DNA of 64,000 bases. Origin: an uncultured Oscillospiraceae bacterium (GTDB lineage: Bacteria; Bacillota; Clostridia; Oscillospirales; Oscillospiraceae). The notes under the pieces are model-generated. The model did no database searches. It saw only the letters and a list, made by a program, of their open reading frames with translations, and was not told where the DNA came from. Numbering within the stretch: position 1 is the stretch's first letter; every line of letters begins with the position of its first letter. The DNA is taken from positions 1,443 through 65,442 of the forward strand of contig CAYWNW010000008.1 of the NCBI GenBank assembly GCA_964459785.1, given 5' to 3'. The position numbers and the translations under genes are program-made. Shown here in pieces: positions 1-64,000 of the stretch.

Positions 1-76
1 GCGCCTGTTATAAAATACAGCATCTCTACATTAACCTCCATTATTTATTGGTTTCTATCTATCCAATCCTTAAAAA

Positions 77-193
77 ACATCCAACCTGACCACACAACCT
101 CGGCGAAAGCCAAAAAAACATCTAACCTGACCACTCGTGAACGCTGACATCTAAATCGACCACTCGCCGAGCTATGACATCTAACCTGACCAC
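77..193 (+). repeat. Four direct copies of a 17-nt motif (77-93, 118-134, 147-163, 177-193)
   Basis: Read directly: ACATCCAACCTGACCAC, ACATCTAACCTGACCAC, ACATCTAAATCGACCAC, ACATCTAACCTGACCAC. All four are in the same orientation with start-to-start spacing of 41, 29 and 30 nt. They lie in non-coding DNA downstream of the rlmD-like gene at the window edge. Confidence 0.8.
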
Positions 194-315
194 TTGACTA
201 TCAAAACCCGCCTCTATGGACTTGTTCCCACGAACTGAAAAATCGCGATTTTCACTTAATGGGTTTCGTACCCATATGTGCTAAAAGCCTTGATATATAA
301 GGGCTTCTCGCACAC

Positions 316-1689
316 TCACTCTTTTACCCTTGACATCAATACTACCGTCTCAACGTGGCAGGTTCTGGGGAACATGTCAACGGCGGTACCCTTTATAAGC
401 AGATAGCCGCGCTCTGAAAAGAGCTTGAGGTCACGCGCAAGGGTGGCGGGGTCGCAGGATACATAGACTACTTTCTCGGGTGACATTTTCGCAATTTCGT
501 CAATCAGTTCGGGGGTAAGCCCCTTTCGCGGGGGGTCAACGACCACCGTGTCGGGACTGACTTCCGCGAGGGAGAGCTGTTTTGCGGCTTCGACCGCGTC
601 GCCGAGGAGAAACTCGGCGTTTTTTATTCCGTTTGCCTCGGCATTCTGCCGCGCGTTCAATATGGCGGAAGGCTCAATCTCGGCGCCGTAGACATATTTT
701 GCTCCGCGGGCAAGGCATAATGTTATGGTTCCTGCTCCGCAGTAAAGGTCGAGCACGATGCCCGCACCGCCCTCGCTTGCGTAATCGAGCGCGCGCATAT
801 AAAGCTTTTCCGCCTGAAGCGGATTAACCTGATAAAAGCTCATCGGCGAAATTTTAAAACGCAGACCGCACAGCTCGTCTTCAATTATTTCGCTGCCCCA
901 AAGCGTGTGGAAATCGCCGGAAAGCACCGTGTTGCCCTTTGACTTGTTAATGCACAGAACAATACCCGTAAGCTCGGGGCAATCCCCGCGCAGACAGTTA
1001 ATCAGCTCCTGCGTGTTTTCATGAAGACCGCGTGCTGAAACAACGCAGGCGACGGACTGCGGGGCTCGCATGCTGCAACGGATAAAAATACTGCGGATTT
1101 GCCCCTTGCCCGTGACTTCATCGTAAGCGGTAATGCCCGTTTTATCCATAAAACGACGCAGAGACGCCGCACAACGCACGGAAAGCTCCGTTTGAATAAG
1201 ACAGTCTTCAGCCGGGATTATACTGTGGCTGCGTTCACGGAAAAAGCCCGTAACCGCTTTGCCGCGCTCGTCTTGCCCGACGGCGAATATCGCTTTGTTC
1301 CGGTAGCGCAGAATTTCACCCTCGTCCGCACCGAGAATTTCTTCGATGTGAAAGGGAAGACCTGCCACGCGGCGGATAAGCTCGTTAACTCTGTCAAGCT
1401 TGAAACGAAGTTCTTCCTTGTAGCTCATGTGCATAAGATCACAGCCGCCGCACTTGCCGAAAATCGGACAGGCGCTTGAAATTCTCTCATCGGAAGGCTT
1501 AACAAGAGATAATCCCTTTGCGTAAACGGCGGAGGACGTAACTTTTAAAATCAGAAGCTCCCAGACTTCGCCGACAAGAGCCTTGTCCACAAAGACAGCT
1601 CTCCCCGCGATACGGCAGACGCCTGCGCCCGTGCTTGAATAGCCGGTTATCTCCGCCGTATATGTTTGGTTTTTGGCAAGCTCGTCCAT
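316..1689 (-). CDS. rlmD: 23S rRNA (uracil-5-)-methyltransferase, RumA/RlmD family (TRAM domain + Fe-S + SAM MTase)
   Basis: 457-aa ORF. It has an N-terminal TRAM-like segment, the Cys cluster CPIFGKCGGCDLMHM, the SAM motif DLYCGAGT, DPPRKG, and the catalytic VSCDPATLARD. Confidence 0.85.
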   Translation of the reverse strand: MDELAKNQTYTAEITGYSSTGAGVCRIAGRAVFVDKALVGEVWELLILKVTSSAVYAKGLSLVKPSDERISSACPIFGKCGGCDLMHMSYKEELRFKLDRVNELIRRVAGLPFHIEEILGADEGEILRYRNKAIFAVGQDERGKAVTGFFRERSHSIIPAEDCLIQTELSVRCAASLRRFMDKTGITAYDEVTGKGQIRSIFIRCSMRAPQSVACVVSARGLHENTQELINCLRGDCPELTGIVLCINKSKGNTVLSGDFHTLWGSEIIEDELCGLRFKISPMSFYQVNPLQAEKLYMRALDYASEGGAGIVLDLYCGAGTITLCLARGAKYVYGAEIEPSAILNARQNAEANGIKNAEFLLGDAVEAAKQLSLAEVSPDTVVVDPPRKGLTPELIDEIAKMSPEKVVYVSCDPATLARDLKLFSERGYLLIKGTAVDMFPRTCHVETVVLMSRVKE

Positions 1690-1940
1690 CGCGACCTCCG
1701 AAATAATTAGGGAATCTATTGATATAACCCTCGGAAATTCTATATGCAGCTATATAACTAAAACATTTTAACATAAATTCAGGCATATTTACACTTTATT
1801 TTTTCGTTACTTATGGTAGAATAAGCTCGGTCGGTTATAGCGGCTTTGCCGCTTGGACACGGTCCGACTACTAAAATATAAGATACAAATTCTGTACGTC
1901 ACGATGATTGCTTGAGTTTTTTCACCGAAAGGAATCCGAT

Positions 1941-3278
1941 ATGAAAGAAATACTGAAAGGCATACTGAGCATTTTTCTGGTCTTTCTCATAGGAATTCTC
2001 GGAGTTGTTGTTTATCTCAATTACAGCCAGCACGCTGAGCAGGAAAAAGCCCTGATTGCCGCGCAGGCAACTCCGGAACCGACACCGACTCCGACACCAA
2101 CACCCACGCCGACAGATACTGAGCCGACAAATGCCGCAAATGTCAAGCTCGCAGTCTGCGGTGACATTGTCGCGCACACGGGCATTAACGATGAGGCTAA
2201 AAAAGCGGACGGAACATATAATTACGTTTCGATTCTCGGCGGCTCCGGCAGCTTTGTTACGGCTGCAGATTATGCAATATGCACCATGGAAACAACCTTC
2301 CCCGACACGACGGCTTACAGCGGTTATCCGATGTTCAAGTCCCCCGCGTCACTTGCTTCAAGCCTTAAGGGTTTCGGCTTTGATATGATAAACACCGCTT
2401 CGAACCACTGCATGGACAGCCTCCAGCAGGGGCTTATACGCACGCTGGACGTCCTTGACCAGAATGGGCTTGACCATGTGGGTACCTATCGTACTCAGGA
2501 GGAGCGGGATAAGAACAACGGAATTGTCGTCAAGGACATAAACGGCGTAAGCTTCGCAATCTTGAGCTTTACCTACGGTACGAACGCGATTCCCGTTACG
2601 GGCTTTGAATATGCCGCCAATATCTTTATGAAGGACTATCTCACAACAGTTGAGGATATCGACTATGACAAGCTCGATGCCGACATGGCTGCTGCCCGCG
2701 CTCTAAATACGGACATGATTATCGTCATGATGCATTGGGGCAACGAGTATTACACGGAGCCTGTCGATTACCAGAAGGAGCTTGCCGACTACCTTTTTGC
2801 CGAGGGCGCTGACATTATTCTCGGAGGTCACTGCCATGTTCCCGAGCCTGTCGAACTGCGCCAGGTTATTGATAATGAGGGAAATAAAAAAACTGGGCTT
2901 ATCGCGTATTGCCTCGGCAACTATATTTCCTGTCAGGACGACAAATATACAAATCTTACGGCAGTTTTGAATATCGACATTCAGAAAAATCTCGACACGG
3001 GCGAAACCTATCTAAAAAATGTGAACTACGCGCCGATGTTTATGGTGGACCTAACGGATTACGGTATTAGTTCTGATTGGAGATACAGGCTATGGAACCT
3101 GCAGTCGGCCATAGCGGAATATCAGAGCGGAAACAATCTCGGCGTAATCAACGAATCGCTTTATAATTCCATGGTAACCGGACTTGAGGATATCCACAGT
3201 ATTATGGGTATTGATTTCGACTATTGCAATAACGGCGGCGTTGATGTTGCCAAATGGGAGCAGGAGAATATCGAATAA
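1941..3278 (+). CDS. CapA/PGA_cap family metallophosphatase-like membrane-anchored protein
   Basis: Start moved to the ATG at 1941 (MKEILKG), which follows GAAAGGAA. The protein has an N-terminal TM helix and a PT-rich linker (TPEPTPTPTPTPTPT). CapA-type motifs are VCGDIVAH, NTASNHCMD, HWGNEY and GGHCHV. Confidence 0.75.
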   Translation: MKEILKGILSIFLVFLIGILGVVVYLNYSQHAEQEKALIAAQATPEPTPTPTPTPTPTDTEPTNAANVKLAVCGDIVAHTGINDEAKKADGTYNYVSILGGSGSFVTAADYAICTMETTFPDTTAYSGYPMFKSPASLASSLKGFGFDMINTASNHCMDSLQQGLIRTLDVLDQNGLDHVGTYRTQEERDKNNGIVVKDINGVSFAILSFTYGTNAIPVTGFEYAANIFMKDYLTTVEDIDYDKLDADMAAARALNTDMIIVMMHWGNEYYTEPVDYQKELADYLFAEGADIILGGHCHVPEPVELRQVIDNEGNKKTGLIAYCLGNYISCQDDKYTNLTAVLNIDIQKNLDTGETYLKNVNYAPMFMVDLTDYGISSDWRYRLWNLQSAIAEYQSGNNLGVINESLYNSMVTGLEDIHSIMGIDFDYCNNGGVDVAKWEQENIE

Positions 3279-3283
3279 CTGCC

Positions 3284-4252
3284 TTAAAAAAGCAGAGGGT
3301 ATGCAAAATATGTAATGAGGGCGGACAAAACGCCGTGAAGCAGCTTTCCGAAAGTGTGCCGAGCGGGGGATAGTCCGCCCTCTCTTATTACCGCTGCCGC
3401 CTGCGCGTGAACCGAAACTCCGCCCCAACCGATTATCAGCGAACAAAGCGAGAGATTAACGGCGCTCACGCTAAGTCCTATAAGTGAGCTTGTTCCCGTA
3501 CCCAGCTCCAAAAAGCCCGTAAGCAAACTGCGAGAGAAATGAAGCTCTGTTTTTAAATACACTGATATTGCACCGCTGAGAGAGGAAAGAGTTCCGGCCT
3601 CTTCCAGAAGCCCGACGAGGACGCTGAAAAAAACGACAAAGCCACAGACCGTCACCATTGCGGCGGCAGCGCGCTTCACGCTGTCCGTAAACGCCTCAGA
3701 GAGACCGGCAGATTTCGCGGGGAGCGCGGGGGCGGGACTCTCGGCGTATCTTCCGCTTATCAGCACTCCTGTTAGAAACGCCGAAATTACATGGATTAGG
3801 TAAAGAAAAAATCCTATTTTTACGCTCCCGAAAACCGCGCTTCCGGCAACGGAGATTATAAAAGCGGGACCGCAGTTGTTGCAGAAGCCGAGAAGCCTTT
3901 CGGCTTCTTTTTTTTGCAGAGCTCCCTTCGCGTAAAGCTCCGAAACCGAAATGGCTCCAAGAGGATAGCCTCCCGCGATTCCGAGAAAAAATGCCGTGCT
4001 CCCCGTGCCGGAAACTCCGAACAGGCGTTTTGTAACGGGTGCGAAAACTTTGCCGAGCCTTTGCGGAAGACCAAGTCCCATAAGGACGTTGCTCAGCACC
4101 GCGAAGGGAAAAAGCGAAGGGATTATAACTCCGGAGCAAAGCAGAAGACCGGATTTCGCCCCGCCCGCGGCGGCAGTCGGACATATTATTAGCCCCAGCA
4201 ACGCGCATAGCGCCAATGAAACCGAAATGAAAAAAGAAACACGAGCCTTCAA
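3284..4252 (-). CDS. ylbJ: Sporulation integral membrane protein YlbJ-like (nucleoside-recognition/gate domain)
   Basis: Polytopic membrane ORF. TTG at 4250-4252 is preceded by AAAGGAGG, whereas the longer 4501 start would overlap the divergent yqfC. The gene sits next to yqfC/yqfD, as in other spore formers. Confidence 0.7.
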   Translation of the reverse strand: MKARVSFFISVSLALCALLGLIICPTAAAGGAKSGLLLCSGVIIPSLFPFAVLSNVLMGLGLPQRLGKVFAPVTKRLFGVSGTGSTAFFLGIAGGYPLGAISVSELYAKGALQKKEAERLLGFCNNCGPAFIISVAGSAVFGSVKIGFFLYLIHVISAFLTGVLISGRYAESPAPALPAKSAGLSEAFTDSVKRAAAAMVTVCGFVVFFSVLVGLLEEAGTLSSLSGAISVYLKTELHFSRSLLTGFLELGTGTSSLIGLSVSAVNLSLCSLIIGWGGVSVHAQAAAVIREGGLSPARHTFGKLLHGVLSALITYFAYPLLF

Positions 4253-4337
4253 AAAAACACCTCCTTTGAATCGGTAAATTGTATGTGTAAACAAGGGCGT
4301 ATTTTCCTTATTTTGCAATACTGCTAAAATAGGCCCT

Positions 4338-4640
4338 TTGCGCATAGACTTATCTGAGGTGGTGGATCGGTTGAAAAAAGCTGTGCGCAAACACCCGATA
4401 ACTGAGCGCTGCAGATTGCCTGCAGAGCTTGTGCCGGGCGTGCCCAGAGTGACTCTGTCAGGAACAAGTGAGGCACAGATTGAAAACCACGGCGGGCTCA
4501 AAAGCTATACCGAAGACCTGATTGAAATTCGGGGCAAAAACATGCTGGTGCAGATTCGCGGTGAGGATTTGGAGCTGACGGCGATGACGAAAACGGAGCT
4601 TGTGATTCGCGGAATTATTGTTGCGGTAGAGTTTTGCTAA
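4338..4640 (+). CDS. yqfC: Sporulation protein YqfC
   Basis: About 90-100 aa with the YqfC-like core (VPRVTLSGTSEAQIENHGGL...IRGEDLEL...LVIRG), immediately upstream of yqfD. The start is uncertain; an alternative TTG at 4371 follows GAGGTGG. Confidence 0.7.
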   Translation: MRIDLSEVVDRLKKAVRKHPITERCRLPAELVPGVPRVTLSGTSEAQIENHGGLKSYTEDLIEIRGKNMLVQIRGEDLELTAMTKTELVIRGIIVAVEFC

Positions 4641-4653
4641 AGGAGGGTGCTCT

Positions 4654-5886
4654 TTGGAAAGACTTTCTGACACGGCAAGGGGCTATGCCGTGATAAAAGC
4701 AGTCGGCGTCGAGCCAACCGGTATTATCGACCGCTGCGCGGCTGAAGGGCTTGAGTTCTGGGGCGCTAATCCCGAGGACGATTACACCCTTATTTTTCGC
4801 ACAAGACTTAATAAAGCACAGACAGTTCTGGGCTTTGCCGAAAAATGCGGCTGTGAGCTTGAAATCTTGGAAAAGCGCGGCGTACCTATCGAGGCAAAAA
4901 AGCTTAAACGCCGTTATGTGCTTTGGGGCCTGCCCCTTTTTTTACTCGCCCTGCTTGTTTTCTCATCTTTTTTTATCTGGAAAATCGATATTGAGGGAAA
5001 CAGTACCGTCAGCGATATAGAGATACTTAACGCGCTTGAGGACAGCGGGGTTTTTATCGGGAGCTTTTCTCCGAATTTTACAAGCGACAATATCCGAAGC
5101 CGCGTACTCATAAAAATTCCCGAGCTGAAGTGGATAAGCGTCAGTGTTTTCGGGTCGAGAGCACTAATTGAGGTTCGCGAGCGAACGGATATCCCCGAGC
5201 TTTTGGATGAAAACGAGGCTATCAAAGTCGTGGCAGAGCAGTCGGGCATAATAGAGAGAATGAATGTTCTGCGGGGCTTTCCGCTTTTCAAAAAGGGGCA
5301 AACGGCGGCGGAAAACGATACGCTGATTGACGGCGCCGTGCCGAGCACCTTCAATAAAACCGAGCTAATGCACGCCGAAGGCAGCGTTATAGCCCGGACT
5401 TGGTATGAGATCTGCGCCGTAATGCCGCTTGAATACAGCGAAAAAGTCTATTCTGGCGAGATAAAACACAGATTTGCGCTCATCGCCTTCGGCAATCGCA
5501 TAAATTTTTACCGTAACAGTAGAATTTTTGATACAAACTGTGATAATATCTTGAGGAAACAAACGCTCGGCATTAGTGGCTTTTTTGAGCTTCCTATTGC
5601 GCTTATGACCGAGAAGTCGCGCTTTTATGAGCTTGAAACCGCAAGCGTTTCGGAAGAAACGGCAAGGACGCTGCTGGAGGCGCGGGCAAACGAAGAACTG
5701 AGATCAAAAATCGGCGATGACGGCGAAATAATAAGCGCCGAATTTACCTTCAGCGTCATTGACGGCTTTGCCGTCGGGACGCTCCGTGCCGAGTGCAGAC
5801 AAAACATTGCCGCGGAAAAGGAAATGACCGCGGAGGAGATAAACGCGGCTATATCCGCCGGAGAGGAACAGAACACAGATGATTGA
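4654..5886 (+). CDS. yqfD: Sporulation protein YqfD (stage IV)
   Basis: 410-aa ORF with a TTG start 5 nt after AAAGGAGGG. It has a single central TM helix and conserved yqfC-yqfD-phoH synteny. Confidence 0.75.
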   Translation: MERLSDTARGYAVIKAVGVEPTGIIDRCAAEGLEFWGANPEDDYTLIFRTRLNKAQTVLGFAEKCGCELEILEKRGVPIEAKKLKRRYVLWGLPLFLLALLVFSSFFIWKIDIEGNSTVSDIEILNALEDSGVFIGSFSPNFTSDNIRSRVLIKIPELKWISVSVFGSRALIEVRERTDIPELLDENEAIKVVAEQSGIIERMNVLRGFPLFKKGQTAAENDTLIDGAVPSTFNKTELMHAEGSVIARTWYEICAVMPLEYSEKVYSGEIKHRFALIAFGNRINFYRNSRIFDTNCDNILRKQTLGISGFFELPIALMTEKSRFYELETASVSEETARTLLEARANEELRSKIGDDGEIISAEFTFSVIDGFAVGTLRAECRQNIAAEKEMTAEEINAAISAGEEQNTDD

Positions 5887-6910
5887 AAGAATTATGCCGG
5901 TTGACCGAATGGAGCAGATAATCAGCGTTTTCGGCTCATTTGACAGAAACATACACATTATCGAAACCGAGTTTGCCGTCAAGGTAATTGACAGGGAGGC
6001 GGAGCTTCATATAACGGGCGAAGCGGAAAATGTAATGTACGCCGAAAAGGCGATAACAGGGCTTTTGTCCCTTGCGGCTCGCGGAGAGAATATTGACGAG
6101 CAGAACGTTCGCTATATCAGCAAGCTCGTGCGCGAGGGCGCGGAGAGCCAGATCGATAAAATCGCGGGCGACGTTATCTGCATAACGAGCAAGGGCAAGC
6201 CCGTAAAGGCGAAAACCATCGGACAGAAGGAATATGTTGACGCGATTGCGAAAAACACGATAACGCTCGGCATAGGCCCCGCCGGAACGGGCAAGACCTA
6301 TCTCGCCGTCGCCGCGGCAGTTTCCTCTTTCCGCAATAAAGAGGTCAACCGCATTATCCTCACCCGTCCAGCGGTTGAAGCGGGGGAGCGGCTCGGCTTT
6401 CTGCCGGGTGATCTGCAAAGCAAGGTCGATCCCTATCTTCGCCCCCTTTACGACGCGCTTTTCGATATGCTCGGCACGGAAACCTATAACAAATACCTTG
6501 AGCGCGGCAACATTGAGGTTGCGCCCCTTGCCTATATGCGCGGCAGAACGCTTGACGACAGTTTTATAATTCTTGACGAGGCCCAGAACACAACGCCCGA
6601 GCAGATGAAGATGTTTTTAACCAGAATCGGCTTCGGCTCAAAGGTCGTTGTTACGGGAGATATTACGCAAATTGACCTCCCGGGGGACAAACCGAGCGGA
6701 CTTAAGGAAGCCATGAAGGTTTTAAAGGACATTGAGGACATCAAAATTTGCAGACTTACGGGCGCGGACGTTGTGCGTCATGTTCTTGTGCAGAGAATCA
6801 TCAAGGCATACGAGGAGCTGGATAAGAAGCGCGCCCAGCCCGCCCCGAAAACCGCTCCGTCCAAAAACACCGCTCAGAAAACATACAAGAGGAAAACCAA
6901 TGAAGCATAA
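5879..6910 (+). CDS. phoH: PhoH-family ATPase
   Basis: Walker A GPAGTGKT, Walker B FIILDEAQN, and the PhoH signature VVTGDITQIDLP. phoH-ybeY-dgkA-era synteny is conserved. Confidence 0.95.
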   Translation: MIERIMPVDRMEQIISVFGSFDRNIHIIETEFAVKVIDREAELHITGEAENVMYAEKAITGLLSLAARGENIDEQNVRYISKLVREGAESQIDKIAGDVICITSKGKPVKAKTIGQKEYVDAIAKNTITLGIGPAGTGKTYLAVAAAVSSFRNKEVNRIILTRPAVEAGERLGFLPGDLQSKVDPYLRPLYDALFDMLGTETYNKYLERGNIEVAPLAYMRGRTLDDSFIILDEAQNTTPEQMKMFLTRIGFGSKVVVTGDITQIDLPGDKPSGLKEAMKVLKDIEDIKICRLTGADVVRHVLVQRIIKAYEELDKKRAQPAPKTAPSKNTAQKTYKRKTNEA

Positions 6911-7397
6911 AGTGTATTTAACCCGTGAAAAGCGCGGTTTGGGTCAGCCCGCGGCAAGGCTTTTAATTGTCAAGGCGCTGAACGCCGCGCTGAACGCCGA
7001 AAACATTGAGCTTCCCTGTGAGGTAAGCGTTTTGCTTACCGACGATGAGGGCATTCGCAGGCTTAATAAGGAATTTCGGAATATTGACAGCGCGACGGAC
7101 GTGCTCTCCTTTCCTGCCAATGAGTTCGCCGCCGGCGCTTTTAATTCCGCTGAAGCAGAAAAAAACCTCACAAGCGGGCGAATCGTTCTCGGCGACATGG
7201 CGCTCTCGCTTGAGCGCGCTCACGCTCAGGGAGAGGAATTCGGACACGGCACAAAAAGGGAGATTCAGTATCTGACCGTACACAGCGTTCTGCACCTTGT
7301 CGGCTATGACCATGTTGACGAGGGCGAGGGAAAGCGCGCTATGCGTCAGCGTGAAAAGGAGATTATGGCTCGTATTGAGGGCGTGAGGGAAGAATGA
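6900..7397 (+). CDS. ybeY: rRNA maturation endoribonuclease YbeY
   Basis: ATG at 6900 (MKHKVYL) follows AAGAGGA. The metal-binding motif HSVLHLVGYDH is present. The gene overlaps the phoH stop. Confidence 0.9.
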   Translation: MKHKVYLTREKRGLGQPAARLLIVKALNAALNAENIELPCEVSVLLTDDEGIRRLNKEFRNIDSATDVLSFPANEFAAGAFNSAEAEKNLTSGRIVLGDMALSLERAHAQGEEFGHGTKREIQYLTVHSVLHLVGYDHVDEGEGKRAMRQREKEIMARIEGVREE

Positions 7398-7840
7398 AAA
7401 GTTTTGTTTACGCTTCTCACGGTTTTTTCGAAACGGTTCGGACGCAACGCAATATGCGTGTGCACCTTTGCTTTGCGTTCTATGTGATTTTAGCGGGGCT
7501 TGTCACGCACATTTCAAAATCCGAATGGGCGGCGGTGCTGATTTGTATAGGGCTTGTCACGGCGCTCGAGTGCCTTAACACCGCTTTAGAGAGTCTAAGC
7601 GACACGGTGCATCCCGAAAAGTGCGAGGGCATCAGGATAGCCAAGGACGCCTCCGCGGGAGCTGTGCTCGGCGCTGCTTTAATCGCAGCCGTCGTCGGCG
7701 GAATCGTGTTTTTTAACGGGCAAAAAATAAACGCGGCGCTGGAGTTTTTTGAAACGCAAACGGCGCTTTCGATACTGATAATACTTACGCTTGTACCCCT
7801 CGTAATTTTTGTTCGGGGCAGAAAGAGAGAAATTAAATGA
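7394..7840 (+). CDS. dgkA: Diacylglycerol/undecaprenol kinase
   Basis: 148-aa protein with three TM segments in the canonical ybeY-dgkA-era position. Its ends overlap the neighbouring genes (ATGA). Confidence 0.8.
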   Translation: MKSFVYASHGFFETVRTQRNMRVHLCFAFYVILAGLVTHISKSEWAAVLICIGLVTALECLNTALESLSDTVHPEKCEGIRIAKDASAGAVLGAALIAAVVGGIVFFNGQKINAALEFFETQTALSILIILTLVPLVIFVRGRKREIK

Positions 7841-8754
7841 GTAAAAAAGAACTGTCAGGCGACTATAAAACGAAGTCGGCGATGATTACCGTTGTGGGCC
7901 GCCCGAATGTCGGGAAATCCACCCTAACCAATACGCTTGTCGGTGAAAAAATCGCCATCGTGTCAAATAAACCGCAGACCACAAGAAACCGTATATGCGC
8001 TATTATTAACCGCGGCGACACGCAGATAGTGCTGCTCGATACCCCGGGCTTTCACAAGGCGAGGACCAAGCTCGGCGACTACATGGTCAAGGTCGTAAAC
8101 GAGAGCGTTGCTGATGTGGACGCGATTGTCCTCATGGTGGAGCCGATTGCCTCGGCGGGACCGCAGGAACTCGAGCTTATCGAAAAAATCAAGCAGAGCA
8201 AGTGTCCCGCCGTTCTGGTGATAAACAAAATCGACACCGTGCAAAAGGAGCAGCTTCTCGCCGTTATCGCGGCCTACTCCGCCCTTCATGATTTTGACGC
8301 GGTGGTTCCGATAAGCGCTAAAAAGCACGAGAACACGGACGAGCTGCTAAGCCAGCTCGAAAAATATGCCGCGCCCGGACCAAAGCTTTTCCCCGAAGAC
8401 GCGGTGACAGACCAGCCCGAAAGACAGGTTTGTGCCGAAATCGTCCGCGAGAAGCTTCTCAACTGTCTTGACAAGGAAATTCCGCACGGCACGGCTGTTG
8501 TCGTGACAAAGTTTTCCGAGCGCGAGGACACGGAGATAATAGACCTCGATGTCACGATTTATTGCGAAAAGGCGAGCCACAAGGGCATAATAATCGGGAA
8601 AAACGGCGAAATGCTCAAGAAAATCGGCGCTGCGGCTCGAGCTGACATCGAGAAATTCATGGGTACAAAGGTGTTCTTGCAGACATGGGTGAAGGTTAAG
8701 GACAATTGGCGCGACAGCGACAATCTTTTAAGAAATTTCGGTTACAGGGACTGA
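7837..8754 (+). CDS. era: GTPase Era
   Basis: G1 GRPNVGKST, G3 DTPG, G4 NKID, and a C-terminal KH domain (GIIIGKNGEMLKKIG). Confidence 0.95.
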   Translation: MSKKELSGDYKTKSAMITVVGRPNVGKSTLTNTLVGEKIAIVSNKPQTTRNRICAIINRGDTQIVLLDTPGFHKARTKLGDYMVKVVNESVADVDAIVLMVEPIASAGPQELELIEKIKQSKCPAVLVINKIDTVQKEQLLAVIAAYSALHDFDAVVPISAKKHENTDELLSQLEKYAAPGPKLFPEDAVTDQPERQVCAEIVREKLLNCLDKEIPHGTAVVVTKFSEREDTEIIDLDVTIYCEKASHKGIIIGKNGEMLKKIGAAARADIEKFMGTKVFLQTWVKVKDNWRDSDNLLRNFGYRD

Positions 8755-8868
8755 AAATCCATTGATTTGCATTCTCATAATTTTAATAAACGAGTAAAAA
8801 TTACCGAACAATTTTTCTCATAACGGACGAAGCGCGGGACATAATAAGTTCAGCGAGGTGAAGTCTTT

Positions 8869-9033
8869 ATGAAAGACTCCGGTCTTTGGGGAATGTTTTG
8901 CGAAACGGGCGAACCGTTCTGTTACCTTCTGTACAGGTCGGCTTTGAAAGAAAAAAAGAATAGGCCCGAAATTCCTCAGAGGGACACACTCGCTTTTGGC
9001 GGAACGGGTGAAAAACCCCGAGTCCGCTTTTGA
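8869..9033 (+). CDS. yqzL: YqzL-family small protein (54 aa, below the ORF-track cutoff)
   Basis: Hand-translated as MKDSGLWGMFCETGEPFCYLLYRSALKEKKNRPEIPQRDTLAFGGTGEKPRVRF. GAGGTG lies 10 nt upstream. The W..F..TG....YLLY pattern and the era-yqzL-recO position match Bacillus yqzL. Confidence 0.6.
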   Translation: MKDSGLWGMFCETGEPFCYLLYRSALKEKKNRPEIPQRDTLAFGGTGEKPRVRF

Positions 9034-9186
9034 GAGTAGCCGCGTCGGTTCGTGAAGAATTGTCTGCAAGCGGAGCGTCACAGCTTTGCAACGCGGGCAT
9101 GGTAAGTCGTTTTTCTCACCCTTATGGGAATACGAAAAAATGAATAATAAAAAATCACGAGCCGATGCGGCCGAGGTTTACATAAT

Positions 9187-9930
9187 ATGTTCAAAACAAC
9201 CAGAGCACTCGTCCTGAGAGAAGTAAAATATAAGGAAGCGGACAAAATTCTAACCGTACTCACCGAGGATGAGGGGAAGCTGACCGTTTCCGCCAGAGGC
9301 GTTATGCGCAGGGGCAGCAAAATTGCCGCTGCGTGTCAGTTTTTGACTTTTTCGGAGATGACGCTTTTCGAAAATCGCGGGAAATGGTATGTTGACGAGG
9401 CACAGACCGTTGAACAGTTTCTGGGCCTGCGCGAGGATATTGCGCTTCTGGCTCTCGGAACCTATTTTGCGGAGCTTCTGGAGGCGGTTTCAGACGAGGA
9501 CAGTCCGAATCCAGAGGTTTTGAGGCTGGGGCTTAACAGCCTTTACGCTCTCGGAAGCGGTTTGTACGCGCCGGAGCACATCAAGGCGGTTTTTGAGCTG
9601 CGTCTCATGTGCCTTTCGGGCTACGAGCCGGCTTTGGACTGCTGCCCCGTTTGCGGAAAAGAGGAAATGGATGTTCCCGTTTTCAGCACGCTCGGCGGAA
9701 CAGTTATCTGCGGGAAGTGCAGAAACTTAGAGTACGGCGAAACCTTTCCGCTCTGCGCGGCCTCCCTTGCCGCGATGAGGCACATCTCGGGCGCTGAAAA
9801 CAAGAAAATCTTTTCATTTTCATTGGATGACAAGGCGGCAAAGCGGCTTTACACCGTCTGCGAGGCCTATGTTTTAGCGCAGCTTGAGCGCAGGTTTTCC
9901 GCGCTCGATTATTGGAGAAGCGTGAAGTAA
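9187..9930 (+). CDS. recO: DNA repair protein RecO
   Basis: 247 aa with an N-terminal OB-fold segment and the zinc motif CPVCG...CGKC. It sits at the typical position after era. Confidence 0.9.
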   Translation: MFKTTRALVLREVKYKEADKILTVLTEDEGKLTVSARGVMRRGSKIAAACQFLTFSEMTLFENRGKWYVDEAQTVEQFLGLREDIALLALGTYFAELLEAVSDEDSPNPEVLRLGLNSLYALGSGLYAPEHIKAVFELRLMCLSGYEPALDCCPVCGKEEMDVPVFSTLGGTVICGKCRNLEYGETFPLCAASLAAMRHISGAENKKIFSFSLDDKAAKRLYTVCEAYVLAQLERRFSALDYWRSVK

Positions 9931-10144
9931 CGCTTTAGTTTTGTAATTACCCTTACCACGGAGAAAAATATGGAACTTGCATTTTCAAGACAAAACAATA
10001 AACATCTCATTGATAAGGTGTAGCAACGTTTTGCGGTTTTGTCGCCTACCGACAAATTCTCAGCTTAATATGCCTAACCGACAGAACAGAATCCTGTCTT
10101 TCTGACGTTTAAGATGTGCAATGTATTGAGTTGAGTGTTGGCTC

Positions 10145-10159
10145 GTTTTGTCGGTTTTA
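10145..10159. repeat. Left inner inverted repeat GTTTTGTCGGTTTTA
   Basis: Exact reverse complement of 21070-21084. Confidence 0.8.
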
Positions 10160-10509
10160 AAAGTTATCAAATTATGAGATAAGTTCCACTGATAAAGCTC
10201 TTGCATAACTTCAATAGAGAATATGCCATTTGTGTTGTTCAATTGCTTTTTTAGAAAATCAAATCGTTAAGGCGTCAGTTGCAAATTGTCTTATATGGCT
10301 GCCTTACAGTTGTAATAAAAAATTGTGATGATGGATATGCACTGGCCTTATCTATGAATATTCCGCGCGAGATTGAGCGCCTTGACCGGGCGAATTGTGC
10401 ACTGTAACCGCGCAGCTTGGGCATGGCTTCCGCGCCCGTTGGGCACTTGCAATATAATGTGAATATGCGCCGCTTACCGCGGTGTAAATATTCATAGGAG
10501 GTCATCAAC

Positions 10510-11186
10510 ATGACCAATTATCGCGAGGTTCTGAGGCTTAGTAGCCTCGGGCTCAACAAAGTGGAGATAGCCCAAAGCTGTGGCTGCTCAAGGAACACTG
10601 TAGCTGCAATATTGCAGCAAGCGGAGAGCTGTGGCTTAAAGTGGCCGCTGCCAGACTCTTTATCGGACAAGCATCTGGCAGAAATGATTTATCCTGCTGC
10701 ATCAGAAAAACCAGCCTTCAAAATGCCGGACTACGAGTATGTTCACCGTGAACTCCAGAAAAACGGCGTCACGCTGAATCTGCTGTGGCTGGAATACTGT
10801 GATGCCTGCAGGTCAGCAGGAGAGATACCATACCAGTCAACGCAGTTCAACAAATACTACAACGACTTTCTTGTGAAAAAGAACGCCACCATGCACCTGA
10901 ACCACAAGCCCGGTGAGATTATGCAGGTTGATTGGGCGGGAGATACGGGAACCGTAACAGATACGGATACAGGCGAAGCGATTCCAGCATACGTTTTTGT
11001 AGCCACACTGCCTTTCAGCGGCTACAGCTATGTGGAAGCGTTCTTTTCAATGAACCAGGAATGCTGGACGTCAGCTCACGTAAACGCCTACAGGTATTTC
11101 GGCGGAGTAGCCAGAATCATTCAGTGCGACAACCTGAAAACCGGAGTGGACAGGCACGGGCGCAATGAGGTTACTTTGAATCGAAC
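10510..11186 (+). pseudogene. istA: IS21-family transposase IstA, 5' fragment (about 226 codons); no istB
   Basis: N-terminal HTH (LNKVEIAQSCGCSRNTV) and a DDE core (MQVDWAG...CDNLKTGV...NRTY). The native sequence stops at about 11186-11190. The rest of the listed ORF (to 11289) is antisense read-through of hsdR. The fragment is GC-richer than the rest of the island. Confidence 0.8.
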
Positions 11187-12644
11187 CTATGTAGATTTAT
11201 CATCCTTTTCGATAGGAGTACCTGTAAATCCGATAAATGTTGCATTAGGTAACGCCTTTCTCATGTTCATGGAAAGGTTGGAATATTGACTTCTGTGTGC
11301 CTCGTCAGTAAAAACGATTACATTGGGCTTGTTGGTGAGCACTTCGATTTCCTTGTCGAAGAACAATGCTGAGGCTTGTGCTCCGTCCTCTAATACTGGG
11401 TTCTCATCAGACTTACATTGGAACTTCTGAATTGTAGTGCATATGATTTTTGCCTGCGCCTTAGACAACAGGGTTTTCATTTCCTGAACCGTTTCTGCTC
11501 TTGTAAGAATTTTGTCTAGATTGGATTCCGCAAGAGTATATTCAGAAGGGAACACCCTTGTAAAGGTCGCATAAAGTTGTTTATCCAAATCAATACGGTC
11601 TGTAATAATAACCAGCATAGAGTCCTGAAGTTCTTTGGTACGTCGTATCATCCTTGCGAGCATAACCATACTAAGCGATTTTCCCGAACCTTGTGTATGC
11701 CAGATGACCCCGCCTCTATCTAGCGGGGTTTTTCCGTTTTTAATTCTGGCAAGGGCTTTCATACAAGCACGGAACTGCTGATATCTTGCAAGTTTTTTTA
11801 TTCTTACATCGCCCTCAGTTTCATACATAATGAAAAACTGCATGACTTTCAGAAGATTATTCTTTTCAAGCAGACCTTGCAAAAACAGGTTTTGTCCGTT
11901 ATTTTCAATATCATCCATATCTTCTTTTTTAAAGGGATAAGGGTCTTTCCACTCCAGAAAGTAATCGTAACTGCTGCTGATTGTTCCAGCATAGGCATGA
12001 TACTTATTGATGATGCCCATGAAGAAGTTGGTATGGAACAGACGTTCCGCACCTTCAGATACGGAATCATCACGAATGTCCATGTACCTGCGAAGCTGAT
12101 TGTATGCGTCCTTTTTTCCAGCCTTAACATTTTCGGCATTCTCTTTAAAGGGAGATTTGGCTTCAATCACCACAACAGGTATACCGTTTATAAACAGAAC
12201 AATATCCGGAAAGATGGTTTTGTTTATACCCTGAACCTCATACTGGTTGGTTACTAAAAAGTCATTGTTTGATACATCATCAAAGTCTATGAATCGGACG
12301 GTCTGGTTCTTCTTCTGCCCATCAACAAACTGTGAAACGGTGAACTCAAGGTCAACGATTGTCTTATAGAGTTTTTCGTTAATTTCAAGAAGGGAAGTAC
12401 CAAGGGCTTCACTATTAATAAGAAACTTGACAGATGCATTTAATGAATCCTCGTTCATCCAAGGGTTCAGACGTTTTAAAGCAGCTCTTAACCTTTTGCC
12501 AAGAACGACATCACGAAAGGACTCCCTTTCACCATAAGTAGGAGCCAGTTTTTCGCCCTCTATGTAATCATAGCCAAGCTGATTAATGAGATAATCAATC
12601 GCAGGCTTTTCAACTAGGGTATATTCATTGCCTAAGTTTGCCAT
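11187..12644 (-). pseudogene. hsdR: Type I restriction enzyme R subunit HsdR, 3'-truncated (N-terminal 485 aa only)
   Basis: PD-(D/E)xK nuclease motif DIVLFINGIPVVVIEAKS, helicase motif I TQGSGKS, motif II TDEAHRSQ and motif III FTGTPI are present. The ORF stops right after motif III, so RecA lobe 2 and the C-terminal domain are absent. Confidence 0.85.
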
Positions 12645-12675
12645 TAAGCGTACGCCCCTTTTACTGAAATTGTAG

Positions 12676-13896
12676 TTACTGCATTACTCGGATTTTTCCC
12701 GTTAAGAGTTGTTCCATAAGAGCTTTTTTAAGCTGGATGAAATTTTCTCGTTGTTCAAGATAAATGTTTATATGTTTATCAAATTCCGATAGGATTAAAG
12801 CTATTTCTGCCTGTTCAACTAACGGAGGTTGTGCTATTTTGCTCTCTTTAAGAGATTTAAAATGCCTGTGATAACCTTGATTAACAATTGGAGTATTTTG
12901 TAATATGTAGTAGAAGAACCTATCATTAAATTTGCTGTTATCTGCCTTTAATATCTGAGTTCCATCTGCACCAACCGCAAATCTGAAGTCTACATATTTT
13001 ACAATTCTCGTATGGTCACCAAATACAATTACGGGTAGCTCCCCTTTGTATAGTTTTTCTTCATCATTTGTATAACCACAGATATTTTGTTGCCCTTGGT
13101 CAACTATCGGATAACTCCCGAGAGCTAAATACTCATTAGTTTTTAGCTGCTTGTATTGACTTTTTGTTTGTTTAATAAATGCTTCTTCAACCGTTAATAC
13201 TATCCACGATTTTGGTATTTTCCCAATCTCAGTATCTTTATACTCATTATGACCGATACCCTCTGTAAGAAGCTTTTTCATTATGCCTTTTTTAAGAAGC
13301 TGATAGTCCTCGATAGTCTTGTCCAGCCTCTCAATATGTTCATCTGTTGCGGAGAGAATTTCGGCTATGCGTTGTTGCTCATATTCTGTAGGAATGCATA
13401 TAATTAATGACTTTATATCCTTTAGTATAATTCTCCGTATTGCGGAACCCTTTTTCATATTAATTAATTTATTAATAGTTGACTCTGCCATAAGGTATTG
13501 AGATAGAAATGATGGGAATAAAACTTCAGTATTGGGCCTAATAATTGCAATAGATGACAACAATACAATATTATTATTTTGTTGTCTGAACAACATAATT
13601 TTTCCAATAGTTCCATCTTTAGACAGTAACACATCATCATACAATGGCCTACACCCATTTTTTTCTAGTTTATCAAAATCAGCTTTATCTATTGGTGTTA
13701 ACGATTCTAAATCAAAACCCTCTTTTTTCATATGTACAACAGTAGCAATATAATATTTTGATGAGTTTATTGGAGCTGGTGATGAATGAGAGCCATCAGT
13801 TATTGTTAAACAACTATCTTTCAAAGATTTTACTAACCAATTATCGGGTATAATGCCGACTTCTGTTTTCTTATACCCATCTTTTATCATCTTCAT
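12676..13896 (-). CDS. hsdS: Type I R-M specificity subunit HsdS (two target-recognition domains)
   Basis: 406 aa with two-TRD organisation, conserved central (EQQRIAEILS..D..I) and C-terminal (EQAEIALILSEFD...LLTGKIRV) helices. It lies between hsdM and hsdR. Confidence 0.85.
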   Translation of the reverse strand: MKMIKDGYKKTEVGIIPDNWLVKSLKDSCLTITDGSHSSPAPINSSKYYIATVVHMKKEGFDLESLTPIDKADFDKLEKNGCRPLYDDVLLSKDGTIGKIMLFRQQNNNIVLLSSIAIIRPNTEVLFPSFLSQYLMAESTINKLINMKKGSAIRRIILKDIKSLIICIPTEYEQQRIAEILSATDEHIERLDKTIEDYQLLKKGIMKKLLTEGIGHNEYKDTEIGKIPKSWIVLTVEEAFIKQTKSQYKQLKTNEYLALGSYPIVDQGQQNICGYTNDEEKLYKGELPVIVFGDHTRIVKYVDFRFAVGADGTQILKADNSKFNDRFFYYILQNTPIVNQGYHRHFKSLKESKIAQPPLVEQAEIALILSEFDKHINIYLEQRENFIQLKKALMEQLLTGKIRVMQ

Positions 13897-13907
13897 CTCT
13901 TTCCCAC

Positions 13908-15419
13908 CTATATCCTTTCAAAGCCAAGCTGTTGCAGGAATGAGTTGATTTTTTCTTTAGAATCAGCAATTTCCTGTTCTCTTTCAGAAATTCTACTGAT
14001 GACTTCTTCGATGTTGATTTCTTCTTCTTCCTCGGATGTATCAACGTATCTTGTTATATTAAGATTATATTCATTTTTCTGGATTTCTTCCAAGGATGCT
14101 ACCTTAGCAAATTTATCTTCATCCGAAAAAGCTTTATAAGCAGCAACAATATGCTCAATATCTTCTGGTCTGAGTTTGTTTTTATTACCGTCTTTCACAA
14201 AGCCCTGTGAAGCCTCGATAAACAGAACCTTGCCCTTTTTCTCCGCAGGCTTATTCTTATTCAAAATAATAACCGCAGCCGGAATGGATGCTCCATAAAA
14301 CAGGTTGTTGGGGAATCCGATAACTGCTTCAAACAGGTCATCCTCAAGAATTCCTTGCCTAATTTTACCCTCTTCTCCTCCTCGAAACAGAATACCGTGA
14401 GGAACGACACTTGCCATGATGCCCTTAGAGTTTAACGATGCAAGCATATGCTGAACAAAAGCCAAATCTCCATAAGAGGATGGAGCAACTCCGTAATTGA
14501 ATCGACTATAATCATTCTTTTCCGCAATTTCTCTACCCCAGTTTTTGAGAGAAAACGGAGGATTACTCAAAACCATATCAAAGGTTTTGAGAATAGAACC
14601 CTCTGTGTTTTTTGGTTCTCTTATAGTGTCGCCTTTCCAAATGGTTGCGCCAGACACGTCATGGAGCAGCATATTAAGCTTTGCAATGGCCCAAGTAGTA
14701 AGGTTGATTTCCTGCCCAAACAATTGCAAATTCCTGTGATTTTGATTGTTAGCTTTGACATACTCGATTGTGCTGATTAAAAAGCCACCAGAGCCAGCAC
14801 ATGGGTCGTAAATGCTCATGCCTTCCTTAGGCTTTAGCAGTTTAACCATGACCTCTTTTATCTCTTTTGGGGTATAGAATTCTCCACCCTTTGTTCCGCC
14901 ATCGTCGGCAAACTGTTTTATGAGGTACATATATGCATCACCTAGGATGTCGGGGGTTTCTAATCCATCGTTGGAAAGGTTCATTGCGTCAAATATTTGA
15001 ATAAGCTGATTGAGTTTGCCGTCCGGAACTCTTTCCTTATCATTATAGTTGGCAGTTGTAAGAACTCCGACGAGCTCGGAGTTTCTGGGTTCATCCTCAA
15101 TTGCCTTAAAAGCCTTGTCCAATTCAGCGCCAATATTGAGGTTGAGGTCTTTGAAGATATCCCATCTTGCCTGCTTGGGGATGAAAAAAGTTTTATAGGC
15201 TTTAGCATCCTCTAATACTTTCTCTAAGGCATCTTCCGGAAGCTTTGAGAATTGTTGTTTTTTCTCTTCTCGTTCTGCACTAAACTGGTCATTTATTCTT
15301 TTCAAAAAAAGCATACCAAATATGTATTCCATATATTGCGAAGAATTGAGCGTACCTCTTAAGATATCAGCGCAATCCCATAGCTTTTTCTCAAGTGTTG
15401 CTAAATCTATCTTTTGCAT
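13908..15419 (-). CDS. hsdM: Type I R-M N6-adenine DNA methyltransferase HsdM
   Basis: 503 aa with an HsdM N-terminal helical domain, the SAM motif DPCAGSGGF and the catalytic NPPF (VLSNPPFSLKNW). Confidence 0.9.
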   Translation of the reverse strand: MQKIDLATLEKKLWDCADILRGTLNSSQYMEYIFGMLFLKRINDQFSAEREEKKQQFSKLPEDALEKVLEDAKAYKTFFIPKQARWDIFKDLNLNIGAELDKAFKAIEDEPRNSELVGVLTTANYNDKERVPDGKLNQLIQIFDAMNLSNDGLETPDILGDAYMYLIKQFADDGGTKGGEFYTPKEIKEVMVKLLKPKEGMSIYDPCAGSGGFLISTIEYVKANNQNHRNLQLFGQEINLTTWAIAKLNMLLHDVSGATIWKGDTIREPKNTEGSILKTFDMVLSNPPFSLKNWGREIAEKNDYSRFNYGVAPSSYGDLAFVQHMLASLNSKGIMASVVPHGILFRGGEEGKIRQGILEDDLFEAVIGFPNNLFYGASIPAAVIILNKNKPAEKKGKVLFIEASQGFVKDGNKNKLRPEDIEHIVAAYKAFSDEDKFAKVASLEEIQKNEYNLNITRYVDTSEEEEEINIEEVISRISEREQEIADSKEKINSFLQQLGFERI

Positions 15420-15567
15420 AATAAAATGCCTCCATAATTAATAATTGCGGTCTTTTTATACAATAGCATCATTTTCGGACTTTTACAAATAATTAATACC
15501 TTATTTTATACCAATATGGAGATAATTGGAATATAAAGCGGTTATAAAAAGCATAGACTGGCCGAAA

Positions 15568-15600
15568 AAATCCTTAAGCCCAAACAGGACTTAAGGATTT
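15568..15600 (-). terminator. Rho-independent terminator after the HEPN gene (minus strand)
   Basis: AAATCCTTAAG / CTTAAGGATTT stem with an 11-nt loop. On the minus-strand transcript it is followed by a U-run (plus-strand A6 at 15565-15570). It separates the DUF262-HEPN unit from hsdM. Confidence 0.65.
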
Positions 15601-15679
15601 TCCTTGACTTTCGCAATATTTTGTATGTGCTTTTGAAGTAGACTAGAGAATTATATAGATAGCATTATTGCGACTTTTA

Positions 15680-16234
15680 TTATACGCTTAGACTATCAAC
15701 CATAAATTCAACGAATATAATTGCACTTGTATGTAGAGATTCTACATTTTCAAAAGTCTTTGCTTCCAAAGCATCATTCATAGATATTAAATCATTGTGG
15801 GCTAAAGAGTTTCTCAACGAACACATTTCTTGAAAAGCTTTCATGCTGCGCTCTAACGTTTCGTCTGCCGAAATTTCGTGTACTAGTGTTTCTTTAAATT
15901 CTTTGCCCAGATAGGCAAGAGGGCTTAAAAAAGCGTTTGCCTCTTTAAGCTTGTCTCGTCCAAAGTCGAACATTTTGAAAAACGAAAACATTTCCAGATA
16001 TCCGAAACCATGTGGTTTTGATTTATATTTCTTTGCATGTGTTTGCGAGTAAGATTTTAAAGACAGTGTTATTTGTGTTTCATAGTAACTTGCGCAAGAT
16101 AAGACAAACATTTTTTTTAAATGACGCTGAATGTGCTGTGCTACGGACGGTTCTTCTGGAAATACCTTATCCTGAATAAACTTATAATCTTCTATCATCT
16201 CTCCAATAGCCGAGAGTGAATTGGGTGTATCCAT
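15680..16234 (-). CDS. Small HEPN-domain protein (Rx4H motif), putative RNase effector
   Basis: 184 aa with helical composition. RNSLAH at residues 141-146 (nt 15797-15814) fits the HEPN Rx4-6H signature. The start lies 14 nt downstream of the DUF262 gene stop. Confidence 0.6.
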   Translation of the reverse strand: MDTPNSLSAIGEMIEDYKFIQDKVFPEEPSVAQHIQRHLKKMFVLSCASYYETQITLSLKSYSQTHAKKYKSKPHGFGYLEMFSFFKMFDFGRDKLKEANAFLSPLAYLGKEFKETLVHEISADETLERSMKAFQEMCSLRNSLAHNDLISMNDALEAKTFENVESLHTSAIIFVEFMVDSLSV

Positions 16235-16248
16235 TACTCCCCCTCCAA

Positions 16249-17436
16249 CTATTGCAAGATAATAGACTCAATAGCCTTTTCAATTCTCTTTTTTACATGT
16301 GCCGGTTGAGCGGTTCGCTGCTGAGACGCATTGAAAAATTCATTATCATTTTTCAAATCGCGAAGACTTCCTGATAATATGGTTCTTTCATTTAACCCAT
16401 TTATCTGAATTTCCCTGCAGACTGCAACGAAAACGGCTTCAAAATAGGAAATTACAAATTTCCCATTTTCATTTTTAAATGAGTTTTTATCCAACGCTCG
16501 GCAACTGGTCCAAAAATCGGTAAACAACCTTGATAATTCATCGATTTTATCGGCATCATAGTTTTTAGCAGTTTCCGAATATCTATTAAGGAATACTCGC
16601 ATTGGAGATTTGTATTCTTCATACATCTCTAGCATAGCGAATGCCCTTATTAACACTTCTACTTCATTCATATGCAAATCGGGTTCTTTTTTTCCAAGGA
16701 AAGTTCGCCAAGCCGGATAACGATTCAATTCAATAACTTTGTCATAAAAAGAGGAATAAAAAAGGCTCATTCTGATTTCTTGCGGTTCGAGTGTAACACC
16801 GCCGCTGTTAAGCCTGCTGAATATTTCAAACATTGATGAATAATTATCGTCGGGTGCTAACTGGCGTATCGTAATCGTACGAATAGTTCTGTTAAAATCG
16901 AAACTCGCTTTAAAATCGAACTCTCTATTTGAAGGAAGTGTGTCATAGTTTTTCCCGTTTAATGGATTCTTTTCATTCGATGCTGATGGTAACTTCAAGT
17001 TAAAATCTTCAAAATTTTCGCCAGATAAATCCTCAGGAGGGATTTCTTTACCTCTGGATAAAAAATTTCTAATAATGGCTCTTCCTGTATCATTTTTTGG
17101 AAAACGCTTATTTTTAAACAAATATATAGTTACAAGGCGTTGCTGACCATCAATTACAAGAAAATCGTTACGTGCTTGCTCAAAAATGAATATCTGGGGA
17201 ATTGGTAAGCCTATAATTATGGATTCAATAAACTTTGATGCCATATCTTTTTTCCAGATATAATTTCGCTGAAATGATGGTATTTTTATATATCCGCGTT
17301 GAATAAGGTTCATAATAACCGATATGTTATAATCGTTAGGAAGGCAATCCACCTCATATGGCTTAATGGTCAATTCCCCCTCATCAGTTTCTTCCTCAAA
17401 AACAACTTCATTCTTATTATTTTGACCGTAAGACAT
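16249..17436 (-). CDS. DUF262 (ParB-like N-terminal nuclease/NTPase fold) protein without a DUF1524/HNH domain
   Basis: 395 aa with the DUF262 signatures IPSFQRNYIW and VIDGQQRLVTIY. The C-terminal half is helical and has no His-Me finger motif. Confidence 0.8.
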   Translation of the reverse strand: MSYGQNNKNEVVFEEETDEGELTIKPYEVDCLPNDYNISVIMNLIQRGYIKIPSFQRNYIWKKDMASKFIESIIIGLPIPQIFIFEQARNDFLVIDGQQRLVTIYLFKNKRFPKNDTGRAIIRNFLSRGKEIPPEDLSGENFEDFNLKLPSASNEKNPLNGKNYDTLPSNREFDFKASFDFNRTIRTITIRQLAPDDNYSSMFEIFSRLNSGGVTLEPQEIRMSLFYSSFYDKVIELNRYPAWRTFLGKKEPDLHMNEVEVLIRAFAMLEMYEEYKSPMRVFLNRYSETAKNYDADKIDELSRLFTDFWTSCRALDKNSFKNENGKFVISYFEAVFVAVCREIQINGLNERTILSGSLRDLKNDNEFFNASQQRTAQPAHVKKRIEKAIESIILQ

Positions 17437-17912
17437 GAGTTTAGTCCTCCTTATTATATGAATATTAAAGTTCAGTCATTCATGCACACCAAATATTGCT
17501 AAATTATATCATTGTTTTTAAAAAACCGCTACTATTATCGTTTGATATTAATTGCAAATCAGCATCTATAAGTGTTTTTACGACTGTATCTTAATAAAGT
17601 TGTATCTTGCTACTCACATTTTCTGTTAATTCAATATTAATTTATATATGACTGAGCCCTGTTATGTTTGTTAGGCTCTGGCTTCGTTGAATTTCCGAAA
17701 TTCCTCTATTTTGAGTTAATTCAAATTTTTGGGATGTTGGGCATTAATGTCCGCAATCTCCACGATATAAAGCCCTGTATACTGATTGCTCTATGGCATT
17801 TGGCATTAATAATGAGCTTGGAAGCCATCAAAGGTGTCGGTACTTCTTTCCAAAAGGAACACAAACCAGCATAGACCTGTTAGGCAAAAAGGAGCAGGAA
17901 GCTAAAACTGAT

Positions 17913-18071
17913 ATGAATAGAGATTACGAATATCTGCGCCATACGATTGATATGGTAAGGAAATCGATGGGATGTATGGATGAAATGCAGAGCGCACTGC
18001 TGAGGCTCAATGCATCGGCCCAAAGAGTGTGCGGAATAGTATTGGAAAAACTCTGCAAAGGAGGAGTTTAA
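17913..18071 (+). CDS. Hypothetical 52-aa protein, first gene of the Zn-ribbon operon
   Basis: ATG at 17913 within the listed 17793 ORF. The stop lies 1 nt before the next gene start. There is no recognisable motif, and the coding status is uncertain. Confidence 0.35.
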   Translation: MNRDYEYLRHTIDMVRKSMGCMDEMQSALLRLNASAQRVCGIVLEKLCKGGV

Positions 18072-18072
18072 A

Positions 18073-18813
18073 TTGAACCAAACTAAAACGGGTCGCCCAT
18101 CAAAGGCTACCGAGTTAACGAAAATAGCTCTTGTAGATGAATATTTTCACCTTGTTGTCAAAGGCAACGCCAATGAACTGCAATACAATAAAATAGCGTT
18201 GTTCGCACAAAAAAAAGGCTATGAACTTTCTGAAATTGATTTCCGTCGCAAGAATTCAGATACTCGCAAACATATTGAGATACTCAAATCTAGGCAAAAT
18301 GAACAAGCTCAAGCCTTAGAGATTCCTGCTTATGTGCCATGGAATATTGATGTCTTACTTAACAAGAAACCATGTACGAATGCGGAAATTCGCAAATGGG
18401 TCTTACAGCATGAAGAGGTACATAAGGCTTTGATTATGTCTTCTGCATGGGCTATTGAACAGTATGAAAGTCAAAGAACGGAAATCTGCGTCTTAAAGGA
18501 AAGAGTCAAGAATCTCGAAAGCATTAATCAAGAAATGGAAGAAAACCTGACTAATACTCAACAAGAGTTAGTCAAATCAAAGGGCAAATGCACTGTCTTA
18601 TTGCAGCATTGGAATGATATTGCGCCACAGACTCATATCGCTAATATAGCTTTTTCACAGAAAACAAGTGAAAATAGAGAGATAATAAGTTTGACGGATT
18701 ACATTTTTAAGGATGTAAAAATACAGGATGATGCGCACGTGAATATGGCTAAAGATACGGAAATAGACAACCTAATAAAAGAGCTAAGGAAAGGACTTAA
18801 GGCGGATAATTAA
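18073..18813 (+). CDS. Hypothetical protein: N-terminal HTH-like TGRPSK segment plus a long coiled coil
   Basis: 246-aa ORF with a TTG start, tightly coupled to both neighbouring genes. No catalytic motif was recognised. Confidence 0.55.
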   Translation: MNQTKTGRPSKATELTKIALVDEYFHLVVKGNANELQYNKIALFAQKKGYELSEIDFRRKNSDTRKHIEILKSRQNEQAQALEIPAYVPWNIDVLLNKKPCTNAEIRKWVLQHEEVHKALIMSSAWAIEQYESQRTEICVLKERVKNLESINQEMEENLTNTQQELVKSKGKCTVLLQHWNDIAPQTHIANIAFSQKTSENREIISLTDYIFKDVKIQDDAHVNMAKDTEIDNLIKELRKGLKADN

Positions 18814-18814
18814 T

Positions 18815-19876
18815 ATGACAGCGTTACTAAAAAACGCGAACCCCGAGCTGTTTGCTCAACTTCTGAATAAAAAGAATTCTGATATAAATGTTGACTTACT
18901 AAAACAATATAGCCATAACATCGTGTGGTGGCGCTGTGTATATGGACATGAATGGCAAGCAACAGTATATAGCCGTTCTGCAGGGCAAGGTTGTCCCTTT
19001 TGCAGTAGAAAAAAAGTAATTGTGGGAGAAACGGATTTGGCAACAGTAAATCCTGTGCTTGCTGCCCAATGGCACCCAATCAAAAATGGAGAGCTTTACT
19101 CTACGGATGTTCCAGAGCAAAGCTGCAAGAAGGTTTGGTGGGTATGTGAGTATGGACATGAATGGCAAGCAATAGTAAGTAATCGTTCAAAAGGGCGTGG
19201 CTGCCCCGTTTGCAGCGGATATAAAGTAATTGTGGGAGAAACGGATTTAGCAACAGTAAATCCTGTGCTTGCTGCCCAATGGCACCCAATCAAAAATGGA
19301 GAGCTTTACTCTACGGATGTTTCTGAGCAAAGCAACAAAAAGGTTTGGTGGGTATGTGAACATGGTCATGAATGGCAAGCACATGTAAGTAATCGTTCAA
19401 AAGGGCATGGCTGCCCCTTTTGCGGTGGAAAAAAAGTAATTGTGGGAAAAACGGATTTGGCAACAGTAAATCCTGTGCTTGCTACCCAATGGCACCCAAT
19501 CAAAAATGGAGAGCTCTACTCTACGGATGTTTTTAAGCAAAGCCACAAGAAGGTTTGGTGGTTATGTGAACATGGGCATGAATGGCAAGCAACAGTGAAA
19601 AGTCGTTTTGAAGGAAGAGGCTGTCCATACTGCTATGGTAGAATAGCAATTGAAGGTGAAACGGATTTAGCAACAGTAAACCCTGTGCTTGCCGCCCAGG
19701 TGCATCCAACAAGAAATGGGAATCTTAAAGCTATAGATGTTACTGAAAAAAGTGGCAAAAAAGTTTGGTGGTTATGTGACCATGGACATGAATGGCGAGC
19801 AACCGTAATTAAACGTTCTTATGGAAATGATTGTCCATTTTGTTCTGGAAGAAGATATAGTCCAAATCACATTTAA
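18815..19876 (+). CDS. Protein made of five tandem treble-clef zinc-ribbon repeats (DUF4379-like)
   Basis: 353 aa with a five-fold repeat of WWxCxxGHEWQAxVxxRSxGxGCPxC plus the linker ETDLATVNPVLAAQWHPIKNGELYSTDV..S.KKV. Confidence 0.75.
   Translation: MTALLKNANPELFAQLLNKKNSDINVDLLKQYSHNIVWWRCVYGHEWQATVYSRSAGQGCPFCSRKKVIVGETDLATVNPVLAAQWHPIKNGELYSTDVPEQSCKKVWWVCEYGHEWQAIVSNRSKGRGCPVCSGYKVIVGETDLATVNPVLAAQWHPIKNGELYSTDVSEQSNKKVWWVCEHGHEWQAHVSNRSKGHGCPFCGGKKVIVGKTDLATVNPVLATQWHPIKNGELYSTDVFKQSHKKVWWLCEHGHEWQATVKSRFEGRGCPYCYGRIAIEGETDLATVNPVLAAQVHPTRNGNLKAIDVTEKSGKKVWWLCDHGHEWRATVIKRSYGNDCPFCSGRRYSPNHI
18925..19850 (+). repeat. About 4.4 tandem copies of a 210-bp unit inside the first Zn-ribbon gene
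   Basis: GTAATTGTGGGAGAAACGGATTT recurs at 19016, 19226 and 19436, with a diverged copy at 19646. The three central units differ at only scattered positions. Confidence 0.85.
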
Positions 19877-19892
19877 AAAAGGAGTAAGAGCA

Positions 19893-20951
19893 ATGTTGCT
19901 TAAAGATGCATCCCCAGAGATATATGCACAGATTGACCCTACAAAAAACACCGATATTGAAATTGAAAAGCTAAAGGCTCAATCAAACATTGATTTGTTT
20001 TGGCGATGTGACAAAGGTCATAGTTGGCACGCTAAAGTGTGTAGCAGAATGAGAGGCTCAAAATGTCCATACTGTCAGCATAGAGCTGTTCTTCCGGGGT
20101 TCAATGATTTGGCTAGTACATACCCTGAAATTGCAGGGGAACTTCATCCTATAAAGAATGAAAATCTTCGCGCTGATACAATATCTCCTTATTCAAACCA
20201 GAATGTATGGTGGATATGTTCTTTCGGTCATGAGTGGAAAACTAAAGTAAATAACAGGACACATGGTAAAGGATGTCCACACTGTTATAAAGAACGTTTT
20301 GCGTTTTCAGAAAACAATTTAATGGCTAGATATCCTGAAATTGCTGCACAATGGCACCCAACTAAAAATGGGGAACTGAAACCCTCAGATGTGTCTGCGC
20401 GTAGTCGTAAAAAAGTTTGGTGGAAATGTGAATGTGGGCATGAGTGGCAAGATACAGTTCTGAACCGAACCGTTAGAGGAGCAAACTGCCCATATGATTT
20501 AGGTAAAATTTATCCTCTTCAAGAAAATAATTTAACTATTAGATATCCTGAAATTGCTGCACAATGGCACCCCACTAAAAATGGAGAACTGAACCCCTCA
20601 GATGTTTTTGCGCATAGTCATAAAAAAGTTTGGTGGATATGTTGTAGTGGGCATGAGTGGCAAGCTACGGTTCTGAACCGAACCAATAATGGGACAGATT
20701 GCCCATACTGTTCAAGACGTTTTGCTATTTCAGGAACAAATGACCTACAGACGTTGTATCCGAATATTGCCAAAGAATGGTGTACGGAATTAAATGAAGA
20801 GTTGGACCCATCCAACTTCTTGCCCAAGTCCGGTAAGAGTGTTTGGTGGGAATGCTCAAAAAACCATAACCATAGGTGGAAAGCAACAATCATATCGCGG
20901 ACAGCTTTAGAGACAGGGTGCCCGTATTGTTCCGGACGTAGGGGAGAATGA
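19893..20951 (+). CDS. Paralogous five-repeat zinc-ribbon (DUF4379-like) protein
   Basis: Start moved to the ATG at 19893 (MLLKDASPEIYAQ, parallel to the N-terminus of the upstream paralogue) after AAGGAG. Five W.C..GH.W...V..R...G..CP.C units are present, and the third has lost the CxxC (CPYD). Confidence 0.75.
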   Translation: MLLKDASPEIYAQIDPTKNTDIEIEKLKAQSNIDLFWRCDKGHSWHAKVCSRMRGSKCPYCQHRAVLPGFNDLASTYPEIAGELHPIKNENLRADTISPYSNQNVWWICSFGHEWKTKVNNRTHGKGCPHCYKERFAFSENNLMARYPEIAAQWHPTKNGELKPSDVSARSRKKVWWKCECGHEWQDTVLNRTVRGANCPYDLGKIYPLQENNLTIRYPEIAAQWHPTKNGELNPSDVFAHSHKKVWWICCSGHEWQATVLNRTNNGTDCPYCSRRFAISGTNDLQTLYPNIAKEWCTELNEELDPSNFLPKSGKSVWWECSKNHNHRWKATIISRTALETGCPYCSGRRGE

Positions 20952-20978
20952 GGGGGGCATTAAATGCCCCCTCTTTTT
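20952..20978 (+). terminator. Rho-independent terminator of the Zn-ribbon operon
   Basis: GGGGGCAT / ATGCCCCC stem with a 3-nt loop, followed by a CTTTTT tract. Confidence 0.75.
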
Positions 20979-21069
20979 ATTTGTTAAGCAGCTTGTTTCA
21001 GGAGAAATGAATGCCATCTTAATAATTAGTGCCGTTGTAATTCGTAAGTGTTTGTGCTATAATTTCATA

Positions 21070-21084
21070 TAAAACCGACAAAAC
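21070..21084. repeat. Right inner inverted repeat TAAAACCGACAAAAC
   Basis: Exact reverse complement of 10145-10159. Confidence 0.8.
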
Positions 21085-21152
21085 TATCAATTTGGAAATG
21101 TTAATCCCAGAGGTGATTTGTTATAGAAAACGACAAAAATGGCAATTTTAAA

Positions 21153-23546
21153 ATGTCAGTCCCAAAGGCGACACAGCTATACGAAAAATCGATAAAAACA
21201 CTTGAGCTTCCGGCGGTTTTGGAGCTGCTTTCAAAGGAAGCGGTAAGCCTTCCGGCTAAGGAGGCCGTTCTTTCTCTGCGCCCGTCGGACAGCGAATATG
21301 AGGTTAAGCGCAGGCTCGGCGAAACGAGCGCGGCGAAGGCCATGATGGTGCTCAAGGGCAGCCCTTCCTTCGGCGGCGTGCGCGATGTGCGCTCCTCACT
21401 CTCGAGAGCGGGCATAGGCGGAATGCTCAATACGCGTGAGCTTCTGGACATCGCGGGCGTTTTACAGTCCGCAAGGACAGTGCGTGCCTACGCGGGCGGC
21501 GAGAGCTGCGGAAGAAGCGATATTGACTTCCTGTTCTCATCTCTCATGGCAAATAAATATCTTGAGGAAAGAATAACGAGCTCCATCATAGGAGAGGACG
21601 AAATCGCAGACTCTGCAAGTGCCGATCTTGCGACAATCCGCCGCCTTATCAGAGCGGCCTCCGCCAGAGTGCGCGAGGCTCTGCAAAAAATAATTTCCTC
21701 TCCGTCCTTTTCAAAAGCGCTTCAGGAGCCGATTATCACAACGCGCTCCGACCGCTATGTCGTGCCGGTCAAAGCGGACCATAAAAGCAGTATCCCGGGG
21801 CTTGTACACGACGTTTCCTCAAGCGGAGCTACGCTTTTTATCGAGCCGATGGCGGCTGTCAAGGCAAATAACGAGCTTCGGGAGCTCCACGCGAAGGAAA
21901 AGCTTGAAATTGAACGCATTTTAGCCGAGCTTTCCGCCGAGTGCGGAGACCATGCAAACGATATTATTCGGGACTTTAATGTGCTTGTGGAGCTTGACAG
22001 CATTTTTGCCAGAGCGAAGCTGAGCTATAAGCTCGACTGTCAGGAGCCCGTTATATCGGAGGGACGGGTTTACCTACGTAAGGCGCGCCACCCTCTGCTG
22101 CCGAAGGAGAGCGCCGTGCCCATCACAATTGAGCTCGGACATGAATTTGACACGCTTGTCATAACGGGACCAAACACGGGCGGAAAAACAGTTTCGCTCA
22201 AAACCCTGGGGCTTCTTTGCATTATGGCAGCCTGCGGTCTGCACATTCCTGCTGCGGACGGGAGCATGGTTCCCGTTTTTCGCAGCGTGCTTGCCGATAT
22301 AGGCGATGAGCAAAGCATTGAACAGTCGCTGTCAACATTTTCTTCGCACATGACGAATATAGTGAGAATACTGGATGAGTGCGACGACAAGAGCCTTCTC
22401 CTTTTTGATGAGCTCGGCGCGGGAACAGACCCCGTTGAAGGCGCGGCGCTTGCCGTTGCCATCATCGAAAGCGCGAGGAAAAAAGGCTCTGTAACTGCGG
22501 CGACAACGCATTACGCCGAGCTTAAAATTTACGCCACCACAACGGACGGCGTGCAGAATGCCTCCTGCGAGTTTGATGTGGAGTCGCTTCGTCCGACTTA
22601 CAGACTGCTCATCGGAATACCCGGCAAATCAAACGCCTTTGCCATCAGCGAAAGGCTGGGGCTGCCTCAGGCGGTAATTGAAGACGCGAAGGGCAGGGTA
22701 AGCTCCTCGAGCGCCAGCTTCGAGGAAACCATAGAAAAGCTCGAAAAGCAGAGACAGCTGCTTGAAAAGGACAGGGAAGAAGCCGAAAAGAAGCTGCGCG
22801 AGGCGCAGGAACAGGCTAAAAAAGCTGAAATGCTTCGCCGTGAACTCTCGGTGCGCCTTGAAAAGGCCGACGAAAAGGCAAGGCGTGAGGCGGAGCGTAT
22901 TCTTGACGATGCCAGAAGAACCGCGGAGCGAACTTTGAGCGAGCTTGACGAAATGCGCAAACGCCAAAACAAGGAATATGACCATATACGCGAAAACGAG
23001 GCCCGCGCCGAGCTCAGACGCAGCCTTAACGAGGCAAACGAACGCCTCTTGAGCCGCCAACAGGAAACGGAGCAGCCGAAGGTATCCTCCCGTCCCGTCA
23101 GGGTCGGCGACACGGTTGAACTCATATCAATGGGTGTTAAGGCGAGCGTGCTTGCGATTTCAGATGACAGAGCCCTTACGCTTCAGGCGGGTATTATGAA
23201 GGTTACGGCACGGGAGGATGAAGTTTACCTTCTGGAGAATCAGAACGTAAAGGAGAAACCGACCTTTTCCCAGCAAAGCGGGGCAACTCTCCGTACCATG
23301 TCCACAAGCTCGGAGCTTGATTTGCGCGGAATGATGATTGACGAAGCGATTCCCGTACTCGAAAGATATATCGACAGCGCCGTTTTGGGAAGGCTGGAGA
23401 AAGTGACTATCATACACGGCAAGGGAACGGGAGCACTTCGTACCGCGGTTGCACAGAGCCTGAAGCTCAACAAGGCTGTTAAATCCTTCCGTCTTGGACG
23501 TTTCGGCGAGGGGGAAACAGGCGTTACCATTGTGGAACTGGGGTAA
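21153..23546 (+). CDS. mutS2: Endonuclease MutS2 (MutS domain + C-terminal Smr)
   Basis: 797 aa with Walker A GPNTGGKT, DELGAGTDP, a long coiled coil, and the C-terminal Smr motif LDLRG...IIHGKGTGALR. Confidence 0.95.
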   Translation: MSVPKATQLYEKSIKTLELPAVLELLSKEAVSLPAKEAVLSLRPSDSEYEVKRRLGETSAAKAMMVLKGSPSFGGVRDVRSSLSRAGIGGMLNTRELLDIAGVLQSARTVRAYAGGESCGRSDIDFLFSSLMANKYLEERITSSIIGEDEIADSASADLATIRRLIRAASARVREALQKIISSPSFSKALQEPIITTRSDRYVVPVKADHKSSIPGLVHDVSSSGATLFIEPMAAVKANNELRELHAKEKLEIERILAELSAECGDHANDIIRDFNVLVELDSIFARAKLSYKLDCQEPVISEGRVYLRKARHPLLPKESAVPITIELGHEFDTLVITGPNTGGKTVSLKTLGLLCIMAACGLHIPAADGSMVPVFRSVLADIGDEQSIEQSLSTFSSHMTNIVRILDECDDKSLLLFDELGAGTDPVEGAALAVAIIESARKKGSVTAATTHYAELKIYATTTDGVQNASCEFDVESLRPTYRLLIGIPGKSNAFAISERLGLPQAVIEDAKGRVSSSSASFEETIEKLEKQRQLLEKDREEAEKKLREAQEQAKKAEMLRRELSVRLEKADEKARREAERILDDARRTAERTLSELDEMRKRQNKEYDHIRENEARAELRRSLNEANERLLSRQQETEQPKVSSRPVRVGDTVELISMGVKASVLAISDDRALTLQAGIMKVTAREDEVYLLENQNVKEKPTFSQQSGATLRTMSTSSELDLRGMMIDEAIPVLERYIDSAVLGRLEKVTIIHGKGTGALRTAVAQSLKLNKAVKSFRLGRFGEGETGVTIVELG

Positions 23547-23688
23547 AACCGAGGTAAAGAGAATATTATCCCTGTGCAAACTTACAAAATGAGTAAAATC
23601 GATTGACGAAGAGACATTTTCTTGATAAAATGCACGAAGGAAACATGTGGAGATATGCCATTTTGTCATAACATAAGGAGTGACGATA

Positions 23689-23952
23689 ATGCTTACTAGA
23701 GAAGTAACCATCAACAACCAGGTCGGTCTGCACGCCAGACCCGCAACATTTTTCATTCAAAAGGCGAATGAGTTCAAAAGCAGTATTTGGATCGAGAAGG
23801 AAGACCGCAAGGTCAACGCCAAGAGCCTTTTGGGAGTACTGTCACTCGGTATTGTAAAAGGAACCTCGGTAAACCTCGTTGCCGACGGAAGCGATGAAAA
23901 GGAAGCGCTCAATACGCTTGCCGCTCTTATAGCCTCCGATTTCTCCGAGTAA
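23689..23952 (+). CDS. ptsH: Phosphocarrier protein HPr
   Basis: ATG at 23689 lies 9 nt after AAGGAG. His15 context GLHARPA and Ser46 context NAKSLLGVLSLG are both present. Confidence 0.9.
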   Translation: MLTREVTINNQVGLHARPATFFIQKANEFKSSIWIEKEDRKVNAKSLLGVLSLGIVKGTSVNLVADGSDEKEALNTLAALIASDFSE

Positions 23953-23969
23953 TTTTAACCGAATAAACT

Positions 23970-24003
23970 GGGGCGTGCTTTTTGGCGCGCCCCATTTTTT
24001 TTG
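23970..24003 (+). terminator. Rho-independent terminator after ptsH
   Basis: GGGGCG...CGCCCC hairpin followed by T9. Confidence 0.7.
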
Positions 24004-24103
24004 TTTGGCAAAGCGGACAGACTTCAGAGCAAGGCGGATATTGCGTTTTTTGCCGCGAAGAGCTATAAATATATTGACGGACTGCAATTTTATGGAATAA
24101 TAA

Positions 24104-26020
24104 ATGTACTACGATGACATCATTGCGGCTGATTTAAGCGCAAAAATATCGGCTTTGGGGGGCGAGGGCTTGCGTACAGATGAATTAAGAGAAAAGGCGA
24201 ACCGCCTTCCGCTTTTGCCCGGGGTCTACCTCATGCTTGACGAGAAGGGCGAGGTCATCTACGTCGGAAAGGCGAAGGCGCTTAAAAACCGCGTCACCAG
24301 CTATTTTCGCGGCGAGCACGAGCCCAAAACCTCCGCAATGGTTGAAAAGGTGCATGACTTCAACGTAATAGTCGCCGCCTCCGAGTTTGAGGCACTGGTT
24401 TTGGAAAACTCGCTTATAAAGCGCCACCAGCCGCATTACAACATTCTGCTTCGTGACGACAAGGCCTATCCGTTTATCAGGCTTGACGTAAAAAGCGAGT
24501 GCCCGCGCTTTACGATTGCAGGTAAAATCGCGGACGACGGCGCGAAATACTTCGGTCCCTTCGGCGGCAGGGGACTTACGCATAATATAATCGACACAGT
24601 CTGCAAGACCGTGCTGCTGCCCAGCTGCGGAAAGAAATTCCCGCGTGATTTCGGGAAAAGCAGACCTTGCCTGAACTTTCATCTGGGTAACTGTCCGGGC
24701 TACTGCGCGGGCAAAGCCGGAGCGGAGGAATACAGAGCCCGCGTGCGCCACGCGGAGATGATTCTAAACGGCAAGTCAGCGGAGCTGAAAGCGGAGCTGG
24801 AGCGCGAAATGCTCAAGGCTTCGGACGAGCTCCGCTTTGAAACGGCGGCACAGCTTCGTGGCAGACTTCAGGCAATCGAGGGGCTTAATAACCGCCAGAT
24901 GGTCATCGGAGCGGTCGGCTCTGATACGGACGCCGTCGGCTTTTTCAGGGGGGCGAAATCCTGTTTTTCAGTTCTGCACTATTCGGGGGAAAACCTTGTC
25001 GATAAGGATTTTGAGCTTATGGACGAGCCGCTCGAAAGCGACTCCGAGGCGGTTTCGGAGCTTGTGCGGCAGTATTATTCCATTCGCGGCGCTTGGCCGA
25101 AAACCTTGCTGCTGCCTTTTGAAACCGAGGATTTTAAAGAAATCGAGCAGCTGTTAACCGAGGCTTCCGGACACAGGGTATATATCGAGATTCCGCAGCG
25201 GGGGGAAAAGCGCTTTCTGGTCGAAAAGGCAATGCTGAACGCGAAAGAGGAATCTTTGCGCTTTACCACTGCCGTAGAGCGAGGGCGAAAAACTCTCGAA
25301 TGGCTTCGCGACACACTGGGACTGGACAAACTTCCTAGCAGAATAGAGGGCTTCGACATATCAAACACGGGAAATTTCGGCATGGTAGCCTCAATGACCG
25401 TTTTCGTAAACGGGAAGCCTCTCAAGCGCGATTACAGAAAATTCAAAATTAAGGAGCTCTCTTCGCAGGACGATTTCGGCAGTATGCGCGAGGTTTTGAC
25501 CCGCAGATTCAGCAGATTCTTGGAGGGGGACAGCTCGTTTTCGGAGCTGCCGGACCTTTTGCTTATAGACGGCGGCGCAGTTCACGCCTCCATTGCCGAA
25601 AAAGTACTGAAGGAAATGAATATTTCCCTGCCGGTTCTGGGCATGGTAAAGGATGACCGACATCGGACACGCGCACTGATTTATTCAAGCGGCGAGGAGG
25701 TCGGAATAACGGGTAATCCCGCTGTGTTTGCCCTTATCGGCGCAATTCAGGAGGAAACGCACAGATTTGCCATCGAGTACCACCGCAGCCTTAGAAGCGC
25801 GACTATCGGCTCGCAGCTTGAGAACATAAAAGGTGTTGGGCAGGCGCGGAGAAACGAGCTTTTAAAGCATTTCAAGACGATTAAAGCAATAAAAGCAGCA
25901 TCGCTTGACGAACTCAATGCGATTGTTCCGAAGAATACGGCGAAGGCCGTGTTTGAGCACTTTCACAGCGAAGAAACAGACAGAGAAAAAGCGGCAAACG
26001 CCGCCGACATGGAGGATTAG
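24104..26020 (+). CDS. uvrC: Excinuclease ABC subunit C
   Basis: 638 aa with an N-terminal GIY-YIG (GVYLMLDEKGEVIYVGKAKALKNRVTSYF), a UVR domain, and a C-terminal RNase H-like endonuclease plus HhH. Confidence 0.95.
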   Translation: MYYDDIIAADLSAKISALGGEGLRTDELREKANRLPLLPGVYLMLDEKGEVIYVGKAKALKNRVTSYFRGEHEPKTSAMVEKVHDFNVIVAASEFEALVLENSLIKRHQPHYNILLRDDKAYPFIRLDVKSECPRFTIAGKIADDGAKYFGPFGGRGLTHNIIDTVCKTVLLPSCGKKFPRDFGKSRPCLNFHLGNCPGYCAGKAGAEEYRARVRHAEMILNGKSAELKAELEREMLKASDELRFETAAQLRGRLQAIEGLNNRQMVIGAVGSDTDAVGFFRGAKSCFSVLHYSGENLVDKDFELMDEPLESDSEAVSELVRQYYSIRGAWPKTLLLPFETEDFKEIEQLLTEASGHRVYIEIPQRGEKRFLVEKAMLNAKEESLRFTTAVERGRKTLEWLRDTLGLDKLPSRIEGFDISNTGNFGMVASMTVFVNGKPLKRDYRKFKIKELSSQDDFGSMREVLTRRFSRFLEGDSSFSELPDLLLIDGGAVHASIAEKVLKEMNISLPVLGMVKDDRHRTRALIYSSGEEVGITGNPAVFALIGAIQEETHRFAIEYHRSLRSATIGSQLENIKGVGQARRNELLKHFKTIKAIKAASLDELNAIVPKNTAKAVFEHFHSEETDREKAANAADMED

Positions 26021-26022
26021 GG

Positions 26023-26559
26023 ATGAGAGTAATAACGGGAGCCGCACGGGGACGCAAGCTAAACGAACCCAAGGACATGGAGATACGTCCCACAACGGAC
26101 ATGGTTAAGGAAGCGATGTTCAGCATCGTACAGTTCGACATTGAGGGCAGGCGCGTGCTCGATCTTTTTGCGGGTACCGGTCAGCTCGGAATCGAAGCCT
26201 TGAGCCGCGGCGCAAAAAGCGCTGTCTTTGTAGATGAGAGCAATGAAGCCGTTAAACTTGTTCGTTCAAACCTGGATCACTGCAAGCTGACAGGTGAGGT
26301 CGTAAGAGAAAATGCCGTCACCTTTCTCGGACATTGTGGGAAGTTTGATTTAATTTTTCTTGACCCTCCGTACCAAAGTGGGTTGATGGATACGGTCCTG
26401 CGTAAAATTATTCAGTTTGACATATTGTCAGAAGGTGGTATAATTGTTTGCGAGACTAAGCTTGATACTGTCATTTCTCCCATGAATGAGCCGTATTATG
26501 TCGGTCGGGAATACAAATACGGAAAAGTTAAGCTGACACTCTGCGGCAAAAAAGCGTAA
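26023..26559 (+). CDS. rsmD: 16S rRNA (guanine966-N2)-methyltransferase RsmD
   Basis: 178 aa with VLDLFAGTGQLGIEALSRGA and the DPPY motif. It lies upstream of coaD, as is usual. Confidence 0.85.
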   Translation: MRVITGAARGRKLNEPKDMEIRPTTDMVKEAMFSIVQFDIEGRRVLDLFAGTGQLGIEALSRGAKSAVFVDESNEAVKLVRSNLDHCKLTGEVVRENAVTFLGHCGKFDLIFLDPPYQSGLMDTVLRKIIQFDILSEGGIIVCETKLDTVISPMNEPYYVGREYKYGKVKLTLCGKKA

Positions 26560-26595
26560 GAGCGACCCGTCACCGAAAGGAAAGGATTTATCCAG

Positions 26596-27081
26596 ATGAT
26601 TACCGCTATCTACCCCGGAACTTTCGACCCAATCACTTTGGGACATCTTGATATAATCACCAGAGCTTCAAGAATTTTCGACAAGCTGGTAGTCAGCGTT
26701 GTTATGAACATAGAAAAATCTCCATTTTTCGATATCGACGAGCGCGTCGAACTGATAAAAAAAGTGGTCGCCGATCTTCCGAACGTTGAGGTAGCCTCTT
26801 CCATAGAACTCTTGGCCGATTTCGCGAAACAGTACGATAACCCCGTTATTATTAAGGGACTGCGGAACCACATCGACTACGAGTACGAGACCACGATGGC
26901 TGTGTTCAACAAAAAACTCAACCCACAGCTTGAGACCTTTTTTATAACGGCGAAGCTCGAATATACTTATGTCAGTTCTACGGCGGTCAGACAGCTTGCA
27001 CTATACGGCGCAGATTTATCGGACTATGTACCGAAAGTCGTTGCGGATGAAATAGTTAATAAAACTCTTAATGGGAGGTAA
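26596..27081 (+). CDS. coaD: Phosphopantetheine adenylyltransferase
   Basis: 161 aa with YPGTFDPITLGHLD and VSSTAVR motifs. Confidence 0.95.
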   Translation: MITAIYPGTFDPITLGHLDIITRASRIFDKLVVSVVMNIEKSPFFDIDERVELIKKVVADLPNVEVASSIELLADFAKQYDNPVIIKGLRNHIDYEYETTMAVFNKKLNPQLETFFITAKLEYTYVSSTAVRQLALYGADLSDYVPKVVADEIVNKTLNGR

Positions 27082-27619
27082 AGATTTGGATATCGAGATG
27101 GAAAACGAAGTAACCGAATTACTGGAAGTCCTTTACAATACCGTTGCGGATGCTTGGAGCGTTCCGCTGGGTAAAGACAAATGCATGATAAACCGCGAAA
27201 ACGTATTAAACCTTCTTGACGAAATCAGAGCCCAGCTCCCGATTGAGCTTGCCGAAGCAAAGCGCCTTATTTCCGCACGCGACGAATTTGTCGGAAATGC
27301 CAAGCGTGAGGCGGAAGCTATCCGCAAGGCCGCTGAGGATCAGGCAAGGCGCCTTGTTGAGGAGCAGGAGATTACGCGTATCGCTAAAGCTCATGCAAAT
27401 GAGATCATTTCGAACTCGGAAGCCAAATCGAGAGAGCTTGTGCGTGCCGCGAACGAATATGTCGACGATGCGCTCAGACGTACCGAGGAAGCGGTTGCCG
27501 CCGCTCTCAGCGAGGTCAAGCAGTCGCGTTCGCGCTTCCGCAACCTTGCCGTAACCCGCTCTTCGGCACCGGTTTCCGGCTCGAAAAACGGGGAAACGGA
27601 CACTCTCACGGAAGAATAA
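27071..27619 (+). CDS. Hypothetical charged coiled-coil protein
   Basis: 182-aa ORF rich in E/R/A heptads. An alternative TTG start at 27086 follows GGGAGG. No family was recognised. Confidence 0.5.
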   Translation: MGGKDLDIEMENEVTELLEVLYNTVADAWSVPLGKDKCMINRENVLNLLDEIRAQLPIELAEAKRLISARDEFVGNAKREAEAIRKAAEDQARRLVEEQEITRIAKAHANEIISNSEAKSRELVRAANEYVDDALRRTEEAVAAALSEVKQSRSRFRNLAVTRSSAPVSGSKNGETDTLTEE

Positions 27620-27637
27620 TTAAAAAAGTTTAAAAAG

Positions 27638-27676
27638 AGCGCTTGAGAAAAAAATATTTTTTCTCGAGCGCTTTTT
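27638..27676 (+). terminator. Rho-independent terminator
   Basis: AGCGCTTGAGAAAAAA / TTTTTTCTCGAGCGCT hairpin (one mismatch) followed by T5. Confidence 0.7.
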
Positions 27677-27934
27677 CTATATCTGGGAAATAAGACTTAT
27701 GTAAACAATATTATTATACAAGTTCTAGTGTTTGAGAAGAAAAATGCCATTAAAAAGCACAAAATAGCAAGAAAAAATGACATTTTTTGCTCTTGCTTTT
27801 TTATTTATGCACAGTTATAATGAGGGCACTCGGGTGGGGAGAAGTGGAATAAAATGTTGATAAATCCCACCAAACAACTGAACAATGGGCAGATTTGGTT
27901 TTCGTAAGAGAGTTTTTGAGGGGAGGGGAAAAGC

Positions 27935-28351
27935 GTGACAGGTGAATATCAGCACACTTTGGACTCAAAGGGGCGCTTATCCATTCCCGCACGTCTGCGT
28001 GAGGATTTGGGCAATGTCTTCTATGTTACCCTATCCATGGACAAATGTCTTTCCGCCTATTCCTCCGAAAGCTGGGAGATCTTTTCAGAGAAAGTAAACG
28101 CCATGCCCTATGTCAAACAGAGAAAAATGCGTCCTCTCTTTGCCTATGCCGCAAAGTGCGAGCTTGACGCTCAGGGAAGAATACTTATTCCGCAAAATCT
28201 TCGCGATTTCGCGGGTCTTACCAAGAATGTAACGGTTGTGGGCAGCAACAACCACGCGGAGTTCTGGGACAGTGACAACTGGGAGGCTGTCAACGCCGTC
28301 GAAACCACACCGGAAAACATCGCGGCCGTTATGGAGGAGCTGGAGTTTTAG
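27935..28351 (+). CDS. mraZ: Transcriptional regulator MraZ
   Basis: 138 aa, GTG start, duplicated SpoVT/AbrB-like halves (LDSKGRLSIP ... LDAQGRILIP). It is the first gene of the dcw cluster. Confidence 0.9.
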   Translation: MTGEYQHTLDSKGRLSIPARLREDLGNVFYVTLSMDKCLSAYSSESWEIFSEKVNAMPYVKQRKMRPLFAYAAKCELDAQGRILIPQNLRDFAGLTKNVTVVGSNNHAEFWDSDNWEAVNAVETTPENIAAVMEELEF

Positions 28352-29283
28352 TGGAATACACACACTATTCGGTTATGCTTAACGAATGCATAGAAAGTCT
28401 TAACATAAAGCCGGACGGTATTTATGTTGACGCTACTCTCGGTATGGGAGGACATTCATTTGAGATTGCAAGACGCCTCAATACAGGACGACTCATCTCG
28501 ATTGACCGCGATGCAAAGGCGCTGGAGAGAGCGGTTATGCGCCTCGAACCAGTTATGGACCGAATAACTCTCGTTCACGGCAACTTCCGCGATATGGATG
28601 CGATACTGAGCGACCTAAATATTGACAAGGTTGACGGCATGCTGTTCGATCTTGGGGTATCCAGCCCCCAACTTGACGAGACAGACAGAGGCTTTTCCTA
28701 CATGGCAGACGCGGCACTCGATATGCGTATGGATCAAAATGCTTCTTTCACAGCGGCGGATATTGTCAATACATGGTCAGGCGAGAGAATTAAGCGAATA
28801 TTGTACGATTTCGGTGAAGAACGCTACGCACCGCGGATAGCTGAAGCTATCGTGCGAAACAGAGAAATAAAGAGAATTGAAACCACCCTTCAGCTGGTGG
28901 AAATTATAAAAAGCGCTATGCCGGCAGCGGCACTTCGTGAAAAGCAGCATCCTGCAAAAAGAACATTTCAGGCAATTCGCATTGCCGTAAATGATGAATT
29001 GGAGGCCGTTTCGGAGGTCCTTTCAACTGCAGCCGACAGGCTCAAAAGCGGGGGGCGGCTTGCCGTGATCTCCTTCCACTCGCTGGAGGACAGGATTGTG
29101 AAGAACGCCATAGCCTCAAGAGAAAACGGCTGTACCTGCCCGAGAGATTTCCCTGTATGCAACTGCGGCTTTGTCCAAACTCTGAGGAGCGTTTCCAGAA
29201 AGCCCTATATTCCGCAGGATGCGGAAATCGAAGAAAACCCCAGGTCAAGAAGCGCCAAGCTTCGGGTAGCTGAAAGAGTATAA
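28351..29283 (+). CDS. rsmH: 16S rRNA (cytosine1402-N4)-methyltransferase RsmH
   Basis: 310 aa with DATLGMGGHS, FDLGVSSPQLD and ISFHSLEDRIVK motifs. Confidence 0.95.
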   Translation: MEYTHYSVMLNECIESLNIKPDGIYVDATLGMGGHSFEIARRLNTGRLISIDRDAKALERAVMRLEPVMDRITLVHGNFRDMDAILSDLNIDKVDGMLFDLGVSSPQLDETDRGFSYMADAALDMRMDQNASFTAADIVNTWSGERIKRILYDFGEERYAPRIAEAIVRNREIKRIETTLQLVEIIKSAMPAAALREKQHPAKRTFQAIRIAVNDELEAVSEVLSTAADRLKSGGRLAVISFHSLEDRIVKNAIASRENGCTCPRDFPVCNCGFVQTLRSVSRKPYIPQDAEIEENPRSRSAKLRVAERV

Positions 29284-29322
29284 AATCAGTGGTTTGAAAT
29301 GATTGGGAAAGGGGGAGAATAA

Positions 29323-29877
29323 ATGGCTGCTGCGTCAAAAAACACGAAAATAAGCGCAAATACTGTTTATGGCAGTCTTGCCTATGATTACGGCAGAGCT
29401 GATACATATCGTGAGAAAGCCGCCAGACCGGTCGAAAGACAGGTAATAATTCCCGCTCCTCCGTCAATCAGAGAAAAGACTGCGGCGGCAGTTAAGGTCA
29501 AAACCCAGCAGCATGTCGCGCCGATGGCGATAATCGGTTATGTTTGCGCCGCGATACTGGTGATTTTCTCCCTTATGGCGAAAATTCAGCTTACAGAAAT
29601 CACCGATTCCTCGGCCCAGCTTGAGACGCAGCTGACAGATCTGAATGTAGCCCAAAACAGGCTGCTAATAAATTACGAGAAGGCGTTTAATCTCACCGAG
29701 ATAGAAGAGTACGCCACAACGCAGCTCGGTATGCAGAGACCGAGAGATGAGCAGGTGTTCTATCTTGAAAGCACTGTTCCGAATAAGGCGGTAATTATCA
29801 CTGAAACCGGCAGCGAAAGTGGCTTAGGTGACAGAGTTTTTGATTTCCTCGCCTCAATCTCGGAATATTTCAAGTAG
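29323..29877 (+). CDS. ftsL: Cell division protein FtsL-like (bitopic, coiled coil)
   Basis: 184 aa with a single TM helix (IIGYVCAAILVIFSLMAKI) followed by a coiled coil. It lies between rsmH and the PBP gene. Confidence 0.7.
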   Translation: MAAASKNTKISANTVYGSLAYDYGRADTYREKAARPVERQVIIPAPPSIREKTAAAVKVKTQQHVAPMAIIGYVCAAILVIFSLMAKIQLTEITDSSAQLETQLTDLNVAQNRLLINYEKAFNLTEIEEYATTQLGMQRPRDEQVFYLESTVPNKAVIITETGSESGLGDRVFDFLASISEYFK

Positions 29878-29931
29878 CTTGGCGAGTATTATTCTAGCAG
29901 ATAACTTATGAGGCTAATGGAGGGGAGAAAT

Positions 29932-32256
29932 ATGCCGGATAAAAAACGAAATAAAACATCCCGTGAAACTCCCAATGCCATGATGCTTCGCCGCACACTT
30001 TTTCTTATGATAGTGTGCGGCATAGTTGCTTTTGCGGTACTGGGAATAAGGCTGTTTAAACTCCAGATAATGGACCATGATTTCTATGAAACGGCCGCAA
30101 TTGAGCAGCAGGTGCGGGAGACAACCGTCACGGCCGCACGCGGAACAATCTACGATACCAACAAAAAAATACTCGCAATGAGTGCGAGCGTCGACAACAT
30201 TTATATAAGCCCCGCCGAGATAAAAATATACGAGGAGGACCCTGCTCTCATAGCGCAGGGACTGTCCGAAATTCTCGGCGTGGACTATGATTCGATTATG
30301 GCCAAGGCCGCAAACACAAAGTCTTGGTACCAGACAATTTCGCGTAAGGTGGAGCCGGAGGTTTCCGACAAGGTTCGGGAATTTAAGAACAAATACGACC
30401 TGAAAGGCGTCAAAATTGAGGAAGACAGCAAGAGGTATTATCCTTACAGCAGTCTGGCGGCACAGGTAATCGGCTTTGTGGGAACAGACAACACGGGGCT
30501 TTCCGGTGTTGAAGCCTACGATAACGACATTCTCACCGGTGTCAACGGGAGAATAGTCAGAGCAAAAAATGCAGCGGGAACCGATATGCTTTTCACCAAT
30601 TTTGAGGATTATTACGATGCCCAGGACGGGCAGGATGTTGTACTGACGATTGACTCGACCATTCAGTATTACGTTGAAAAGCACCTTGAGCAGGCAGTTC
30701 GCGATTACGATGTTCAAAACGGCGCCTGTGCGATTGCGATGAATGTAAACACGGGAGAAATTCTCGCGATGGCGAGCCTCGGAAATTTCGATTTGAACAA
30801 CTATCAGATTGTCGATGACGATGCCAAAGCAATAATAGACGCCGAACCCGATGAAGCAAAAAAGCAGGAGCTTTTGGTTAAGGAGCAGCTGCTTCAGTGG
30901 CGCAACAAGGCTATAAGCGATACCTACGAACCGGGCTCGACTTTCAAAATCATAACACTTTCGATGGCGCTCAACGAAGGCGTTGTCAAAACTAGCGACA
31001 GCTTTTACTGCGGCGGCTCGATTGATGTTGTGGGCAGAACCGAACCGGTAAATTGCTGGAAAGCGGGAGGACACGGCTCACAGACTCTGACACAGGCACT
31101 TCAGCACTCCTGCAACGTCGCTTTCGTTCAGATAGGACAGAAAGTCGGCGCTGAAAAATTCTATGATTACTGCGAGGCCTTTGGATTCTTCAACTCCTCA
31201 TCTGACCCGGACGCGCAGCTTTCGGGGGAAACCGGCATCGACCTCGGCGGAGAGAGCGGAAGCATCTGGTGGTCACGAAACAAATTCACAAATCCCAATG
31301 ATAAATCGGAGCTGGCGGCTGCCTCCTTCGGGCAGACCTTCAATATCACTCCGCTTCAGCTCATAACCGCGGTTTCTGCCTGTACTAACGGCGGATATCT
31401 TATGAAGCCCTATATCGTCAAAGAAACTCTTAATTCCGACGGCAGCTCGGCGACAAAAACCGAGCCTACCGTTGTCCGTCAGGTGATAAGCGAGGATACG
31501 AGCAAGCTTGTCTGCTCCCTGCTTGAACAGGTTGTCGGCGACAAGACAGAGGGAACGGGTAAAAACGCCTATGTCGCGGGCTATCGCATCGGCGGAAAAA
31601 CCGGAACGAGTGAAAAGGTGGCTCAGGATGTCGCAGGCGGCGACAAGGAATACTATGTTTCCTTTATCGGAGTCGCGCCCATTGACAATCCAGAAATTGC
31701 TCTTTTGGTCATTTTGGATACGCCCAGCAACAGCACGGGAATCTATATCAGCGGCGGACAGATGGGCGCTCCCACAGTCGGCAAAATGTTTGCCGATATA
31801 CTTCCTTACATGGGCTATCAACCTCAGTACACCGCTGAGGAACTGTCAATTGTCGACAAGACCGTACCCTATATTAAGGGCATGAGCTCCTCGGAGGCCT
31901 TAACTAAGATTGAGGCAAGCGGACTGACAGCCAGAATAATAGGCACAGGCACAAGCGTTACCGCGCAGATACCCGCCGCTAACAGTGTGGTTGCCGCCGG
32001 AAGTCAGGTACTTGTCTACTGCGACGCCACGCCTTCGGAAGAAATGGAAATTATGCCTGACTTAACAGGTATGACTTACAGTATCGCCAGACAGAACATG
32101 GGCTCTTATGCGCTTTACGTTAGAGCTTCGGGACCGATAACAAGCTCAACCTCCGTTGTTGTAACGAGCCAGAGCATAGCAGCCGGAACATCGGTGGCGC
32201 ACGGCACGGTCGTAGAACTGACAGTTGCGGATACGAGCAATCTGGGTCGATACTGA
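29932..32256 (+). CDS. Class B penicillin-binding protein with two C-terminal PASTA domains (SpoVD/PBP2B type)
   Basis: ATG at 29932 follows GGAGGGGA. Motifs: N-terminal TM helix, SxxK (GSTFK), SxN (HSCN), KTG (GGKTGTS). Two PASTA-like repeats lie at the C-terminus. Confidence 0.9.
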   Translation: MPDKKRNKTSRETPNAMMLRRTLFLMIVCGIVAFAVLGIRLFKLQIMDHDFYETAAIEQQVRETTVTAARGTIYDTNKKILAMSASVDNIYISPAEIKIYEEDPALIAQGLSEILGVDYDSIMAKAANTKSWYQTISRKVEPEVSDKVREFKNKYDLKGVKIEEDSKRYYPYSSLAAQVIGFVGTDNTGLSGVEAYDNDILTGVNGRIVRAKNAAGTDMLFTNFEDYYDAQDGQDVVLTIDSTIQYYVEKHLEQAVRDYDVQNGACAIAMNVNTGEILAMASLGNFDLNNYQIVDDDAKAIIDAEPDEAKKQELLVKEQLLQWRNKAISDTYEPGSTFKIITLSMALNEGVVKTSDSFYCGGSIDVVGRTEPVNCWKAGGHGSQTLTQALQHSCNVAFVQIGQKVGAEKFYDYCEAFGFFNSSSDPDAQLSGETGIDLGGESGSIWWSRNKFTNPNDKSELAAASFGQTFNITPLQLITAVSACTNGGYLMKPYIVKETLNSDGSSATKTEPTVVRQVISEDTSKLVCSLLEQVVGDKTEGTGKNAYVAGYRIGGKTGTSEKVAQDVAGGDKEYYVSFIGVAPIDNPEIALLVILDTPSNSTGIYISGGQMGAPTVGKMFADILPYMGYQPQYTAEELSIVDKTVPYIKGMSSSEALTKIEASGLTARIIGTGTSVTAQIPAANSVVAAGSQVLVYCDATPSEEMEIMPDLTGMTYSIARQNMGSYALYVRASGPITSSTSVVVTSQSIAAGTSVAHGTVVELTVADTSNLGRY

Positions 32257-32297
32257 CGCAATCATAATTCAAGATACAGACTCAAGTGGGGGTTAAT

Positions 32298-33746
32298 ATG
32301 AAACTCAAACAGCTGCTTACGGAAATTGACGTAATTGAATTATGCGCCGATTTGAATACCGAAATAGGCGATATAAGCTATGATTCGCGCAAAACGAATA
32401 AGAATGATTTGTTTGTCGCAATCAGAGGCTTTGAAAGCGACGGTCACAAATTCATCGGCGCTGCCGTTTCGGCAGGTGCGTCCGTCATTCTCTGTGAGGA
32501 AAAGCCGAAAGATAATATTCCCTTTGTTCTGGTTAAAAACTCCCGCCAGGCTCTTGCGCTCGCGTCGAGAAACTATTTTGGGGACCCTGCCTCAAAAATG
32601 AAGCTCGTGGGCGTAACCGGCACAAACGGAAAAACGACGACTACCATACTGATAAAGCACGTTCTGGAAACCTGCACCGGAGAAATGACAGGTCTTATTG
32701 GTACAAACCAGAATATGATAGGCGAAAAGGTGCTTCCGACGGAGCGAACAACTCCCGAGTCCTACGAGCTTCAAAAGCTCTTTAAGCTGATGGCTGACGA
32801 GGGCTGCAAAAATGTAATAATGGAAGTGTCTTCACATTCTCTTGTGCTGGAGCGAGTGGCGGGACTTAATTTTGATGTCGCGGTTTTTACAAATCTGACA
32901 CAGGACCATCTTGATTTTCACAATACCATGGAGGAGTATGCGGGGGCGAAAGCGCTGCTCTTTGAACGCTGCCGCAAAGCGGCGATAAATATCGACGACG
33001 AATGGGGCGGATATATGGCACAGCGCGCCAAATGCCCCGTGTTTACCTATTCCGAAACAAAGCTCGAGGCGGACTTAGTTGCCAAGGACATAAGACTTTC
33101 ACCCTCAAGCGTCAAATTCTGTGCTCTGGCCATGAACAGTCTTGAAAGAGTCAGTATGGATATTCCCGGCAAGTTCTCGGTTTACAATGCAATGTCGGTA
33201 ATTTCCGCCTGCCTGCTGCTCGAACTGCCTCTTGGCGAGATCTGCGAATCGCTCAAGACGGCGAAGGGAGTTAAAGGGCGCGTGGAGCTTGTTCCGACGC
33301 CGAGCGATTTTACCATACTGATTGACTATGCGCATACGCCTGACGCTCTTGAAAACGTAATTAAGTCCATGAAGGAAGTCGCCACAGGCAGAGTTGTTGT
33401 GCTTTTCGGCTGCGGCGGTGACAGGGACAAAACAAAAAGACCAATTATGGGAGAAATAGCGACAACTTACGCAGATTATGCTATAATCACTTCCGATAAC
33501 CCGAGAACAGAGGTTCCGAAGGACATTATCGCGGATATTTTAGCCGGAGTTAAGGCTCCGAAAAACCGATATAAGGTGATTGAGGACAGAACTGAAGCAA
33601 TTGCCTTTGCCATTGACAATCATCTGGAGGGCGACCTAATAATTCTCGCGGGAAAAGGTCACGAAACCTATCAGATAATCGGTAAAACCAAATTCCACAT
33701 GGACGAACGTGAAATTGTAGCTGAGTATCTGGAAAGCAAAACATAA
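32298..33746 (+). CDS. murE: UDP-MurNAc-L-Ala-D-Glu:meso-diaminopimelate ligase
   Basis: P-loop GVTGTNGKTTT and the DNPR motif (ITSDNPRTE), which is diagnostic for meso-DAP-adding MurE. Confidence 0.9.
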   Translation: MKLKQLLTEIDVIELCADLNTEIGDISYDSRKTNKNDLFVAIRGFESDGHKFIGAAVSAGASVILCEEKPKDNIPFVLVKNSRQALALASRNYFGDPASKMKLVGVTGTNGKTTTTILIKHVLETCTGEMTGLIGTNQNMIGEKVLPTERTTPESYELQKLFKLMADEGCKNVIMEVSSHSLVLERVAGLNFDVAVFTNLTQDHLDFHNTMEEYAGAKALLFERCRKAAINIDDEWGGYMAQRAKCPVFTYSETKLEADLVAKDIRLSPSSVKFCALAMNSLERVSMDIPGKFSVYNAMSVISACLLLELPLGEICESLKTAKGVKGRVELVPTPSDFTILIDYAHTPDALENVIKSMKEVATGRVVVLFGCGGDRDKTKRPIMGEIATTYADYAIITSDNPRTEVPKDIIADILAGVKAPKNRYKVIEDRTEAIAFAIDNHLEGDLIILAGKGHETYQIIGKTKFHMDEREIVAEYLESKT

Positions 33747-33779
33747 CTTAAGCGAACACGGGACGGAGGAAACAAACTC

Positions 33780-34802
33780 ATGATAGAAATGATTGAAAAG
33801 CTTATTCTGGCTTTTATCATAGCCTTTTTGGTAGCTGCGGCAGTAGGGAAATTTTTGGTACCTTGGCTGCGCAGGATAAAAGCAGGGCAGGCAATCAAGG
33901 AAAACGGACCGACCTGGCACATGTCAAAGGCCGGAACTCCCACAATGGGCGGAATCATTTTTATCGCGGGTGTCACGGCAGTTTGCATTACCACTAGTTT
34001 TTGCGGGCTCAGACAGGGTGATTTCGGCTACATCTATGTGCTGCTTTTCTCTCTGGCCTACGGCGCCATCGGTTTTCTCGACGATTATGAAAAGCTGAAG
34101 AAAAAACAAAATCTTGGACTGACGGCAAAGCAGAAGCTTCTGCTTCAGGTCGCGGTGGCGGCGCTTTTCGTCTATCTTCTCAGAAGTGTCGGCATTATAA
34201 CACCGAATCTCTATGTACCTTTCTTCGGGGCTGAGTGGATTATGCCCGAGTGGCTTTACTTTGCATTTCTGATTTTCGTTGTTGTCGCAACAGTCAACGC
34301 CGTTAACCTTACCGACGGAGTTGACGGACTGGCAACCGGCACCTCAATTCCGGTTTTCCTTTTCTTTGCTGCGGTTGCAGCCGTTTGGGGCGAAAAATAC
34401 CTTTCTCTCGGACTTTTTTCCGCGGGACTTGTCGGCGGGCTTTTCGGCTTTCTGATTTACAACTTCAATCCCGCGAAGGTTTTCATGGGAGATACAGGCT
34501 CGCTTTTCCTCGGCGGAGCTGTGGCGGGACTTGCGATTGCCTTTAATATGCCGCTTATAATTATCACAATCGGCATACTTTATATCCTCGAGGTCCTTTC
34601 GGACGTAATCCAAGTGGGCTATTTCAAGCTCAGTCACGGAAAGCGCGTTTTCAAAATGGCGCCCTTCCACCACCACCTGGAGATGGGAGGATGGACGGGT
34701 AAAAAGTGGACGGAAAAAGAACTTTTCGCGCTTTTTACCGGTATATCCGCTTTGTTTGCGCTGATTTCGTTTTTCGGCGTATCCGGCAGATTCGGAGCGT
34801 AA
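33780..34802 (+). CDS. mraY: Phospho-N-acetylmuramoyl-pentapeptide transferase
   Basis: 340-aa polytopic protein with NAVNLTDGVDGLA, GDTGSLFLGG and the HHHLE motif. Confidence 0.95.
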   Translation: MIEMIEKLILAFIIAFLVAAAVGKFLVPWLRRIKAGQAIKENGPTWHMSKAGTPTMGGIIFIAGVTAVCITTSFCGLRQGDFGYIYVLLFSLAYGAIGFLDDYEKLKKKQNLGLTAKQKLLLQVAVAALFVYLLRSVGIITPNLYVPFFGAEWIMPEWLYFAFLIFVVVATVNAVNLTDGVDGLATGTSIPVFLFFAAVAAVWGEKYLSLGLFSAGLVGGLFGFLIYNFNPAKVFMGDTGSLFLGGAVAGLAIAFNMPLIIITIGILYILEVLSDVIQVGYFKLSHGKRVFKMAPFHHHLEMGGWTGKKWTEKELFALFTGISALFALISFFGVSGRFGA

Positions 34803-34835
34803 TTCGGTTTCACTCGGCAGGAAAGGGGAGATTGT

Positions 34836-36029
34836 GTGCAGGGCAAAGACAGCGTTTTGAAAGACCACAGCCGTGATTTGACGATTTCACGCGGCCCGAT
34901 GGATATACCGTTTTTGATGCTCACGCTGCTTCTTCTGGGAATCGGAGTGGTTATGGTTCTGTCGGCGAGCTATGCCAGCGCCTATTACGATTTAAGCAAA
35001 GAAACGGGCGGCAACGCTACATATTACTTCGGAAAGCAGCTCGTATTCGCCGTGCTTGGCATAACCGTAATGCTTGTCGCCTCACGAGTTCCGCTTAAGC
35101 TATATAGAAAGTTTTCGTTTTGGGTGCTTGGAATAGCCATAATTCTTCTCGTTGCGGTGCTCGTAATCGGCTCGGTGGGCGGCGGCGGAAAGCGCTGGAT
35201 TCTGCTCGGACCGATAAGCGTTCAGCCATCGGAAATAGCCAAAATCGGTGTTATTCTGGCCTTTGCAAGGCTTATCTGCCGATATAAAAACCTTATGGGT
35301 ACCTTCAAATACGGTGTTATGCCCTTCGTGGTGGTGCTAGGCGTGATAGTCGGCCTCCTGTTTTTGGAGCCGCACCTTTCGGCCTCAATTATAATTATTA
35401 TTCTGGGCGCAGTAATGATGTTTATCGGTGGAACAAGGCTTGTTTGGTTTGTCGGCGGCCTTATCGGTGTAAGCGGCCTTTTCGTTATCGCAATCACTGT
35501 TTTGAAATATTCCTCTGAGCGAATTTCCGCGTGGCTTAATCCCTTTGCCGATACCGGCGACACAGGCTACCAGATCGTGCAGTCACTTTACGCTGTCGGT
35601 TCCGGAGGACTTTTCGGGCTGGGCCTCGGGCAAAGCCGCCAGAAATTCCTGTATCTGCCCGAGGAACACAACGACTTCATCTTTTCGATAGTCAGCGAGG
35701 AGCTGGGCTTTATCGGAGCCATGCTGATACTTACACTTTTTGCGCTGCTTATTATCCGCGGCTACTGGATAGCTCTGCACTCCCGCAGCAAATACGGCTT
35801 TTTGGTCTGCACGGGCATTACAACTCTGCTCGCTCTGCAGGTTATTCTCAATGTCGCTGTCTGCACGAATCTTATTCCCTGCACGGGAATTTCCTTGCCC
35901 TTTTTCAGCTACGGCGGCTCGGCGCTTCTCATGCAGCTCGGTGAAATGGGGATTATTCTCAGCGTTTCGCGTGATATACCCGTTGAAAAAACCGTGAAAA
36001 AGCGAAAGCGGGAAAAAGTCAGCACCTGA
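34836..36029 (+). CDS. ftsW: SEDS-family peptidoglycan polymerase FtsW/SpoVE
   Basis: 397-aa polytopic protein with QPSEIAKI, LPEEHNDFIFS and SYGGSALL motifs. It lies between mraY and murG. Confidence 0.9.
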   Translation: MQGKDSVLKDHSRDLTISRGPMDIPFLMLTLLLLGIGVVMVLSASYASAYYDLSKETGGNATYYFGKQLVFAVLGITVMLVASRVPLKLYRKFSFWVLGIAIILLVAVLVIGSVGGGGKRWILLGPISVQPSEIAKIGVILAFARLICRYKNLMGTFKYGVMPFVVVLGVIVGLLFLEPHLSASIIIIILGAVMMFIGGTRLVWFVGGLIGVSGLFVIAITVLKYSSERISAWLNPFADTGDTGYQIVQSLYAVGSGGLFGLGLGQSRQKFLYLPEEHNDFIFSIVSEELGFIGAMLILTLFALLIIRGYWIALHSRSKYGFLVCTGITTLLALQVILNVAVCTNLIPCTGISLPFFSYGGSALLMQLGEMGIILSVSRDIPVEKTVKKRKREKVST

Positions 36030-36070
36030 GCCGAACTGACAGGCTTAAGTGAGAGGAGAAACGAGATTAA

Positions 36071-37192
36071 ATGAAATTTATTTTTACCTGCGGAGGAACC
36101 GCGGGACATATAAATCCGGCGCTGGGTGTGGCGCAAAAGCTTAAGGAACTGATGCCCGACTGCGAAATCCTTTTTGTCGGCGCAGAGGGTTACATGGAGT
36201 CGGAGCTTGTGCCCCGCGAGGGCTTTCCGATTAAAACGGTAACTATTACTAATATCAGCAGAAGTTTAAGCCTTGAGGGGCTGAAACACAACGCCCGAAC
36301 GGTCAAAAATGTTTTAACGGCTATTGGGCAGGCAAAAAAGATAATCCGCGATTTTAAGCCCGACGTGGTTATCGGAACAGGTGGCTATGTTTGTTACCCT
36401 GTTTTAAAGGCGGCACATTCGCTTAAAATCCCGACTGTCGTGCACGAAAGCAACGCCGTTCCGGGACTGACCACAAAAATGCTCGCAGGAACGACCGACA
36501 GAATCCTCGTGGGCTTTGAGGAGAGCAGGCAGTATTATAAGCATAAGGAGAGGGTTGTTGTTACAGGCACCCCCGTTAGGCAGGATTTCCGCAATTCGGA
36601 TAAGGCTTCCGCCAGAGAAAAGCTGGGGCTTGACCCCGAAAAGCCGCTGGTAGTCTCTGTTTGGGGCTCTCTGGGTGCGGCGTTCATGAACAAAACCATG
36701 GTTGGGTTCATTGGCAAGGCTATGGGCGACCCGTTTTTCGGACTTATCCATTCGGCGGGCAAGAGCGGCTATAAAAAAATGCTCAGCGATATGGAAAGCG
36801 CCGGAATTAGAAACGCGAAGGAACGCGGCATGGATGTCCGCGAATATATATACAACATGCCGCTTGTCATGGCGGCGGCTGATTTGGTGGTTTGTCGCAG
36901 CGGAGCATCGACCCTGTCGGAGCTTGCAGCTCTGGGAAAACCCGCTATATTGGTTCCCTCACCGAACGTAACAAATAACCATCAGGACAAAAACGCCAGA
37001 GTCCTGGAAAAAGCCGGAGCGGCAGTCGTAATCCCCGAAAATGAAATCACGGAGGATAAGCTGCTCGGTTCCGTTTCTCTGTTACTCAGCCGCAGGGACA
37101 CTCTGGAGGCAATGTCGGAGCAAATGAAAAAACTAAGCGTCGGCGACGCGACCTCAATAATCGCCGATATTATTCTCGACCTTACAAAATAA
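36071..37192 (+). CDS. murG: UDP-GlcNAc:lipid I N-acetylglucosaminyltransferase
   Basis: 373 aa with the N-terminal GGTAGHINPAL motif and C-terminal GASTLSELAALGKPAILVP. Confidence 0.95.
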   Translation: MKFIFTCGGTAGHINPALGVAQKLKELMPDCEILFVGAEGYMESELVPREGFPIKTVTITNISRSLSLEGLKHNARTVKNVLTAIGQAKKIIRDFKPDVVIGTGGYVCYPVLKAAHSLKIPTVVHESNAVPGLTTKMLAGTTDRILVGFEESRQYYKHKERVVVTGTPVRQDFRNSDKASAREKLGLDPEKPLVVSVWGSLGAAFMNKTMVGFIGKAMGDPFFGLIHSAGKSGYKKMLSDMESAGIRNAKERGMDVREYIYNMPLVMAAADLVVCRSGASTLSELAALGKPAILVPSPNVTNNHQDKNARVLEKAGAAVVIPENEITEDKLLGSVSLLLSRRDTLEAMSEQMKKLSVGDATSIIADIILDLTK

Positions 37193-37359
37193 CTTCAAAA
37201 TTATTCGCTCGGATAAATCCGGCCATAAAATGCGGCTGTCAAGTGCAGGTACAGACTGAATTCGGCTCGCGGGCGCTCTTGCGCACAGGGCATGAATATT
37301 AGCACTTTTCACCTTTTCCGCATAGTATGGCGTAAAATCCACTGTGCGGAGGGGTAAAC

Positions 37360-38634
37360 ATGAGCGTTTGGAAAGTTTCGGGCGGCAAAAAGCTTTACGG
37401 CGACATTAGAATACAGGGATCTAAAAACGCGGTGCTTCCCATAATGGCGGCGGCTATAATCACCGGCTGCGAAACCGAGTTACTTAATTGTCCGCAACTC
37501 AGCGATGTTGAAGCTGCCATGGCCATTTTGCGCCATTTGGGCTGTAAGGCGGAGCGTGACGGGGACACTGTAAGCATAGACTCAAGAGGAATGAACGCAA
37601 CCGACATCCCTCATGACCTCATGCGTGAAATGCGCTCATCCGTCATCTTTCTCGGGGCAATTTTGGCGCGTGCCCACGAGGCAACTTTGTCATATCCCGG
37701 CGGCTGTGAGCTGGGTGCAAGACCTATCGATTTACATCTGGAGGCGCTTCGCAGTCTGGGAGCCGAGATTACAGAGCAGGGCGGCAACCTCTATTGCCGC
37801 GACGAAGGGCTTAGGGGAGCGAGAATTAACCTTTCCTTCCCGAGCGTCGGAGCAACGGAAAACGCAATGCTTGCCGCTTGCGGCGCTCAAGGTGAAACCG
37901 TTATAACAAACGCCGCAAAAGAACCGGAAATTATTGATTTACAGAATTTCCTTATAAAGCTCGGTGTTTCGATTACAGGTGCGGGAAGCTCAACAATTAC
38001 AATTAGCGGAATAGTTCCGCAGTCAAAGGTCGGACACAGAGTGATGACCGATCGCATAGTTTCCGCAACAGCGCTTTGCTGCGCCGCTTCGGCCGGCGGA
38101 AGCATTATGCTCAAAGGTGTTGTTCCCGCGTATTTTGAAACTGTGACATCCGCTCTTGAAAACATGGGCTGCGAAGTTGAACGCAAAGCAAACTCGGTCA
38201 GACTCTGTTCAAGCGGTATTCTCCGCGCGCCGAGGCCGATAGTCACCCGCCCCTATCCGGGCTTTCCGACCGATGCACAGCCGCTTTTAATGGCGGCGTG
38301 TCTAAAGGCCGAGGGGACGACGGTTTTCACCGAGAACATTTTTGAAAACAGATATAGGCACGCCGTGGAGCTTTGCAGGCTCGGCGCGGACATAAGCGTA
38401 GTGGGCAGGGTCGCCGTTGTTACGGGAGTGCGCGAGCTGATCGGCGCTCCGGTTGCGGCAACCGATTTGCGCGGCGGCGCGGCTTTAGTCACGGCGGCGC
38501 TGGGAGCAAAGGGACTCACAACCGTTTATGACACGGGGCATATCGTAAGAGGACATGATGAGCTTGACAAAATGCTGCTCAGTCTGGGTGCGGATATAAG
38601 CTATGAATATGACCGCCTGGCCTGTGTTGTGTAG
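37360..38634 (+). CDS. murA: UDP-N-acetylglucosamine 1-carboxyvinyltransferase
   Basis: 424 aa with GSKNAVLPIMAA, and the active-site Cys in PGGCELGARPIDLH. Confidence 0.95.
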   Translation: MSVWKVSGGKKLYGDIRIQGSKNAVLPIMAAAIITGCETELLNCPQLSDVEAAMAILRHLGCKAERDGDTVSIDSRGMNATDIPHDLMREMRSSVIFLGAILARAHEATLSYPGGCELGARPIDLHLEALRSLGAEITEQGGNLYCRDEGLRGARINLSFPSVGATENAMLAACGAQGETVITNAAKEPEIIDLQNFLIKLGVSITGAGSSTITISGIVPQSKVGHRVMTDRIVSATALCCAASAGGSIMLKGVVPAYFETVTSALENMGCEVERKANSVRLCSSGILRAPRPIVTRPYPGFPTDAQPLLMAACLKAEGTTVFTENIFENRYRHAVELCRLGADISVVGRVAVVTGVRELIGAPVAATDLRGGAALVTAALGAKGLTTVYDTGHIVRGHDELDKMLLSLGADISYEYDRLACVV

Positions 38635-38662
38635 CAAGAAGCCCCGTTAACGAGAGGAAAAT

Positions 38663-39424
38663 ATGAGCACGAAGCGAAAGAGAAAAAAACAAAAATCAAG
38701 CGGAGCGCGAGGCTTTATCTTCAGCTCCGTTTCGTTTATAGTAATTTGCGCCGCACTTGTTTTTGGCATGAGCGTGTTTTTTCGCGTGTCAAATATCGAA
38801 GTGAACGGCGCCAATCGCTATACCCGCGAGGAAATCATCGCGGCCTCCGGCATAGAAAACGGGGACAACCTGATGCTGGTTAACAGGTCGGCGGTGGCGC
38901 AAAAAATTTACTCAAAGATGATTTATATCGGCAAGGTAAATGTGGAACGAAAGCTCCCAAATACCATCCTGATTGAAATTACCGAGAGCGACAGTATCGC
39001 GGTTGTTGAGTCCGAGTCGGGTCTGTGGCTCGTTGACAGCAACTGCCGTCTCTTGGAGGAATGCGCCACACAGGACGCCGAAAACTATATTAAGGTCAAG
39101 GGCTTTTCCGCGGTTAAACCGGAGAAGGGAGAGCTAATCTCCGTGCCCGATGAGGACAAGCCGAAGGTGGAATTTCTAAGTGGAATCCTGACGGCAATCT
39201 ACGAAAAAAACATGACGGGTGATGTGGCTTCTCTCGATGTCAGCAACCTCCAAAACGCGGAATTTGACTATCTCGGGGGTCGGTTCACAGTCAAGCTCGG
39301 AAGAGACGAAAATCTCGATTATAAGTTCGAGCTGCTGCTCGGAGTAATATCGAAACTGGATGCGAAAGATACAGGAGTTATCGACCTTTCGCAGGACAAA
39401 AAGGCGCAGTTCTCTCCATTTTGA
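38663..39424 (+). CDS. ftsQ: Cell division protein FtsQ/DivIB (POTRA)
   Basis: 253-aa bitopic protein with a POTRA-like segment (NIEVNGANRYTREEI). It lies directly upstream of ftsZ. Confidence 0.8.
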   Translation: MSTKRKRKKQKSSGARGFIFSSVSFIVICAALVFGMSVFFRVSNIEVNGANRYTREEIIAASGIENGDNLMLVNRSAVAQKIYSKMIYIGKVNVERKLPNTILIEITESDSIAVVESESGLWLVDSNCRLLEECATQDAENYIKVKGFSAVKPEKGELISVPDEDKPKVEFLSGILTAIYEKNMTGDVASLDVSNLQNAEFDYLGGRFTVKLGRDENLDYKFELLLGVISKLDAKDTGVIDLSQDKKAQFSPF

Positions 39425-39609
39425 TGAATTTGCCGTTTTCTTGGCGAAAAACCACAAATAATGGGAAATAATTTAATAGTTCACATAATATATTTGCAAA
39501 GAATACTTGACCAAAAGACAAATCCGTTATAAAATAGAGCGAATAATTGGAATATTGCCTGAACGAAATCAATTTGTTCAGATTTATCAAAACATGGGAG
39601 GCTATGAAA

Positions 39610-40737
39610 ATGTCGTTTCAGCTTGAAACCGGTCCCGAAAATGTTGTTACTATTAAGGTTGTTGGTGTTGGCGGAGCGGGAAATAACGTTGTCAACAGGA
39701 TGGTCAAATCCGGAACAAAGGGCGTTGAATTCATTGCCATAAATACGGATAAGCAGGCTCTTTCCGTCTCCAGCGCAACACAGAAAATACAGATTGGTGA
39801 GAAACTAACTCACGGACAGGGCGCGGGAAGCGATCCCGAAATCGGCAAGCGCAGCGCCGAGGAAAGCCGCAACAATATTGCCAAGAGCTTCGAGGATGCC
39901 GACATGGTGTTCATTACGGCCGGCATGGGCGGCGGAACCGGAACGGGAGCCGCTCCCATAGTTGCAGATATTGCCCGTGAATCCGGAATACTTACAGTCG
40001 GGGTTGTCACAAAACCCTTCAGCTTTGAGGGCAAGCGCAGAATGGATCAGGCTAAGCAGGGAATAAACGATCTGCTCGGCAAGGTTGATTCGCTTCTCAT
40101 AATCCCCAATGACCGTCTTAAGTTTGCAACAGACCAGCGCGTCACCTTTGCAAACGCTTTTGAAATTGCTGACGATGTTCTTCATCAGGCCGTTACTTCT
40201 ATTTCCGACCTCATTAAGAACACCGGCTTTATTAACCTCGACTTCGCCGATGTTACAACCATTATGAAGGATGCCGGCTTTGCCCACATGGGCGTCGGAC
40301 ACGCAGTCGGCAAGGGCAAGGCTGAGGATGCCGCCCGCATGGCGGTTGCAAGCCCCCTCATGGAAACCTCTATTGACGGCGCAAGAGGCGTGCTTATCAA
40401 TATCACAGGCTCCATGGATATGGGCCTTGAGGATGTTGAAGCCGCAGCCAACCTTGTTCAGGCCGCCGCACATCCCGAAGCAAACATCATCTTCGGCGCA
40501 ACCTTTGATGATACGATGGACGATGAGATTCGCGTAACGGTTATTGCAACCGGTTTTGACGACGGTCCCATTAAGAGCGCGAGAGACACAAAGAAGGAAC
40601 AGGAGCCTTCAGCGCCGCAGGGACTTTTCAGCACGGCCTCCGAAATGGCGGGAAACAGCAGACAGCAGCCGCAGACCGAGCCTAAGAAGGAAGAGGACCC
40701 TTTTGACAGCATATTTAAGATTTTCAACTCCAAATAA
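39610..40737 (+). CDS. ftsZ: Cell division GTPase FtsZ
   Basis: ATG at 39610 lies 8 nt after GGGAGG. The tubulin signature [17 protein letters not shown], and the C-terminal peptide [10 protein letters not shown] are present. Confidence 0.95.
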
Positions 40738-40919
40738 TTGCGGTTCTGGCGCGGCATATTATCGAATAGTATAGAGTATAGATATATGCCCCGATATTCT
40801 CGCGGAAAGCCGCTTCAAGTTTGCTTAATACATAACTCCCTCCGCCTAAGGTGGCGGGGGGAGTTATCTGCGTAAGAAGAAAACGGCTCGGGGACTTCTT
40901 TGTTAAGGGGATGTTTTTA

Positions 40920-41777
40920 ATGGTTCGGAGAACCGGACACTTCGTCGGGTATTTGAAAGAACTTTTTGAAATTTACTATGACAACCATGTTTCGCGTTCG
41001 GCGGCGGAACTGTCATATTTCCTTACTCTGTCCATTTTCCCGACCTTGATTTGCGTTCACGCAATGATTGTGAAATTTACCCCGGGTATCACGATTAAAC
41101 TCGATGAGCTCGCGGGTCTTATTCCCTCCGATACTTTGGATATTATTTCGGACTATCTGAACTACGTTGCCGTTCATAACAGCAGGGCGCTGCTAACGGC
41201 GGGAATTTTGGGTATGGCTACGACATCCGCCGCCTCCTTCCGCTCTATCCACAGCATTATGGGTGATATACAGGGCGTTTCGCGCTTTCGCGGACTTTTC
41301 GCGACACTTTTCAGTTTCGTGTTTTCACTAATTTTTATGGCGGCGATTTATTTTGGAATAATCGTTATGGTCACGGGCAGCTGGCTTATAGGGCTGATAA
41401 CCGATGTGTTTCCGAGTCTTGCGGGGCTGGAATTTTGGACCTTGCTTAAATTTCCGCTGATGCTGGTAATATTTGTGCTTATTATCTACGGACTTTACCG
41501 TATTACGGCTCCTGCAAATTTAAGGGGCACTTACTTTCAGGGAGCCGCGGCCGCAGCCGTCATTCTGGTTCTTGTAAGCGTCCTGTTTTCGTGGTTTATC
41601 AGCATGTCAACAAGATACCCGCTAATTTACGGTTCGCTCGCCTCGATAATAATCTTTATGCTCTGGATTTATATCTGCGGGCAGATTTTAATTATGGGAA
41701 ATGCCCTGAATGTTGTCATCAGGCGGCATAAACCGCAAAAACCGAAAAAGCCCGAGGATATACAAGGTAAAATATAA
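40920..41777 (+). CDS. YihY/BrkB-family membrane protein
   Basis: Polytopic protein with N-terminal AAELSYFLTLSIFP typical of YihY. The start is chosen 9 nt after AAGGGG (alternative ATG at 40911). Confidence 0.75.
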   Translation: MVRRTGHFVGYLKELFEIYYDNHVSRSAAELSYFLTLSIFPTLICVHAMIVKFTPGITIKLDELAGLIPSDTLDIISDYLNYVAVHNSRALLTAGILGMATTSAASFRSIHSIMGDIQGVSRFRGLFATLFSFVFSLIFMAAIYFGIIVMVTGSWLIGLITDVFPSLAGLEFWTLLKFPLMLVIFVLIIYGLYRITAPANLRGTYFQGAAAAAVILVLVSVLFSWFISMSTRYPLIYGSLASIIIFMLWIYICGQILIMGNALNVVIRRHKPQKPKKPEDIQGKI

Positions 41778-41792
41778 GATACTTTCTAAGCG

Positions 41793-41825
41793 GGAACCGA
41801 TTGACGAAATCGGTTCCTTTTTTTC
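41793..41825 (+). terminator. Rho-independent terminator
   Basis: GGAACCGA...TCGGTTCC hairpin followed by T8. Confidence 0.8.
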
Positions 41826-41908
41826 ATCGAAAAATGTCCGCACTAAACGGAATTTGGACTTGCCGCGCTATCATAAGCTGTAATAAATAAGCGACGGGAG
41901 GTAGCAAA

Positions 41909-42619
41909 ATGCTGGCAAGCGCATTTATGATGCTCGTGAGCAGCGCGTTTTTAATGCTGCGCCTGGGCAAAAACTCGGGCTCTTTCCCCAAACCTCTCAG
42001 TGCCGAGGATGAGCAAAAGTACTTGGATATGTGGGCAAAGGGTGATGTCGAGGCCCGCAACAAGCTTATCGAGCACAATCTCCGCCTTGTGGCGCATATA
42101 GTAAAAAAATATTACACGCAATGCGCGGAGCTCGACGACCTGATTTCAATCGGCACAATCGGCCTAATCAAGGGAATTTCATCCTACAAAGCCGATAAGG
42201 GCGTAAGGCTGGCCACCTACGCAAGCCGCTGCATAGAAAATGAAGTGCTGATGTACTTTCGCTCGGCGCGAAAATCCTCAACCGACGTATCGCTTTCGGA
42301 ATCAATCGAAACGGACGGCACGGGAAGCTCACTCTGCCTTATGGATGTCGTGTGCTTTGAGGAGGATATGTTGGAGGAAATCAGCAGAAATGAGCTGTCT
42401 CGGACAATCGGAAGACTCGTACACGAGGCTCTTGACGCTAGGGAGAGCGAAATTATTCGTCTTCGCTACGGACTTGACGGTGAGCCCCCAAGAACTCAGC
42501 ACGATGTTGCAGAGCTCTGCGGAATCAGCCGCTCATACGTCTCACGCATTGAAAAGAAAGCGCTGGAAAAGCTGAAGAAAGCCCTTGAAGAGAATGAAAA
42601 CCGAATCAAACCGAAATGA
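41909..42619 (+). CDS. sigK: Sporulation sigma factor SigK (pro-sigma-K), uninterrupted
   Basis: 236 aa with a hydrophobic pro-sequence, then FPKPLSAEDEQKYL..AKGD..ARNKLIEHNLRLVAHIVKKY and ISRSYVSRIEKKAL. These match SigK rather than SigE (which has LIERNLRLVVYIARKF). Confidence 0.8.
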   Translation: MLASAFMMLVSSAFLMLRLGKNSGSFPKPLSAEDEQKYLDMWAKGDVEARNKLIEHNLRLVAHIVKKYYTQCAELDDLISIGTIGLIKGISSYKADKGVRLATYASRCIENEVLMYFRSARKSSTDVSLSESIETDGTGSSLCLMDVVCFEEDMLEEISRNELSRTIGRLVHEALDARESEIIRLRYGLDGEPPRTQHDVAELCGISRSYVSRIEKKALEKLKKALEENENRIKPK

Positions 42620-42776
42620 AATTGTAAAAATGCCACCGAAATAAATAAAAATATGGTGCTTTATCAGCTCCTTATATGCTATAATTAATAAAACTTTTTG
42701 AAATTACGGTTATCCGGCGTTTTTCGTTTATTCTATGCTTTGGCAAAAATTTACTTTATTAATAAAGGGAATCGAC

Positions 42777-44105
42777 ATGGATATTAAATCTGAATATCGC
42801 GCAAAGCTGCGCACGGCGGAGGAAGCGGTCAAAGTAGTTAAAAGCGGAGACTGGGTGGACTATTTCACGGCTTTGGGCATGCCTGTCCTGCTGGACAGAG
42901 CCCTTGCCAAGCGCAGGGACGAGCTGACCGATGTTAAAATACGCGGCAACCTTCTTTTCGGACCCATTGAATGTGTAGAATGTGACCCGCGGCAGGAACA
43001 CTTCACCTATAACAGCTGGCACTGCTCAAGCTACGAGCGCAAACTCGCGGACCGCGGTCTGTGCTATTATATCCCCATGATTTTCCGAAATTTAGTTCCC
43101 TATTACCGCCATTTTCTCGAAGTCAATGTTGCCATGATAAGCGTAACTCCAATGGACGAGCATGGCTATTTCAACCTCTCAACCTCAACGGGTATTGCAA
43201 AGGGCATACTGGACAAAGCAAATTTTATAATACTTGAGGTCAACGAAAGACTGCCGAGAGTTCACGGTTTTGATGAGGTTATCCACATTTCGGAGGTGGA
43301 TTTGATTGTTGAAGGCGAGCATGAACCCCTGACGGAGCTTAAGCTGCCTGAAACAACACCAGAAGACATCAAAATCGCGGAGCAGATTATCCCCTATATA
43401 AAGGACGGCTCAGCTCTGCAGTTGGGTATCGGCGGCATGCCGAACGCTGTCGGAAAGATGATAGCCGAGAGCGGAATTAAGAATCTGGGTATGCATACCG
43501 AGCTTTGCTGCGACGCATATCTGGAGCTTGACAGAGCAGGCGTTTTAACAAACCGCAAGAGCAGCCTTCAGCGGGACTAGGGCGTTTTCGGAATCGCTCT
43601 GGGCAGCAGAGGTCTTTACGAATGGCTCAATAACAACCCGGGTCTGCACGCCTGCCCTCTTGAATATGTCAATTCTCCCGAAATAATCGGGAAAATTGAC
43701 GATATGATTTCGATTAACAGCTGTATCTCGACGGATTTATATGGACAGGTAAGCGCGGAAAGCAACGGTACAAGGCAAATCAGCGGAACGGGCGGTCAGC
43801 TTGATTATCTCACCGGAGCGGCAATGTCAAAGGGAGGCAAGGCCTTTATCTGCATGACATCAACATATACGACAAAAGACGGCGTCCGCAGGTCACGTAT
43901 CGTTCCCACCTTCAACGGGGACATTGTAACCTCGCCCCGCAGCCAGTCCTATTTTATCGTAACTGAGTTTGGAGTTGTTAACCTTGTGGGGCGCTCAACA
44001 TGGGAGCGTGCCGAGCTCCTGATTTCCGTTGCCCATCCCGATTTTCGTCAGGAACTCATAGAAGCGGCGGACAAACAGCATATCTGGCGCAGATCTAACA
44101 AATAA
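42777..44105 (+). pseudogene. Acetyl-CoA hydrolase/transferase-family CoA-transferase (butyryl-CoA:acetate / 4-hydroxybutyrate type) with a single in-frame TAG at 43578-43580
   Basis: ORFs 42735-43580 and 43704-44105 are in the same frame. Read-through gives a continuous family-typical sequence (...NRKSSLQRD*GVFGIALGSRGLYEWLNNNPG...SINSCISTDLYGQVSAES...). Confidence 0.75.
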
Positions 44106-44150
44106 ACGGCCAAGCTGAGTTCTGATAATTAAAACAGCGGGAGTATCGGC

Positions 44151-44474
44151 ATGAAAGTATACAATGCCTCAATTTTCCTTTATCTTAACGGAAAAGGAAT
44201 TAAAAATTCGAATAAGGGCTATATATTTCTTGTCGATGCGATTCGATTGGGAGCAGAGTCCGAGGATGCGCTGAAGCGCGTTACGGATCTCTATACCGTA
44301 ATAGCAATGTCCTACGGAATTTTGCCGCAGAACGTCGAACGGGGAATACGTTACGCAATTTCGGGACTTGGAGTAACGAATAAGGAGTTTATTTCAAAAG
44401 CCGTAAGCGACATTACAAAGGACTATGCCTTGACGGGCGCAATACATAAAAAGATTTCTAAGAAGCCGAACTGA
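44151..44474 (+). CDS. Stand-alone Spo0A C-terminal (DNA-binding) domain-like protein
   Basis: 107 aa. KGYIFLVDAIRL...DLYTVIAMSYGILPQNVERGIRYAI parallels the Spo0A_C pattern KGY.YL..AI...LY..IA......VERAIRHAI. There is no receiver domain. Confidence 0.6.
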   Translation: MKVYNASIFLYLNGKGIKNSNKGYIFLVDAIRLGAESEDALKRVTDLYTVIAMSYGILPQNVERGIRYAISGLGVTNKEFISKAVSDITKDYALTGAIHKKISKKPN

Positions 44475-44500
44475 CATATAACTTGACCAAGTTTTATGCT

Positions 44501-44546
44501 GAAACAAGTCCGAAAAGCGTTGTATTGCGCTGATCGGACTTGTTTC
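44501..44546 (+). terminator. Hairpin terminator after the Spo0A_C-like gene
   Basis: 12-bp perfect stem GAAACAAGTCCG / CGGACTTGTTTC. The trailing tract AATTT is weak. Confidence 0.5.
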
Positions 44547-44658
44547 AATTTGAGAATAACTTTTAACCTTATTTGAGGCGTGAAATCGGATTGGCAGAAT
44601 TTGTGGCTTGATAAAATAGTTACAAAAGAGTTACAATTCAGTCAAGGAGGTGACTGAT

Positions 44659-45660
44659 ATGCTTAACTTTTTTAAAAAAACAATAGTCACACTGACAGCG
44701 ATTCTAGTGATTTCGAGCCTTGCGGCAGGTGCTTCGGCTTACGCGGCAGGGTCATCCTGCACGGGGAGCGGCAGCACGGCAAATGTATATTCCGTATATT
44801 CAAATACAAGCGGCTCCTGCAATTTACAGGGACTTGACGTAAATTCGATTTTGAGCAAGCTTAGTTCATACGGATGCACGGAGGCATCGGCGAACGCGGC
44901 AAACTGTAATGGGACAGTCTGCAACGCTAAAAGCTGCGCGGGAGCTGATTGCGCGGTAAACGGTATCTGCACCACAAATACCTGTACCGCCGGTAATTGC
45001 ACCACGAGCACCTGTGAATCTGATTCAGCCTGTGCCGCGAACAGCTGCACGAATACCGGCAATCAAACGGCGGCACTTTCCGCTTATGAAAACAGCAGCC
45101 AGACAAATGTATCCTTAACTCAGGACCTTAAGAGCGCGGCAGCTAATTATGCGGCGGAAATTAAGAAGCTTTGCAGGATAAGCTACGGTACCGCCATCAC
45201 GACAGCAGCTCCCAAGCCTTCAACAAGCGTGACACCCGAGCCCTCGGCAAGCCCCGCTTCGACCTCGAACAGCGGCAGCGCAGATAACGAGTCCTTTGAA
45301 CAGCAGGTGCTTGCGCTTGTCAATGAGCAGCGTGCCGAAATCGGGCTTTCTCCTCTGACTCTGAGCACTGAGCTTTCAAACGTCGCGAGGGCAAAATCTC
45401 AGGATATGAGCGACAATAACTATTTTTCTCATACAAGCCCAAGCTACGGCTCTCCCTTTGAAATGCTTAAAGCCTTCGGCATAAGCTACAGGACGGCGGG
45501 AGAAAACATTGCGATGGGTTACGCAACACCGCAGGCAGTCATGAACGCCTGGATGAATTCCGCGGGACACAGAGCAAATATCTTGAATGCCTCATTTACA
45601 CAGATTGGAATTGGCTACGTCGCCGACGGTAACTATTGGACACAGGAGTTTATCGGTTAA
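44659..45660 (+). CDS. Secreted CAP/SCP (YkwD-like) domain protein with a Cys-rich CX4 repeat linker
   Basis: ATG at 44659 follows AAGGAGG. The protein has a signal peptide and a C-terminal CAP domain (YFSHTSPSYGSPFEM...GENIA...WMNSAGHRANIL). Confidence 0.8.
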   Translation: MLNFFKKTIVTLTAILVISSLAAGASAYAAGSSCTGSGSTANVYSVYSNTSGSCNLQGLDVNSILSKLSSYGCTEASANAANCNGTVCNAKSCAGADCAVNGICTTNTCTAGNCTTSTCESDSACAANSCTNTGNQTAALSAYENSSQTNVSLTQDLKSAAANYAAEIKKLCRISYGTAITTAAPKPSTSVTPEPSASPASTSNSGSADNESFEQQVLALVNEQRAEIGLSPLTLSTELSNVARAKSQDMSDNNYFSHTSPSYGSPFEMLKAFGISYRTAGENIAMGYATPQAVMNAWMNSAGHRANILNASFTQIGIGYVADGNYWTQEFIG

Positions 45661-45682
45661 ATAAGTTTAAAAAGATAAAAAT

Positions 45683-45729
45683 CGGCCGAAGCGACTTTTC
45701 CCGAAAGGAAAGCGCTTCGGCCGTTTTTT
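45683..45729 (+). terminator. Rho-independent terminator
   Basis: CGGCCGAAGCG...CGCTTCGGCCG hairpin followed by T6. Confidence 0.8.
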
Positions 45730-45860
45730 CGCGGCAAGTGTAATAATTTAGAAGTCATATAGGCAATCAAAATGAAAATAATAAAACAGGATTATTTTTG
45801 ACGCGCCGAGTCTTCATTAAAACGGGAAGAGGCGTGTACTTCGATAGGGCGTGATAAATT

Positions 45861-46898
45861 TTGACCCGTGGCGCAGGAAAGAAAGTGCTTTTTGTTTTAA
45901 TGCTGATATGTATATGTTTGTGGGCATGCTCCCTTGCCGCAGCAGCAGCCGGGGCCAAAGCTGCCGCGGCTGTGCCCGCCGAGCGGGAGGGCGAAAGCTT
46001 TATAAAGTGGGTGGATTTCAATGTTCCGTGTCAGGCGCTTAAAAAGTCCATCTCGCTGGATATACTTTCGCAGGAGAAGGAGATTAAGCTAAACTTCATC
46101 GAGCTTCTGGCGTATCTGGCTTCTCAAAACGGCAATAACTTCGGCTCCTATAAGGACGCTTCGCTTGACGCGATTGCCGAGAAGCTCAACTCGGGCGTTT
46201 CAATGGAGGAGCTGACGAAAAATTCAAAATACTATGGCTATTACCTTGAGTGCTATACCGCGATTTTATCGGGTTTTGTCGGAAATTTCGAAATCGAAGT
46301 GCCGAACGCGGACGGTTCGGGTAAGCATTGGGAGAAGCGCTACGGAATTAAGGTGTTTTCGCCGATAGCTAAAAATTTTCCTTACAGCCATTATGACGAT
46401 TTCGGAACAAGGCGCTCTTACGGCTTTTCAAGGCCTCACCTCGGAAACGACCTTATAGGACAGGTGGGCACGCCGATAATCGCGGTTGAGGGCGGAACTG
46501 TTGAGGCTATGGGCTGGAATCAATACGGAGGCTGGCGTATCGGTATTCGCTCCTTTGACAAGAAAAGATACTACTATTATGCTCATCTGCGAAAGAATTT
46601 TCCGTTTAAAAAGGATTTATCCGTCGGCTCCGCAGTTAAAGCGGGCGATGTAATCGGCTATCTTGGGAGAACAGGTTACAGCATAAAAGAGAACGTCAAC
46701 AACATCAAAGTTTCGCATCTGCATTTCGGCATGCAGCTCATTTTTGACGAGTCACAGAAGGAATGCGACAACGAGATTTGGATAAATGTTTTTGAGCTTG
46801 TTCGGCTGCTCGATACGAAAAGGTCCGAGGTGGTGAAAAATCCCGAAACAAAGGATTACAGTCGGGTTTACGATTTCCGCGACGGTATTGCAAGCTAA
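45861..46898 (+). CDS. M23-family (LytM-like) peptidase with signal peptide
   Basis: 345 aa with HLGNDL, YYYAHL and the HLHFGMQ metal-ligand pattern. Confidence 0.8.
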   Translation: MTRGAGKKVLFVLMLICICLWACSLAAAAAGAKAAAAVPAEREGESFIKWVDFNVPCQALKKSISLDILSQEKEIKLNFIELLAYLASQNGNNFGSYKDASLDAIAEKLNSGVSMEELTKNSKYYGYYLECYTAILSGFVGNFEIEVPNADGSGKHWEKRYGIKVFSPIAKNFPYSHYDDFGTRRSYGFSRPHLGNDLIGQVGTPIIAVEGGTVEAMGWNQYGGWRIGIRSFDKKRYYYYAHLRKNFPFKKDLSVGSAVKAGDVIGYLGRTGYSIKENVNNIKVSHLHFGMQLIFDESQKECDNEIWINVFELVRLLDTKRSEVVKNPETKDYSRVYDFRDGIAS

Positions 46899-47569
46899 AA
46901 AAGCTCTTTCCTTATCAGCTCAAACTCGTTCTTATGAAACTTCAAAATGCCTTCATTTCGAAGCTTCCCGAGTTCAAAGGACATGGCGCTGCGGTCAATA
47001 AACAAAAAATCAGCCAGTTCCTGACGGTTAAGAGGGATGGAAAAGCTGCTGCTTTTCGCCTTTTGCGCTTCGAAGGAAAGGTAGGCAAGGAGCTTTTCGC
47101 GCGTTGTGCGCTTTGAGGTAAACTCAATTTTTTGCGTTAGCGCGACATTCTTTTTCGCTATGCTGCCGAGCATATTGTGAATCAGTCTCCTGTGAAAGCC
47201 GCAGGCGTTTGAGCAGGGGGATTCCATTCTTTGGCAGTCAATAAACAGTATTTCGCTTTCGGTCGTTGCGATAACGCTGACCGGAAGCGCTTTTATTTCG
47301 GCGCAGGCAAAGGATTCACCGAAAAGCCCTGAGGGACCTATTACCGCCAGAATGCTCCTGTTGCCGTAATAATCGTCCTGATAGACCTGAACCTGCCCCG
47401 AAAGAACGATTCCAAAGTCGCTCGTCGCTTCTCCGCTTGTAAAAACCGTTTGATTTTTTTCATAGTTAACAACCTTCGCATTCAGACAGGAAAGGAGCGG
47501 CCGATATTCATCTTCCGCAATGCCTTTAAATAAATCAACCTTTTTAAATATTTCAAAATATTTTTCCAT
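46895..47569 (-). CDS. Crp/Fnr-family transcriptional regulator (HcpR-like by context)
   Basis: 224 aa with a cNMP-binding-like beta-roll and a C-terminal HTH (NRQELADFLFIDRSAMSFELGKLR). It is divergent from the hcp operon. Confidence 0.8.
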   Translation of the reverse strand: MEKYFEIFKKVDLFKGIAEDEYRPLLSCLNAKVVNYEKNQTVFTSGEATSDFGIVLSGQVQVYQDDYYGNRSILAVIGPSGLFGESFACAEIKALPVSVIATTESEILFIDCQRMESPCSNACGFHRRLIHNMLGSIAKKNVALTQKIEFTSKRTTREKLLAYLSFEAQKAKSSSFSIPLNRQELADFLFIDRSAMSFELGKLRNEGILKFHKNEFELIRKELF

Positions 47570-47665
47570 AAGCCCTCATTTCGTTGTAAAACCAACATAC
47601 TTATTGTCTTCAGCATAGTAGACTTGAGCCATAAAGTCAACAACCGGCTTAAAGGAGTGAAAAAA

Positions 47666-48370
47666 ATGATTAGAAAAATTATCAAAATAGATGAAGAAAA
47701 GTGCAACGGCTGCGGACTGTGCGCCGATGCCTGCCACGAGGGGGCAATCGGCATTGTAAACGGCAAGGCAAAGCTTCTGCGTGACGACTACTGCGACGGT
47801 TTGGGAAACTGTCTGCCGGTCTGCCCGACGGGCGCAATCAGTTTTGAGGAGCGCGAGGCCGCCGAATACGACGAGGCCGCGGTAAATGAGAAGAACCTTC
47901 AAAAGCAGGGGGAAAAGCTGCCCTGCGGTTGCCCGGGAACGCAGTCGAAAAGCATCTCCCACAGCGAAACACCCTGTTCCTGCGCTTCCGAGGGAAGCGA
48001 AAATCAAAGCCGCTTATCCCAGTGGCCGGTGCAGATAAAGCTGGCTCCCGTGAACGCGCCTTATTTTAACGGAGCAAACCTTCTTGTCGCCGCCGACTGC
48101 TCGGCCTATGCCTTCGGCGACTTCCACAACAGGTTTATTAAAAACAGAATAACCCTCATCGGCTGCCCGAAGCTCGACGACACCGATTACAGCGAAAAGC
48201 TGACAGCAATATTAAAGCTTAACAGCATTAAGAGCGTTACGGTTGTGCGCATGGAGGTTCCCTGCTGCGGCGGAATTGAAAACGCGGTTAAAACAGCCCT
48301 TAAAAACAGCGGAAAAATGATTCCGTGGCAGGTCGTGACCATCTCCACAGACGGAAAAATACTGGATTGA
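47666..48370 (+). CDS. 4Fe-4S dicluster domain protein
   Basis: ATG at 47666 follows AAAGGAG. Motifs CNGCGLCADAC and CDGLGNCLPVCP, plus extra C-terminal Cys residues. Confidence 0.8.
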   Translation: MIRKIIKIDEEKCNGCGLCADACHEGAIGIVNGKAKLLRDDYCDGLGNCLPVCPTGAISFEEREAAEYDEAAVNEKNLQKQGEKLPCGCPGTQSKSISHSETPCSCASEGSENQSRLSQWPVQIKLAPVNAPYFNGANLLVAADCSAYAFGDFHNRFIKNRITLIGCPKLDDTDYSEKLTAILKLNSIKSVTVVRMEVPCCGGIENAVKTALKNSGKMIPWQVVTISTDGKILD

Positions 48371-48385
48371 CAGGAGATTAAACGG

Positions 48386-48700
48386 ATGATAGAAAAGAAG
48401 TATAGCTTATATTCGGGTGAAGAAAAAACAATCGAAAAGGTTCTGTTGGACGAAAATCTGCATTACCTCCACATGGTTTTACCGCAGGGGGAAGGACTAC
48501 CCGAGCACAACACAAATTCTGTCGTTTACATGACCGTAATCAGAGGAAGGCTGTCAATCGGATTGGATAATGAGGAAATTCGTGAGTACGAAGAGGGAAC
48601 ACTGCTGAAAATTCCTTACGACACAAAGATGAAGGTAAGAAACACACAAGCGCAGACGCTGGAGCTGATAGTGGTTAAGGCGCCTGCTCCGAAGACTTGA
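48386..48700 (+). CDS. Cupin-domain protein
   Basis: 104 aa of small beta-barrel type with an H..........G pattern ([19 protein letters not shown]). Confidence 0.55.
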
Positions 48701-48716
48701 TTTGGAGGCAGTCAGC

Positions 48717-48881
48717 ATGAAAAAGTACAGATGCATTCCCTGCAATTATATCTATGATCCGGCACTTGGCGATCCCGACGGCGGCATTGAACCGGGCACG
48801 GCTTTTGAAGACCTGCCGGATGACTGGCAGTGCCCTGTTTGCTTTGTCGGCAAGGAAGACTTTGAACCTGTAAATGAATGA
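48717..48881 (+). CDS. rd: Rubredoxin (54 aa, below the ORF-track cutoff)
   Basis: Hand-translated as [54 protein letters not shown]. It has CxxC...CPxC with the canonical YDP / DDW context. GGAGG lies 8 nt upstream. Confidence 0.9.
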
Positions 48882-48893
48882 GGAGGATTGTGT

Positions 48894-50522
48894 ATGAGTA
48901 TGTTTTGTTTTCAGTGCCAAGAAACGGCAAGAGGTACAGGCTGTGAAGTCCGCGGTGTATGCGGAAAAACCGAGGAGGTAGCAAAGCTTCAGGACTTGCT
49001 GATTTATACCCTGAAGGGAATCTCCGATATCGTTGTAAAGGGCAGGCTTGGAGTCGCAGAGTTGGGCGAGATTAACGGTGAAGTTTTAAGCAGCCTCTTT
49101 ATGACCATCACAAATGCGAACTTCGACGACGAAGCGATTGAGGAACAGATCAGAAAAATGCTGGCAATCCGCGATGGTCTCAATAAGAGTGCGGCGGTCA
49201 AGAATCTGCATGAATCGGCGAGTTTCAAGGTTTCCACAAAGGAAGAGATGCTTGAAAAAGCGGCAAAGGTCGGCGTTCTTTCCACACAGAACGAGGATGT
49301 TCGCTCCCTGCGAGAGATGATTACCTACGGCGTCAAGGGCATGGCGGCCTATGCCGAGCACGCGAAGAATCTGGGTGAGGAAGACCCCGATATAAGCGCC
49401 TTTATCTACGAGGCTCTCGCCGCAACGCTTGACGACTCGCTCACGGCAGACGAGCTTGTGGCGCTTACCCTTAAAACAGGAGAATACGGCGTTAAGGTTA
49501 TGGCACTGCTCGACGAGGCGAACACATCGAAATACGGCAATCCCGAAATAACCGAGGTTAACATCGGCGTTCGGAAAAACCCCGCGATACTGATTTCCGG
49601 TCATGACCTTACCGATTTGGAACAGCTTTTGGAGCAGACGAAGGGTACGGGGGTGGACGTTTATACCCACGGCGAAATGCTGCCCGCCCATTATTACCCC
49701 TTCTTCAAAAAATATGACAACTTTGCAGGCAACTACGGAAACGCATGGTGGAAGCAGGTGGGCGAATTTGAAAGCTTCCACGGTCCGATTTTGTTTACCA
49801 CTAACTGCATAGTTCCGCCCAGAAGCGAGGAAGTCAGAAGCAGAATTTTCACAACGGGCTCCGCGGGCTACCCCGGCTGTCTGAACATCCCCGCGGAAGA
49901 AAACGGGAAAAAGGATTTTTCCGAAATAATCGCCCTTGCGAAAACCCTGTCCGCCCCCGAAGAAATCGAAAACGGCAGTATAGTCGGCGGCTTTGCACAC
50001 AATCAGGTGTTCGCGCTGGCGGACAAGGTTGTTGAGGCTGTGAAATCAGGCGCTATTAAGAAGTTTTTCGTTATGGCGGGCTGCGACGGACGCATGAAGT
50101 CAAGAGATTATTATACGGAGTTCGCGGAAAAGCTCCCGAAGGACACCGTTATTCTGACAGCCGGCTGCGCGAAATACCGCTACAACAAGCTTAAGCTCGG
50201 CGATATAGGCGGGATACCCAGAGTTTTGGACGCGGGACAGTGCAACGATTCCTACTCTCTGGCACTGATTGCCCTGAAGCTCAAAGAGGTGTTTGGGCTT
50301 GACGACATCAACAAGCTCCCGATAGCCTACAACATCGCTTGGTATGAGCAAAAAGCCGTGATCGTGCTGCTCGCGCTGCTCTATCTGGGCGTGAAGAACA
50401 TCCATCTCGGGCCTACGCTCCCGGGCTTCCTCTCACCGAATGTGGCAAAGGTGCTGGTGGAGAAGTTCGGCATTGCCGGAATCGGTTCGGCAGAAGATGA
50501 TATAGCGCTCTTTATGGCATAG
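48894..50522 (+). CDS. hcp: Hybrid cluster protein / hydroxylamine reductase
   Basis: ATG at 48894 lies 7 nt after AGGAGG. The N-terminal motif CFQCQET...C......GVCGK is present, and the about 540-aa length is typical of class I/II Hcp. Confidence 0.95.
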
Positions 50523-50532
50523 AAAAAATAAG

Positions 50533-50579
50533 CACCGCCGTGAATCTTGAAACACAAAGATTCACGGCGGTGTTTTTTT
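50533..50579 (+). terminator. Rho-independent terminator after hcp
   Basis: 16-bp stem CACCGCCGTGAATCTT / AAGATTCACGGCGGTG followed by T7. Confidence 0.9.
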
Positions 50580-50626
50580 AACTATCAGGTTAAAGGACTG
50601 CATTTATTTATGCGAGGCTGCGGAGT

Positions 50627-51466
50627 TTATCCGACAAAGCTGTCATTATACCAAGTGCCCGTAGCCTGGGTTCCGTTAGCCCAGTAATAGGTTCCGTAAC
50701 CGTTGCGAACATCGTTTGAAAACGCACCGACGTACATATCGCCGCTTGGATAATAGTATGTTCCCTGACCCTCGCGGTAGCCGGCTACGAATTGACCTAC
50801 ATACTCGCCGCCGTCATAATAGTAATAGGTGCCCTGACCGTTCAGCAGCCCGTTTTTGAAGGTGCCGATATATGACGAGCCGCTGCTGTAAGTGCAGCTT
50901 CCGAAGCCGTCCGCCAGTCCGCTTGTTGCGGAAATATATCCCTTGTAAAGATAATTGACGCTGCCGATGGCGCCCTCAAGGTCGCCGAAATATCTGTCGT
51001 AGCTATTCGTTATTACAACGGTTCTGGAAGACGCCAGCCACGAAACATCAGCGCCCGAGCTCTCGCCGATAAATCTTGCCGGAACAAGGGTGCGTCCGTT
51101 AATAATCTGCGGTGCGACATCGAGGAAAACATCGATATCGCCGTAATAATCGCTGCTGATAGTGGCGCTGCTGTTGCCGATTTGGAGACCTATGGCAATT
51201 TCGGCGTTATAGGCATATACGCTCTGCGTTTCGGGATACCAAAGGACTGTCATACCCATTGCCTCAAAAATTGCACGCAGGGGAACAAGAGTTCGGCCGT
51301 CCTTGATTATCGGCTCCTGTGTGAAAGCAATGGCGATGCCGTTGTAAGTGACTGAAATGCCCGACGCCGCGTAAGCCCCCGATTTCAAGCCGCTGAACAA
51401 CGAAAATGCAAGTAAAAGCGATAGGGTGTATGCAAATAATCTATGCGTTTTTTTAGTGTTGGACAT
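50627..51466 (-). CDS. Secreted protein: copper-amine-oxidase N-terminal-like (stalk) domain + MORN repeats
   Basis: ATG at 51466 follows GGAGG. The protein has a signal peptide and two RTLVP(L/A)R(A/F)I segments. C-terminal YxGxFxxGxxxGxGTYYY repeats are MORN-like. Confidence 0.7.
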   Translation of the reverse strand: MSNTKKTHRLFAYTLSLLLAFSLFSGLKSGAYAASGISVTYNGIAIAFTQEPIIKDGRTLVPLRAIFEAMGMTVLWYPETQSVYAYNAEIAIGLQIGNSSATISSDYYGDIDVFLDVAPQIINGRTLVPARFIGESSGADVSWLASSRTVVITNSYDRYFGDLEGAIGSVNYLYKGYISATSGLADGFGSCTYSSGSSYIGTFKNGLLNGQGTYYYYDGGEYVGQFVAGYREGQGTYYYPSGDMYVGAFSNDVRNGYGTYYWANGTQATGTWYNDSFVG

Positions 51467-51588
51467 TTTTGTCGCCTCCATTTTTTGGTATGTGGTATTA
51501 AGATACTATATCAGCCCTTGCTTTGTAAAGCTTTACTTATTTGCGCTTCCTGACATAGCAAGAATAAGCTGCAACAGAAGCCGGAGTA

Positions 51589-52932
51589 TTATTTCAGTTG
51601 GAATCTTATTTCAAATAAGCTTCCCTTGTTAAGCTCGCTTTTAACATGAACTGTTCCGCCGTGCAGCTCCGCTATCCACCTGACTATGGACAGGCCCAGC
51701 CCGGGACTGGAATTGATGCTGGATTGGTCTTCCTTAAAAAACCGGTCCCATATTTTTGGCAGGGTCTTTTTTGAAATGCCGATTCCGCCGTCCTCTACAA
51801 TTAGGCTTACTGTTTTCTTGCTTTCGTGAAGCGAGACCTTAACCCAGCCGCCCGGCACGTTGTATTTTAGCGCGTTGTCAATCAGGTTAACCAGCAATCT
51901 GATGAAAAGTGTTTGCTCTACCGTCATGATAATGCCGTCTTCAATATCGGAGGAGATGGAAATGTCGGGATAATCGGTTCTTTCAAGCGTTTCGTCGACT
52001 ATGGCTTTTGTCAGCCGACTGATATCGATTGACTCCATTTCGGGAGCGTAATTCCCGTCGCTGCTTCTTGCCATCATGAGCAGCTGAGAAATCAGGGAGT
52101 TTATTTTTCTGCCCTCTTTAAGGATGACCTCAAGATTTTCTTTATATTCCTCCACGGTTTTGTCATCACTCAGCGCATCCTCGGCGCTTAATATGATTGC
52201 CGTAATAGGGGTACGGAGCTCGTGAGAAACATCGGAGGAAAAGCGCTTTTCCTGATTAAACGAAGCCTCAAGTCGGTCAAGCATTTCGTCAAAGGTATCG
52301 GCCAGCATTCCTACCTCATCGTTGGAACGCTTAAAATGAAAGCGTTTTGAAAAATCACCCCTGCCAATCTGTTTGGCTTTTTTTGTTATTTGGACGACGG
52401 GGGCCAATGTGCGTTTGATAAAGAATCCGCCGAAGAGCGCGATTGCAATATAAACGGGTATGATTATGTATATTAGTGTCTGAAAGTTGTTTAGGGTTTC
52501 GTCGACGGAGCCAAGCGACTTTACCGCCCTGAGCCAGCCGAGGTTTTCTCCGTTTTTAGTTATTTCGTAATCGTAAATCATCCATTTGTGGCCGCCGGAT
52601 TCCTCCAGATACATCCTGCCCAATGCGGGCTGCGCTTCAAGGTCGAAGGCGGGAGGCATTTTTCCCGAAAGCAGAACATTATCGTTGGAATAAACAGCCA
52701 CATAGGTTCCTGTTTCAACAAAATCCAAATCGCTGTTAAGCTCAATCGTGTTATTTTCAAACTCGAGAGTCTCAGATACCCGTTCCATTTCGGCGGCAAG
52801 GAGACTTTTTGTGTCGTCGTACAGGCTGTTCGAGAGTGTAAAATACATTAAAGGCAGAGCCGAAACAAGAATCAGGACGAGCAGAGTAGAGTACCAAAGC
52901 ATGATTTTCCATTTAATCGTAAGCTTTTTCAT
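51589..52932 (-). CDS. Sensor histidine kinase (2 TM, HAMP, HisKA, HATPase_c)
   Basis: H-box SHELRTPIT, N-box NLIDNALKY, G-boxes DGGIGI and GLGLSIV. Confidence 0.9.
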   Translation of the reverse strand: MKKLTIKWKIMLWYSTLLVLILVSALPLMYFTLSNSLYDDTKSLLAAEMERVSETLEFENNTIELNSDLDFVETGTYVAVYSNDNVLLSGKMPPAFDLEAQPALGRMYLEESGGHKWMIYDYEITKNGENLGWLRAVKSLGSVDETLNNFQTLIYIIIPVYIAIALFGGFFIKRTLAPVVQITKKAKQIGRGDFSKRFHFKRSNDEVGMLADTFDEMLDRLEASFNQEKRFSSDVSHELRTPITAIILSAEDALSDDKTVEEYKENLEVILKEGRKINSLISQLLMMARSSDGNYAPEMESIDISRLTKAIVDETLERTDYPDISISSDIEDGIIMTVEQTLFIRLLVNLIDNALKYNVPGGWVKVSLHESKKTVSLIVEDGGIGISKKTLPKIWDRFFKEDQSSINSSPGLGLSIVRWIAELHGGTVHVKSELNKGSLFEIRFQLK

Positions 52933-53603
52933 TCCGGCTCCTTTATAGAATATCCGCTGCCTCGTATAGTGCTTATAAGCTTCAAATTAAAACCTTCATC
53001 AATTTTTGACCTTAAATATCGAATATAAACATCAACAATGTTGGAGGAACAGTCAAAATCAAAATTCCAGACATGTTCGACAATCTGCGTTCTGGTAAGC
53101 ACGCGGTTTTTATTTCGCAGCAAGTATTCAAGAATAGCAAATTCTTTGCTTGTCAGTTCGATTTTTTGATTTGAACGCGAAACCTCATGACTTGATAAAT
53201 TCATGGTTAAATCGGCAACGGTAAGCTCGTTTTTTCTCTCGGGACCCTGACGGCGGAGCAAAACGCGTATTCTTGCCAGCAGCTCGTCAAATGAAAAAGG
53301 TTTTACAAGATAGTCGTCGGCTCCGCAATCCAGACCGCGAACACGGTCCTCGACACTATCCCTTGCCGTTAAAAGAAGCACGGGAGTCAAATTACCTTGA
53401 TTTCGCATTTCTTTAAGTATAGACAGTCCGTCCTTGCCGGGGAGCATAATGTCAAGAATAATGCAATCAAATTCACCCATGGATATGTAGGACTGCGCGT
53501 CTGCGCCGTTACGGCAGGTATCAACACTGTATCCTGATTTTTCAAGGCATTTTGCTGTTGCAGTTAATATTGACTTATTGTCCTCAACAAGTAACAATCT
53601 CAT
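52929..53603 (-). CDS. OmpR-family response regulator
   Basis: ATG at 53603 (MRLLLVEDN). Receiver Asp in CIILDIMLPGKDG, and a winged-helix C-terminus (LTSKEFAILEYL...IRGSGY). It overlaps the kinase start. Confidence 0.9.
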   Translation of the reverse strand: MRLLLVEDNKSILTATAKCLEKSGYSVDTCRNGADAQSYISMGEFDCIILDIMLPGKDGLSILKEMRNQGNLTPVLLLTARDSVEDRVRGLDCGADDYLVKPFSFDELLARIRVLLRRQGPERKNELTVADLTMNLSSHEVSRSNQKIELTSKEFAILEYLLRNKNRVLTRTQIVEHVWNFDFDCSSNIVDVYIRYLRSKIDEGFNLKLISTIRGSGYSIKEPE

Positions 53604-53847
53604 AAAAAACCGGCCTTTCAACGTTGATCAATTTAATTATAAAGAAAAAATTACTAAATATCAATATTAACAGTCGAATGTTATCTCTTGACAAATTGTG
53701 CCAAATAATCGCTTGTAGTTTCACTTTTTTTAACATCGCTGAGGGGTAAAAAGGCGAAATAAAAAACTTTTACAATTATTTGCAAATTTAATGACATTTT
53801 AATGTTTAAATGGTAAGTTGTGAGAACAAAACAGTATGTTAAGATAT

Positions 53848-54007
53848 TCATGCGACGATAATAGCAAATCTATCGAAAGGTAGAGACGCAAAGCTAAGGG
53901 GTCTAAGGTCGAAAGACTATGACAGCCCGGTTGCCGAATTGTTTTAGTGCTTAATTGCGCTATCACTCTATTTGTGCAGCCATCGGCTGTGGAAATAGAG
54001 GTTTTTT
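53848..54007 (+). promoter_or_regulatory. c-di-GMP-I (GEMM-I) riboswitch, copy A: aptamer about 53855-53940 + intrinsic terminator 53966-54007
   Basis: AGCAAAUC..UAUC-GAAA-GGUAGA-GACGCAAAGC core. A second hairpin carries CUAAG / UAUG tetraloop-receptor halves around a GAAA loop, followed by AGCCCGGUUGCC. Then comes the CTCTATTT...AAATAGAG hairpin followed by T6. Confidence 0.8.
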
Positions 54008-54037
54008 GTTTCTCGGGCAAATTTTTAATTTCTATAC

Positions 54038-54197
54038 TCATGCAACGATAATAGCAAATCTATCGAAAGGTAGAGACGCAAAGCTAAGGGGTCTAAGGCC
54101 GAAAGACTATGACAGCCCGGTTGCCGAATTGTTTTAGTGCTTAATAGCGCTAATACTCTGTTTGCGCAGCCATTGGCTGACAAGCAGAGTTTTTTAT
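54038..54197 (+). promoter_or_regulatory. c-di-GMP-I (GEMM-I) riboswitch, copy B: aptamer + intrinsic terminator 54156-54195
   Basis: This 190-bp tandem duplicate of copy A has a near-identical aptamer (a few substitutions) and a diverged but still hairpin-forming expression platform followed by T6. It lies 30 nt upstream of the prepilin peptidase ATG. Confidence 0.8.
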
Positions 54198-54226
54198 TGA
54201 GAGGGTGATTTATTATCAGCATTATC

Positions 54227-54871
54227 ATGACGCTAATACTCGGAATTGCCGGGGCGGCTCTGGGATTTGCAGTTCCCTATATTGCAAACAGCATCGCCGC
54301 GTACAAGTGCCGAAAAAAGAAAATGGAGCTCGCTTCTGACGAACGCTATTCCGCTATATATCTCAAACTTGGATTTTGTGTTCTTAATGGATGCGTTTGG
54401 GGAATTTCGGGTTATATTGCGGATTATATGCCGGCCGCGGTTCTTATGGCATTTCTGTTTACAGCCGCCTTACTGATCGCAATTATTGACATTCGCATAC
54501 GGATTGTCCCAAATGAGCTTTTGCTGGTTATGATTGTGACGGGGACGGCGTTTCAGGCGATGAAATTCGGATACACGGCGATTTTGCTGTCGCTTGTATG
54601 CATGGCTGTAATGGTGGTCTTCTTCACTTTGGTTGCCGGTATGGTGGGCTTCGAAAAAGTGGGAGCGGGCGATGTAAAACTGGCTGGAGCAATGGGACTT
54701 GCTCTGGGATACCCCAATGTGCTTACAGCGCTGGTTATCATGAGCGCAGTTTTTGTAGTATTCAGTCTGATAGGACTGGTTCTCAGAAAACTGACCTTAA
54801 AGACCATGTTGCCCTTTGCACCTTTCATGATGATTGGAATGATTTTTACACTTGCTTATATGGCTTGGTAG
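54227..54871 (+). CDS. tadV: A24-family prepilin peptidase (TadV/CpaA-like)
   Basis: 214-aa polytopic protein with catalytic Asp contexts IAIIDIRIRIVPNE and GAGDVKLAGAMG. Confidence 0.85.
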   Translation: MTLILGIAGAALGFAVPYIANSIAAYKCRKKKMELASDERYSAIYLKLGFCVLNGCVWGISGYIADYMPAAVLMAFLFTAALLIAIIDIRIRIVPNELLLVMIVTGTAFQAMKFGYTAILLSLVCMAVMVVFFTLVAGMVGFEKVGAGDVKLAGAMGLALGYPNVLTALVIMSAVFVVFSLIGLVLRKLTLKTMLPFAPFMMIGMIFTLAYMAW

Positions 54872-54978
54872 CTTAAGCATAAGTAACGTAAGCAGAAAGA
54901 CCGTGGTTCTATTATCCGTAGATTACCATTACAAATGGTTTTCACATACAGCAAAATTATATTAAGAGGAATGAGAAA

Positions 54979-55140
54979 ATGAAGAAATTTGTGAGTTGGC
55001 TAAGAAATGAAGAGAGTGGTCAGGGCATGGTGGAATACGGGTTGATTATTGCTTTAATGGCGGCTGTAATCATCGCTGCTATCGCAATTCTCGGACCCAA
55101 GATAAAAGACATGTTTACAAATATGAATTTTGGAGGGTAA
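54979..55140 (+). CDS. flp: Flp-family type IVb pilin (53 aa, below the ORF-track cutoff)
   Basis: Hand-translated as MKKFVSWLRNEESGQGMVEYGLIIALMAAVIIAAIAILGPKIKDMFTNMNFGG. It carries the Flp motif GQGMVEYGLI. AAGAGGA lies 8 nt upstream. Confidence 0.85.
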   Translation: MKKFVSWLRNEESGQGMVEYGLIIALMAAVIIAAIAILGPKIKDMFTNMNFGG

Positions 55141-55144
55141 AAAA

Positions 55145-55318
55145 ATGAAAAAAATTGCAAATTGGCTGAAGAACGAAGAAAGTGGTCAGGGCATGGTAGA
55201 GTACGGTTTGATTATAGCTTTGATGGCTGCTGTAATCATTGCCGGAATAGCAATTCTCGGTCCCAAAATCAAAGCGGTGTTTGAGGGCATGAATTTCGGC
55301 GCAGCAAGCGGAGGTTAA
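55145..55318 (+). CDS. flp: Flp-family type IVb pilin, second paralogue
   Basis: ATG at 55145 follows GGAGGG. The product MKKIANWLKNEESGQGMVEYGLIIALMAAVIIAGIAILGPKIKAVFEG... is near-identical to the first copy over the core. Confidence 0.85.
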   Translation: MKKIANWLKNEESGQGMVEYGLIIALMAAVIIAGIAILGPKIKAVFEGMNFGAASGG

Positions 55319-55439
55319 ACCGCATTGCCTGTGACAAAGCAGTAAAGTATTCAATACATAGTCAGATGTCTTAAGTTCTGCTTCAGAGGCGGGTTCAAGC
55401 TTAATCAGCCGCGAGCCTGCCTCTGATTTAAAAAAGGCG

Positions 55440-55841
55440 GTGGTAAGTGTGCGCTCCAAAAGTGAAAAAGGGCAGGCAATGGTCGAGTTTGCGCTGCTGT
55501 TGCCGATACTTTTGCTGATTTTAAGCGGTATTATTAACTTTGGATGGATTTTTGGCAATCAGCTTTTGGCCAACAATGTGTCCAGGGAAGCCGCCAGATA
55601 CACAGCGATACACTACTATGACAGCCTTACGGATGACGACAGATTGATTGCGGAAGAAATTGTTGCGGAAAGAGCGCCGACGCTTGTTTCACCGGTTGTT
55701 ACTTTAGTCAAATCCGCTGCGGGCGATTCGATTACTGTTAATGTTGTTTGCAGCGTCAAGCTGCTAACTCCTTTGATGTCGGCAATGTTTCCTGACGGAG
55801 AATACTCGGTAACCGCACAATGTGCAATGAGGTTGGAGTGA
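55440..55841 (+). CDS. tadE: TadE-like pseudopilin
   Basis: 133 aa with the N-terminal EKGQAMVEFALLLPILLLILSGIINFG TadE/G-like hydrophobic segment. Confidence 0.8.
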   Translation: MVSVRSKSEKGQAMVEFALLLPILLLILSGIINFGWIFGNQLLANNVSREAARYTAIHYYDSLTDDDRLIAEEIVAERAPTLVSPVVTLVKSAAGDSITVNVVCSVKLLTPLMSAMFPDGEYSVTAQCAMRLE

Positions 55842-55867
55842 AAAACTGATTCGCGGCCGGAAGGGTG

Positions 55868-56869
55868 ATGGGGATGCGAAAACTTATAATAAAATTCTCC
55901 TGCGAACAACGCGGCTCTGTCGCAATCGTTACAGCGATGTTAATGGTTGTACTAATCGGAGTTTCGGCCTTCGCTCTTGATTTCGGCGTTAATTACGACA
56001 ATGCCTCAAGACTGCAAAACTCTCTTGACAGCGCAGTTCTGGCGGCACTTCAGGAATTGCCGGCAGATAGTACCAGCTCTTCTGACTGGGCGGCTGCTGA
56101 AAATGTTGCAATTGCGTACGCCGCTTTAAATGGGTTTGACATAGACACAAATGATATCGAGCCGATATATAAAAATAATATTGCGGAAGACGGTATCATA
56201 GGGCTTAAAGCAACAAAAAGCGTTGTAGTTGAATATAATTTTGCAAAAGTTTTCGGAATTGATTCGGGCACGGTTACACGCTCATCCTCTGCGGGACTTG
56301 TTCCGATTGGCGGCATCACAGGAGCTGTGCCGCTGAGTATTACTTCGTCCAGCTTGAGCAACGCTATAGAAAAAGGCGTATATACAGGGCTGACGATAAA
56401 ATGCAGCTCGTCTACAGGTGAAATAGGAATAGACTGTACAGGAGTTAAAGGCTGGTTCGGAGCCTTGCAGTTTGACGGCACCGGAGCAAGCACCTATGCT
56501 AACCTGCTGACATTTGGCTATACCGGGGTTTTGACAGTGGGACAAGTTCTCGAAATGGAGAACGGCAATATGTCGGGCCCGACAATGGACGGCTTCACAA
56601 CGCGCTATAACAAATGCAAAGACGGCTGCACGGCACAAAACTATCTGCCTGATTGTCCGAGACTGGTATACGTCCCGGTGGTTGAAGTAATTTCCGGCAG
56701 CGAGGTTAAAATTGTATCCTTTGCATCTTTCTTTCTTGAATCGTGCGGCGGCAACGGAAACGATTCATACATTAAAGCTACATATATTGAAGGCACTGTC
56801 GTTCCCGATTCCGCGTCAGGATTAAGCGGACAGGACTTTGGTCTTTATGTCGGAAAACTGTTAGATTGA
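55868..56869 (+). CDS. TadG-like / Tad_N pilus assembly protein
   Basis: The N-terminal segment EQRGSVAIVTAMLMVVLIGVSAFALDFG is typical of TadG-type proteins. About 333 aa. The start is ambiguous (55865, 55868 or 55874). Confidence 0.7.
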   Translation: MGMRKLIIKFSCEQRGSVAIVTAMLMVVLIGVSAFALDFGVNYDNASRLQNSLDSAVLAALQELPADSTSSSDWAAAENVAIAYAALNGFDIDTNDIEPIYKNNIAEDGIIGLKATKSVVVEYNFAKVFGIDSGTVTRSSSAGLVPIGGITGAVPLSITSSSLSNAIEKGVYTGLTIKCSSSTGEIGIDCTGVKGWFGALQFDGTGASTYANLLTFGYTGVLTVGQVLEMENGNMSGPTMDGFTTRYNKCKDGCTAQNYLPDCPRLVYVPVVEVISGSEVKIVSFASFFLESCGGNGNDSYIKATYIEGTVVPDSASGLSGQDFGLYVGKLLD

Positions 56870-56902
56870 TAAAATTTGCTTGGCGATTGGAGGTTTTTGG
56901 CA

Positions 56903-57628
56903 GTGAAAAAAGTTAAGATACTGGCTGTCGTTTCTGCGGTTGCCACAGCATTGCTCCTATATTTATTCTTGGGGTCGCTGGGCCGCCCGACGGCAACAGC
57001 GACGATGAGCGTTATCGTGGCGGCCTCGGATATTCCGGCAAACACGCCTATTACCAATGAAATGATTAAGACCGCTGAGCTCCCGGCAGCTTCGGTTGTT
57101 ACGGGGGCCTTAACGGACAGAACTAAAGTCGTGGGTAAAATCGCCAGTGCTGAGATATTTGTCGGTGAACAGCTACTAGAGGCCAAACTCGTATCAATGG
57201 GGGAAAGCGGCAACAAGACGCTCGCTTATGCCATTGAGCCGGGTATGCGCGCGATTACCATTCCCGTCGACGAAACCAGCGGCTTGGCATACATGATAAC
57301 ACCGGGGAATATGGTCGATATTATCGGCGAGTTTGTAAGTACGGAAACGAGTGACGACGGCAGTACTTCCTCAAAAAAGTCGTATACAACAATGGTCCTG
57401 GAAAACATCGCCGTTCTTGCCGTGGACAATGTTTTTTCAGAGGACGGCAAGGCGGACAGCGACGCTCCCGCTTATACGACCTTAACGCTGCAGGTTACGC
57501 CTAAGCAGGCCATGGTGCTGAGCGCGGCACAGTTTGAGGGACAGATAAGGGTGATTTTGAGATCTCCCGTGGATAATCAGGAAACTAACCAGCCAAGCCT
57601 GTCACTTGACGATGTAATGGTGAAATGA
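56903..57628 (+). CDS. cpaB: Flp pilus assembly protein CpaB (SAF domain)
   Basis: GTG at 56903 lies 9 nt after GGAGG. The protein has an N-terminal TM helix, a SAF-like segment (VIVAASDIPANTPIT) and a RcpC/CpaB C-terminal domain. Confidence 0.8.
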   Translation: MKKVKILAVVSAVATALLLYLFLGSLGRPTATATMSVIVAASDIPANTPITNEMIKTAELPAASVVTGALTDRTKVVGKIASAEIFVGEQLLEAKLVSMGESGNKTLAYAIEPGMRAITIPVDETSGLAYMITPGNMVDIIGEFVSTETSDDGSTSSKKSYTTMVLENIAVLAVDNVFSEDGKADSDAPAYTTLTLQVTPKQAMVLSAAQFEGQIRVILRSPVDNQETNQPSLSLDDVMVK

Positions 57629-57647
57629 GCGATGGAGTGAGATTGAA

Positions 57648-58865
57648 ATGAAAATTAACGTTTTGCTGATAAGCAAGCACAGCAGCAATCTCGCGGCGAT
57701 AAGGGGCATGATTGACGATGAGGATATAGCGGTCATCGGGCAGTCTTCGGGAGGAAACGACGCTCTTGAGCGTATCGACAATCTCTCACCCGATATAATC
57801 ATCATGACACTTGGCGCAGGGGATAACGACGTGCGAAGCTTAACGGAGAGAATAATCTTTAACAGACCGCGAAGCCACGTCATTCTGCTGGCGGAGTATC
57901 TGGATGTGGATATTCTCCAGAGCGCTCTTTCTGTAGGTGCTCACAATGTAATCGAGTTTCCGAAGTCCTCAAAGGATTTCTGTGAATATATTAAGACAGT
58001 TTATAACAATGAATCGGCACGAATCGAGTCTCTCAGCGGAAAGCAGAGCCTTTCATGGATTTCAAAAGTTATAACAGTTTACGGAGCCAAGGGAGGAATC
58101 GGAAAGACGACGCTTGCCGTCAATCTGGCGGTAAAGCTGGCTGAAAGCAGAAAAAAATTAGCTCTCGTCGATTTGGACCTTCAGTTCGGGGACGCAAACG
58201 TCTTTCTGGATATCGTTCCGGTAGACACCATTTTTGAGCTTGCGCAGGAACTCGCATCTCCGAATATTGATTTAATAAGAAGCTACATGAGCGTTCACTC
58301 CAGCGGGGTACACGTTCTGTGTGCACCGAAAAGTCCCGAATATGCCGAGCTTATAACGCCGGAGAAAATACAGAGCATTCTAAGCCAGCTGCGGACGTAT
58401 TACGATTATGTTATTATCGACACTTCACCGAGCTACAACGATGTTACAATCACCGCACTGGAGGCTTCGTCCACTATTCTTTTTTTAACCGGGCTTGACA
58501 TCTCGATTTTAAAAAATTCGAAGCTGAGCCTGAATATACTAAGATCGCTTCAGCAGGTGAATAAGGTGAAAATAATAGTTAACAGGGCTGTCAGCATCGG
58601 CTCGATTACTTTGGACGATGTGCAGAAACTGATTGACTGCCCGATATGGGCAAAGCTTCCGAGTGACTATAAGGTCGCGGTGACCGCACTCAACCGCGGC
58701 GTGCCCTTTGTGACGGGGGCACCGAAAAGCGAGCTTAGCCAGGCTGTTTCAACGGTTGCATCTATGCTGCTTGAGGGGACGGAAGATGTTGATACTCTAA
58801 GCATAAAGCAGCGTAAAAAACTCGGGTTAATGAATAACGGCAGGCGGCAGACAAATCGTCGGTAA
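57648..58865 (+). CDS. tadZ: TadZ/CpaE-like: atypical receiver domain + MinD/ParA-type ATPase
   Basis: 405 aa. The receiver-like N-terminus lacks the acidic pocket (SPDIIIMTLG in place of the phospho-acceptor D). The deviant Walker A is YGAKGGIGKTT. Confidence 0.8.
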   Translation: MKINVLLISKHSSNLAAIRGMIDDEDIAVIGQSSGGNDALERIDNLSPDIIIMTLGAGDNDVRSLTERIIFNRPRSHVILLAEYLDVDILQSALSVGAHNVIEFPKSSKDFCEYIKTVYNNESARIESLSGKQSLSWISKVITVYGAKGGIGKTTLAVNLAVKLAESRKKLALVDLDLQFGDANVFLDIVPVDTIFELAQELASPNIDLIRSYMSVHSSGVHVLCAPKSPEYAELITPEKIQSILSQLRTYYDYVIIDTSPSYNDVTITALEASSTILFLTGLDISILKNSKLSLNILRSLQQVNKVKIIVNRAVSIGSITLDDVQKLIDCPIWAKLPSDYKVAVTALNRGVPFVTGAPKSELSQAVSTVASMLLEGTEDVDTLSIKQRKKLGLMNNGRRQTNRR

Positions 58866-58888
58866 TTCCTGTTTGATTGGAGCGTTTT

Positions 58889-60250
58889 ATGGGTTTGCTT
58901 GAAAGAATTGAAAAACAAAAATCGCCGCTGCAACAGAGTCAGGCGGCGGAAACAGCTATGTTTTCGGGCAAAATCGGAAATTCTTATGTGGATGAGTATT
59001 CAGACCTGAAAGACAGAATCCACGGAGAAATAATCGATCTTATCAATCATGATATGTTTTCAAAGGGGAAAACAGAGGACGTTAAAGACGAATACATTCT
59101 CCAGTCAATTGAGACCCTGGTGGACGAAAACGGAAACACGATTCCGCGCAGCGACCGCTCGCGTCTTGTAAGGGAAATTTTCAATAACGTCGTCGGTCTG
59201 GGCCCTCTCGAACCTCTTTTGGCAGATCCGGAGATTACAGAAATAATGGTAAACGGACCGCGCAACGTATATGTCGAGCGCCGCGGGAAGCTGGAACTTA
59301 CTTCAACCTGCTTTAAAGACAGCGGACACCTGATGAATGTGCTGAACAGAATTGTTTCAAGCGTGGGAAGGCGTGTTGACGAGTCAAGCCCTATGGTCGA
59401 TGCGCGTCTTGCGGACGGCTCGCGCATCAACGCGATAATCCCCCCGCTGGCACTGAACGGGCCGACAATAACAATCAGAAAGTTTTCAAAAACTCCTTTT
59501 ACCGAAAGCGACCTGATACGTTTTGGCTCCGTTTCCCCCAAAATGATGTCGTTTTTGGAAGCTTGCGTTAAAGGTAAGATGAATATCATCGTTTCGGGAG
59601 GTACCGGCAGCGGTAAAACCACATTGCTCAATGTTCTATCCGGCTATATACCGGGCAACGAGCGTATTGTCACTATTGAGGACGCCGCTGAAATCCAGCT
59701 ACGGCAGGAACATGTTGTTACGCTTGAATCAAGACCTGCAAACTTTGAACATGCGGGGCAGGTGACAATCAGGGATTTGGTCCGTAACGCTTTGCGTATG
59801 CGCCCGGACCGCATAATTGTCGGCGAGGTGCGCTCGGGCGAAACGCTGGATATGCTTCAGGCCATGAACACAGGCCATGACGGGTCGCTTACCACAGCTC
59901 ATGCCAACACTCCTCGGGACCTTATTTCAAGACTCGAAACGATGGTGCTTATGTCCGGCATGGAAATTCCGATTAAGGCAATAAGAGAACAGGTGGCCTC
60001 TGCACTGAATATTATTGTTCAGCAGTCGCGTATGAGGGATGGTTCAAGAAAAATAACCAATATTACAGAGGTTGTAGGCATGGAGGGGGATATCGTAACC
60101 CTTCAGGACCTGTTTTACTATAAATCCGAGGGACTGGATTCCAACGGAAAGCTTAAAGGAAGCTTCCTGGCTACCGGAATCCGACCGGGTTTTTTGGAAA
60201 AGCTTTCGGGAAACGGAATCCCCATTAAGGACGAGTGGTTCTATAACTGA
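58889..60250 (+). CDS. tadA: TadA/CpaF secretion ATPase
   Basis: Walker A SGGTGSGKTT, Asp box, Walker B RIIVGEVR, and His box TGHDGSLTTAHAN. Confidence 0.95.
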   Translation: MGLLERIEKQKSPLQQSQAAETAMFSGKIGNSYVDEYSDLKDRIHGEIIDLINHDMFSKGKTEDVKDEYILQSIETLVDENGNTIPRSDRSRLVREIFNNVVGLGPLEPLLADPEITEIMVNGPRNVYVERRGKLELTSTCFKDSGHLMNVLNRIVSSVGRRVDESSPMVDARLADGSRINAIIPPLALNGPTITIRKFSKTPFTESDLIRFGSVSPKMMSFLEACVKGKMNIIVSGGTGSGKTTLLNVLSGYIPGNERIVTIEDAAEIQLRQEHVVTLESRPANFEHAGQVTIRDLVRNALRMRPDRIIVGEVRSGETLDMLQAMNTGHDGSLTTAHANTPRDLISRLETMVLMSGMEIPIKAIREQVASALNIIVQQSRMRDGSRKITNITEVVGMEGDIVTLQDLFYYKSEGLDSNGKLKGSFLATGIRPGFLEKLSGNGIPIKDEWFYN

Positions 60251-60359
60251 GGCGAAGACCGAAGCTATTTAAAGTCCCGACGCGTTTTAAGCAAGATTTC
60301 CCGGCGCTCGGGCAATATTAAAATACGGCAAAATCCGTTTTGCGAAAGGAAGTATCGGT

Positions 60360-61307
60360 ATGCTGGTTTTTTTGCTGTCAGCTTTTTGCGGGGTTCTGGT
60401 ATACTCGATTTTTTCTATGGTTCTGTCATCCAACAGAAACTCAATTATGAAGCAGCGGCTTGCCAAATATTTTAAGAAGTCGGATTTTGACGAGCTCCAG
60501 GTCGAAGTGCTGAAGGAAAAACGTGAAAGAATAAAAAATGAAAAGACGTTTAAATTTCAGCTTGCCAGCCAGGAATTTTCAAATTATCTTGCAATGTCCG
60601 GGGTTAAGCTTCGCGCGACAGAATTTGTATGGACTTGGGTGATTTCCGCAATTCTTCCGACCTTAATCGCTTTCTTCGCCAGCAACAATGTTGTTACTGC
60701 AATGGGAGTCGGAATAATCGGACTTGCTATCCCGCCCTTTCTTGTGCAGCGCTCAAGAAAAAAACGCCAGAATGAATTTAATAAACAGCTCGGAGAATCC
60801 CTGACAATTATGGAAAACTGCGTAAGAGCCGGCTTTTCATTTCAGCAGGCAATGGAAAGTATTGCAGCGGATATGCAGCCGCCGATTTCAACGGAGTTTT
60901 CAAAAACTCTGAGGGAGGTTCAATACGGAATAAGCCTGCCCGACGCGCTGCGCCACATGGTTGACAGAGTTAAGAACAAGGATTTGGATTTACTGGTATC
61001 CGCCGTTCTGATTTCAGCCCAGGTCGGCGGAAATTTGAGCGATATTATGGAAGTGATTTCCGACACCGTACAAGACAGACTGAAAATCAAATCCGAAGTC
61101 CGTGTTCTCACAACCTCGGGTCGCTTTTCGGGAATTATTATAGGTTTGCTCCCGGTTTTTATTATACTGATTCTGATGGTTATAAACCCGAATTATTTCA
61201 AATCATTTATTGGGTCGGATGTGGGCAAGCTGATGCTGGCAGTCTCCGTAATACTTGAAGCGGCAGGCTTTGCCGCAATCCGTAAAATCATTGACATAAA
61301 ATATTAG
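60360..61307 (+). CDS. tadB: TadB (T2SS-F family inner-membrane platform protein)
   Basis: 315 aa with a T2SSF-type domain between TM helices. It lies after tadA. Confidence 0.85.
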   Translation: MLVFLLSAFCGVLVYSIFSMVLSSNRNSIMKQRLAKYFKKSDFDELQVEVLKEKRERIKNEKTFKFQLASQEFSNYLAMSGVKLRATEFVWTWVISAILPTLIAFFASNNVVTAMGVGIIGLAIPPFLVQRSRKKRQNEFNKQLGESLTIMENCVRAGFSFQQAMESIAADMQPPISTEFSKTLREVQYGISLPDALRHMVDRVKNKDLDLLVSAVLISAQVGGNLSDIMEVISDTVQDRLKIKSEVRVLTTSGRFSGIIIGLLPVFIILILMVINPNYFKSFIGSDVGKLMLAVSVILEAAGFAAIRKIIDIKY

Positions 61308-61316
61308 GAGTAGATT

Positions 61317-62261
61317 ATGGCAGGTTTTCTTGCAATCGCAGCGGGCACGCTAATATTTGCCGTTATCGTCATGCTCTTCGGCTCTAAAGGAGCGCGCCGT
61401 GATATCGTCAGAAAGCGGGTTCACGAAATACTCAATGATGACGCCCAAAAAGCGGCTCCCTATGACGAGGACCTGAGCAAACCGATATACGAGCGCTTAG
61501 TCAAGCCGTATCTCACTCTGCTTTCAACTAAAATGGCTAAGTATATGCCGAAAGGGCGGCGCGCCGACAGCGAAAACAAAAAGGTGCGCAGCGATAAACA
61601 AAAGAAAATGCTTCGCCAGGCCGGTTTGAGCATGAGTATTGAGGAGTATTCCCTAATACGGTTTTTTGTGCTGGCCGGAGCCGCGCTGTTTTTCGGGCTC
61701 ATATCCGTGACACTGGGGCTTGGATCAAGAGCGTTTCTCGGGGTGATTTTCGGTGTATATGCGGGCTACACGGTCTTAAGGCTCAATCTCACATCGAGCA
61801 TATCAAAAAGGCGCGAGGCAATGGAGCAGCAAATGCCGGACGTTCTTGATCTTTTGAGCGTAAATGTTGAAGCCGGTCTTGGTTTTGAACAAGCCCTTCT
61901 TCAGGTGATCGGGCATTTTGAGGGCCCGCTGATAGACGAATTGACTGTCACATACAGGGAAATAACAATGGGGCGGGTAAGGCGTGAAGCTCTGGCTCTT
62001 TTTGCGGAGCGCTGCGAGATAGATGAAATAAAAACCTTCGTGGGCTCAATCATTCAGGCAGAACAGCTGGGCATTTCCATTAAAAATGTCCTTCGCACGC
62101 AGGCAACCGCAATGCGTGCAAACAGGAGGAGCAAGGTCGAGGAAAAAGCCCAAAAAGTCCAGGTGAAAATGCTGATACCGATGGTAGGGCTGATATTCCC
62201 CGTGCTTCTGATCGTTCTGCTTGGCCCGGCAGTCGTTCAAATGATTCATGTGCTCAGGTGA
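61317..62261 (+). CDS. tadC: TadC (T2SS-F family inner-membrane platform protein)
   Basis: 314 aa, a paralogous T2SSF domain (LPDVLDLLSVNVEAGLGFEQAL). Confidence 0.85.
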   Translation: MAGFLAIAAGTLIFAVIVMLFGSKGARRDIVRKRVHEILNDDAQKAAPYDEDLSKPIYERLVKPYLTLLSTKMAKYMPKGRRADSENKKVRSDKQKKMLRQAGLSMSIEEYSLIRFFVLAGAALFFGLISVTLGLGSRAFLGVIFGVYAGYTVLRLNLTSSISKRREAMEQQMPDVLDLLSVNVEAGLGFEQALLQVIGHFEGPLIDELTVTYREITMGRVRREALALFAERCEIDEIKTFVGSIIQAEQLGISIKNVLRTQATAMRANRRSKVEEKAQKVQVKMLIPMVGLIFPVLLIVLLGPAVVQMIHVLR

Positions 62262-62269
62262 GGTGACTT

Positions 62270-62596
62270 ATGGTCGTTTTGTGTAATAATACAGTTCTTG
62301 CCGACAAAGTCGTGCTTGCGGACAGTTTTTTCAGCCGCTTCAAGGGACTTATGGGCAGAAAACAACTCTATGGCGGAGAGGGACTTTTGCTGATGAACTG
62401 CCCGTCCGTACACAGCTTTTTCATGAAAATATCAATAGACGCAGTGTATCTTTCAAGGGAAATGACTGTCGTCGGAGTCGAAACACTTCCGCCGTGGCAT
62501 ATCGGAAGGCACATAAAGGGCACGGCTCATGTGCTTGAACTTGCCGTCGGCGCAGCCCTCGTTTCGGTTGGGGACGTGCTGCAAACCCGAAAATAA
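62270..62596 (+). CDS. DUF192-like small protein
   Basis: 108 aa with ADSFFSRFKGLMGR...GLLL..C.SVH.FFM...IDAVYL, which matches the DUF192/COG1430 pattern as I recall it. Confidence 0.55.
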   Translation: MVVLCNNTVLADKVVLADSFFSRFKGLMGRKQLYGGEGLLLMNCPSVHSFFMKISIDAVYLSREMTVVGVETLPPWHIGRHIKGTAHVLELAVGAALVSVGDVLQTRK

Positions 62597-62629
62597 ACCT
62601 ATTCCGCAATACTTTAGGAGGGAAAACCT

Positions 62630-63673
62630 ATGCCGGCTTTAGATGACGAAATAAGCATAGTGGAAACTTTGCGTTTAAAAACAGAGGAATCGGACATTAA
62701 GCAATATTTGAAGAGCACAGTGGGCGGGTATACAAAAAACTCCGTTCTTGAATACCTCAATGTGCTGCGCAAGCAGCAGCAGTCAATGACGGACACCTTT
62801 TCTCGCAACCAGCAGCTCTTGTTTGACGAAAAAGAAAAGCTCAGAAAAACGAATGAGAATTTAAAAACACGGCTTCGTCAGGCACAGGCCGAATATCAGG
62901 AACTTTCACAGACCCTCAAAATTCACGAGCTGGAGGATGGCGAATTATCGGCATCGGACATTTTCGCGCTAAAAAGCAAAATATCGGCGGTTGAGGATGA
63001 ACTGAATAAAAGCATGCTTGATAAAGCCCGCCTTGAGAAGCAAATTGAGTACCACAAAAGCACCGAAGATGATATTACGCAGAAGCTTGCTCAATCCGAA
63101 CAGGAAAAGCTGTCCATTAAGGAGATTTTGAAAGGCGAAACCTCAAGAGCAAAGGAACTGAATGCCGTTATTTCAAAGCTTTCGGGTGAAATTGAAGCAA
63201 GGGACGAAGAAATAAAATTCCTCAACTCTCTCCTTTCTGAGGGGAAGATTGCAAAATTGACTCAAAAGGTCAGCGAACTAACACAGCAGCTTTCGTCACA
63301 GGCCGAGGTGCTGGAGATTTACAACAACGAAAGCAGCTTGAAAACCCAAACAATCGAGTCCCTGAACACGGAAAAAGATAAATTAAGCGCGCTCAATGCC
63401 GAGCTTACTCAAAAGCTTGAAAGTATTACCGAACAAAACGAGAAGCAGTGCGCGGCCAATAAAGCTTTTACTGAATTGCTGGAAAATGAATACAAGAAGT
63501 CCCTAACGCTTATCAAGGAAAAATCAGCAGCAGCCTTCGATAAACTGTCCGCAGAGAGCAAGCTTAGCGAAGCTGTTGCAAAGATAACAATGCTCGAGCT
63601 GCAACTGAAAAAACAGACGGCTGCGGAAGAAACGGAAGCCTTGTACATGAGCAAAAATTCGGTTATGGAATAG
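62630..63673 (+). CDS. Long coiled-coil protein with a DivIVA-like N-terminal GY....VL.YL motif
   Basis: 347 aa, almost entirely heptad-rich E/K/L/Q sequence. The N-terminus is VGGYTKNSVLEYLNVL. It is the last gene co-directional with the tad operon. Confidence 0.5.
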   Translation: MPALDDEISIVETLRLKTEESDIKQYLKSTVGGYTKNSVLEYLNVLRKQQQSMTDTFSRNQQLLFDEKEKLRKTNENLKTRLRQAQAEYQELSQTLKIHELEDGELSASDIFALKSKISAVEDELNKSMLDKARLEKQIEYHKSTEDDITQKLAQSEQEKLSIKEILKGETSRAKELNAVISKLSGEIEARDEEIKFLNSLLSEGKIAKLTQKVSELTQQLSSQAEVLEIYNNESSLKTQTIESLNTEKDKLSALNAELTQKLESITEQNEKQCAANKAFTELLENEYKKSLTLIKEKSAAAFDKLSAESKLSEAVAKITMLELQLKKQTAAEETEALYMSKNSVME

Positions 63674-64000
63674 CCTTCAAATTCTCCCTTCGTTGCCTAT
63701 AAACGGAAGATTGAGCCTTTTGGAACGGAATCGAGGGGATCATATGTAACAAAAGTCGGTAACAGACGAAGCCTTCAGCACTTACGGGCGCGATTTTAAT
63801 GCTGGGCCGCGTGCGGGACTTAAGCCCCGAGCATACTTATGATACGTCTAAACTGGAGTTTTTCCGCCTTCCGAAAGGCACGGCCGTAGAACTCTACGGA
63901 ACGACGCTTCATTACGCTCCCTGCAATGCCGACGGAGCTAACTTCCGTGTTGGCGTTGTTCTGCCGCGGGGAACGAACACGGAGCTTGAGGCTGAGCATT

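Follow-up and report, generated by a model that had tools for sequence, protein, structure and literature searches.

What is the function of an intact pair of genes that sits beside a truncated type I restriction-modification (R-M) system? The question is posed by a window of 64,000 nucleotides from an uncultured Oscillospiraceae bacterium, by which we mean the whole stretch of DNA that was analysed. Two of its genes, on the minus strand, encode a DUF262 protein (protein A) and a HEPN protein (protein B). A preliminary description took them for a candidate defence system, in which a ParB-like sensor would control an RNase.

The pair is a divergent copy of a widespread two-gene anti-phage system that is already known. 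This system, PD-T4-2 from Escherichia coli ECOR65, was described as "DUF262, HEPN" (Vassallo et al. 2022, PMC9519451). It strongly protects against phage T4, both when cloned on a plasmid and, as deletion demonstrated, in the native strain (PMC9519451). The preliminary description knew of no experimental characterisation, a statement that the 2022 validation overturns. PD-T4-2 is also covered by a review (PMC10952713).

Because a pair of the same architecture protects E. coli against T4, defence is by analogy the best reading of the pair in the window, and the candidate holds up. The demonstrated phage resistance is that of the ECOR65 system. We consider it highly probable that the locus is a PD-T4-2-type module. 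Slightly less certain, yet still probable, is the fuller reading of an intact PD-T4-2-type two-gene anti-phage cassette that was acquired horizontally within a low-GC island.

The transcription unit and its island

Gene A (positions 16249..17436, minus strand) is an open reading frame of 395 aa with a match to Pfam family PF03235, a DUF262/GmrSD_N protein that resembles PD-T4-2_A and NsnA. Gene B (15680..16234, minus strand) encodes 184 aa and matches PF18735. Its product is a HEPN protein of the RiboL-PSP family, similar to PD-T4-2_B and presumed to be an RNase effector. Both genes are intact and follow each other in the order A, B. The stop codon of gene A (TAG, 16249-16251) and the start codon of gene B (ATG, 16232-16234) leave a spacer of 14 nt, so the co-directional arrangement first described is confirmed in its open reading frames and its start and stop coordinates. 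Neither gene is a chance open reading frame: the profile search proposed in the preliminary description returns PF03235 and PF18735 above their curated cut-offs, and both genes have many homologues.

Each gene has its own ribosome binding site on the minus strand. For gene A this is a GGAGG at 17446..17450, 9 nt 5' of the ATG (17434-17436). For gene B, a GGAGG at 16242..16246 lies within the spacer, 7 nt 5' of the ATG. Further upstream, about 67 nt 5' of the start codon of gene A, we infer from the sequence a putative extended -10 promoter element, TGATATAAT (17503..17511, minus strand), which a two-hexamer consensus scan did not report. Downstream, between gene B and hsdM, RNA folding identifies an intrinsic terminator, a hairpin followed by a U-run (15565..15603, minus strand). 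The hairpin has a folding energy of -24.3 kcal/mol (z = -4.53) and none of 200 shuffled sequences was equally stable; it is absent from the output of a simple consensus scan. With their own ribosome binding sites, the short spacer and the terminator before hsdM, genes A and B form a separate unit, as had been claimed.

The unit lies in an island of low GC content (33-42%) between recO and mutS2 (10000..21100), which we delimited by the composition profile and the Pfam matches of neighbouring genes and which serves as context only. Besides the pair, the island contains an IS21 istA fragment, a truncated hsdR, hsdS and hsdM, two open reading frames of unknown function and two genes with DUF4379 zinc-ribbon repeats. 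A search of the island against Rfam returned only a sub-threshold group I intron match inside the zinc-ribbon repeat genes, which we judged spurious. A search for tRNA genes and flanking direct repeats at the island boundaries yielded nothing useful. Of the type I R-M operon that the preliminary description placed next to the pair, hsdM and hsdS are indeed there, but the IS21 remnant cuts hsdR short at residue 485, past helicase motif III.

Domains and motifs of the two proteins

Protein A carries a ParB-like NTPase domain of the ParB/Srx fold, DUF262/GmrSD_N, at residues ~41-226 (PF03235, 6.1e-31). All three motifs of this domain can be read from the minus strand. Motif I, IPSFQRNYIW (QRxxxW; residues 52-61, nt 17254..17283), has P53, F55, Q56, R57, N58 and W61 invariant among 27 homologues. 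Motif II, VIDGQQRLVTIY (residues 94-105, nt 17122..17157), is the DGQQR nucleotide-binding/hydrolysis motif, and D96-R100 are invariant among 27 homologues. In motif III, FSRLNSGG (FxxxN; residues 206-213, nt 16798..16821), the invariant residues are F206, R208, L209, N210, G212 and G213.

The rest of protein A contains no recognisable nuclease. Residues ~220-391 are purely helical in an AF2 model (pLDDT 81) and form a ParBDB-like domain. Neither DUF1524/GmrSD_C (PF07510) nor HNH is found by Pfam, even at E<=10, and the preliminary description was right to see a DUF262 protein without a His-Me/HNH nuclease. The best Foldseek matches of protein A are BrxU, an entry of the DndBCDE-DndI system and SspE, all of them weak (E ~0.01-0.03). 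The full-length GmrSD-like models of PADLOC match its N-terminal part only (the best within 36-107, one at 197-234).

The likeness to GmrSD, BrxU and SspE, a group of type IV restriction and PT-sensing nickase proteins, is one of architecture: a DUF262 NTPase head with DGQQR is followed by a helical middle domain, and the presumed logic, a DUF262 sensor that gates a nuclease, is shared. The difference lies in the effector. GmrSD, BrxU and SspE carry their DNase, a DUF1524 His-Me domain, on the same polypeptide, whereas in the pair the effector role falls to a second protein, of the HEPN type, whose target is presumed to be RNA.

Protein B belongs to HEPN_RiboL-PSP (PF18735, 5.1e-10, 40 bits against a cut-off of 28.4). 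The preliminary description had named a different HEPN family, MAE_28990/MAE_18760, but Pfam finds no match to MAE_28990, and the census of HEPN domains by Anantharaman et al. (2013) lists "Ribo L-PSP-HEPN ... operon with ParB" (PMC3710099). The preliminary reading of RNSLAH (R141-H146, nt 15797..15814, minus strand) as a HEPN Rx4H signature is borne out by the family match and by the conservation of the motif. R141, N142, H146, N147 and D148 are invariant among 14 close homologues.

The AF2 model of protein B is all-helical (pLDDT 83). In Foldseek it has no significant match in the PDB or the BFVD, and HepT/MNT-HEPN toxins recur as weak matches (E 1-5, TM 0.37-0.46). Profile searches of the PDB sequences with the HEPN family gave spurious weak matches only, hence no solved structure of the family is detectable by sequence. 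Protein B shares the Rx4H motif with RiboL-PSP-HEPN proteins and HepT/MNT-HEPN toxins, but it has neither an L-PSP fusion nor an MNT partner.

Could the effector act on DNA instead of RNA? The DUF262 protein would then itself be a nuclease or nickase of a type IV-like kind, and the HEPN protein a non-catalytic adaptor or regulator. The 2013 census names such partners "ParB nuclease" (PMC3710099), the characterised DUF262 defence proteins (GmrSD, BrxU and SspE) all end in DNA cleavage or nicking, and T4, the target of PD-T4-2, has modified DNA. However, the DNase activity of the characterised enzymes resides in DUF1524, which protein A lacks, and their DUF262 domain is the NTPase and sensor. 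In addition, each of R141, N142 and H146 of protein B is retained in at least 90% of 81 partner proteins. We consider an effector on DNA highly improbable. The conservation of R-N-x3-H across the partners argues for a catalytically active HEPN domain.

Partners and neighbours in other genomes

Relatives of protein A almost always come with such a HEPN partner. A scan of genomes returned at least 542 stretches that encode relatives of protein A. Partners were counted in 75 kept loci, each from the genome of a species with enough sequence 3' of the A homologue. In 73 of these 75 loci, the A homologue is followed by an open reading frame of 151-231 aa that matches the HEPN profile of the window and carries an RNxxxH-type motif at the equivalent position. 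The median gap between the two genes in related loci is 1.5 nt. All 81 partner proteins tested match PF18735. The same holds over a range of divergence: for A homologues at 82% to 45% identity with sequence available downstream, a PF18735 gene follows immediately in five of five cases. Thus the two genes are conserved neighbours, a point on which the preliminary description had wanted a check.

The two proteins also diverge together (their identities correlate with r=0.74, Mantel p=0.001). The carriers of the pair belong to more than 20 phyla of bacteria, and four of the genomes are archaeal. Of the two-gene cassettes that could be checked here, few are as strictly conserved and as widely spread.

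What surrounds the pair is not conserved. In 73 of the 80 loci from other species, the genes directly beside the pair show no relationship to one another. No conserved third gene appears among 136 flanking genes searched with Pfam, where no family recurs beyond 3-4 occurrences. Two upstream open reading frames in the window (92 and 246 aa) have no Pfam match and are not found beside the pair elsewhere. Copies on mobile elements occur in the Akkermansia phage Chambord, in a P2-like prophage of E. coli, and on IncX1 and small plasmids. Since the flanking genes differ from genome to genome, the pair is an autonomous, mobile cassette.

These neighbourhoods bear on the adjacent type I R-M genes. 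The pair could depend on them functionally, either by reading the methylation pattern of HsdMS or in the manner of PrrC, where the Hsd proteins would hold the module inactive and the attack of a phage anti-restriction factor would make it fire. PrrC combines an ABC-ATPase-type part and an anticodon nuclease in one fusion protein, the gene for which is embedded within an hsd operon. As in the EcoprrI hsd locus, an effector gene of the RNase type adjoins type I hsd genes in the window: the pair lies directly upstream of hsdM and in the same orientation. An hsdM gene is adjacent at one other locus (L055), the DNA methyltransferase gene of phage Chambord overlaps the start of gene A, and DNA methylases account for 6 of the 136 flanking genes in related loci.

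However, unlike PrrC, the pair is an independent transcription unit: each gene has a ribosome binding site of its own, and a strong terminator precedes hsdM. The R-M adjacency is not conserved either; in most of the other genomes that were examined, the neighbours are unrelated housekeeping or mobile-element genes. In E. coli K-12, PD-T4-2 cloned by itself is active (PMC9519451). Finally, because hsdR breaks off after helicase motif III, no functional restriction complex is left to guard. The tie to a PrrC-like system implied by the preliminary description finds no support, given the unrelated flanks, the single other adjacent hsdM and the truncated hsdR. Dependence on the R-M genes is hardly credible in either form.

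A related idea starts from the decay of hsdR. In this clade the pair could have taken over as "restriction arm" of the decayed type I system, with an RNase in place of the lost HsdR DNase. The input to protein A would be the methylation state that the intact HsdM/HsdS imposes, or another adjacent methyltransferase such as that of phage Chambord, and unmethylated or foreign-patterned DNA would trigger the HEPN RNase. If true, abortive infection would here be guided by modification. We keep the idea in view because intact hsdM and hsdS adjoin the pair and methylases are occasional neighbours in other loci. It is disfavoured by neighbourhoods that are in general unrelated and by PD-T4-2 being active on its own, and we rate it as very unlikely.

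Relation to PD-T4-2 and other defence systems

The resemblance to PD-T4-2 begins with the order of the genes: a DUF262 protein without DUF1524 comes first and a small HEPN protein of the RiboL-PSP family second. HHpred assigns PD-T4-2A to DUF262 (99.7%) and PD-T4-2B, as its top match, to HEPN_RiboL-PSP (PF18735, 97.8%; PMC9519451). Sizes are similar, with 363 and 168 positions in the PADLOC models against 395 and 184 aa at this locus, and both pairs are carried on mobile DNA and in defence hotspots. The PD-T4-2_A model matches protein A with 1e-42 and reaches position 360 of 363.

The sequences nevertheless are distant. Protein A bears an acidic, disordered N-terminal extension of ~26 residues. 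The host here is clostridial and the nearest homologues come from Clostridia-type genomes of gut metagenomes. Protein B is missed by the PD-T4-2_B model of PADLOC, even at E<=10. This model matches 20 of the 81 partner proteins of related loci (best 7e-7), and those 20 also match the HEPN profile of the window (1e-10 to 1e-30). One partner, from locus L007, is an intermediate that matches the profile of the window with 1e-23 and PD-T4-2_B with 7.5e-6. Hence the shared Pfam family and the intermediate partners that match both profiles point to homology between protein B and PD-T4-2B.

Other DUF262-HEPN lineages exist within E. coli itself. Searches with tblastn (plasmids and phages) and blastn (complete E. 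coli genomes) located them on IncX1 plasmids, on 3.9-kb plasmids and in a P2-like prophage. With PD-T4-2_A scores of 7e-42 to 2e-55 these pairs are ruled out as the ECOR65 system itself (PD-T4-2A, RCO39066.1; PD-T4-2B, unannotated, QOYX01000002, 338334-339873). The score of protein A is comparable to theirs.

Such locations raise the possibility that the pair mainly acts as an addiction module. Protein B would then be a constitutive RNase toxin and protein A its neutralising partner, and the module would retain plasmids, prophages or islands instead of sensing phages. The pair directly follows the rep gene on IncX1 plasmids, makes up nearly half of the 3.9-kb E. coli plasmids and has integrases or recombinases next to it in several loci. 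There is an established class of HEPN toxins whose partner neutralises them (HEPN-MNT), and the census proposed an analogous toxin-antitoxin pair of ParA and HEPN (PMC3710099). Tight translational coupling and co-divergence would also suit a toxin with its neutraliser.

Against this stands the strong protection from T4 that PD-T4-2 confers in both settings. The conserved NTPase motifs and the DNA-binding-type domain of protein A exceed the needs of a passive antitoxin. Antitoxins usually evolve fast, but here the larger, upstream gene is the better conserved of the two. Stabilisation and defence are not mutually exclusive roles. As the main function of the pair we judge addiction unlikely.

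A different assignment is offered by the Menshen system, NsnABC, which reportedly goes back to Millman 2022. NsnA is the top PADLOC model for protein A (3.8e-54 over nearly its full length, ahead of PD-T4-2_A), and protein A has the architecture of NsnA, a ParB-DUF262 domain followed by a helical ParBDB domain. However, the genes for the NsnB ABC-ATPase and the NsnC inPIN effector are absent; in their place are the HEPN gene, the terminator and hsdM. A HEPN gene likewise occupies the position of NsnB in the 73 related loci whose partner is intact. We therefore reject membership in Menshen. Li et al. (2025) list PD-T4-2 as a DUF262-centred system separate from Menshen (PMC12065111).

ParB-like and HEPN domains also meet in a defence context, sometimes beside a DNA methylase, in PD-lambda-5, a ParB/HEPN protein with a methyltransferase, and in the HEPN-ParB-methylase operons of MAE_28990. 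These systems differ from the pair in their HEPN family, their fusion and their obligatory methylase; next to the pair a methylase is found only occasionally.

How would a PD-T4-2-type pair stop a phage? The literature searched holds no mechanistic study of PD-T4-2 or of the DUF262+HEPN family, and we argue from systems that are related. The DUF262 NTPase of GmrSD, BrxU and SspE recognises phage or modified DNA and then turns on the effector to which it is attached. In a like manner, protein A would bind DNA and use the binding and hydrolysis of NTP to sense a cue of infection. It would then release or activate a dimer of protein B. The composite HEPN site of this dimer may cleave RNA (tRNA, rRNA or mRNA), the resulting arrest of translation would abort the infection. 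For this specific path from sensor to RNase we see an even chance of being right.

The pair is not a new kind of system. The pairing was noted bioinformatically in 2013, and PD-T4-2 was validated as an anti-T4 system in 2022. Divergent branches such as the clostridial one escape detection in the style of PADLOC, because the PD-T4-2_B model is narrow and NsnA out-scores PD-T4-2_A. A search of the PDB holds no sequence-detectable solved structure for the HEPN family. An easily handled member of the family would be a reasonable experimental entry point to the presumed gating of a HEPN RNase by a ParB-like NTPase.

The gene pair and its two proteins

The module consists of two co-directional minus-strand genes. 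Gene A (16249-17436) encodes a DUF262 protein of 395 aa, protein A, and gene B (15680-16234) encodes a HEPN protein of 184 aa, protein B. They are separated by a spacer of 14 nt, as the preliminary description had it, and GGAGG precedes each ORF. Downstream of the pair, on the same strand, the RNA folds into a hairpin of 17 bp with a U-run behind it (~15565-15603; -24.3 kcal/mol, z = -4.5), and 0 of 200 shuffles fold equally well. This bears out the separate terminator that had been proposed for the pair; the hairpin is absent from the output of a simple consensus scan. A putative extended -10-like element, TGATATAAT (17503-17511), was read by eye from the sequence.

Protein A matches Pfam GmrSD_N/DUF262 (6.1e-31, residues 41-226) and carries IPSFQRNYIW (residues 52-61) and VIDGQQRLVTIY (residues 94-105). 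Pfam returns no DUF1524/HNH match even at E<=10, in agreement with the earlier claim of a DUF262 protein that lacks a His-Me/HNH motif. In the AF2 model (pLDDT 81) the N-terminal domain is mixed alpha/beta, and an all-helical domain (~220-391) comes after it. Its top Foldseek matches are BrxU, an entry for the DndBCDE-DndI system and SspE, all of them weak (E ~0.01-0.03), and the next are ParB CTPases. The architecture of protein A is the 'ParB-DUF262 + ParBDB' type described by Li et al. (2025, PMC12065111).

Protein B matches Pfam HEPN_RiboL-PSP (PF18735) with 40 bits against a curated cut-off of 28.4. Its RNSLAH motif (residues 141-146, nt 15797-15814), like the two motifs of protein A, lies where it had been reported when the coordinates are recomputed. 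R141, N142, H146, N147 and D148 are unchanged in 14 of 14 close homologues, and among 81 partners (the B proteins of related pairs) from across the tree conservation is 90% or more at R141, N142 and H146. The AF2 model is all-helical (pLDDT 83). Foldseek searches with it against PDB and BFVD gave nothing significant, with HepT-type HEPN toxins recurring as weak matches, and sequence profiles found no solved relative. The HEPN-clan hit that the preliminary description had set as a check was thus found; it is the Pfam match together with the motif, not the fold, that carries the assignment to HEPN. The suggested neighbourhood of a HEPN family and DUF262 also holds in part. The 2013 HEPN census (PMC3710099) already records 'Ribo L-PSP-HEPN ... 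operon with ParB', but the family is RiboL-PSP and not MAE_28990, for which Pfam gives no match in protein B.

Assignment to the PD-T4-2 type

The pair is a new and divergent member of a kind of defence system that is already known and has been validated by experiment; very probably it is a PD-T4-2-type module. PD-T4-2 is a two-gene, 1.54 kb system of E. coli ECOR65, listed as 'DUF262, HEPN' (Vassallo et al. 2022, PMC9519451). In that study HHpred assigned its first protein to DUF262 (99.7%) and its second to HEPN_RiboL-PSP (97.8%) and MAE_28990 (96.9%); the system protected K-12 from T4 when cloned, and its deletion from ECOR65 allowed T4 to form plaques again. A 2023 review (PMC10952713) tabulates PD-T4-2 both at DUF262 and at PF18735, and Li et al. 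(2025, PMC12065111) treat it as a DUF262-centred system separate from Menshen. The domains and likely role had been named correctly at the outset, and the novelty of the pair had been overestimated.

In PADLOC, protein A scores 3.8e-54 with NsnA (Menshen) and 1e-42 with PD-T4-2_A. We reject membership in Menshen because both the NsnB ATPase gene and the NsnC gene are absent, and membership in GmrSD because DUF1524 is absent.

The PADLOC model PD-T4-2_B does not recognise protein B. This model appears narrow: the HEPN partner encoded by IncX1 plasmids of E. coli likewise escapes it, and the one in a P2-like prophage of E. coli is matched at just 1.4e-8. PF18735 matches 81 of 81 partners, and PD-T4-2_B matches 20 of 81 (best 7e-7). 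A profile built from the HEPN clade of the window matches partners of other phyla at 1e-10 to 1e-30. Since this model leaves protein B unrecognised, its link to PD-T4-2B is transitive at the level of sequence, via partners that match both profiles. On every DUF262 protein scanned with PADLOC (protein A, L012, L095, L096, L097 and L098, the last five from related pairs) NsnA scores above PD-T4-2_A, and PD-T4-2_B misses many partners. Therefore, automated annotation likely leaves such pairs uncalled or mislabels them.

Joint inheritance and mobile carriers

A word-indexed search returned 1,887 homologues of protein A (E<=1e-10) and just 14 of protein B, for which a profile search yielded 412 cluster representatives (E<=1e-3). 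By these counts B evolves faster than A. In all five context look-ups of A homologues that returned downstream sequence (82%, 70%, 65%, 48% and 45% identity), PF18735 is encoded 9-33 nt behind the A gene, while the surrounding genes are unrelated.

One genome per species was scanned, which gave at least 542 stretches that encode relatives of protein A. The 80 loci that we kept come from bacteria of more than 20 phyla and from four archaeal genomes. Conserved adjacency, which had been left as a check, is evident: in 73 of the 75 loci with enough sequence downstream of A, an ORF of 151-231 aa on the same strand matches the HEPN profile of the window, with R-N/D-x3-H at the equivalent position. 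Of these 75 loci, two have a truncated partner and one has a split A gene. A median of 1.5 nt separates the two genes. In a set of 78 pairs of proteins the pairwise identities of A (mean 51%) and B (mean 37%) correlate (r=0.74, Mantel p=0.001). The retained pairing and the correlated identities indicate that A and B are inherited as one unit. In contrast to Menshen, where effector shuffling has been described, A and B stay together.

No recurrent third component was found by Pfam among 136 immediately flanking genes of 73 loci. Phage integrase (4), ResIII (4) and DNA methylases (3+3) head the list of families, and housekeeping genes make up a long tail. In Akkermansia phage Chambord (ON453894, 2860-5670) the pair directly follows a DNA methyltransferase gene, the genes overlapping at their ends, and repressor genes are nearby; it resembles cargo that the phage carries for defence or superinfection exclusion. 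In the chromosome of E. coli 504239 (L098, 2964-6827) it lies in a P2-like prophage between CI repressor and integrase, and on IncX1 plasmids (L012, 3046-5560) immediately after the rep gene. It is also present on 3.9-kb E. coli plasmids (L095) and on plasmids of Acinetobacter, Klebsiella and Exiguobacterium. Such carriage is typical of a defence or addiction cargo pair; a mainly addictive, toxin-antitoxin role seems improbable to us.

E. coli has at least three further diverged lineages (P2-like prophage, IncX1, 3.9-kb plasmids), whose partner RefSeq names 'HEPN domain-containing protein'. Elsewhere, the same 70%-identical pair (L002 versus L003/L004) has the same right flank and different left flanks: chromosomal genes in one assembly, and in the others a prophage end with reverse transcriptase, tail protein and SH3_3-domain genes. 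Possibly a phage has inserted itself right next to the pair.

Local island and proposed mechanism

The pair lies in a low-GC island of ~11 kb (~10000-21100; 33-42% GC, flanks 50-54%) bordered by recO (9187-9930) and mutS2 (21153-23546). A search for a tRNA gene and for direct repeats on either side of the island found neither the one nor any clear case of the other. Two plus-strand ORFs of 92 and 246 aa (17793-18813), divergent from the pair, have no Pfam match; we rejected them as module parts, as they occur beside the pair in no other locus fetched. Two tandem overlapping genes (18815-20951; 353 and 376 aa) each encode five treble-clef zinc-ribbon repeats of the DUF4379 family, which recur in the DNA every 210 nt. 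An Rfam group I intron match inside them (19659-19884; 22 bits, cut-off 50) is probably spurious.

The neighbouring type I system, whose hsdS and hsdM look intact, is not intact as a whole. The minus-strand hsdR ORF (11187-12644) has only 485 aa and ends 8 residues past helicase motif III (FTGTPI), directly against a remnant of the 5' part of an IS21-type istA (10510 to ~11190; integrase core cut at profile position 81/102). Hence the restriction subunit is truncated; no other part of hsdR was found within the window. The suggested PrrC-like tie to hsd, in which the pair would guard restriction-modification, is very unlikely: the pair has its own terminator, its adjacency to such genes is not conserved, and PD-T4-2 functions on its own. 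The sole other type I adjacency among the loci is in an Acidobacteriota sequence (L055, 6911-8211), with hsdM immediately downstream of the pair.

In GmrSD, BrxU and SspE a DUF262 NTPase senses DNA and activates an attached effector (PMC12065111, PMC10952713). Our pair has kept intact both the NTPase-type motifs of A, which are invariant, and the conserved Rx4H of B, and its genes are tightly coupled and co-diverging. By analogy, A would bind DNA and recognise an infection cue by binding and hydrolysing NTP. It would next license B, as a dimer, to cleave RNA; translation would then halt, as abortive infection or growth arrest. We consider this sensor-to-RNase mechanism as a whole about evenly balanced between right and wrong; DNA targeting with a non-catalytic HEPN we consider barely credible.

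The literature searched held no mechanistic study of the DUF262-HEPN family. What is useful here is how widely and strictly A and B are linked, together with a blind spot of annotation for divergent branches.

Follow-up and report, generated by a model that had tools for sequence, protein, structure and literature searches.

The stretch analysed here, called the window, comprises 64 kb of a contig from an uncultured Oscillospiraceae bacterium. To the right of a minus-strand DUF262 gene that ends at 17436, and separated from it by 476 nt of AT-rich spacer, lie four closely packed plus-strand ORFs (17913-18071, 18073-18813, 18815-19876 and 19893-20951; gaps of 1-16 nt), followed by a terminator-like hairpin at 20952-20972 (9 pairs, 6 of them G-C, then a T run). 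This layout agrees with an initial annotation made from the letters of the DNA, as does the lack of enzyme motifs: the encoded proteins match no enzymatic family in Pfam, NCBIfam or PADLOC. That annotation took the ORFs for a four-gene operon. We find that the first ORF, 'gene 1', is no independent gene: it is what remains, in frame, of the 3′ end of a tyrosine-recombinase gene, here called C, that has been truncated, and so there is no four-gene operon. The features are listed below; L001 is the sole close relative.

17437..17777, no strand: AT-rich spacer, foreign to the element (no L001 homology left of 17778)
17778..18071, plus strand: 3′ remnant of gene C (IntB-like large tyrosine recombinase), about 90-97 codons (L001 homology, C-family HMM)
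18073..18813, plus strand: gene 2, encoding protein D, 246 aa (TTG start with AGGAGG ribosome-binding site)
18815..19876, plus strand: gene 3, 353 aa, five DUF4379 treble-clef zinc-ribbon units (PF14311, E = 6e-90)
19893..20951, plus strand: gene 4, 352 aa, paralogous five-unit DUF4379 array (PF14311, E = 2e-92)
20890..20951, plus strand: right edge of the ~99%-identity block common with the Oscillospiraceae MAG copy (sliding identity)
20952..20972, plus strand: intrinsic-terminator-like hairpin and T run, directly 3′ of gene 4 (terminator scan)

The C remnant (17778-18071) contains both 'gene 1' (17913-18071) and a longer ORF (17793-18071), and a C-family HMM matches the window at 17751-18068 over profile positions 443-533 of 533 (E = 5e-32). 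The close relative, L001/L063, comes from an Oscillospiraceae MAG, likewise sits beside mutS2, and has a fuller form with the gene string A (465 aa), B (814 aa), C (206 + 342 aa), D, gene 3 and gene 4. The last 92 residues of its 342-aa ORF are identical to the C remnant of the window. The truncation junction lies between 17777 and 17778, where homology to L001 begins sharply inside C codons, and the 64-kb window holds no further fragments of A, B or C. Sliding identity to L001 is 98-100% from 17778 to ~20890 and 74-90% thereafter; the block ends ~20 codons ahead of the gene 4 stop, and beyond it homology is at host-level divergence only. The flanking mutS2 genes are ~78% identical, the element copies ~99%. 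Window positions 17778-20951 are a copy of the element without its recombinase genes, truncated at 17778. As those genes are gone, the copy is unable to move by itself. Genes 2-4 are intact in it, and it is probably a relic of recent origin. The hairpin 3′ of gene 4 is kept via compensatory changes (GGGGGGCAT..ATGCCCCC in the window, GGGGTCA..TGACCCC in L001). To the left, the spacer at 17437-17777 is the upstream region of the divergent DUF262 gene, now joined to the truncated C gene; promoter-like sites on its plus strand are weak.

Proteins encoded by genes 2, 3 and 4

Gene 2 had been described as having an HTH-like N-terminus and a coiled coil. Its AlphaFold2 model (mean pLDDT 85) shows an N-terminal 'GRPxK' arm, a small helical domain (residues 14-82), one long helix of ~95 residues (103-197) and a C-terminal helix, in keeping with the coiled coil. 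The arm and the N-terminal domain are of a DNA-binding-like kind. No Pfam, PDB or PHROG family is matched by gene 2, and a fold search returned nothing significant (best E = 0.67). An exhaustive phmmer search collected ~40 relatives of 229-266 aa (alignment A1).

Genes 3 and 4 are DUF4379 arrays, as the initial annotation had suggested. PF14311 matches each gene five times, with 295.7 bits for gene 3 and 303.8 bits for gene 4 against a gathering cut-off of 24.5, so that the count of five repeats in each also holds. The proposed C-x3-H ... C-x2-C ligands follow the pattern C-x3-H-x14-C-x2-C and are invariant across 802 units. The repeat phase, by contrast, had been rotated relative to the Pfam domain: the unit spans '..DLAT..P.LA.EW' to 'C-P-x-C'. 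The degenerate CPYD unit is real (gene 4 unit 3, nt 20487-20498) and occurs in L001 too, but it loses only the last Cys and not the whole second knuckle. Tandem periods are 210 nt in gene 3 (4.2 copies) and 213 nt in gene 4 (1.9 copies), and gene 3 units 2-4 share 79-89% identity with one another. The gene 3 start codon lies 1 nt past the gene 2 stop, and gene 4 has a GGAG ribosome-binding site 9 nt upstream of its ATG. Both proteins are basic (pI 8.8 and 8.6, respectively) and are filled by 5 × 70-aa units, with no nuclease domain in either; the model of gene 3 shows five regular units (pLDDT 93.3, pTM 0.66).

Intact relatives in Clostridia

Through relatives of C in species-representative genomes, we collected 53 Clostridia loci. 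Every one of them has the gene order A-B-C, and the order A-B-C-D-array holds. In the clade of gene 2, the array starts between -16 and +25 nt from the end of D in all 35 informative loci; as the start codons overlap or abut D, translational coupling of the array to D is suggested. In a sister clade, the array lies 733-821 nt past C, directly after a ~250-aa D-like gene, in 10 of 11 loci. One locus, L016, has its array 7 kb downstream. A 259-aa protein of the sister clade is tied to the D family by hhalign (probability 90.5%, E = 1.3e-6). Loci reached through relatives of gene 2 likewise have C upstream and DUF4379 units directly downstream (6/6 informative). The initial annotation had proposed checking whether the 246-aa protein is co-conserved with zinc-ribbon arrays, and these counts answer strongly in the affirmative.

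The products of A, B and C are all recombinase-like, as judged by residues invariant among 35-47 unique sequences. A is an ordinary tyrosine recombinase of ~430-465 aa with invariant R, K, HxxR and Y. B is large (~555-815 aa) and divergent, and matches nothing in Pfam or NCBIfam; R434, K487, R590, H592 and Y606 are nevertheless invariant in 40/40 sequences, only the first His of HxxR being replaced, and four Cys are invariant as well. C is a large tyrosine recombinase (~520-560 aa) with invariant R215, K244, R345, H368 and Y377. A and C have weak integrase/Xer matches in Pfam and NCBIfam. Among plasmids, tblastn with B found matches in Bacillus and Paenibacillus only, and the distant A-B-C-D cassettes on these plasmids are without DUF4379.

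The elements are mobile, multicopy, present in different genera and inserted site-specifically. Copies in Pseudobacteroides, Oscillospiraceae and Lactonifactor have only a stretch of ~6.9-7.6 kb in common, at 85-94% identity, and each begins right past the stop codon of a homologous host gene; these host genes share only 60-67% identity. TTTTGTAGAT/ATCTACAAAA motifs cluster at both element ends, with TTTTGTAGAT in inverted orientation. Butyrivibrio sp. INlla16 carries two copies that are 100% identical, plus a third, and many contigs consist of just the ~7-8 kb cassette. The elements so delineated form a compact and abundant family in the Clostridia of gut and rumen, one that is apparently active. 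Cultured hosts include Butyrivibrio sp. INlla16, Butyrivibrio sp. NC3005 and Pseudobacteroides cellulosolvens DSM 2933.

The array is usually the sole non-core gene of the ~7 kb unit. Element-borne array ORFs have ~70 aa per unit, and none has a nuclease domain. Over the whole range of divergence, array identity tracks that of A-D with unit number kept (for example 69/59/53/49/59% and 55/43/42/36/50%), in step down to 30-50% identity. This nuclease-free fifth gene is essentially invariant and co-evolves with the recombination genes.

Comparison with known recombinase elements and DUF4379 proteins

Little is understood of transposons with several recombinases, such as SE, GInt, Tn554 and RIT, and most work on SEs and GInts concerns Proteobacteria. 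In SEs and GInts, the core comprises four genes, including one for a small auxiliary protein of the HTH/coiled-coil kind (PMC10214605, PMC5385486). The intact relatives have such a core (A-B-C-D in 53 loci, as discrete ~7 kb units); the window itself keeps the last ~97 codons of C, plus D. The SE core (IntA-Tfp-IntB-Srap) appears analogous to A-B-C-D: both are one-directional and overlapping, with the same order of an ordinary tyrosine recombinase, a large divergent recombinase-fold protein, a large tyrosine recombinase and a small auxiliary. Like D, the SE auxiliary is weakly HTH-like at its N-terminus and contains a coiled coil, and both kinds of element insert site-specifically and lack conjugation machinery. 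SEs move through a strand-biased nicked-circle intermediate with a 6-bp footprint, and a PSI-BLAST search by their authors found no homologs outside Gammaproteobacteria (PMC10214605), the only group from which SEs are reported. They differ from the element described here in carrying variable cargo, such as resistance genes, and no zinc-ribbon arrays, and apparently also in that Tfp has the recombinase fold without the RHRY catalytic residues, whereas B has invariant R, K, R, H and Y.

GInts (ginABCD), which are reported in Firmicutes too and in which truncated gin operons are common (PMC5385486), likewise have three integrase-like genes and a small fourth protein at the 5′ end of the element, all essential in GInts; further genes follow from the very stop codon of the fourth one, and GInts integrate site-specifically at the end of a host gene. 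Their hallmarks are a short AT-rich 3′ end and imperfect direct repeats of 10-17 nt at the flanks (PMC5385486). We do not class the present element as a GInt: all three of its recombinase-like proteins keep the first catalytic Arg that GinC lacks, its ends carry inverted TTTTGTAGAT, and it is a ~7 kb unit with the DUF4379 array as the sole extra gene, whereas GInt cargo spans 2.5-70 kb and is highly variable. D (~245 aa, with its 95-residue helix) also appears larger than GinD, called 'small' in PMC5385486.

Tn554 (TnpA, TnpB, TnpC) and RIT (recombinase-in-trio) elements resemble the element in being transposons, of Firmicutes or of broad host range, that use several tyrosine recombinases; Tn554 also requires the small TnpC helper and shows high site specificity. 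It has two recombinases, however, and every intact locus here has three recombinase-like genes, which sets the element outside the Tn554 family. RIT elements have three recombinases, as here, but no D-like protein or array genes (PMC10214605). By analogy with Srap, GinD and TnpC, gene 2 most likely encodes a recombination auxiliary protein.

The arrays have relatives of another kind. Among the 120 closest array homologs, 94 are repeat-only and 26 have an extra domain, in most cases a nuclease of Vsr-like type ('IEYDGxxxH') or a domain resembling GIY-YIG/T5orf172, which was assigned by motif only. A fold search of the BFVD gave 141 matches, with 'restriction', 'homing' and 'HNH' endonucleases of giant viruses and phages ranking highest, and PHROG 'endonuclease' families match the arrays with E = 8e-32 and 2e-27. 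DUF4379-like modules are known to precede EDxHD/Vsr nucleases (PMC12350094, PMC5513546), and nuclease-fused DUF4379/CapR-like tandem arrays of 3-8 units have been proposed as DNA-recognition modules (PMC12350094, PMC5513546, PMC3239194). The arrays joined to EDxHD/Vsr-type or GIY-YIG-like homing endonucleases in phages, giant viruses and bacteria consist of the same treble-clef unit of ~70 aa. Genes 3 and 4 are not themselves such endonucleases, as neither they nor any element-borne array examined has a fused nuclease domain, and the arrays here belong to a recombinase operon rather than to an intron, an intein or a free-standing homing-endonuclease gene. DUF4379 arrays also occur outside such elements, as in L007, a conjugative element in which the array adjoins relaxase and methylases. 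The initial annotation had suggested multivalent binding of nucleic acid or protein; given the nuclease-fused relatives and the endonuclease fold and profile matches, multivalent nucleic-acid binding is the best-supported role.

Possible roles of the arrays

We consider it probable that the window holds a decapitated tyrosine-recombinase transposon, in which D is the auxiliary protein and the arrays are most likely DNA-recognition subunits. The intact form is a compact element of ~7-9 kb, common in Clostridia, with A, B, C and D in one direction and, immediately after D, one or two nuclease-free arrays of 4-17 DUF4379 units. Its A-B-C-D core may work like the recombination cores of SEs and GInts, D taking the place of their small auxiliary. 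The arrays would be a co-inherited fifth component that binds DNA and reads its sequence, so that the recombination complex finds the target site, the element ends or both, much as DUF4379-type arrays appear to read DNA for the Vsr-type and GIY-YIG-like nuclease domains fused to them in other proteins. Besides the nuclease-fused relatives and the basic pI, the pattern of variation in the units fits such DNA reading: the DUF4379 scaffold is invariant, and its variable positions surround R61 and the first knuckle. Across recently duplicated units (nine non-independent unit pairs), 12 columns have 58 non-synonymous changes and 6 synonymous ones, and the other columns 52 and 62, respectively. We infer that both D and the arrays are DNA-binding and take part in recombination. 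A large orphan family, DUF4379, would thereby gain a concrete and testable role as a DNA-recognition subunit of recombination and homing machineries. As the distant A-B-C-D cassettes, GInts and SEs manage without arrays, such machinery does not intrinsically require them, and the TTTTGTAGAT motifs at the ends resemble the usual core sites of recombinases, for which no array is needed.

Because GInt cargo starts at the very stop codon of ginD, the position that the arrays occupy here, the arrays could also be read as a first, very stable cargo gene outside the recombination machinery. Such a passenger may derive from a DUF4379 homing endonuclease that lost its nuclease and came to lie behind gene D, or it may be an anti-restriction factor or a regulator that binds DNA, of use to the element or the host once transfer has taken place. 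The many arrays found elsewhere, the large share of repeat-only homologs and the distant cassettes that work without arrays are all consistent with this, as are weak Lar/anti-restriction-like matches, although the latter are below threshold and cover the zinc knuckle only. Yet SE and GInt cargo is highly variable, whereas here the same type of gene occupies the same position in 45 of the 46 informative loci, usually as the only non-core gene; divergence in step with A-D, start codons that overlap or abut D, and ORFs of ~70 aa per unit with no nuclease domain kept also speak against a passenger, which we hold to be rather unlikely. That the arrays bind RNA or scaffold proteins, with no part in DNA targeting, seems to us very improbable. 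The only solved structures with significant similarity in fold or sequence are indeed mitoribosomal assembly factors and proteins of kinetoplastids (6yxx_E2, E = 1e-12, plus mt-SAF33 and mS66), in which the zinc-ribbon unit is recognisable by sequence. These belong to a eukaryotic organellar ribosome, however, have one or few units and are unrelated to mobile DNA, while bacterial and viral arrays are recurrently fused to DNA endonuclease domains (PMC12350094) and the present ones lie inside a DNA-recombination operon.

The initial annotation viewed genes 2-4 as island cargo, a defence, anti-defence or nucleic-acid-sensing module associated with the adjacent type I R-M and DUF262-HEPN genes; on this view it would cooperate with those systems or counter them. 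Mobile elements do often bear counter-defence genes, and in three loci the cassette has defence genes immediately upstream: type I R-M and a DUF262/HEPN pair (NsnA/PD-T4-2_A-like) in the window, Hachiman HamA/HamB in L001 and Lamassu-like genes in L011. But these neighbours differ from locus to locus and sit outside the common element, as does the DUF262 protein that matches NsnA/PD-T4-2_A, and those of the window adjoin the cassette because the element was cut at 17778. The type I R-M system of the window is also defective, an IS21-like fragment interrupting hsdR. What stays constant is the recombinases: intact relatives link genes 2-4 to three recombinase-like genes, and not to these defence genes, in 45/46 informative loci. 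In PADLOC-DB v2, genes 1, 2 and 4 have no match and genes 2-4 no defence family, gene 3 having only stretch-less 15-17-bit matches to the zinc-ribbon segments of DrmA and DrmD. A defence role is thus highly unlikely, and the window is better annotated as holding an immobile, probably recently decapitated element remnant.

A further extension of the DNA-recognition model, which we also hold to be rather unlikely, is that DUF4379 units form a modular code by which the arrays programme the integration sites of the three-recombinase transposon. Each ~70-aa unit would read a few base pairs through hypervariable positions near an invariant Arg and the first knuckle. If so, this would be a protein-array-guided site-specific recombinase system with a logic like that of zinc-finger/TALE arrays, in which the arrays work together with tyrosine recombinases and, in relatives, with homing nucleases, and modular reading of DNA would offer a new scaffold for programmable DNA targeting.

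The window copy and its truncated upstream gene

The zinc-ribbon cassette of the window is a degraded example of a Clostridial element family in which three tyrosine-recombinase-like genes (A, B and C) are followed by D, the family of gene 2, and by tandem arrays of DUF4379 zinc-ribbon units, here genes 3 and 4. The ORFs, spacing, AT-rich spacer and terminator reported in the initial annotation were all confirmed in the window, and three of the genes are intact with usable start contexts:

18073-18813, plus strand: gene 2, TTG start preceded by an AGGAGG site
18815-19876, plus strand: gene 3, five PF14311 (DUF4379) units, E = 6e-90
19893-20951, plus strand: gene 4, five PF14311 (DUF4379) units, E = 2e-92

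These matches bear out the DUF4379 identity that had been proposed. The ligand pattern C-x3-H-x14-C-x2-C aligns across all ten units, at a tandem period of 210 nt in gene 3 and 213 nt in gene 4. Gene 4 unit 3 (CPYD), thought to have lost its second knuckle, is indeed deviant, but its sole loss is the last Cys. The cassette proteins match no enzymatic family, in keeping with the earlier failure to see enzymatic motifs. Both array proteins are basic, and an exact-protein look-up found no identical protein on record for either. The cassette lies within a low-GC stretch (0.33-0.42 at ~11-21 kb, against ~0.50 in the flanks). We found no convincing promoter for genes 2-4 in the window, and a search for inverted or direct repeats around the cassette turned up coding repeats alone. 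An Rfam search of window 17300-21300 gave one sub-threshold match, a group I intron within coding sequence at the end of gene 3 (19659-19884) that scored 22.4 bits (gathering score 50; E = 0.012) and that we judged to be chance.

Gene 1 (17913-18071) had been listed as a separate gene, a status that comparison with a related locus overturns. The only close relative of gene 2, 99% identical, comes from an uncultured Oscillospiraceae MAG, where it lies on a contig of 27.8 kb (L001, also L063). This locus aligns to window 17778-22058, through genes 1-4 and into mutS2, and thus the two copies occupy the same chromosomal site. Left of 17778 the homology ends abruptly, within codons of a 342-aa ORF of L001 whose last 92 residues are identical to window ORF 17793-18071, and window 17751-18068 matches the C-family profile over its last positions, 443-533 of 533. 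As the homology breaks off abruptly and only the tail of the profile is matched, gene 1 is the tail of a truncated gene. We found no other piece of A, B or C anywhere in the 64-kb window. The AT-rich spacer and the DUF262 gene are thus foreign sequence joined to the cassette at the truncation.

Identity between the window and L001 is 98-100% from 17778 to ~20890, whereas the neighbouring mutS2 genes are ~78% identical, indicating that the element was recently transferred into diverged hosts, or exchanged between them, at one shared site. The ~99% block stops ~60 nt ahead of the gene 4 stop. Gene 2 differs at four positions, two of them synonymous, too few substitutions for judging selection. 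The L001 copy is decaying at other places than the window copy. Without A, B and most of C, the window copy is incapable of moving alone, and its genes 2-4 are best regarded as a recent relic.

Two further features emerged from this alignment. Dips below ~99% identity are confined to the arrays (19078-19277 and 20378-20777); units 2-4 of gene 3 share 79-89% mutual identity, and L001 gene 3 carries a different unit at position 2. Together these observations point to unit shuffling or gene conversion within the arrays. The terminator hairpin at 20952-20972 differs from its L001 counterpart (~12880-12900) by compensatory changes (GGGGGGCAT/ATGCCCCC versus GGGGTCA/TGACCCC), and the hairpin structure is thus under selection.

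Intact elements, their census and their ends

L001 shows the layout upstream of the break: A (465 aa), B (814 aa), C (206+342 aa, apparently frameshifted), D and the counterparts of genes 3 and 4, all on the same strand, the last broken by a stop codon. A locus from a distant Firmicutes MAG (L004) is laid out likewise, with proteins of 439, 681, 535 and 259 aa and, after them, a pair of DUF4379 arrays. Position by position the loci are homologous (A, E = 2e-19; B, 6e-32; C, 4e-29) at 25-27% identity. BLASTP detected no similarity between gene 2 and the 259-aa protein of L004, which joins the gene 2 family by profile comparison alone (hhalign probability 90.5%, E = 1.3e-6).

A word-indexed search, which returned only the 99% relative, had made gene 2 look like an orphan; an exhaustive search overturned this, yielding ~40 representatives of 229-266 aa. 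The co-occurrence of the 246-aa protein with zinc-ribbon arrays held up elsewhere: in the loci found via these relatives, C lies upstream (with B and A where the contig extends), and DUF4379 units follow from the D stop onward in 6/6 loci holding sequence past D. In a second census, through relatives of C and with one genome per species, we recovered 53 loci from Lachnospiraceae, Butyrivibrio, Oscillospiraceae and other Clostridia, all with the order A-B-C. Of the 37 loci in the gene-2 clade, 35 are informative, and in all 35 the start of the array falls between -16 and +25 nt from the end of D. In the sister clade, a ~250-aa D-like gene is followed by an array in 10/11 informative loci, the exception having its array 7 kb downstream. 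Element arrays comprise one or two ORFs with 4-17 units; at ~70 aa per unit, these ORFs contain no nuclease domain. The longest observed are single ORFs directly after D in L064 (11799-15623, 1275 aa, 17 units) and L065 (12307-16410, 1368 aa, 15 units).

Array divergence follows that of A-D across the whole range, with unit number kept; examples of identity for A/B/C/D/array are 69/59/53/49/59% and 55/43/42/36/50%. Judged by this divergence in step, the array behaves as a co-inherited component, not as exchangeable cargo. Distant A-B-C-D cassettes without DUF4379 occur on plasmids of Bacillus cereus (pE33L54, 4409-10566) and Paenibacillus lautus (pAZOPL1, 4768-10772), which indicates that the array is a clade-specific addition. 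The annotations of these two cassettes read A-B-C-D-like (integrase, 'HTH domain protein' of ~840 aa, tyrosine recombinase, hypothetical protein of ~200 aa), and a YolD-like gene lies just upstream of both.

Across 35-47 unique sequences, A has the canonical tyrosine-recombinase residues, C has invariant R215, K244, R345, H368 and Y377 plus a Cys cluster, and B has invariant R434, K487, R590, H592 and Y606 plus four Cys. B matched no library family and nothing among phages. Tyrosine-recombinase transposons form five recognised groups, among them SEs (IntA-Tfp-IntB-Srap) and GInts (GinABCD), both of which need for recombination a small auxiliary protein that has a coiled coil and whose N-terminal part is weakly HTH-like (PMC10214605, PMC5385486). 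The core logic of both is exactly that of A-B-C-D, and by analogy gene 2 fits the auxiliary-protein slot. Unlike SE Tfp and GInt GinC, B keeps the residues that those proteins are missing, and the cargo structure differs from that of both groups; A-B-C-D is likened to them here, not assigned to either. DUF4379, SEs and GInts are already known; in the literature searched, we found no paper linking DUF4379 or treble-clef arrays with tyrosine-recombinase elements, or describing this Clostridial family.

Between the copies of Pseudobacteroides cellulosolvens, an Oscillospiraceae MAG and Lactonifactor, identity of 85-94% extends over only ~6.9 kb, from A to ~345 nt beyond the array. On the left, every copy starts immediately behind the stop codon of a host gene that is homologous among the three but no more than 60-67% identical; the same junction behind a diverged gene indicates site-specific insertion in three genera. 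In one related locus (L054), BLAST placed the left boundary at 5834-6032, a stretch that the identity profile assigns to a diverged host gene, with the element starting at ~6515. Of seven exact copies of TTTGTAGAT in this 21-kb locus, all within the element, six cluster at its two ends. At another locus (L055), the left junction reads TTTTGTAGAT-AAA-ATCTACAAAA, a palindrome similar to a recombinase core site. Butyrivibrio sp. INlla16 carries two 100% identical copies and a third, and many contigs consist of the 7-8 kb cassette alone. Terminal repeat motifs were sought in the window/L001 element and none was found, leaving its left end undefined; nor did we find a tRNA as target.

Gene 2, the arrays and their possible roles

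The architecture proposed for gene 2 holds in part. In the predicted structure (pLDDT 85), the N-terminal segment forms a small helical domain (residues 14-82), followed by a long helix (103-197) and a C-terminal helix; the HTH-like identity found no significant fold match, Foldseek returning only faint resemblances to homeodomain, StbA and TetR-like structures (E >= 0.67). Sequence searches against Pfam and PDB gave coiled-coil noise alone, and PHROGs no match. Features common to the family are an N-terminal 'MGRPxK' arm, a helical module, a 'Y..LDI' motif, a coiled coil and 'EN.YL..IR...YP'.

Gene 3 gave a confident model (pLDDT 93.3, pTM 0.66). Its only significant PDB matches are kinetoplastid mitoribosomal DUF4379 proteins, and a viral structure library gave 141 significant matches, the top ones being 'restriction', 'homing' and 'HNH' endonucleases of giant viruses and phages. 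PHROG endonuclease families likewise match the arrays via their repeat regions. Among the 120 closest gene 3 homologs, 94 are repeat-only and 26 have an extra domain, in most cases either a Vsr/EDxHD-like nuclease with the motif 'IEYDGxxxH' or a module of GIY-YIG/T5orf172-like type, which was recognised by motif only. Three to five DUF4379/CapR-like modules are known to precede EDxHD/Vsr nucleases and have been proposed to be DNA-binding modules (PMC12350094, PMC5513546, PMC3239194). Across 802 units, a near-invariant scaffold (L12, P17, W23, N28, P33, WW45-46, C48, H52, W54, R61, C67, P68, C70) carries variability that is greatest next to the first knuckle and on the short helix around R61. 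In nine pairs of recently duplicated units, twelve such columns hold 58 non-synonymous and 6 synonymous differences, versus 52 and 62 elsewhere, an excess that is suggestive, not conclusive.

We prefer a reading in which strand exchange at the element ends and target would be the work of A, B and C. D would act as an auxiliary or bridging factor of the Srap/GinD kind, with the array adding extended sequence recognition of the target, the ends or both. The recombinase roles follow from conserved residues and analogy with tested systems; those of D and the array are suggested by position, co-divergence and the nuclease fusions. The main rival reading takes the array for a cargo gene, the first and a very stable one, or for a domesticated relative of homing endonucleases that lacks the nuclease and has another role. 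We keep a sole-cargo or degenerate-endonuclease origin as a rival only, because the array is invariant in position and co-diverges with A-D. RNA binding by the arrays, for which their mitoribosomal homologs speak, is a minor possibility.

The defence or anti-defence role first suggested for genes 2-4 has little support: PADLOC was negative, and the defence neighbours differ among loci (type I R-M and DUF262/HEPN in the window, Hachiman in L001, Lamassu-like in L011) and all lie outside the mobile unit.

Neighbouring and related genes

Arrays also occur in a conjugative element (L007; 2359-3009, 216 aa, and 8001-9716, 571 aa), between a DNA methylase and a relaxase and near ArdC, and are thus widespread in mobile DNA beyond the recombinase transposon. 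In L004 (HGW-Firmicutes-7), a 53-aa ORF comes after the two arrays and then, at 10973-12397, a 474-aa protein that ends in an HNH domain (E = 3e-6) and could serve this lineage as a separate nuclease partner.

The type I R-M locus of the window (10510-15419) has hsdM (13908-15419), hsdS (12676-13896) and hsdR (11187-12644) on the minus strand. An IS21-like transposase fragment (rve and HTH; 10510-11289, plus strand) cuts hsdR after the SWI2/SNF2 N-lobe, and the restriction subunit is probably inactive. At 15680-17436 on the minus strand, a gene for a 395-aa DUF262/GmrSD_N protein (PADLOC NsnA, E = 4e-54; PD-T4-2_A, E = 1e-42) is followed by one for a 184-aa HEPN_RiboL-PSP protein, a candidate two-gene defence system unrelated to the zinc-ribbon cassette. 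Directly upstream of the element lie Hachiman HamA and a DEAD/ResIII helicase in L001 (1-2403) and Lamassu-like genes (LmuB_C, MC3, CTD7, AAA_15) in L011 (1-5042); adjacency to defence genes in these three loci, the window included, could reflect a hot-spot preference.

Upstream of mutS2, a good sigma-70-like promoter (TG-extended TATAAT) lies at 21035-21063. Between it and the mutS2 start (21153), a direct repeat, AAACCGACAAAACTATCAATTT / AAAACGACAAAAATGGCAATTTT, at ~21070-21095 and 21127-21150, is kept in the diverged Oscillospiraceae genome; this repeat may act in the regulation of mutS2.
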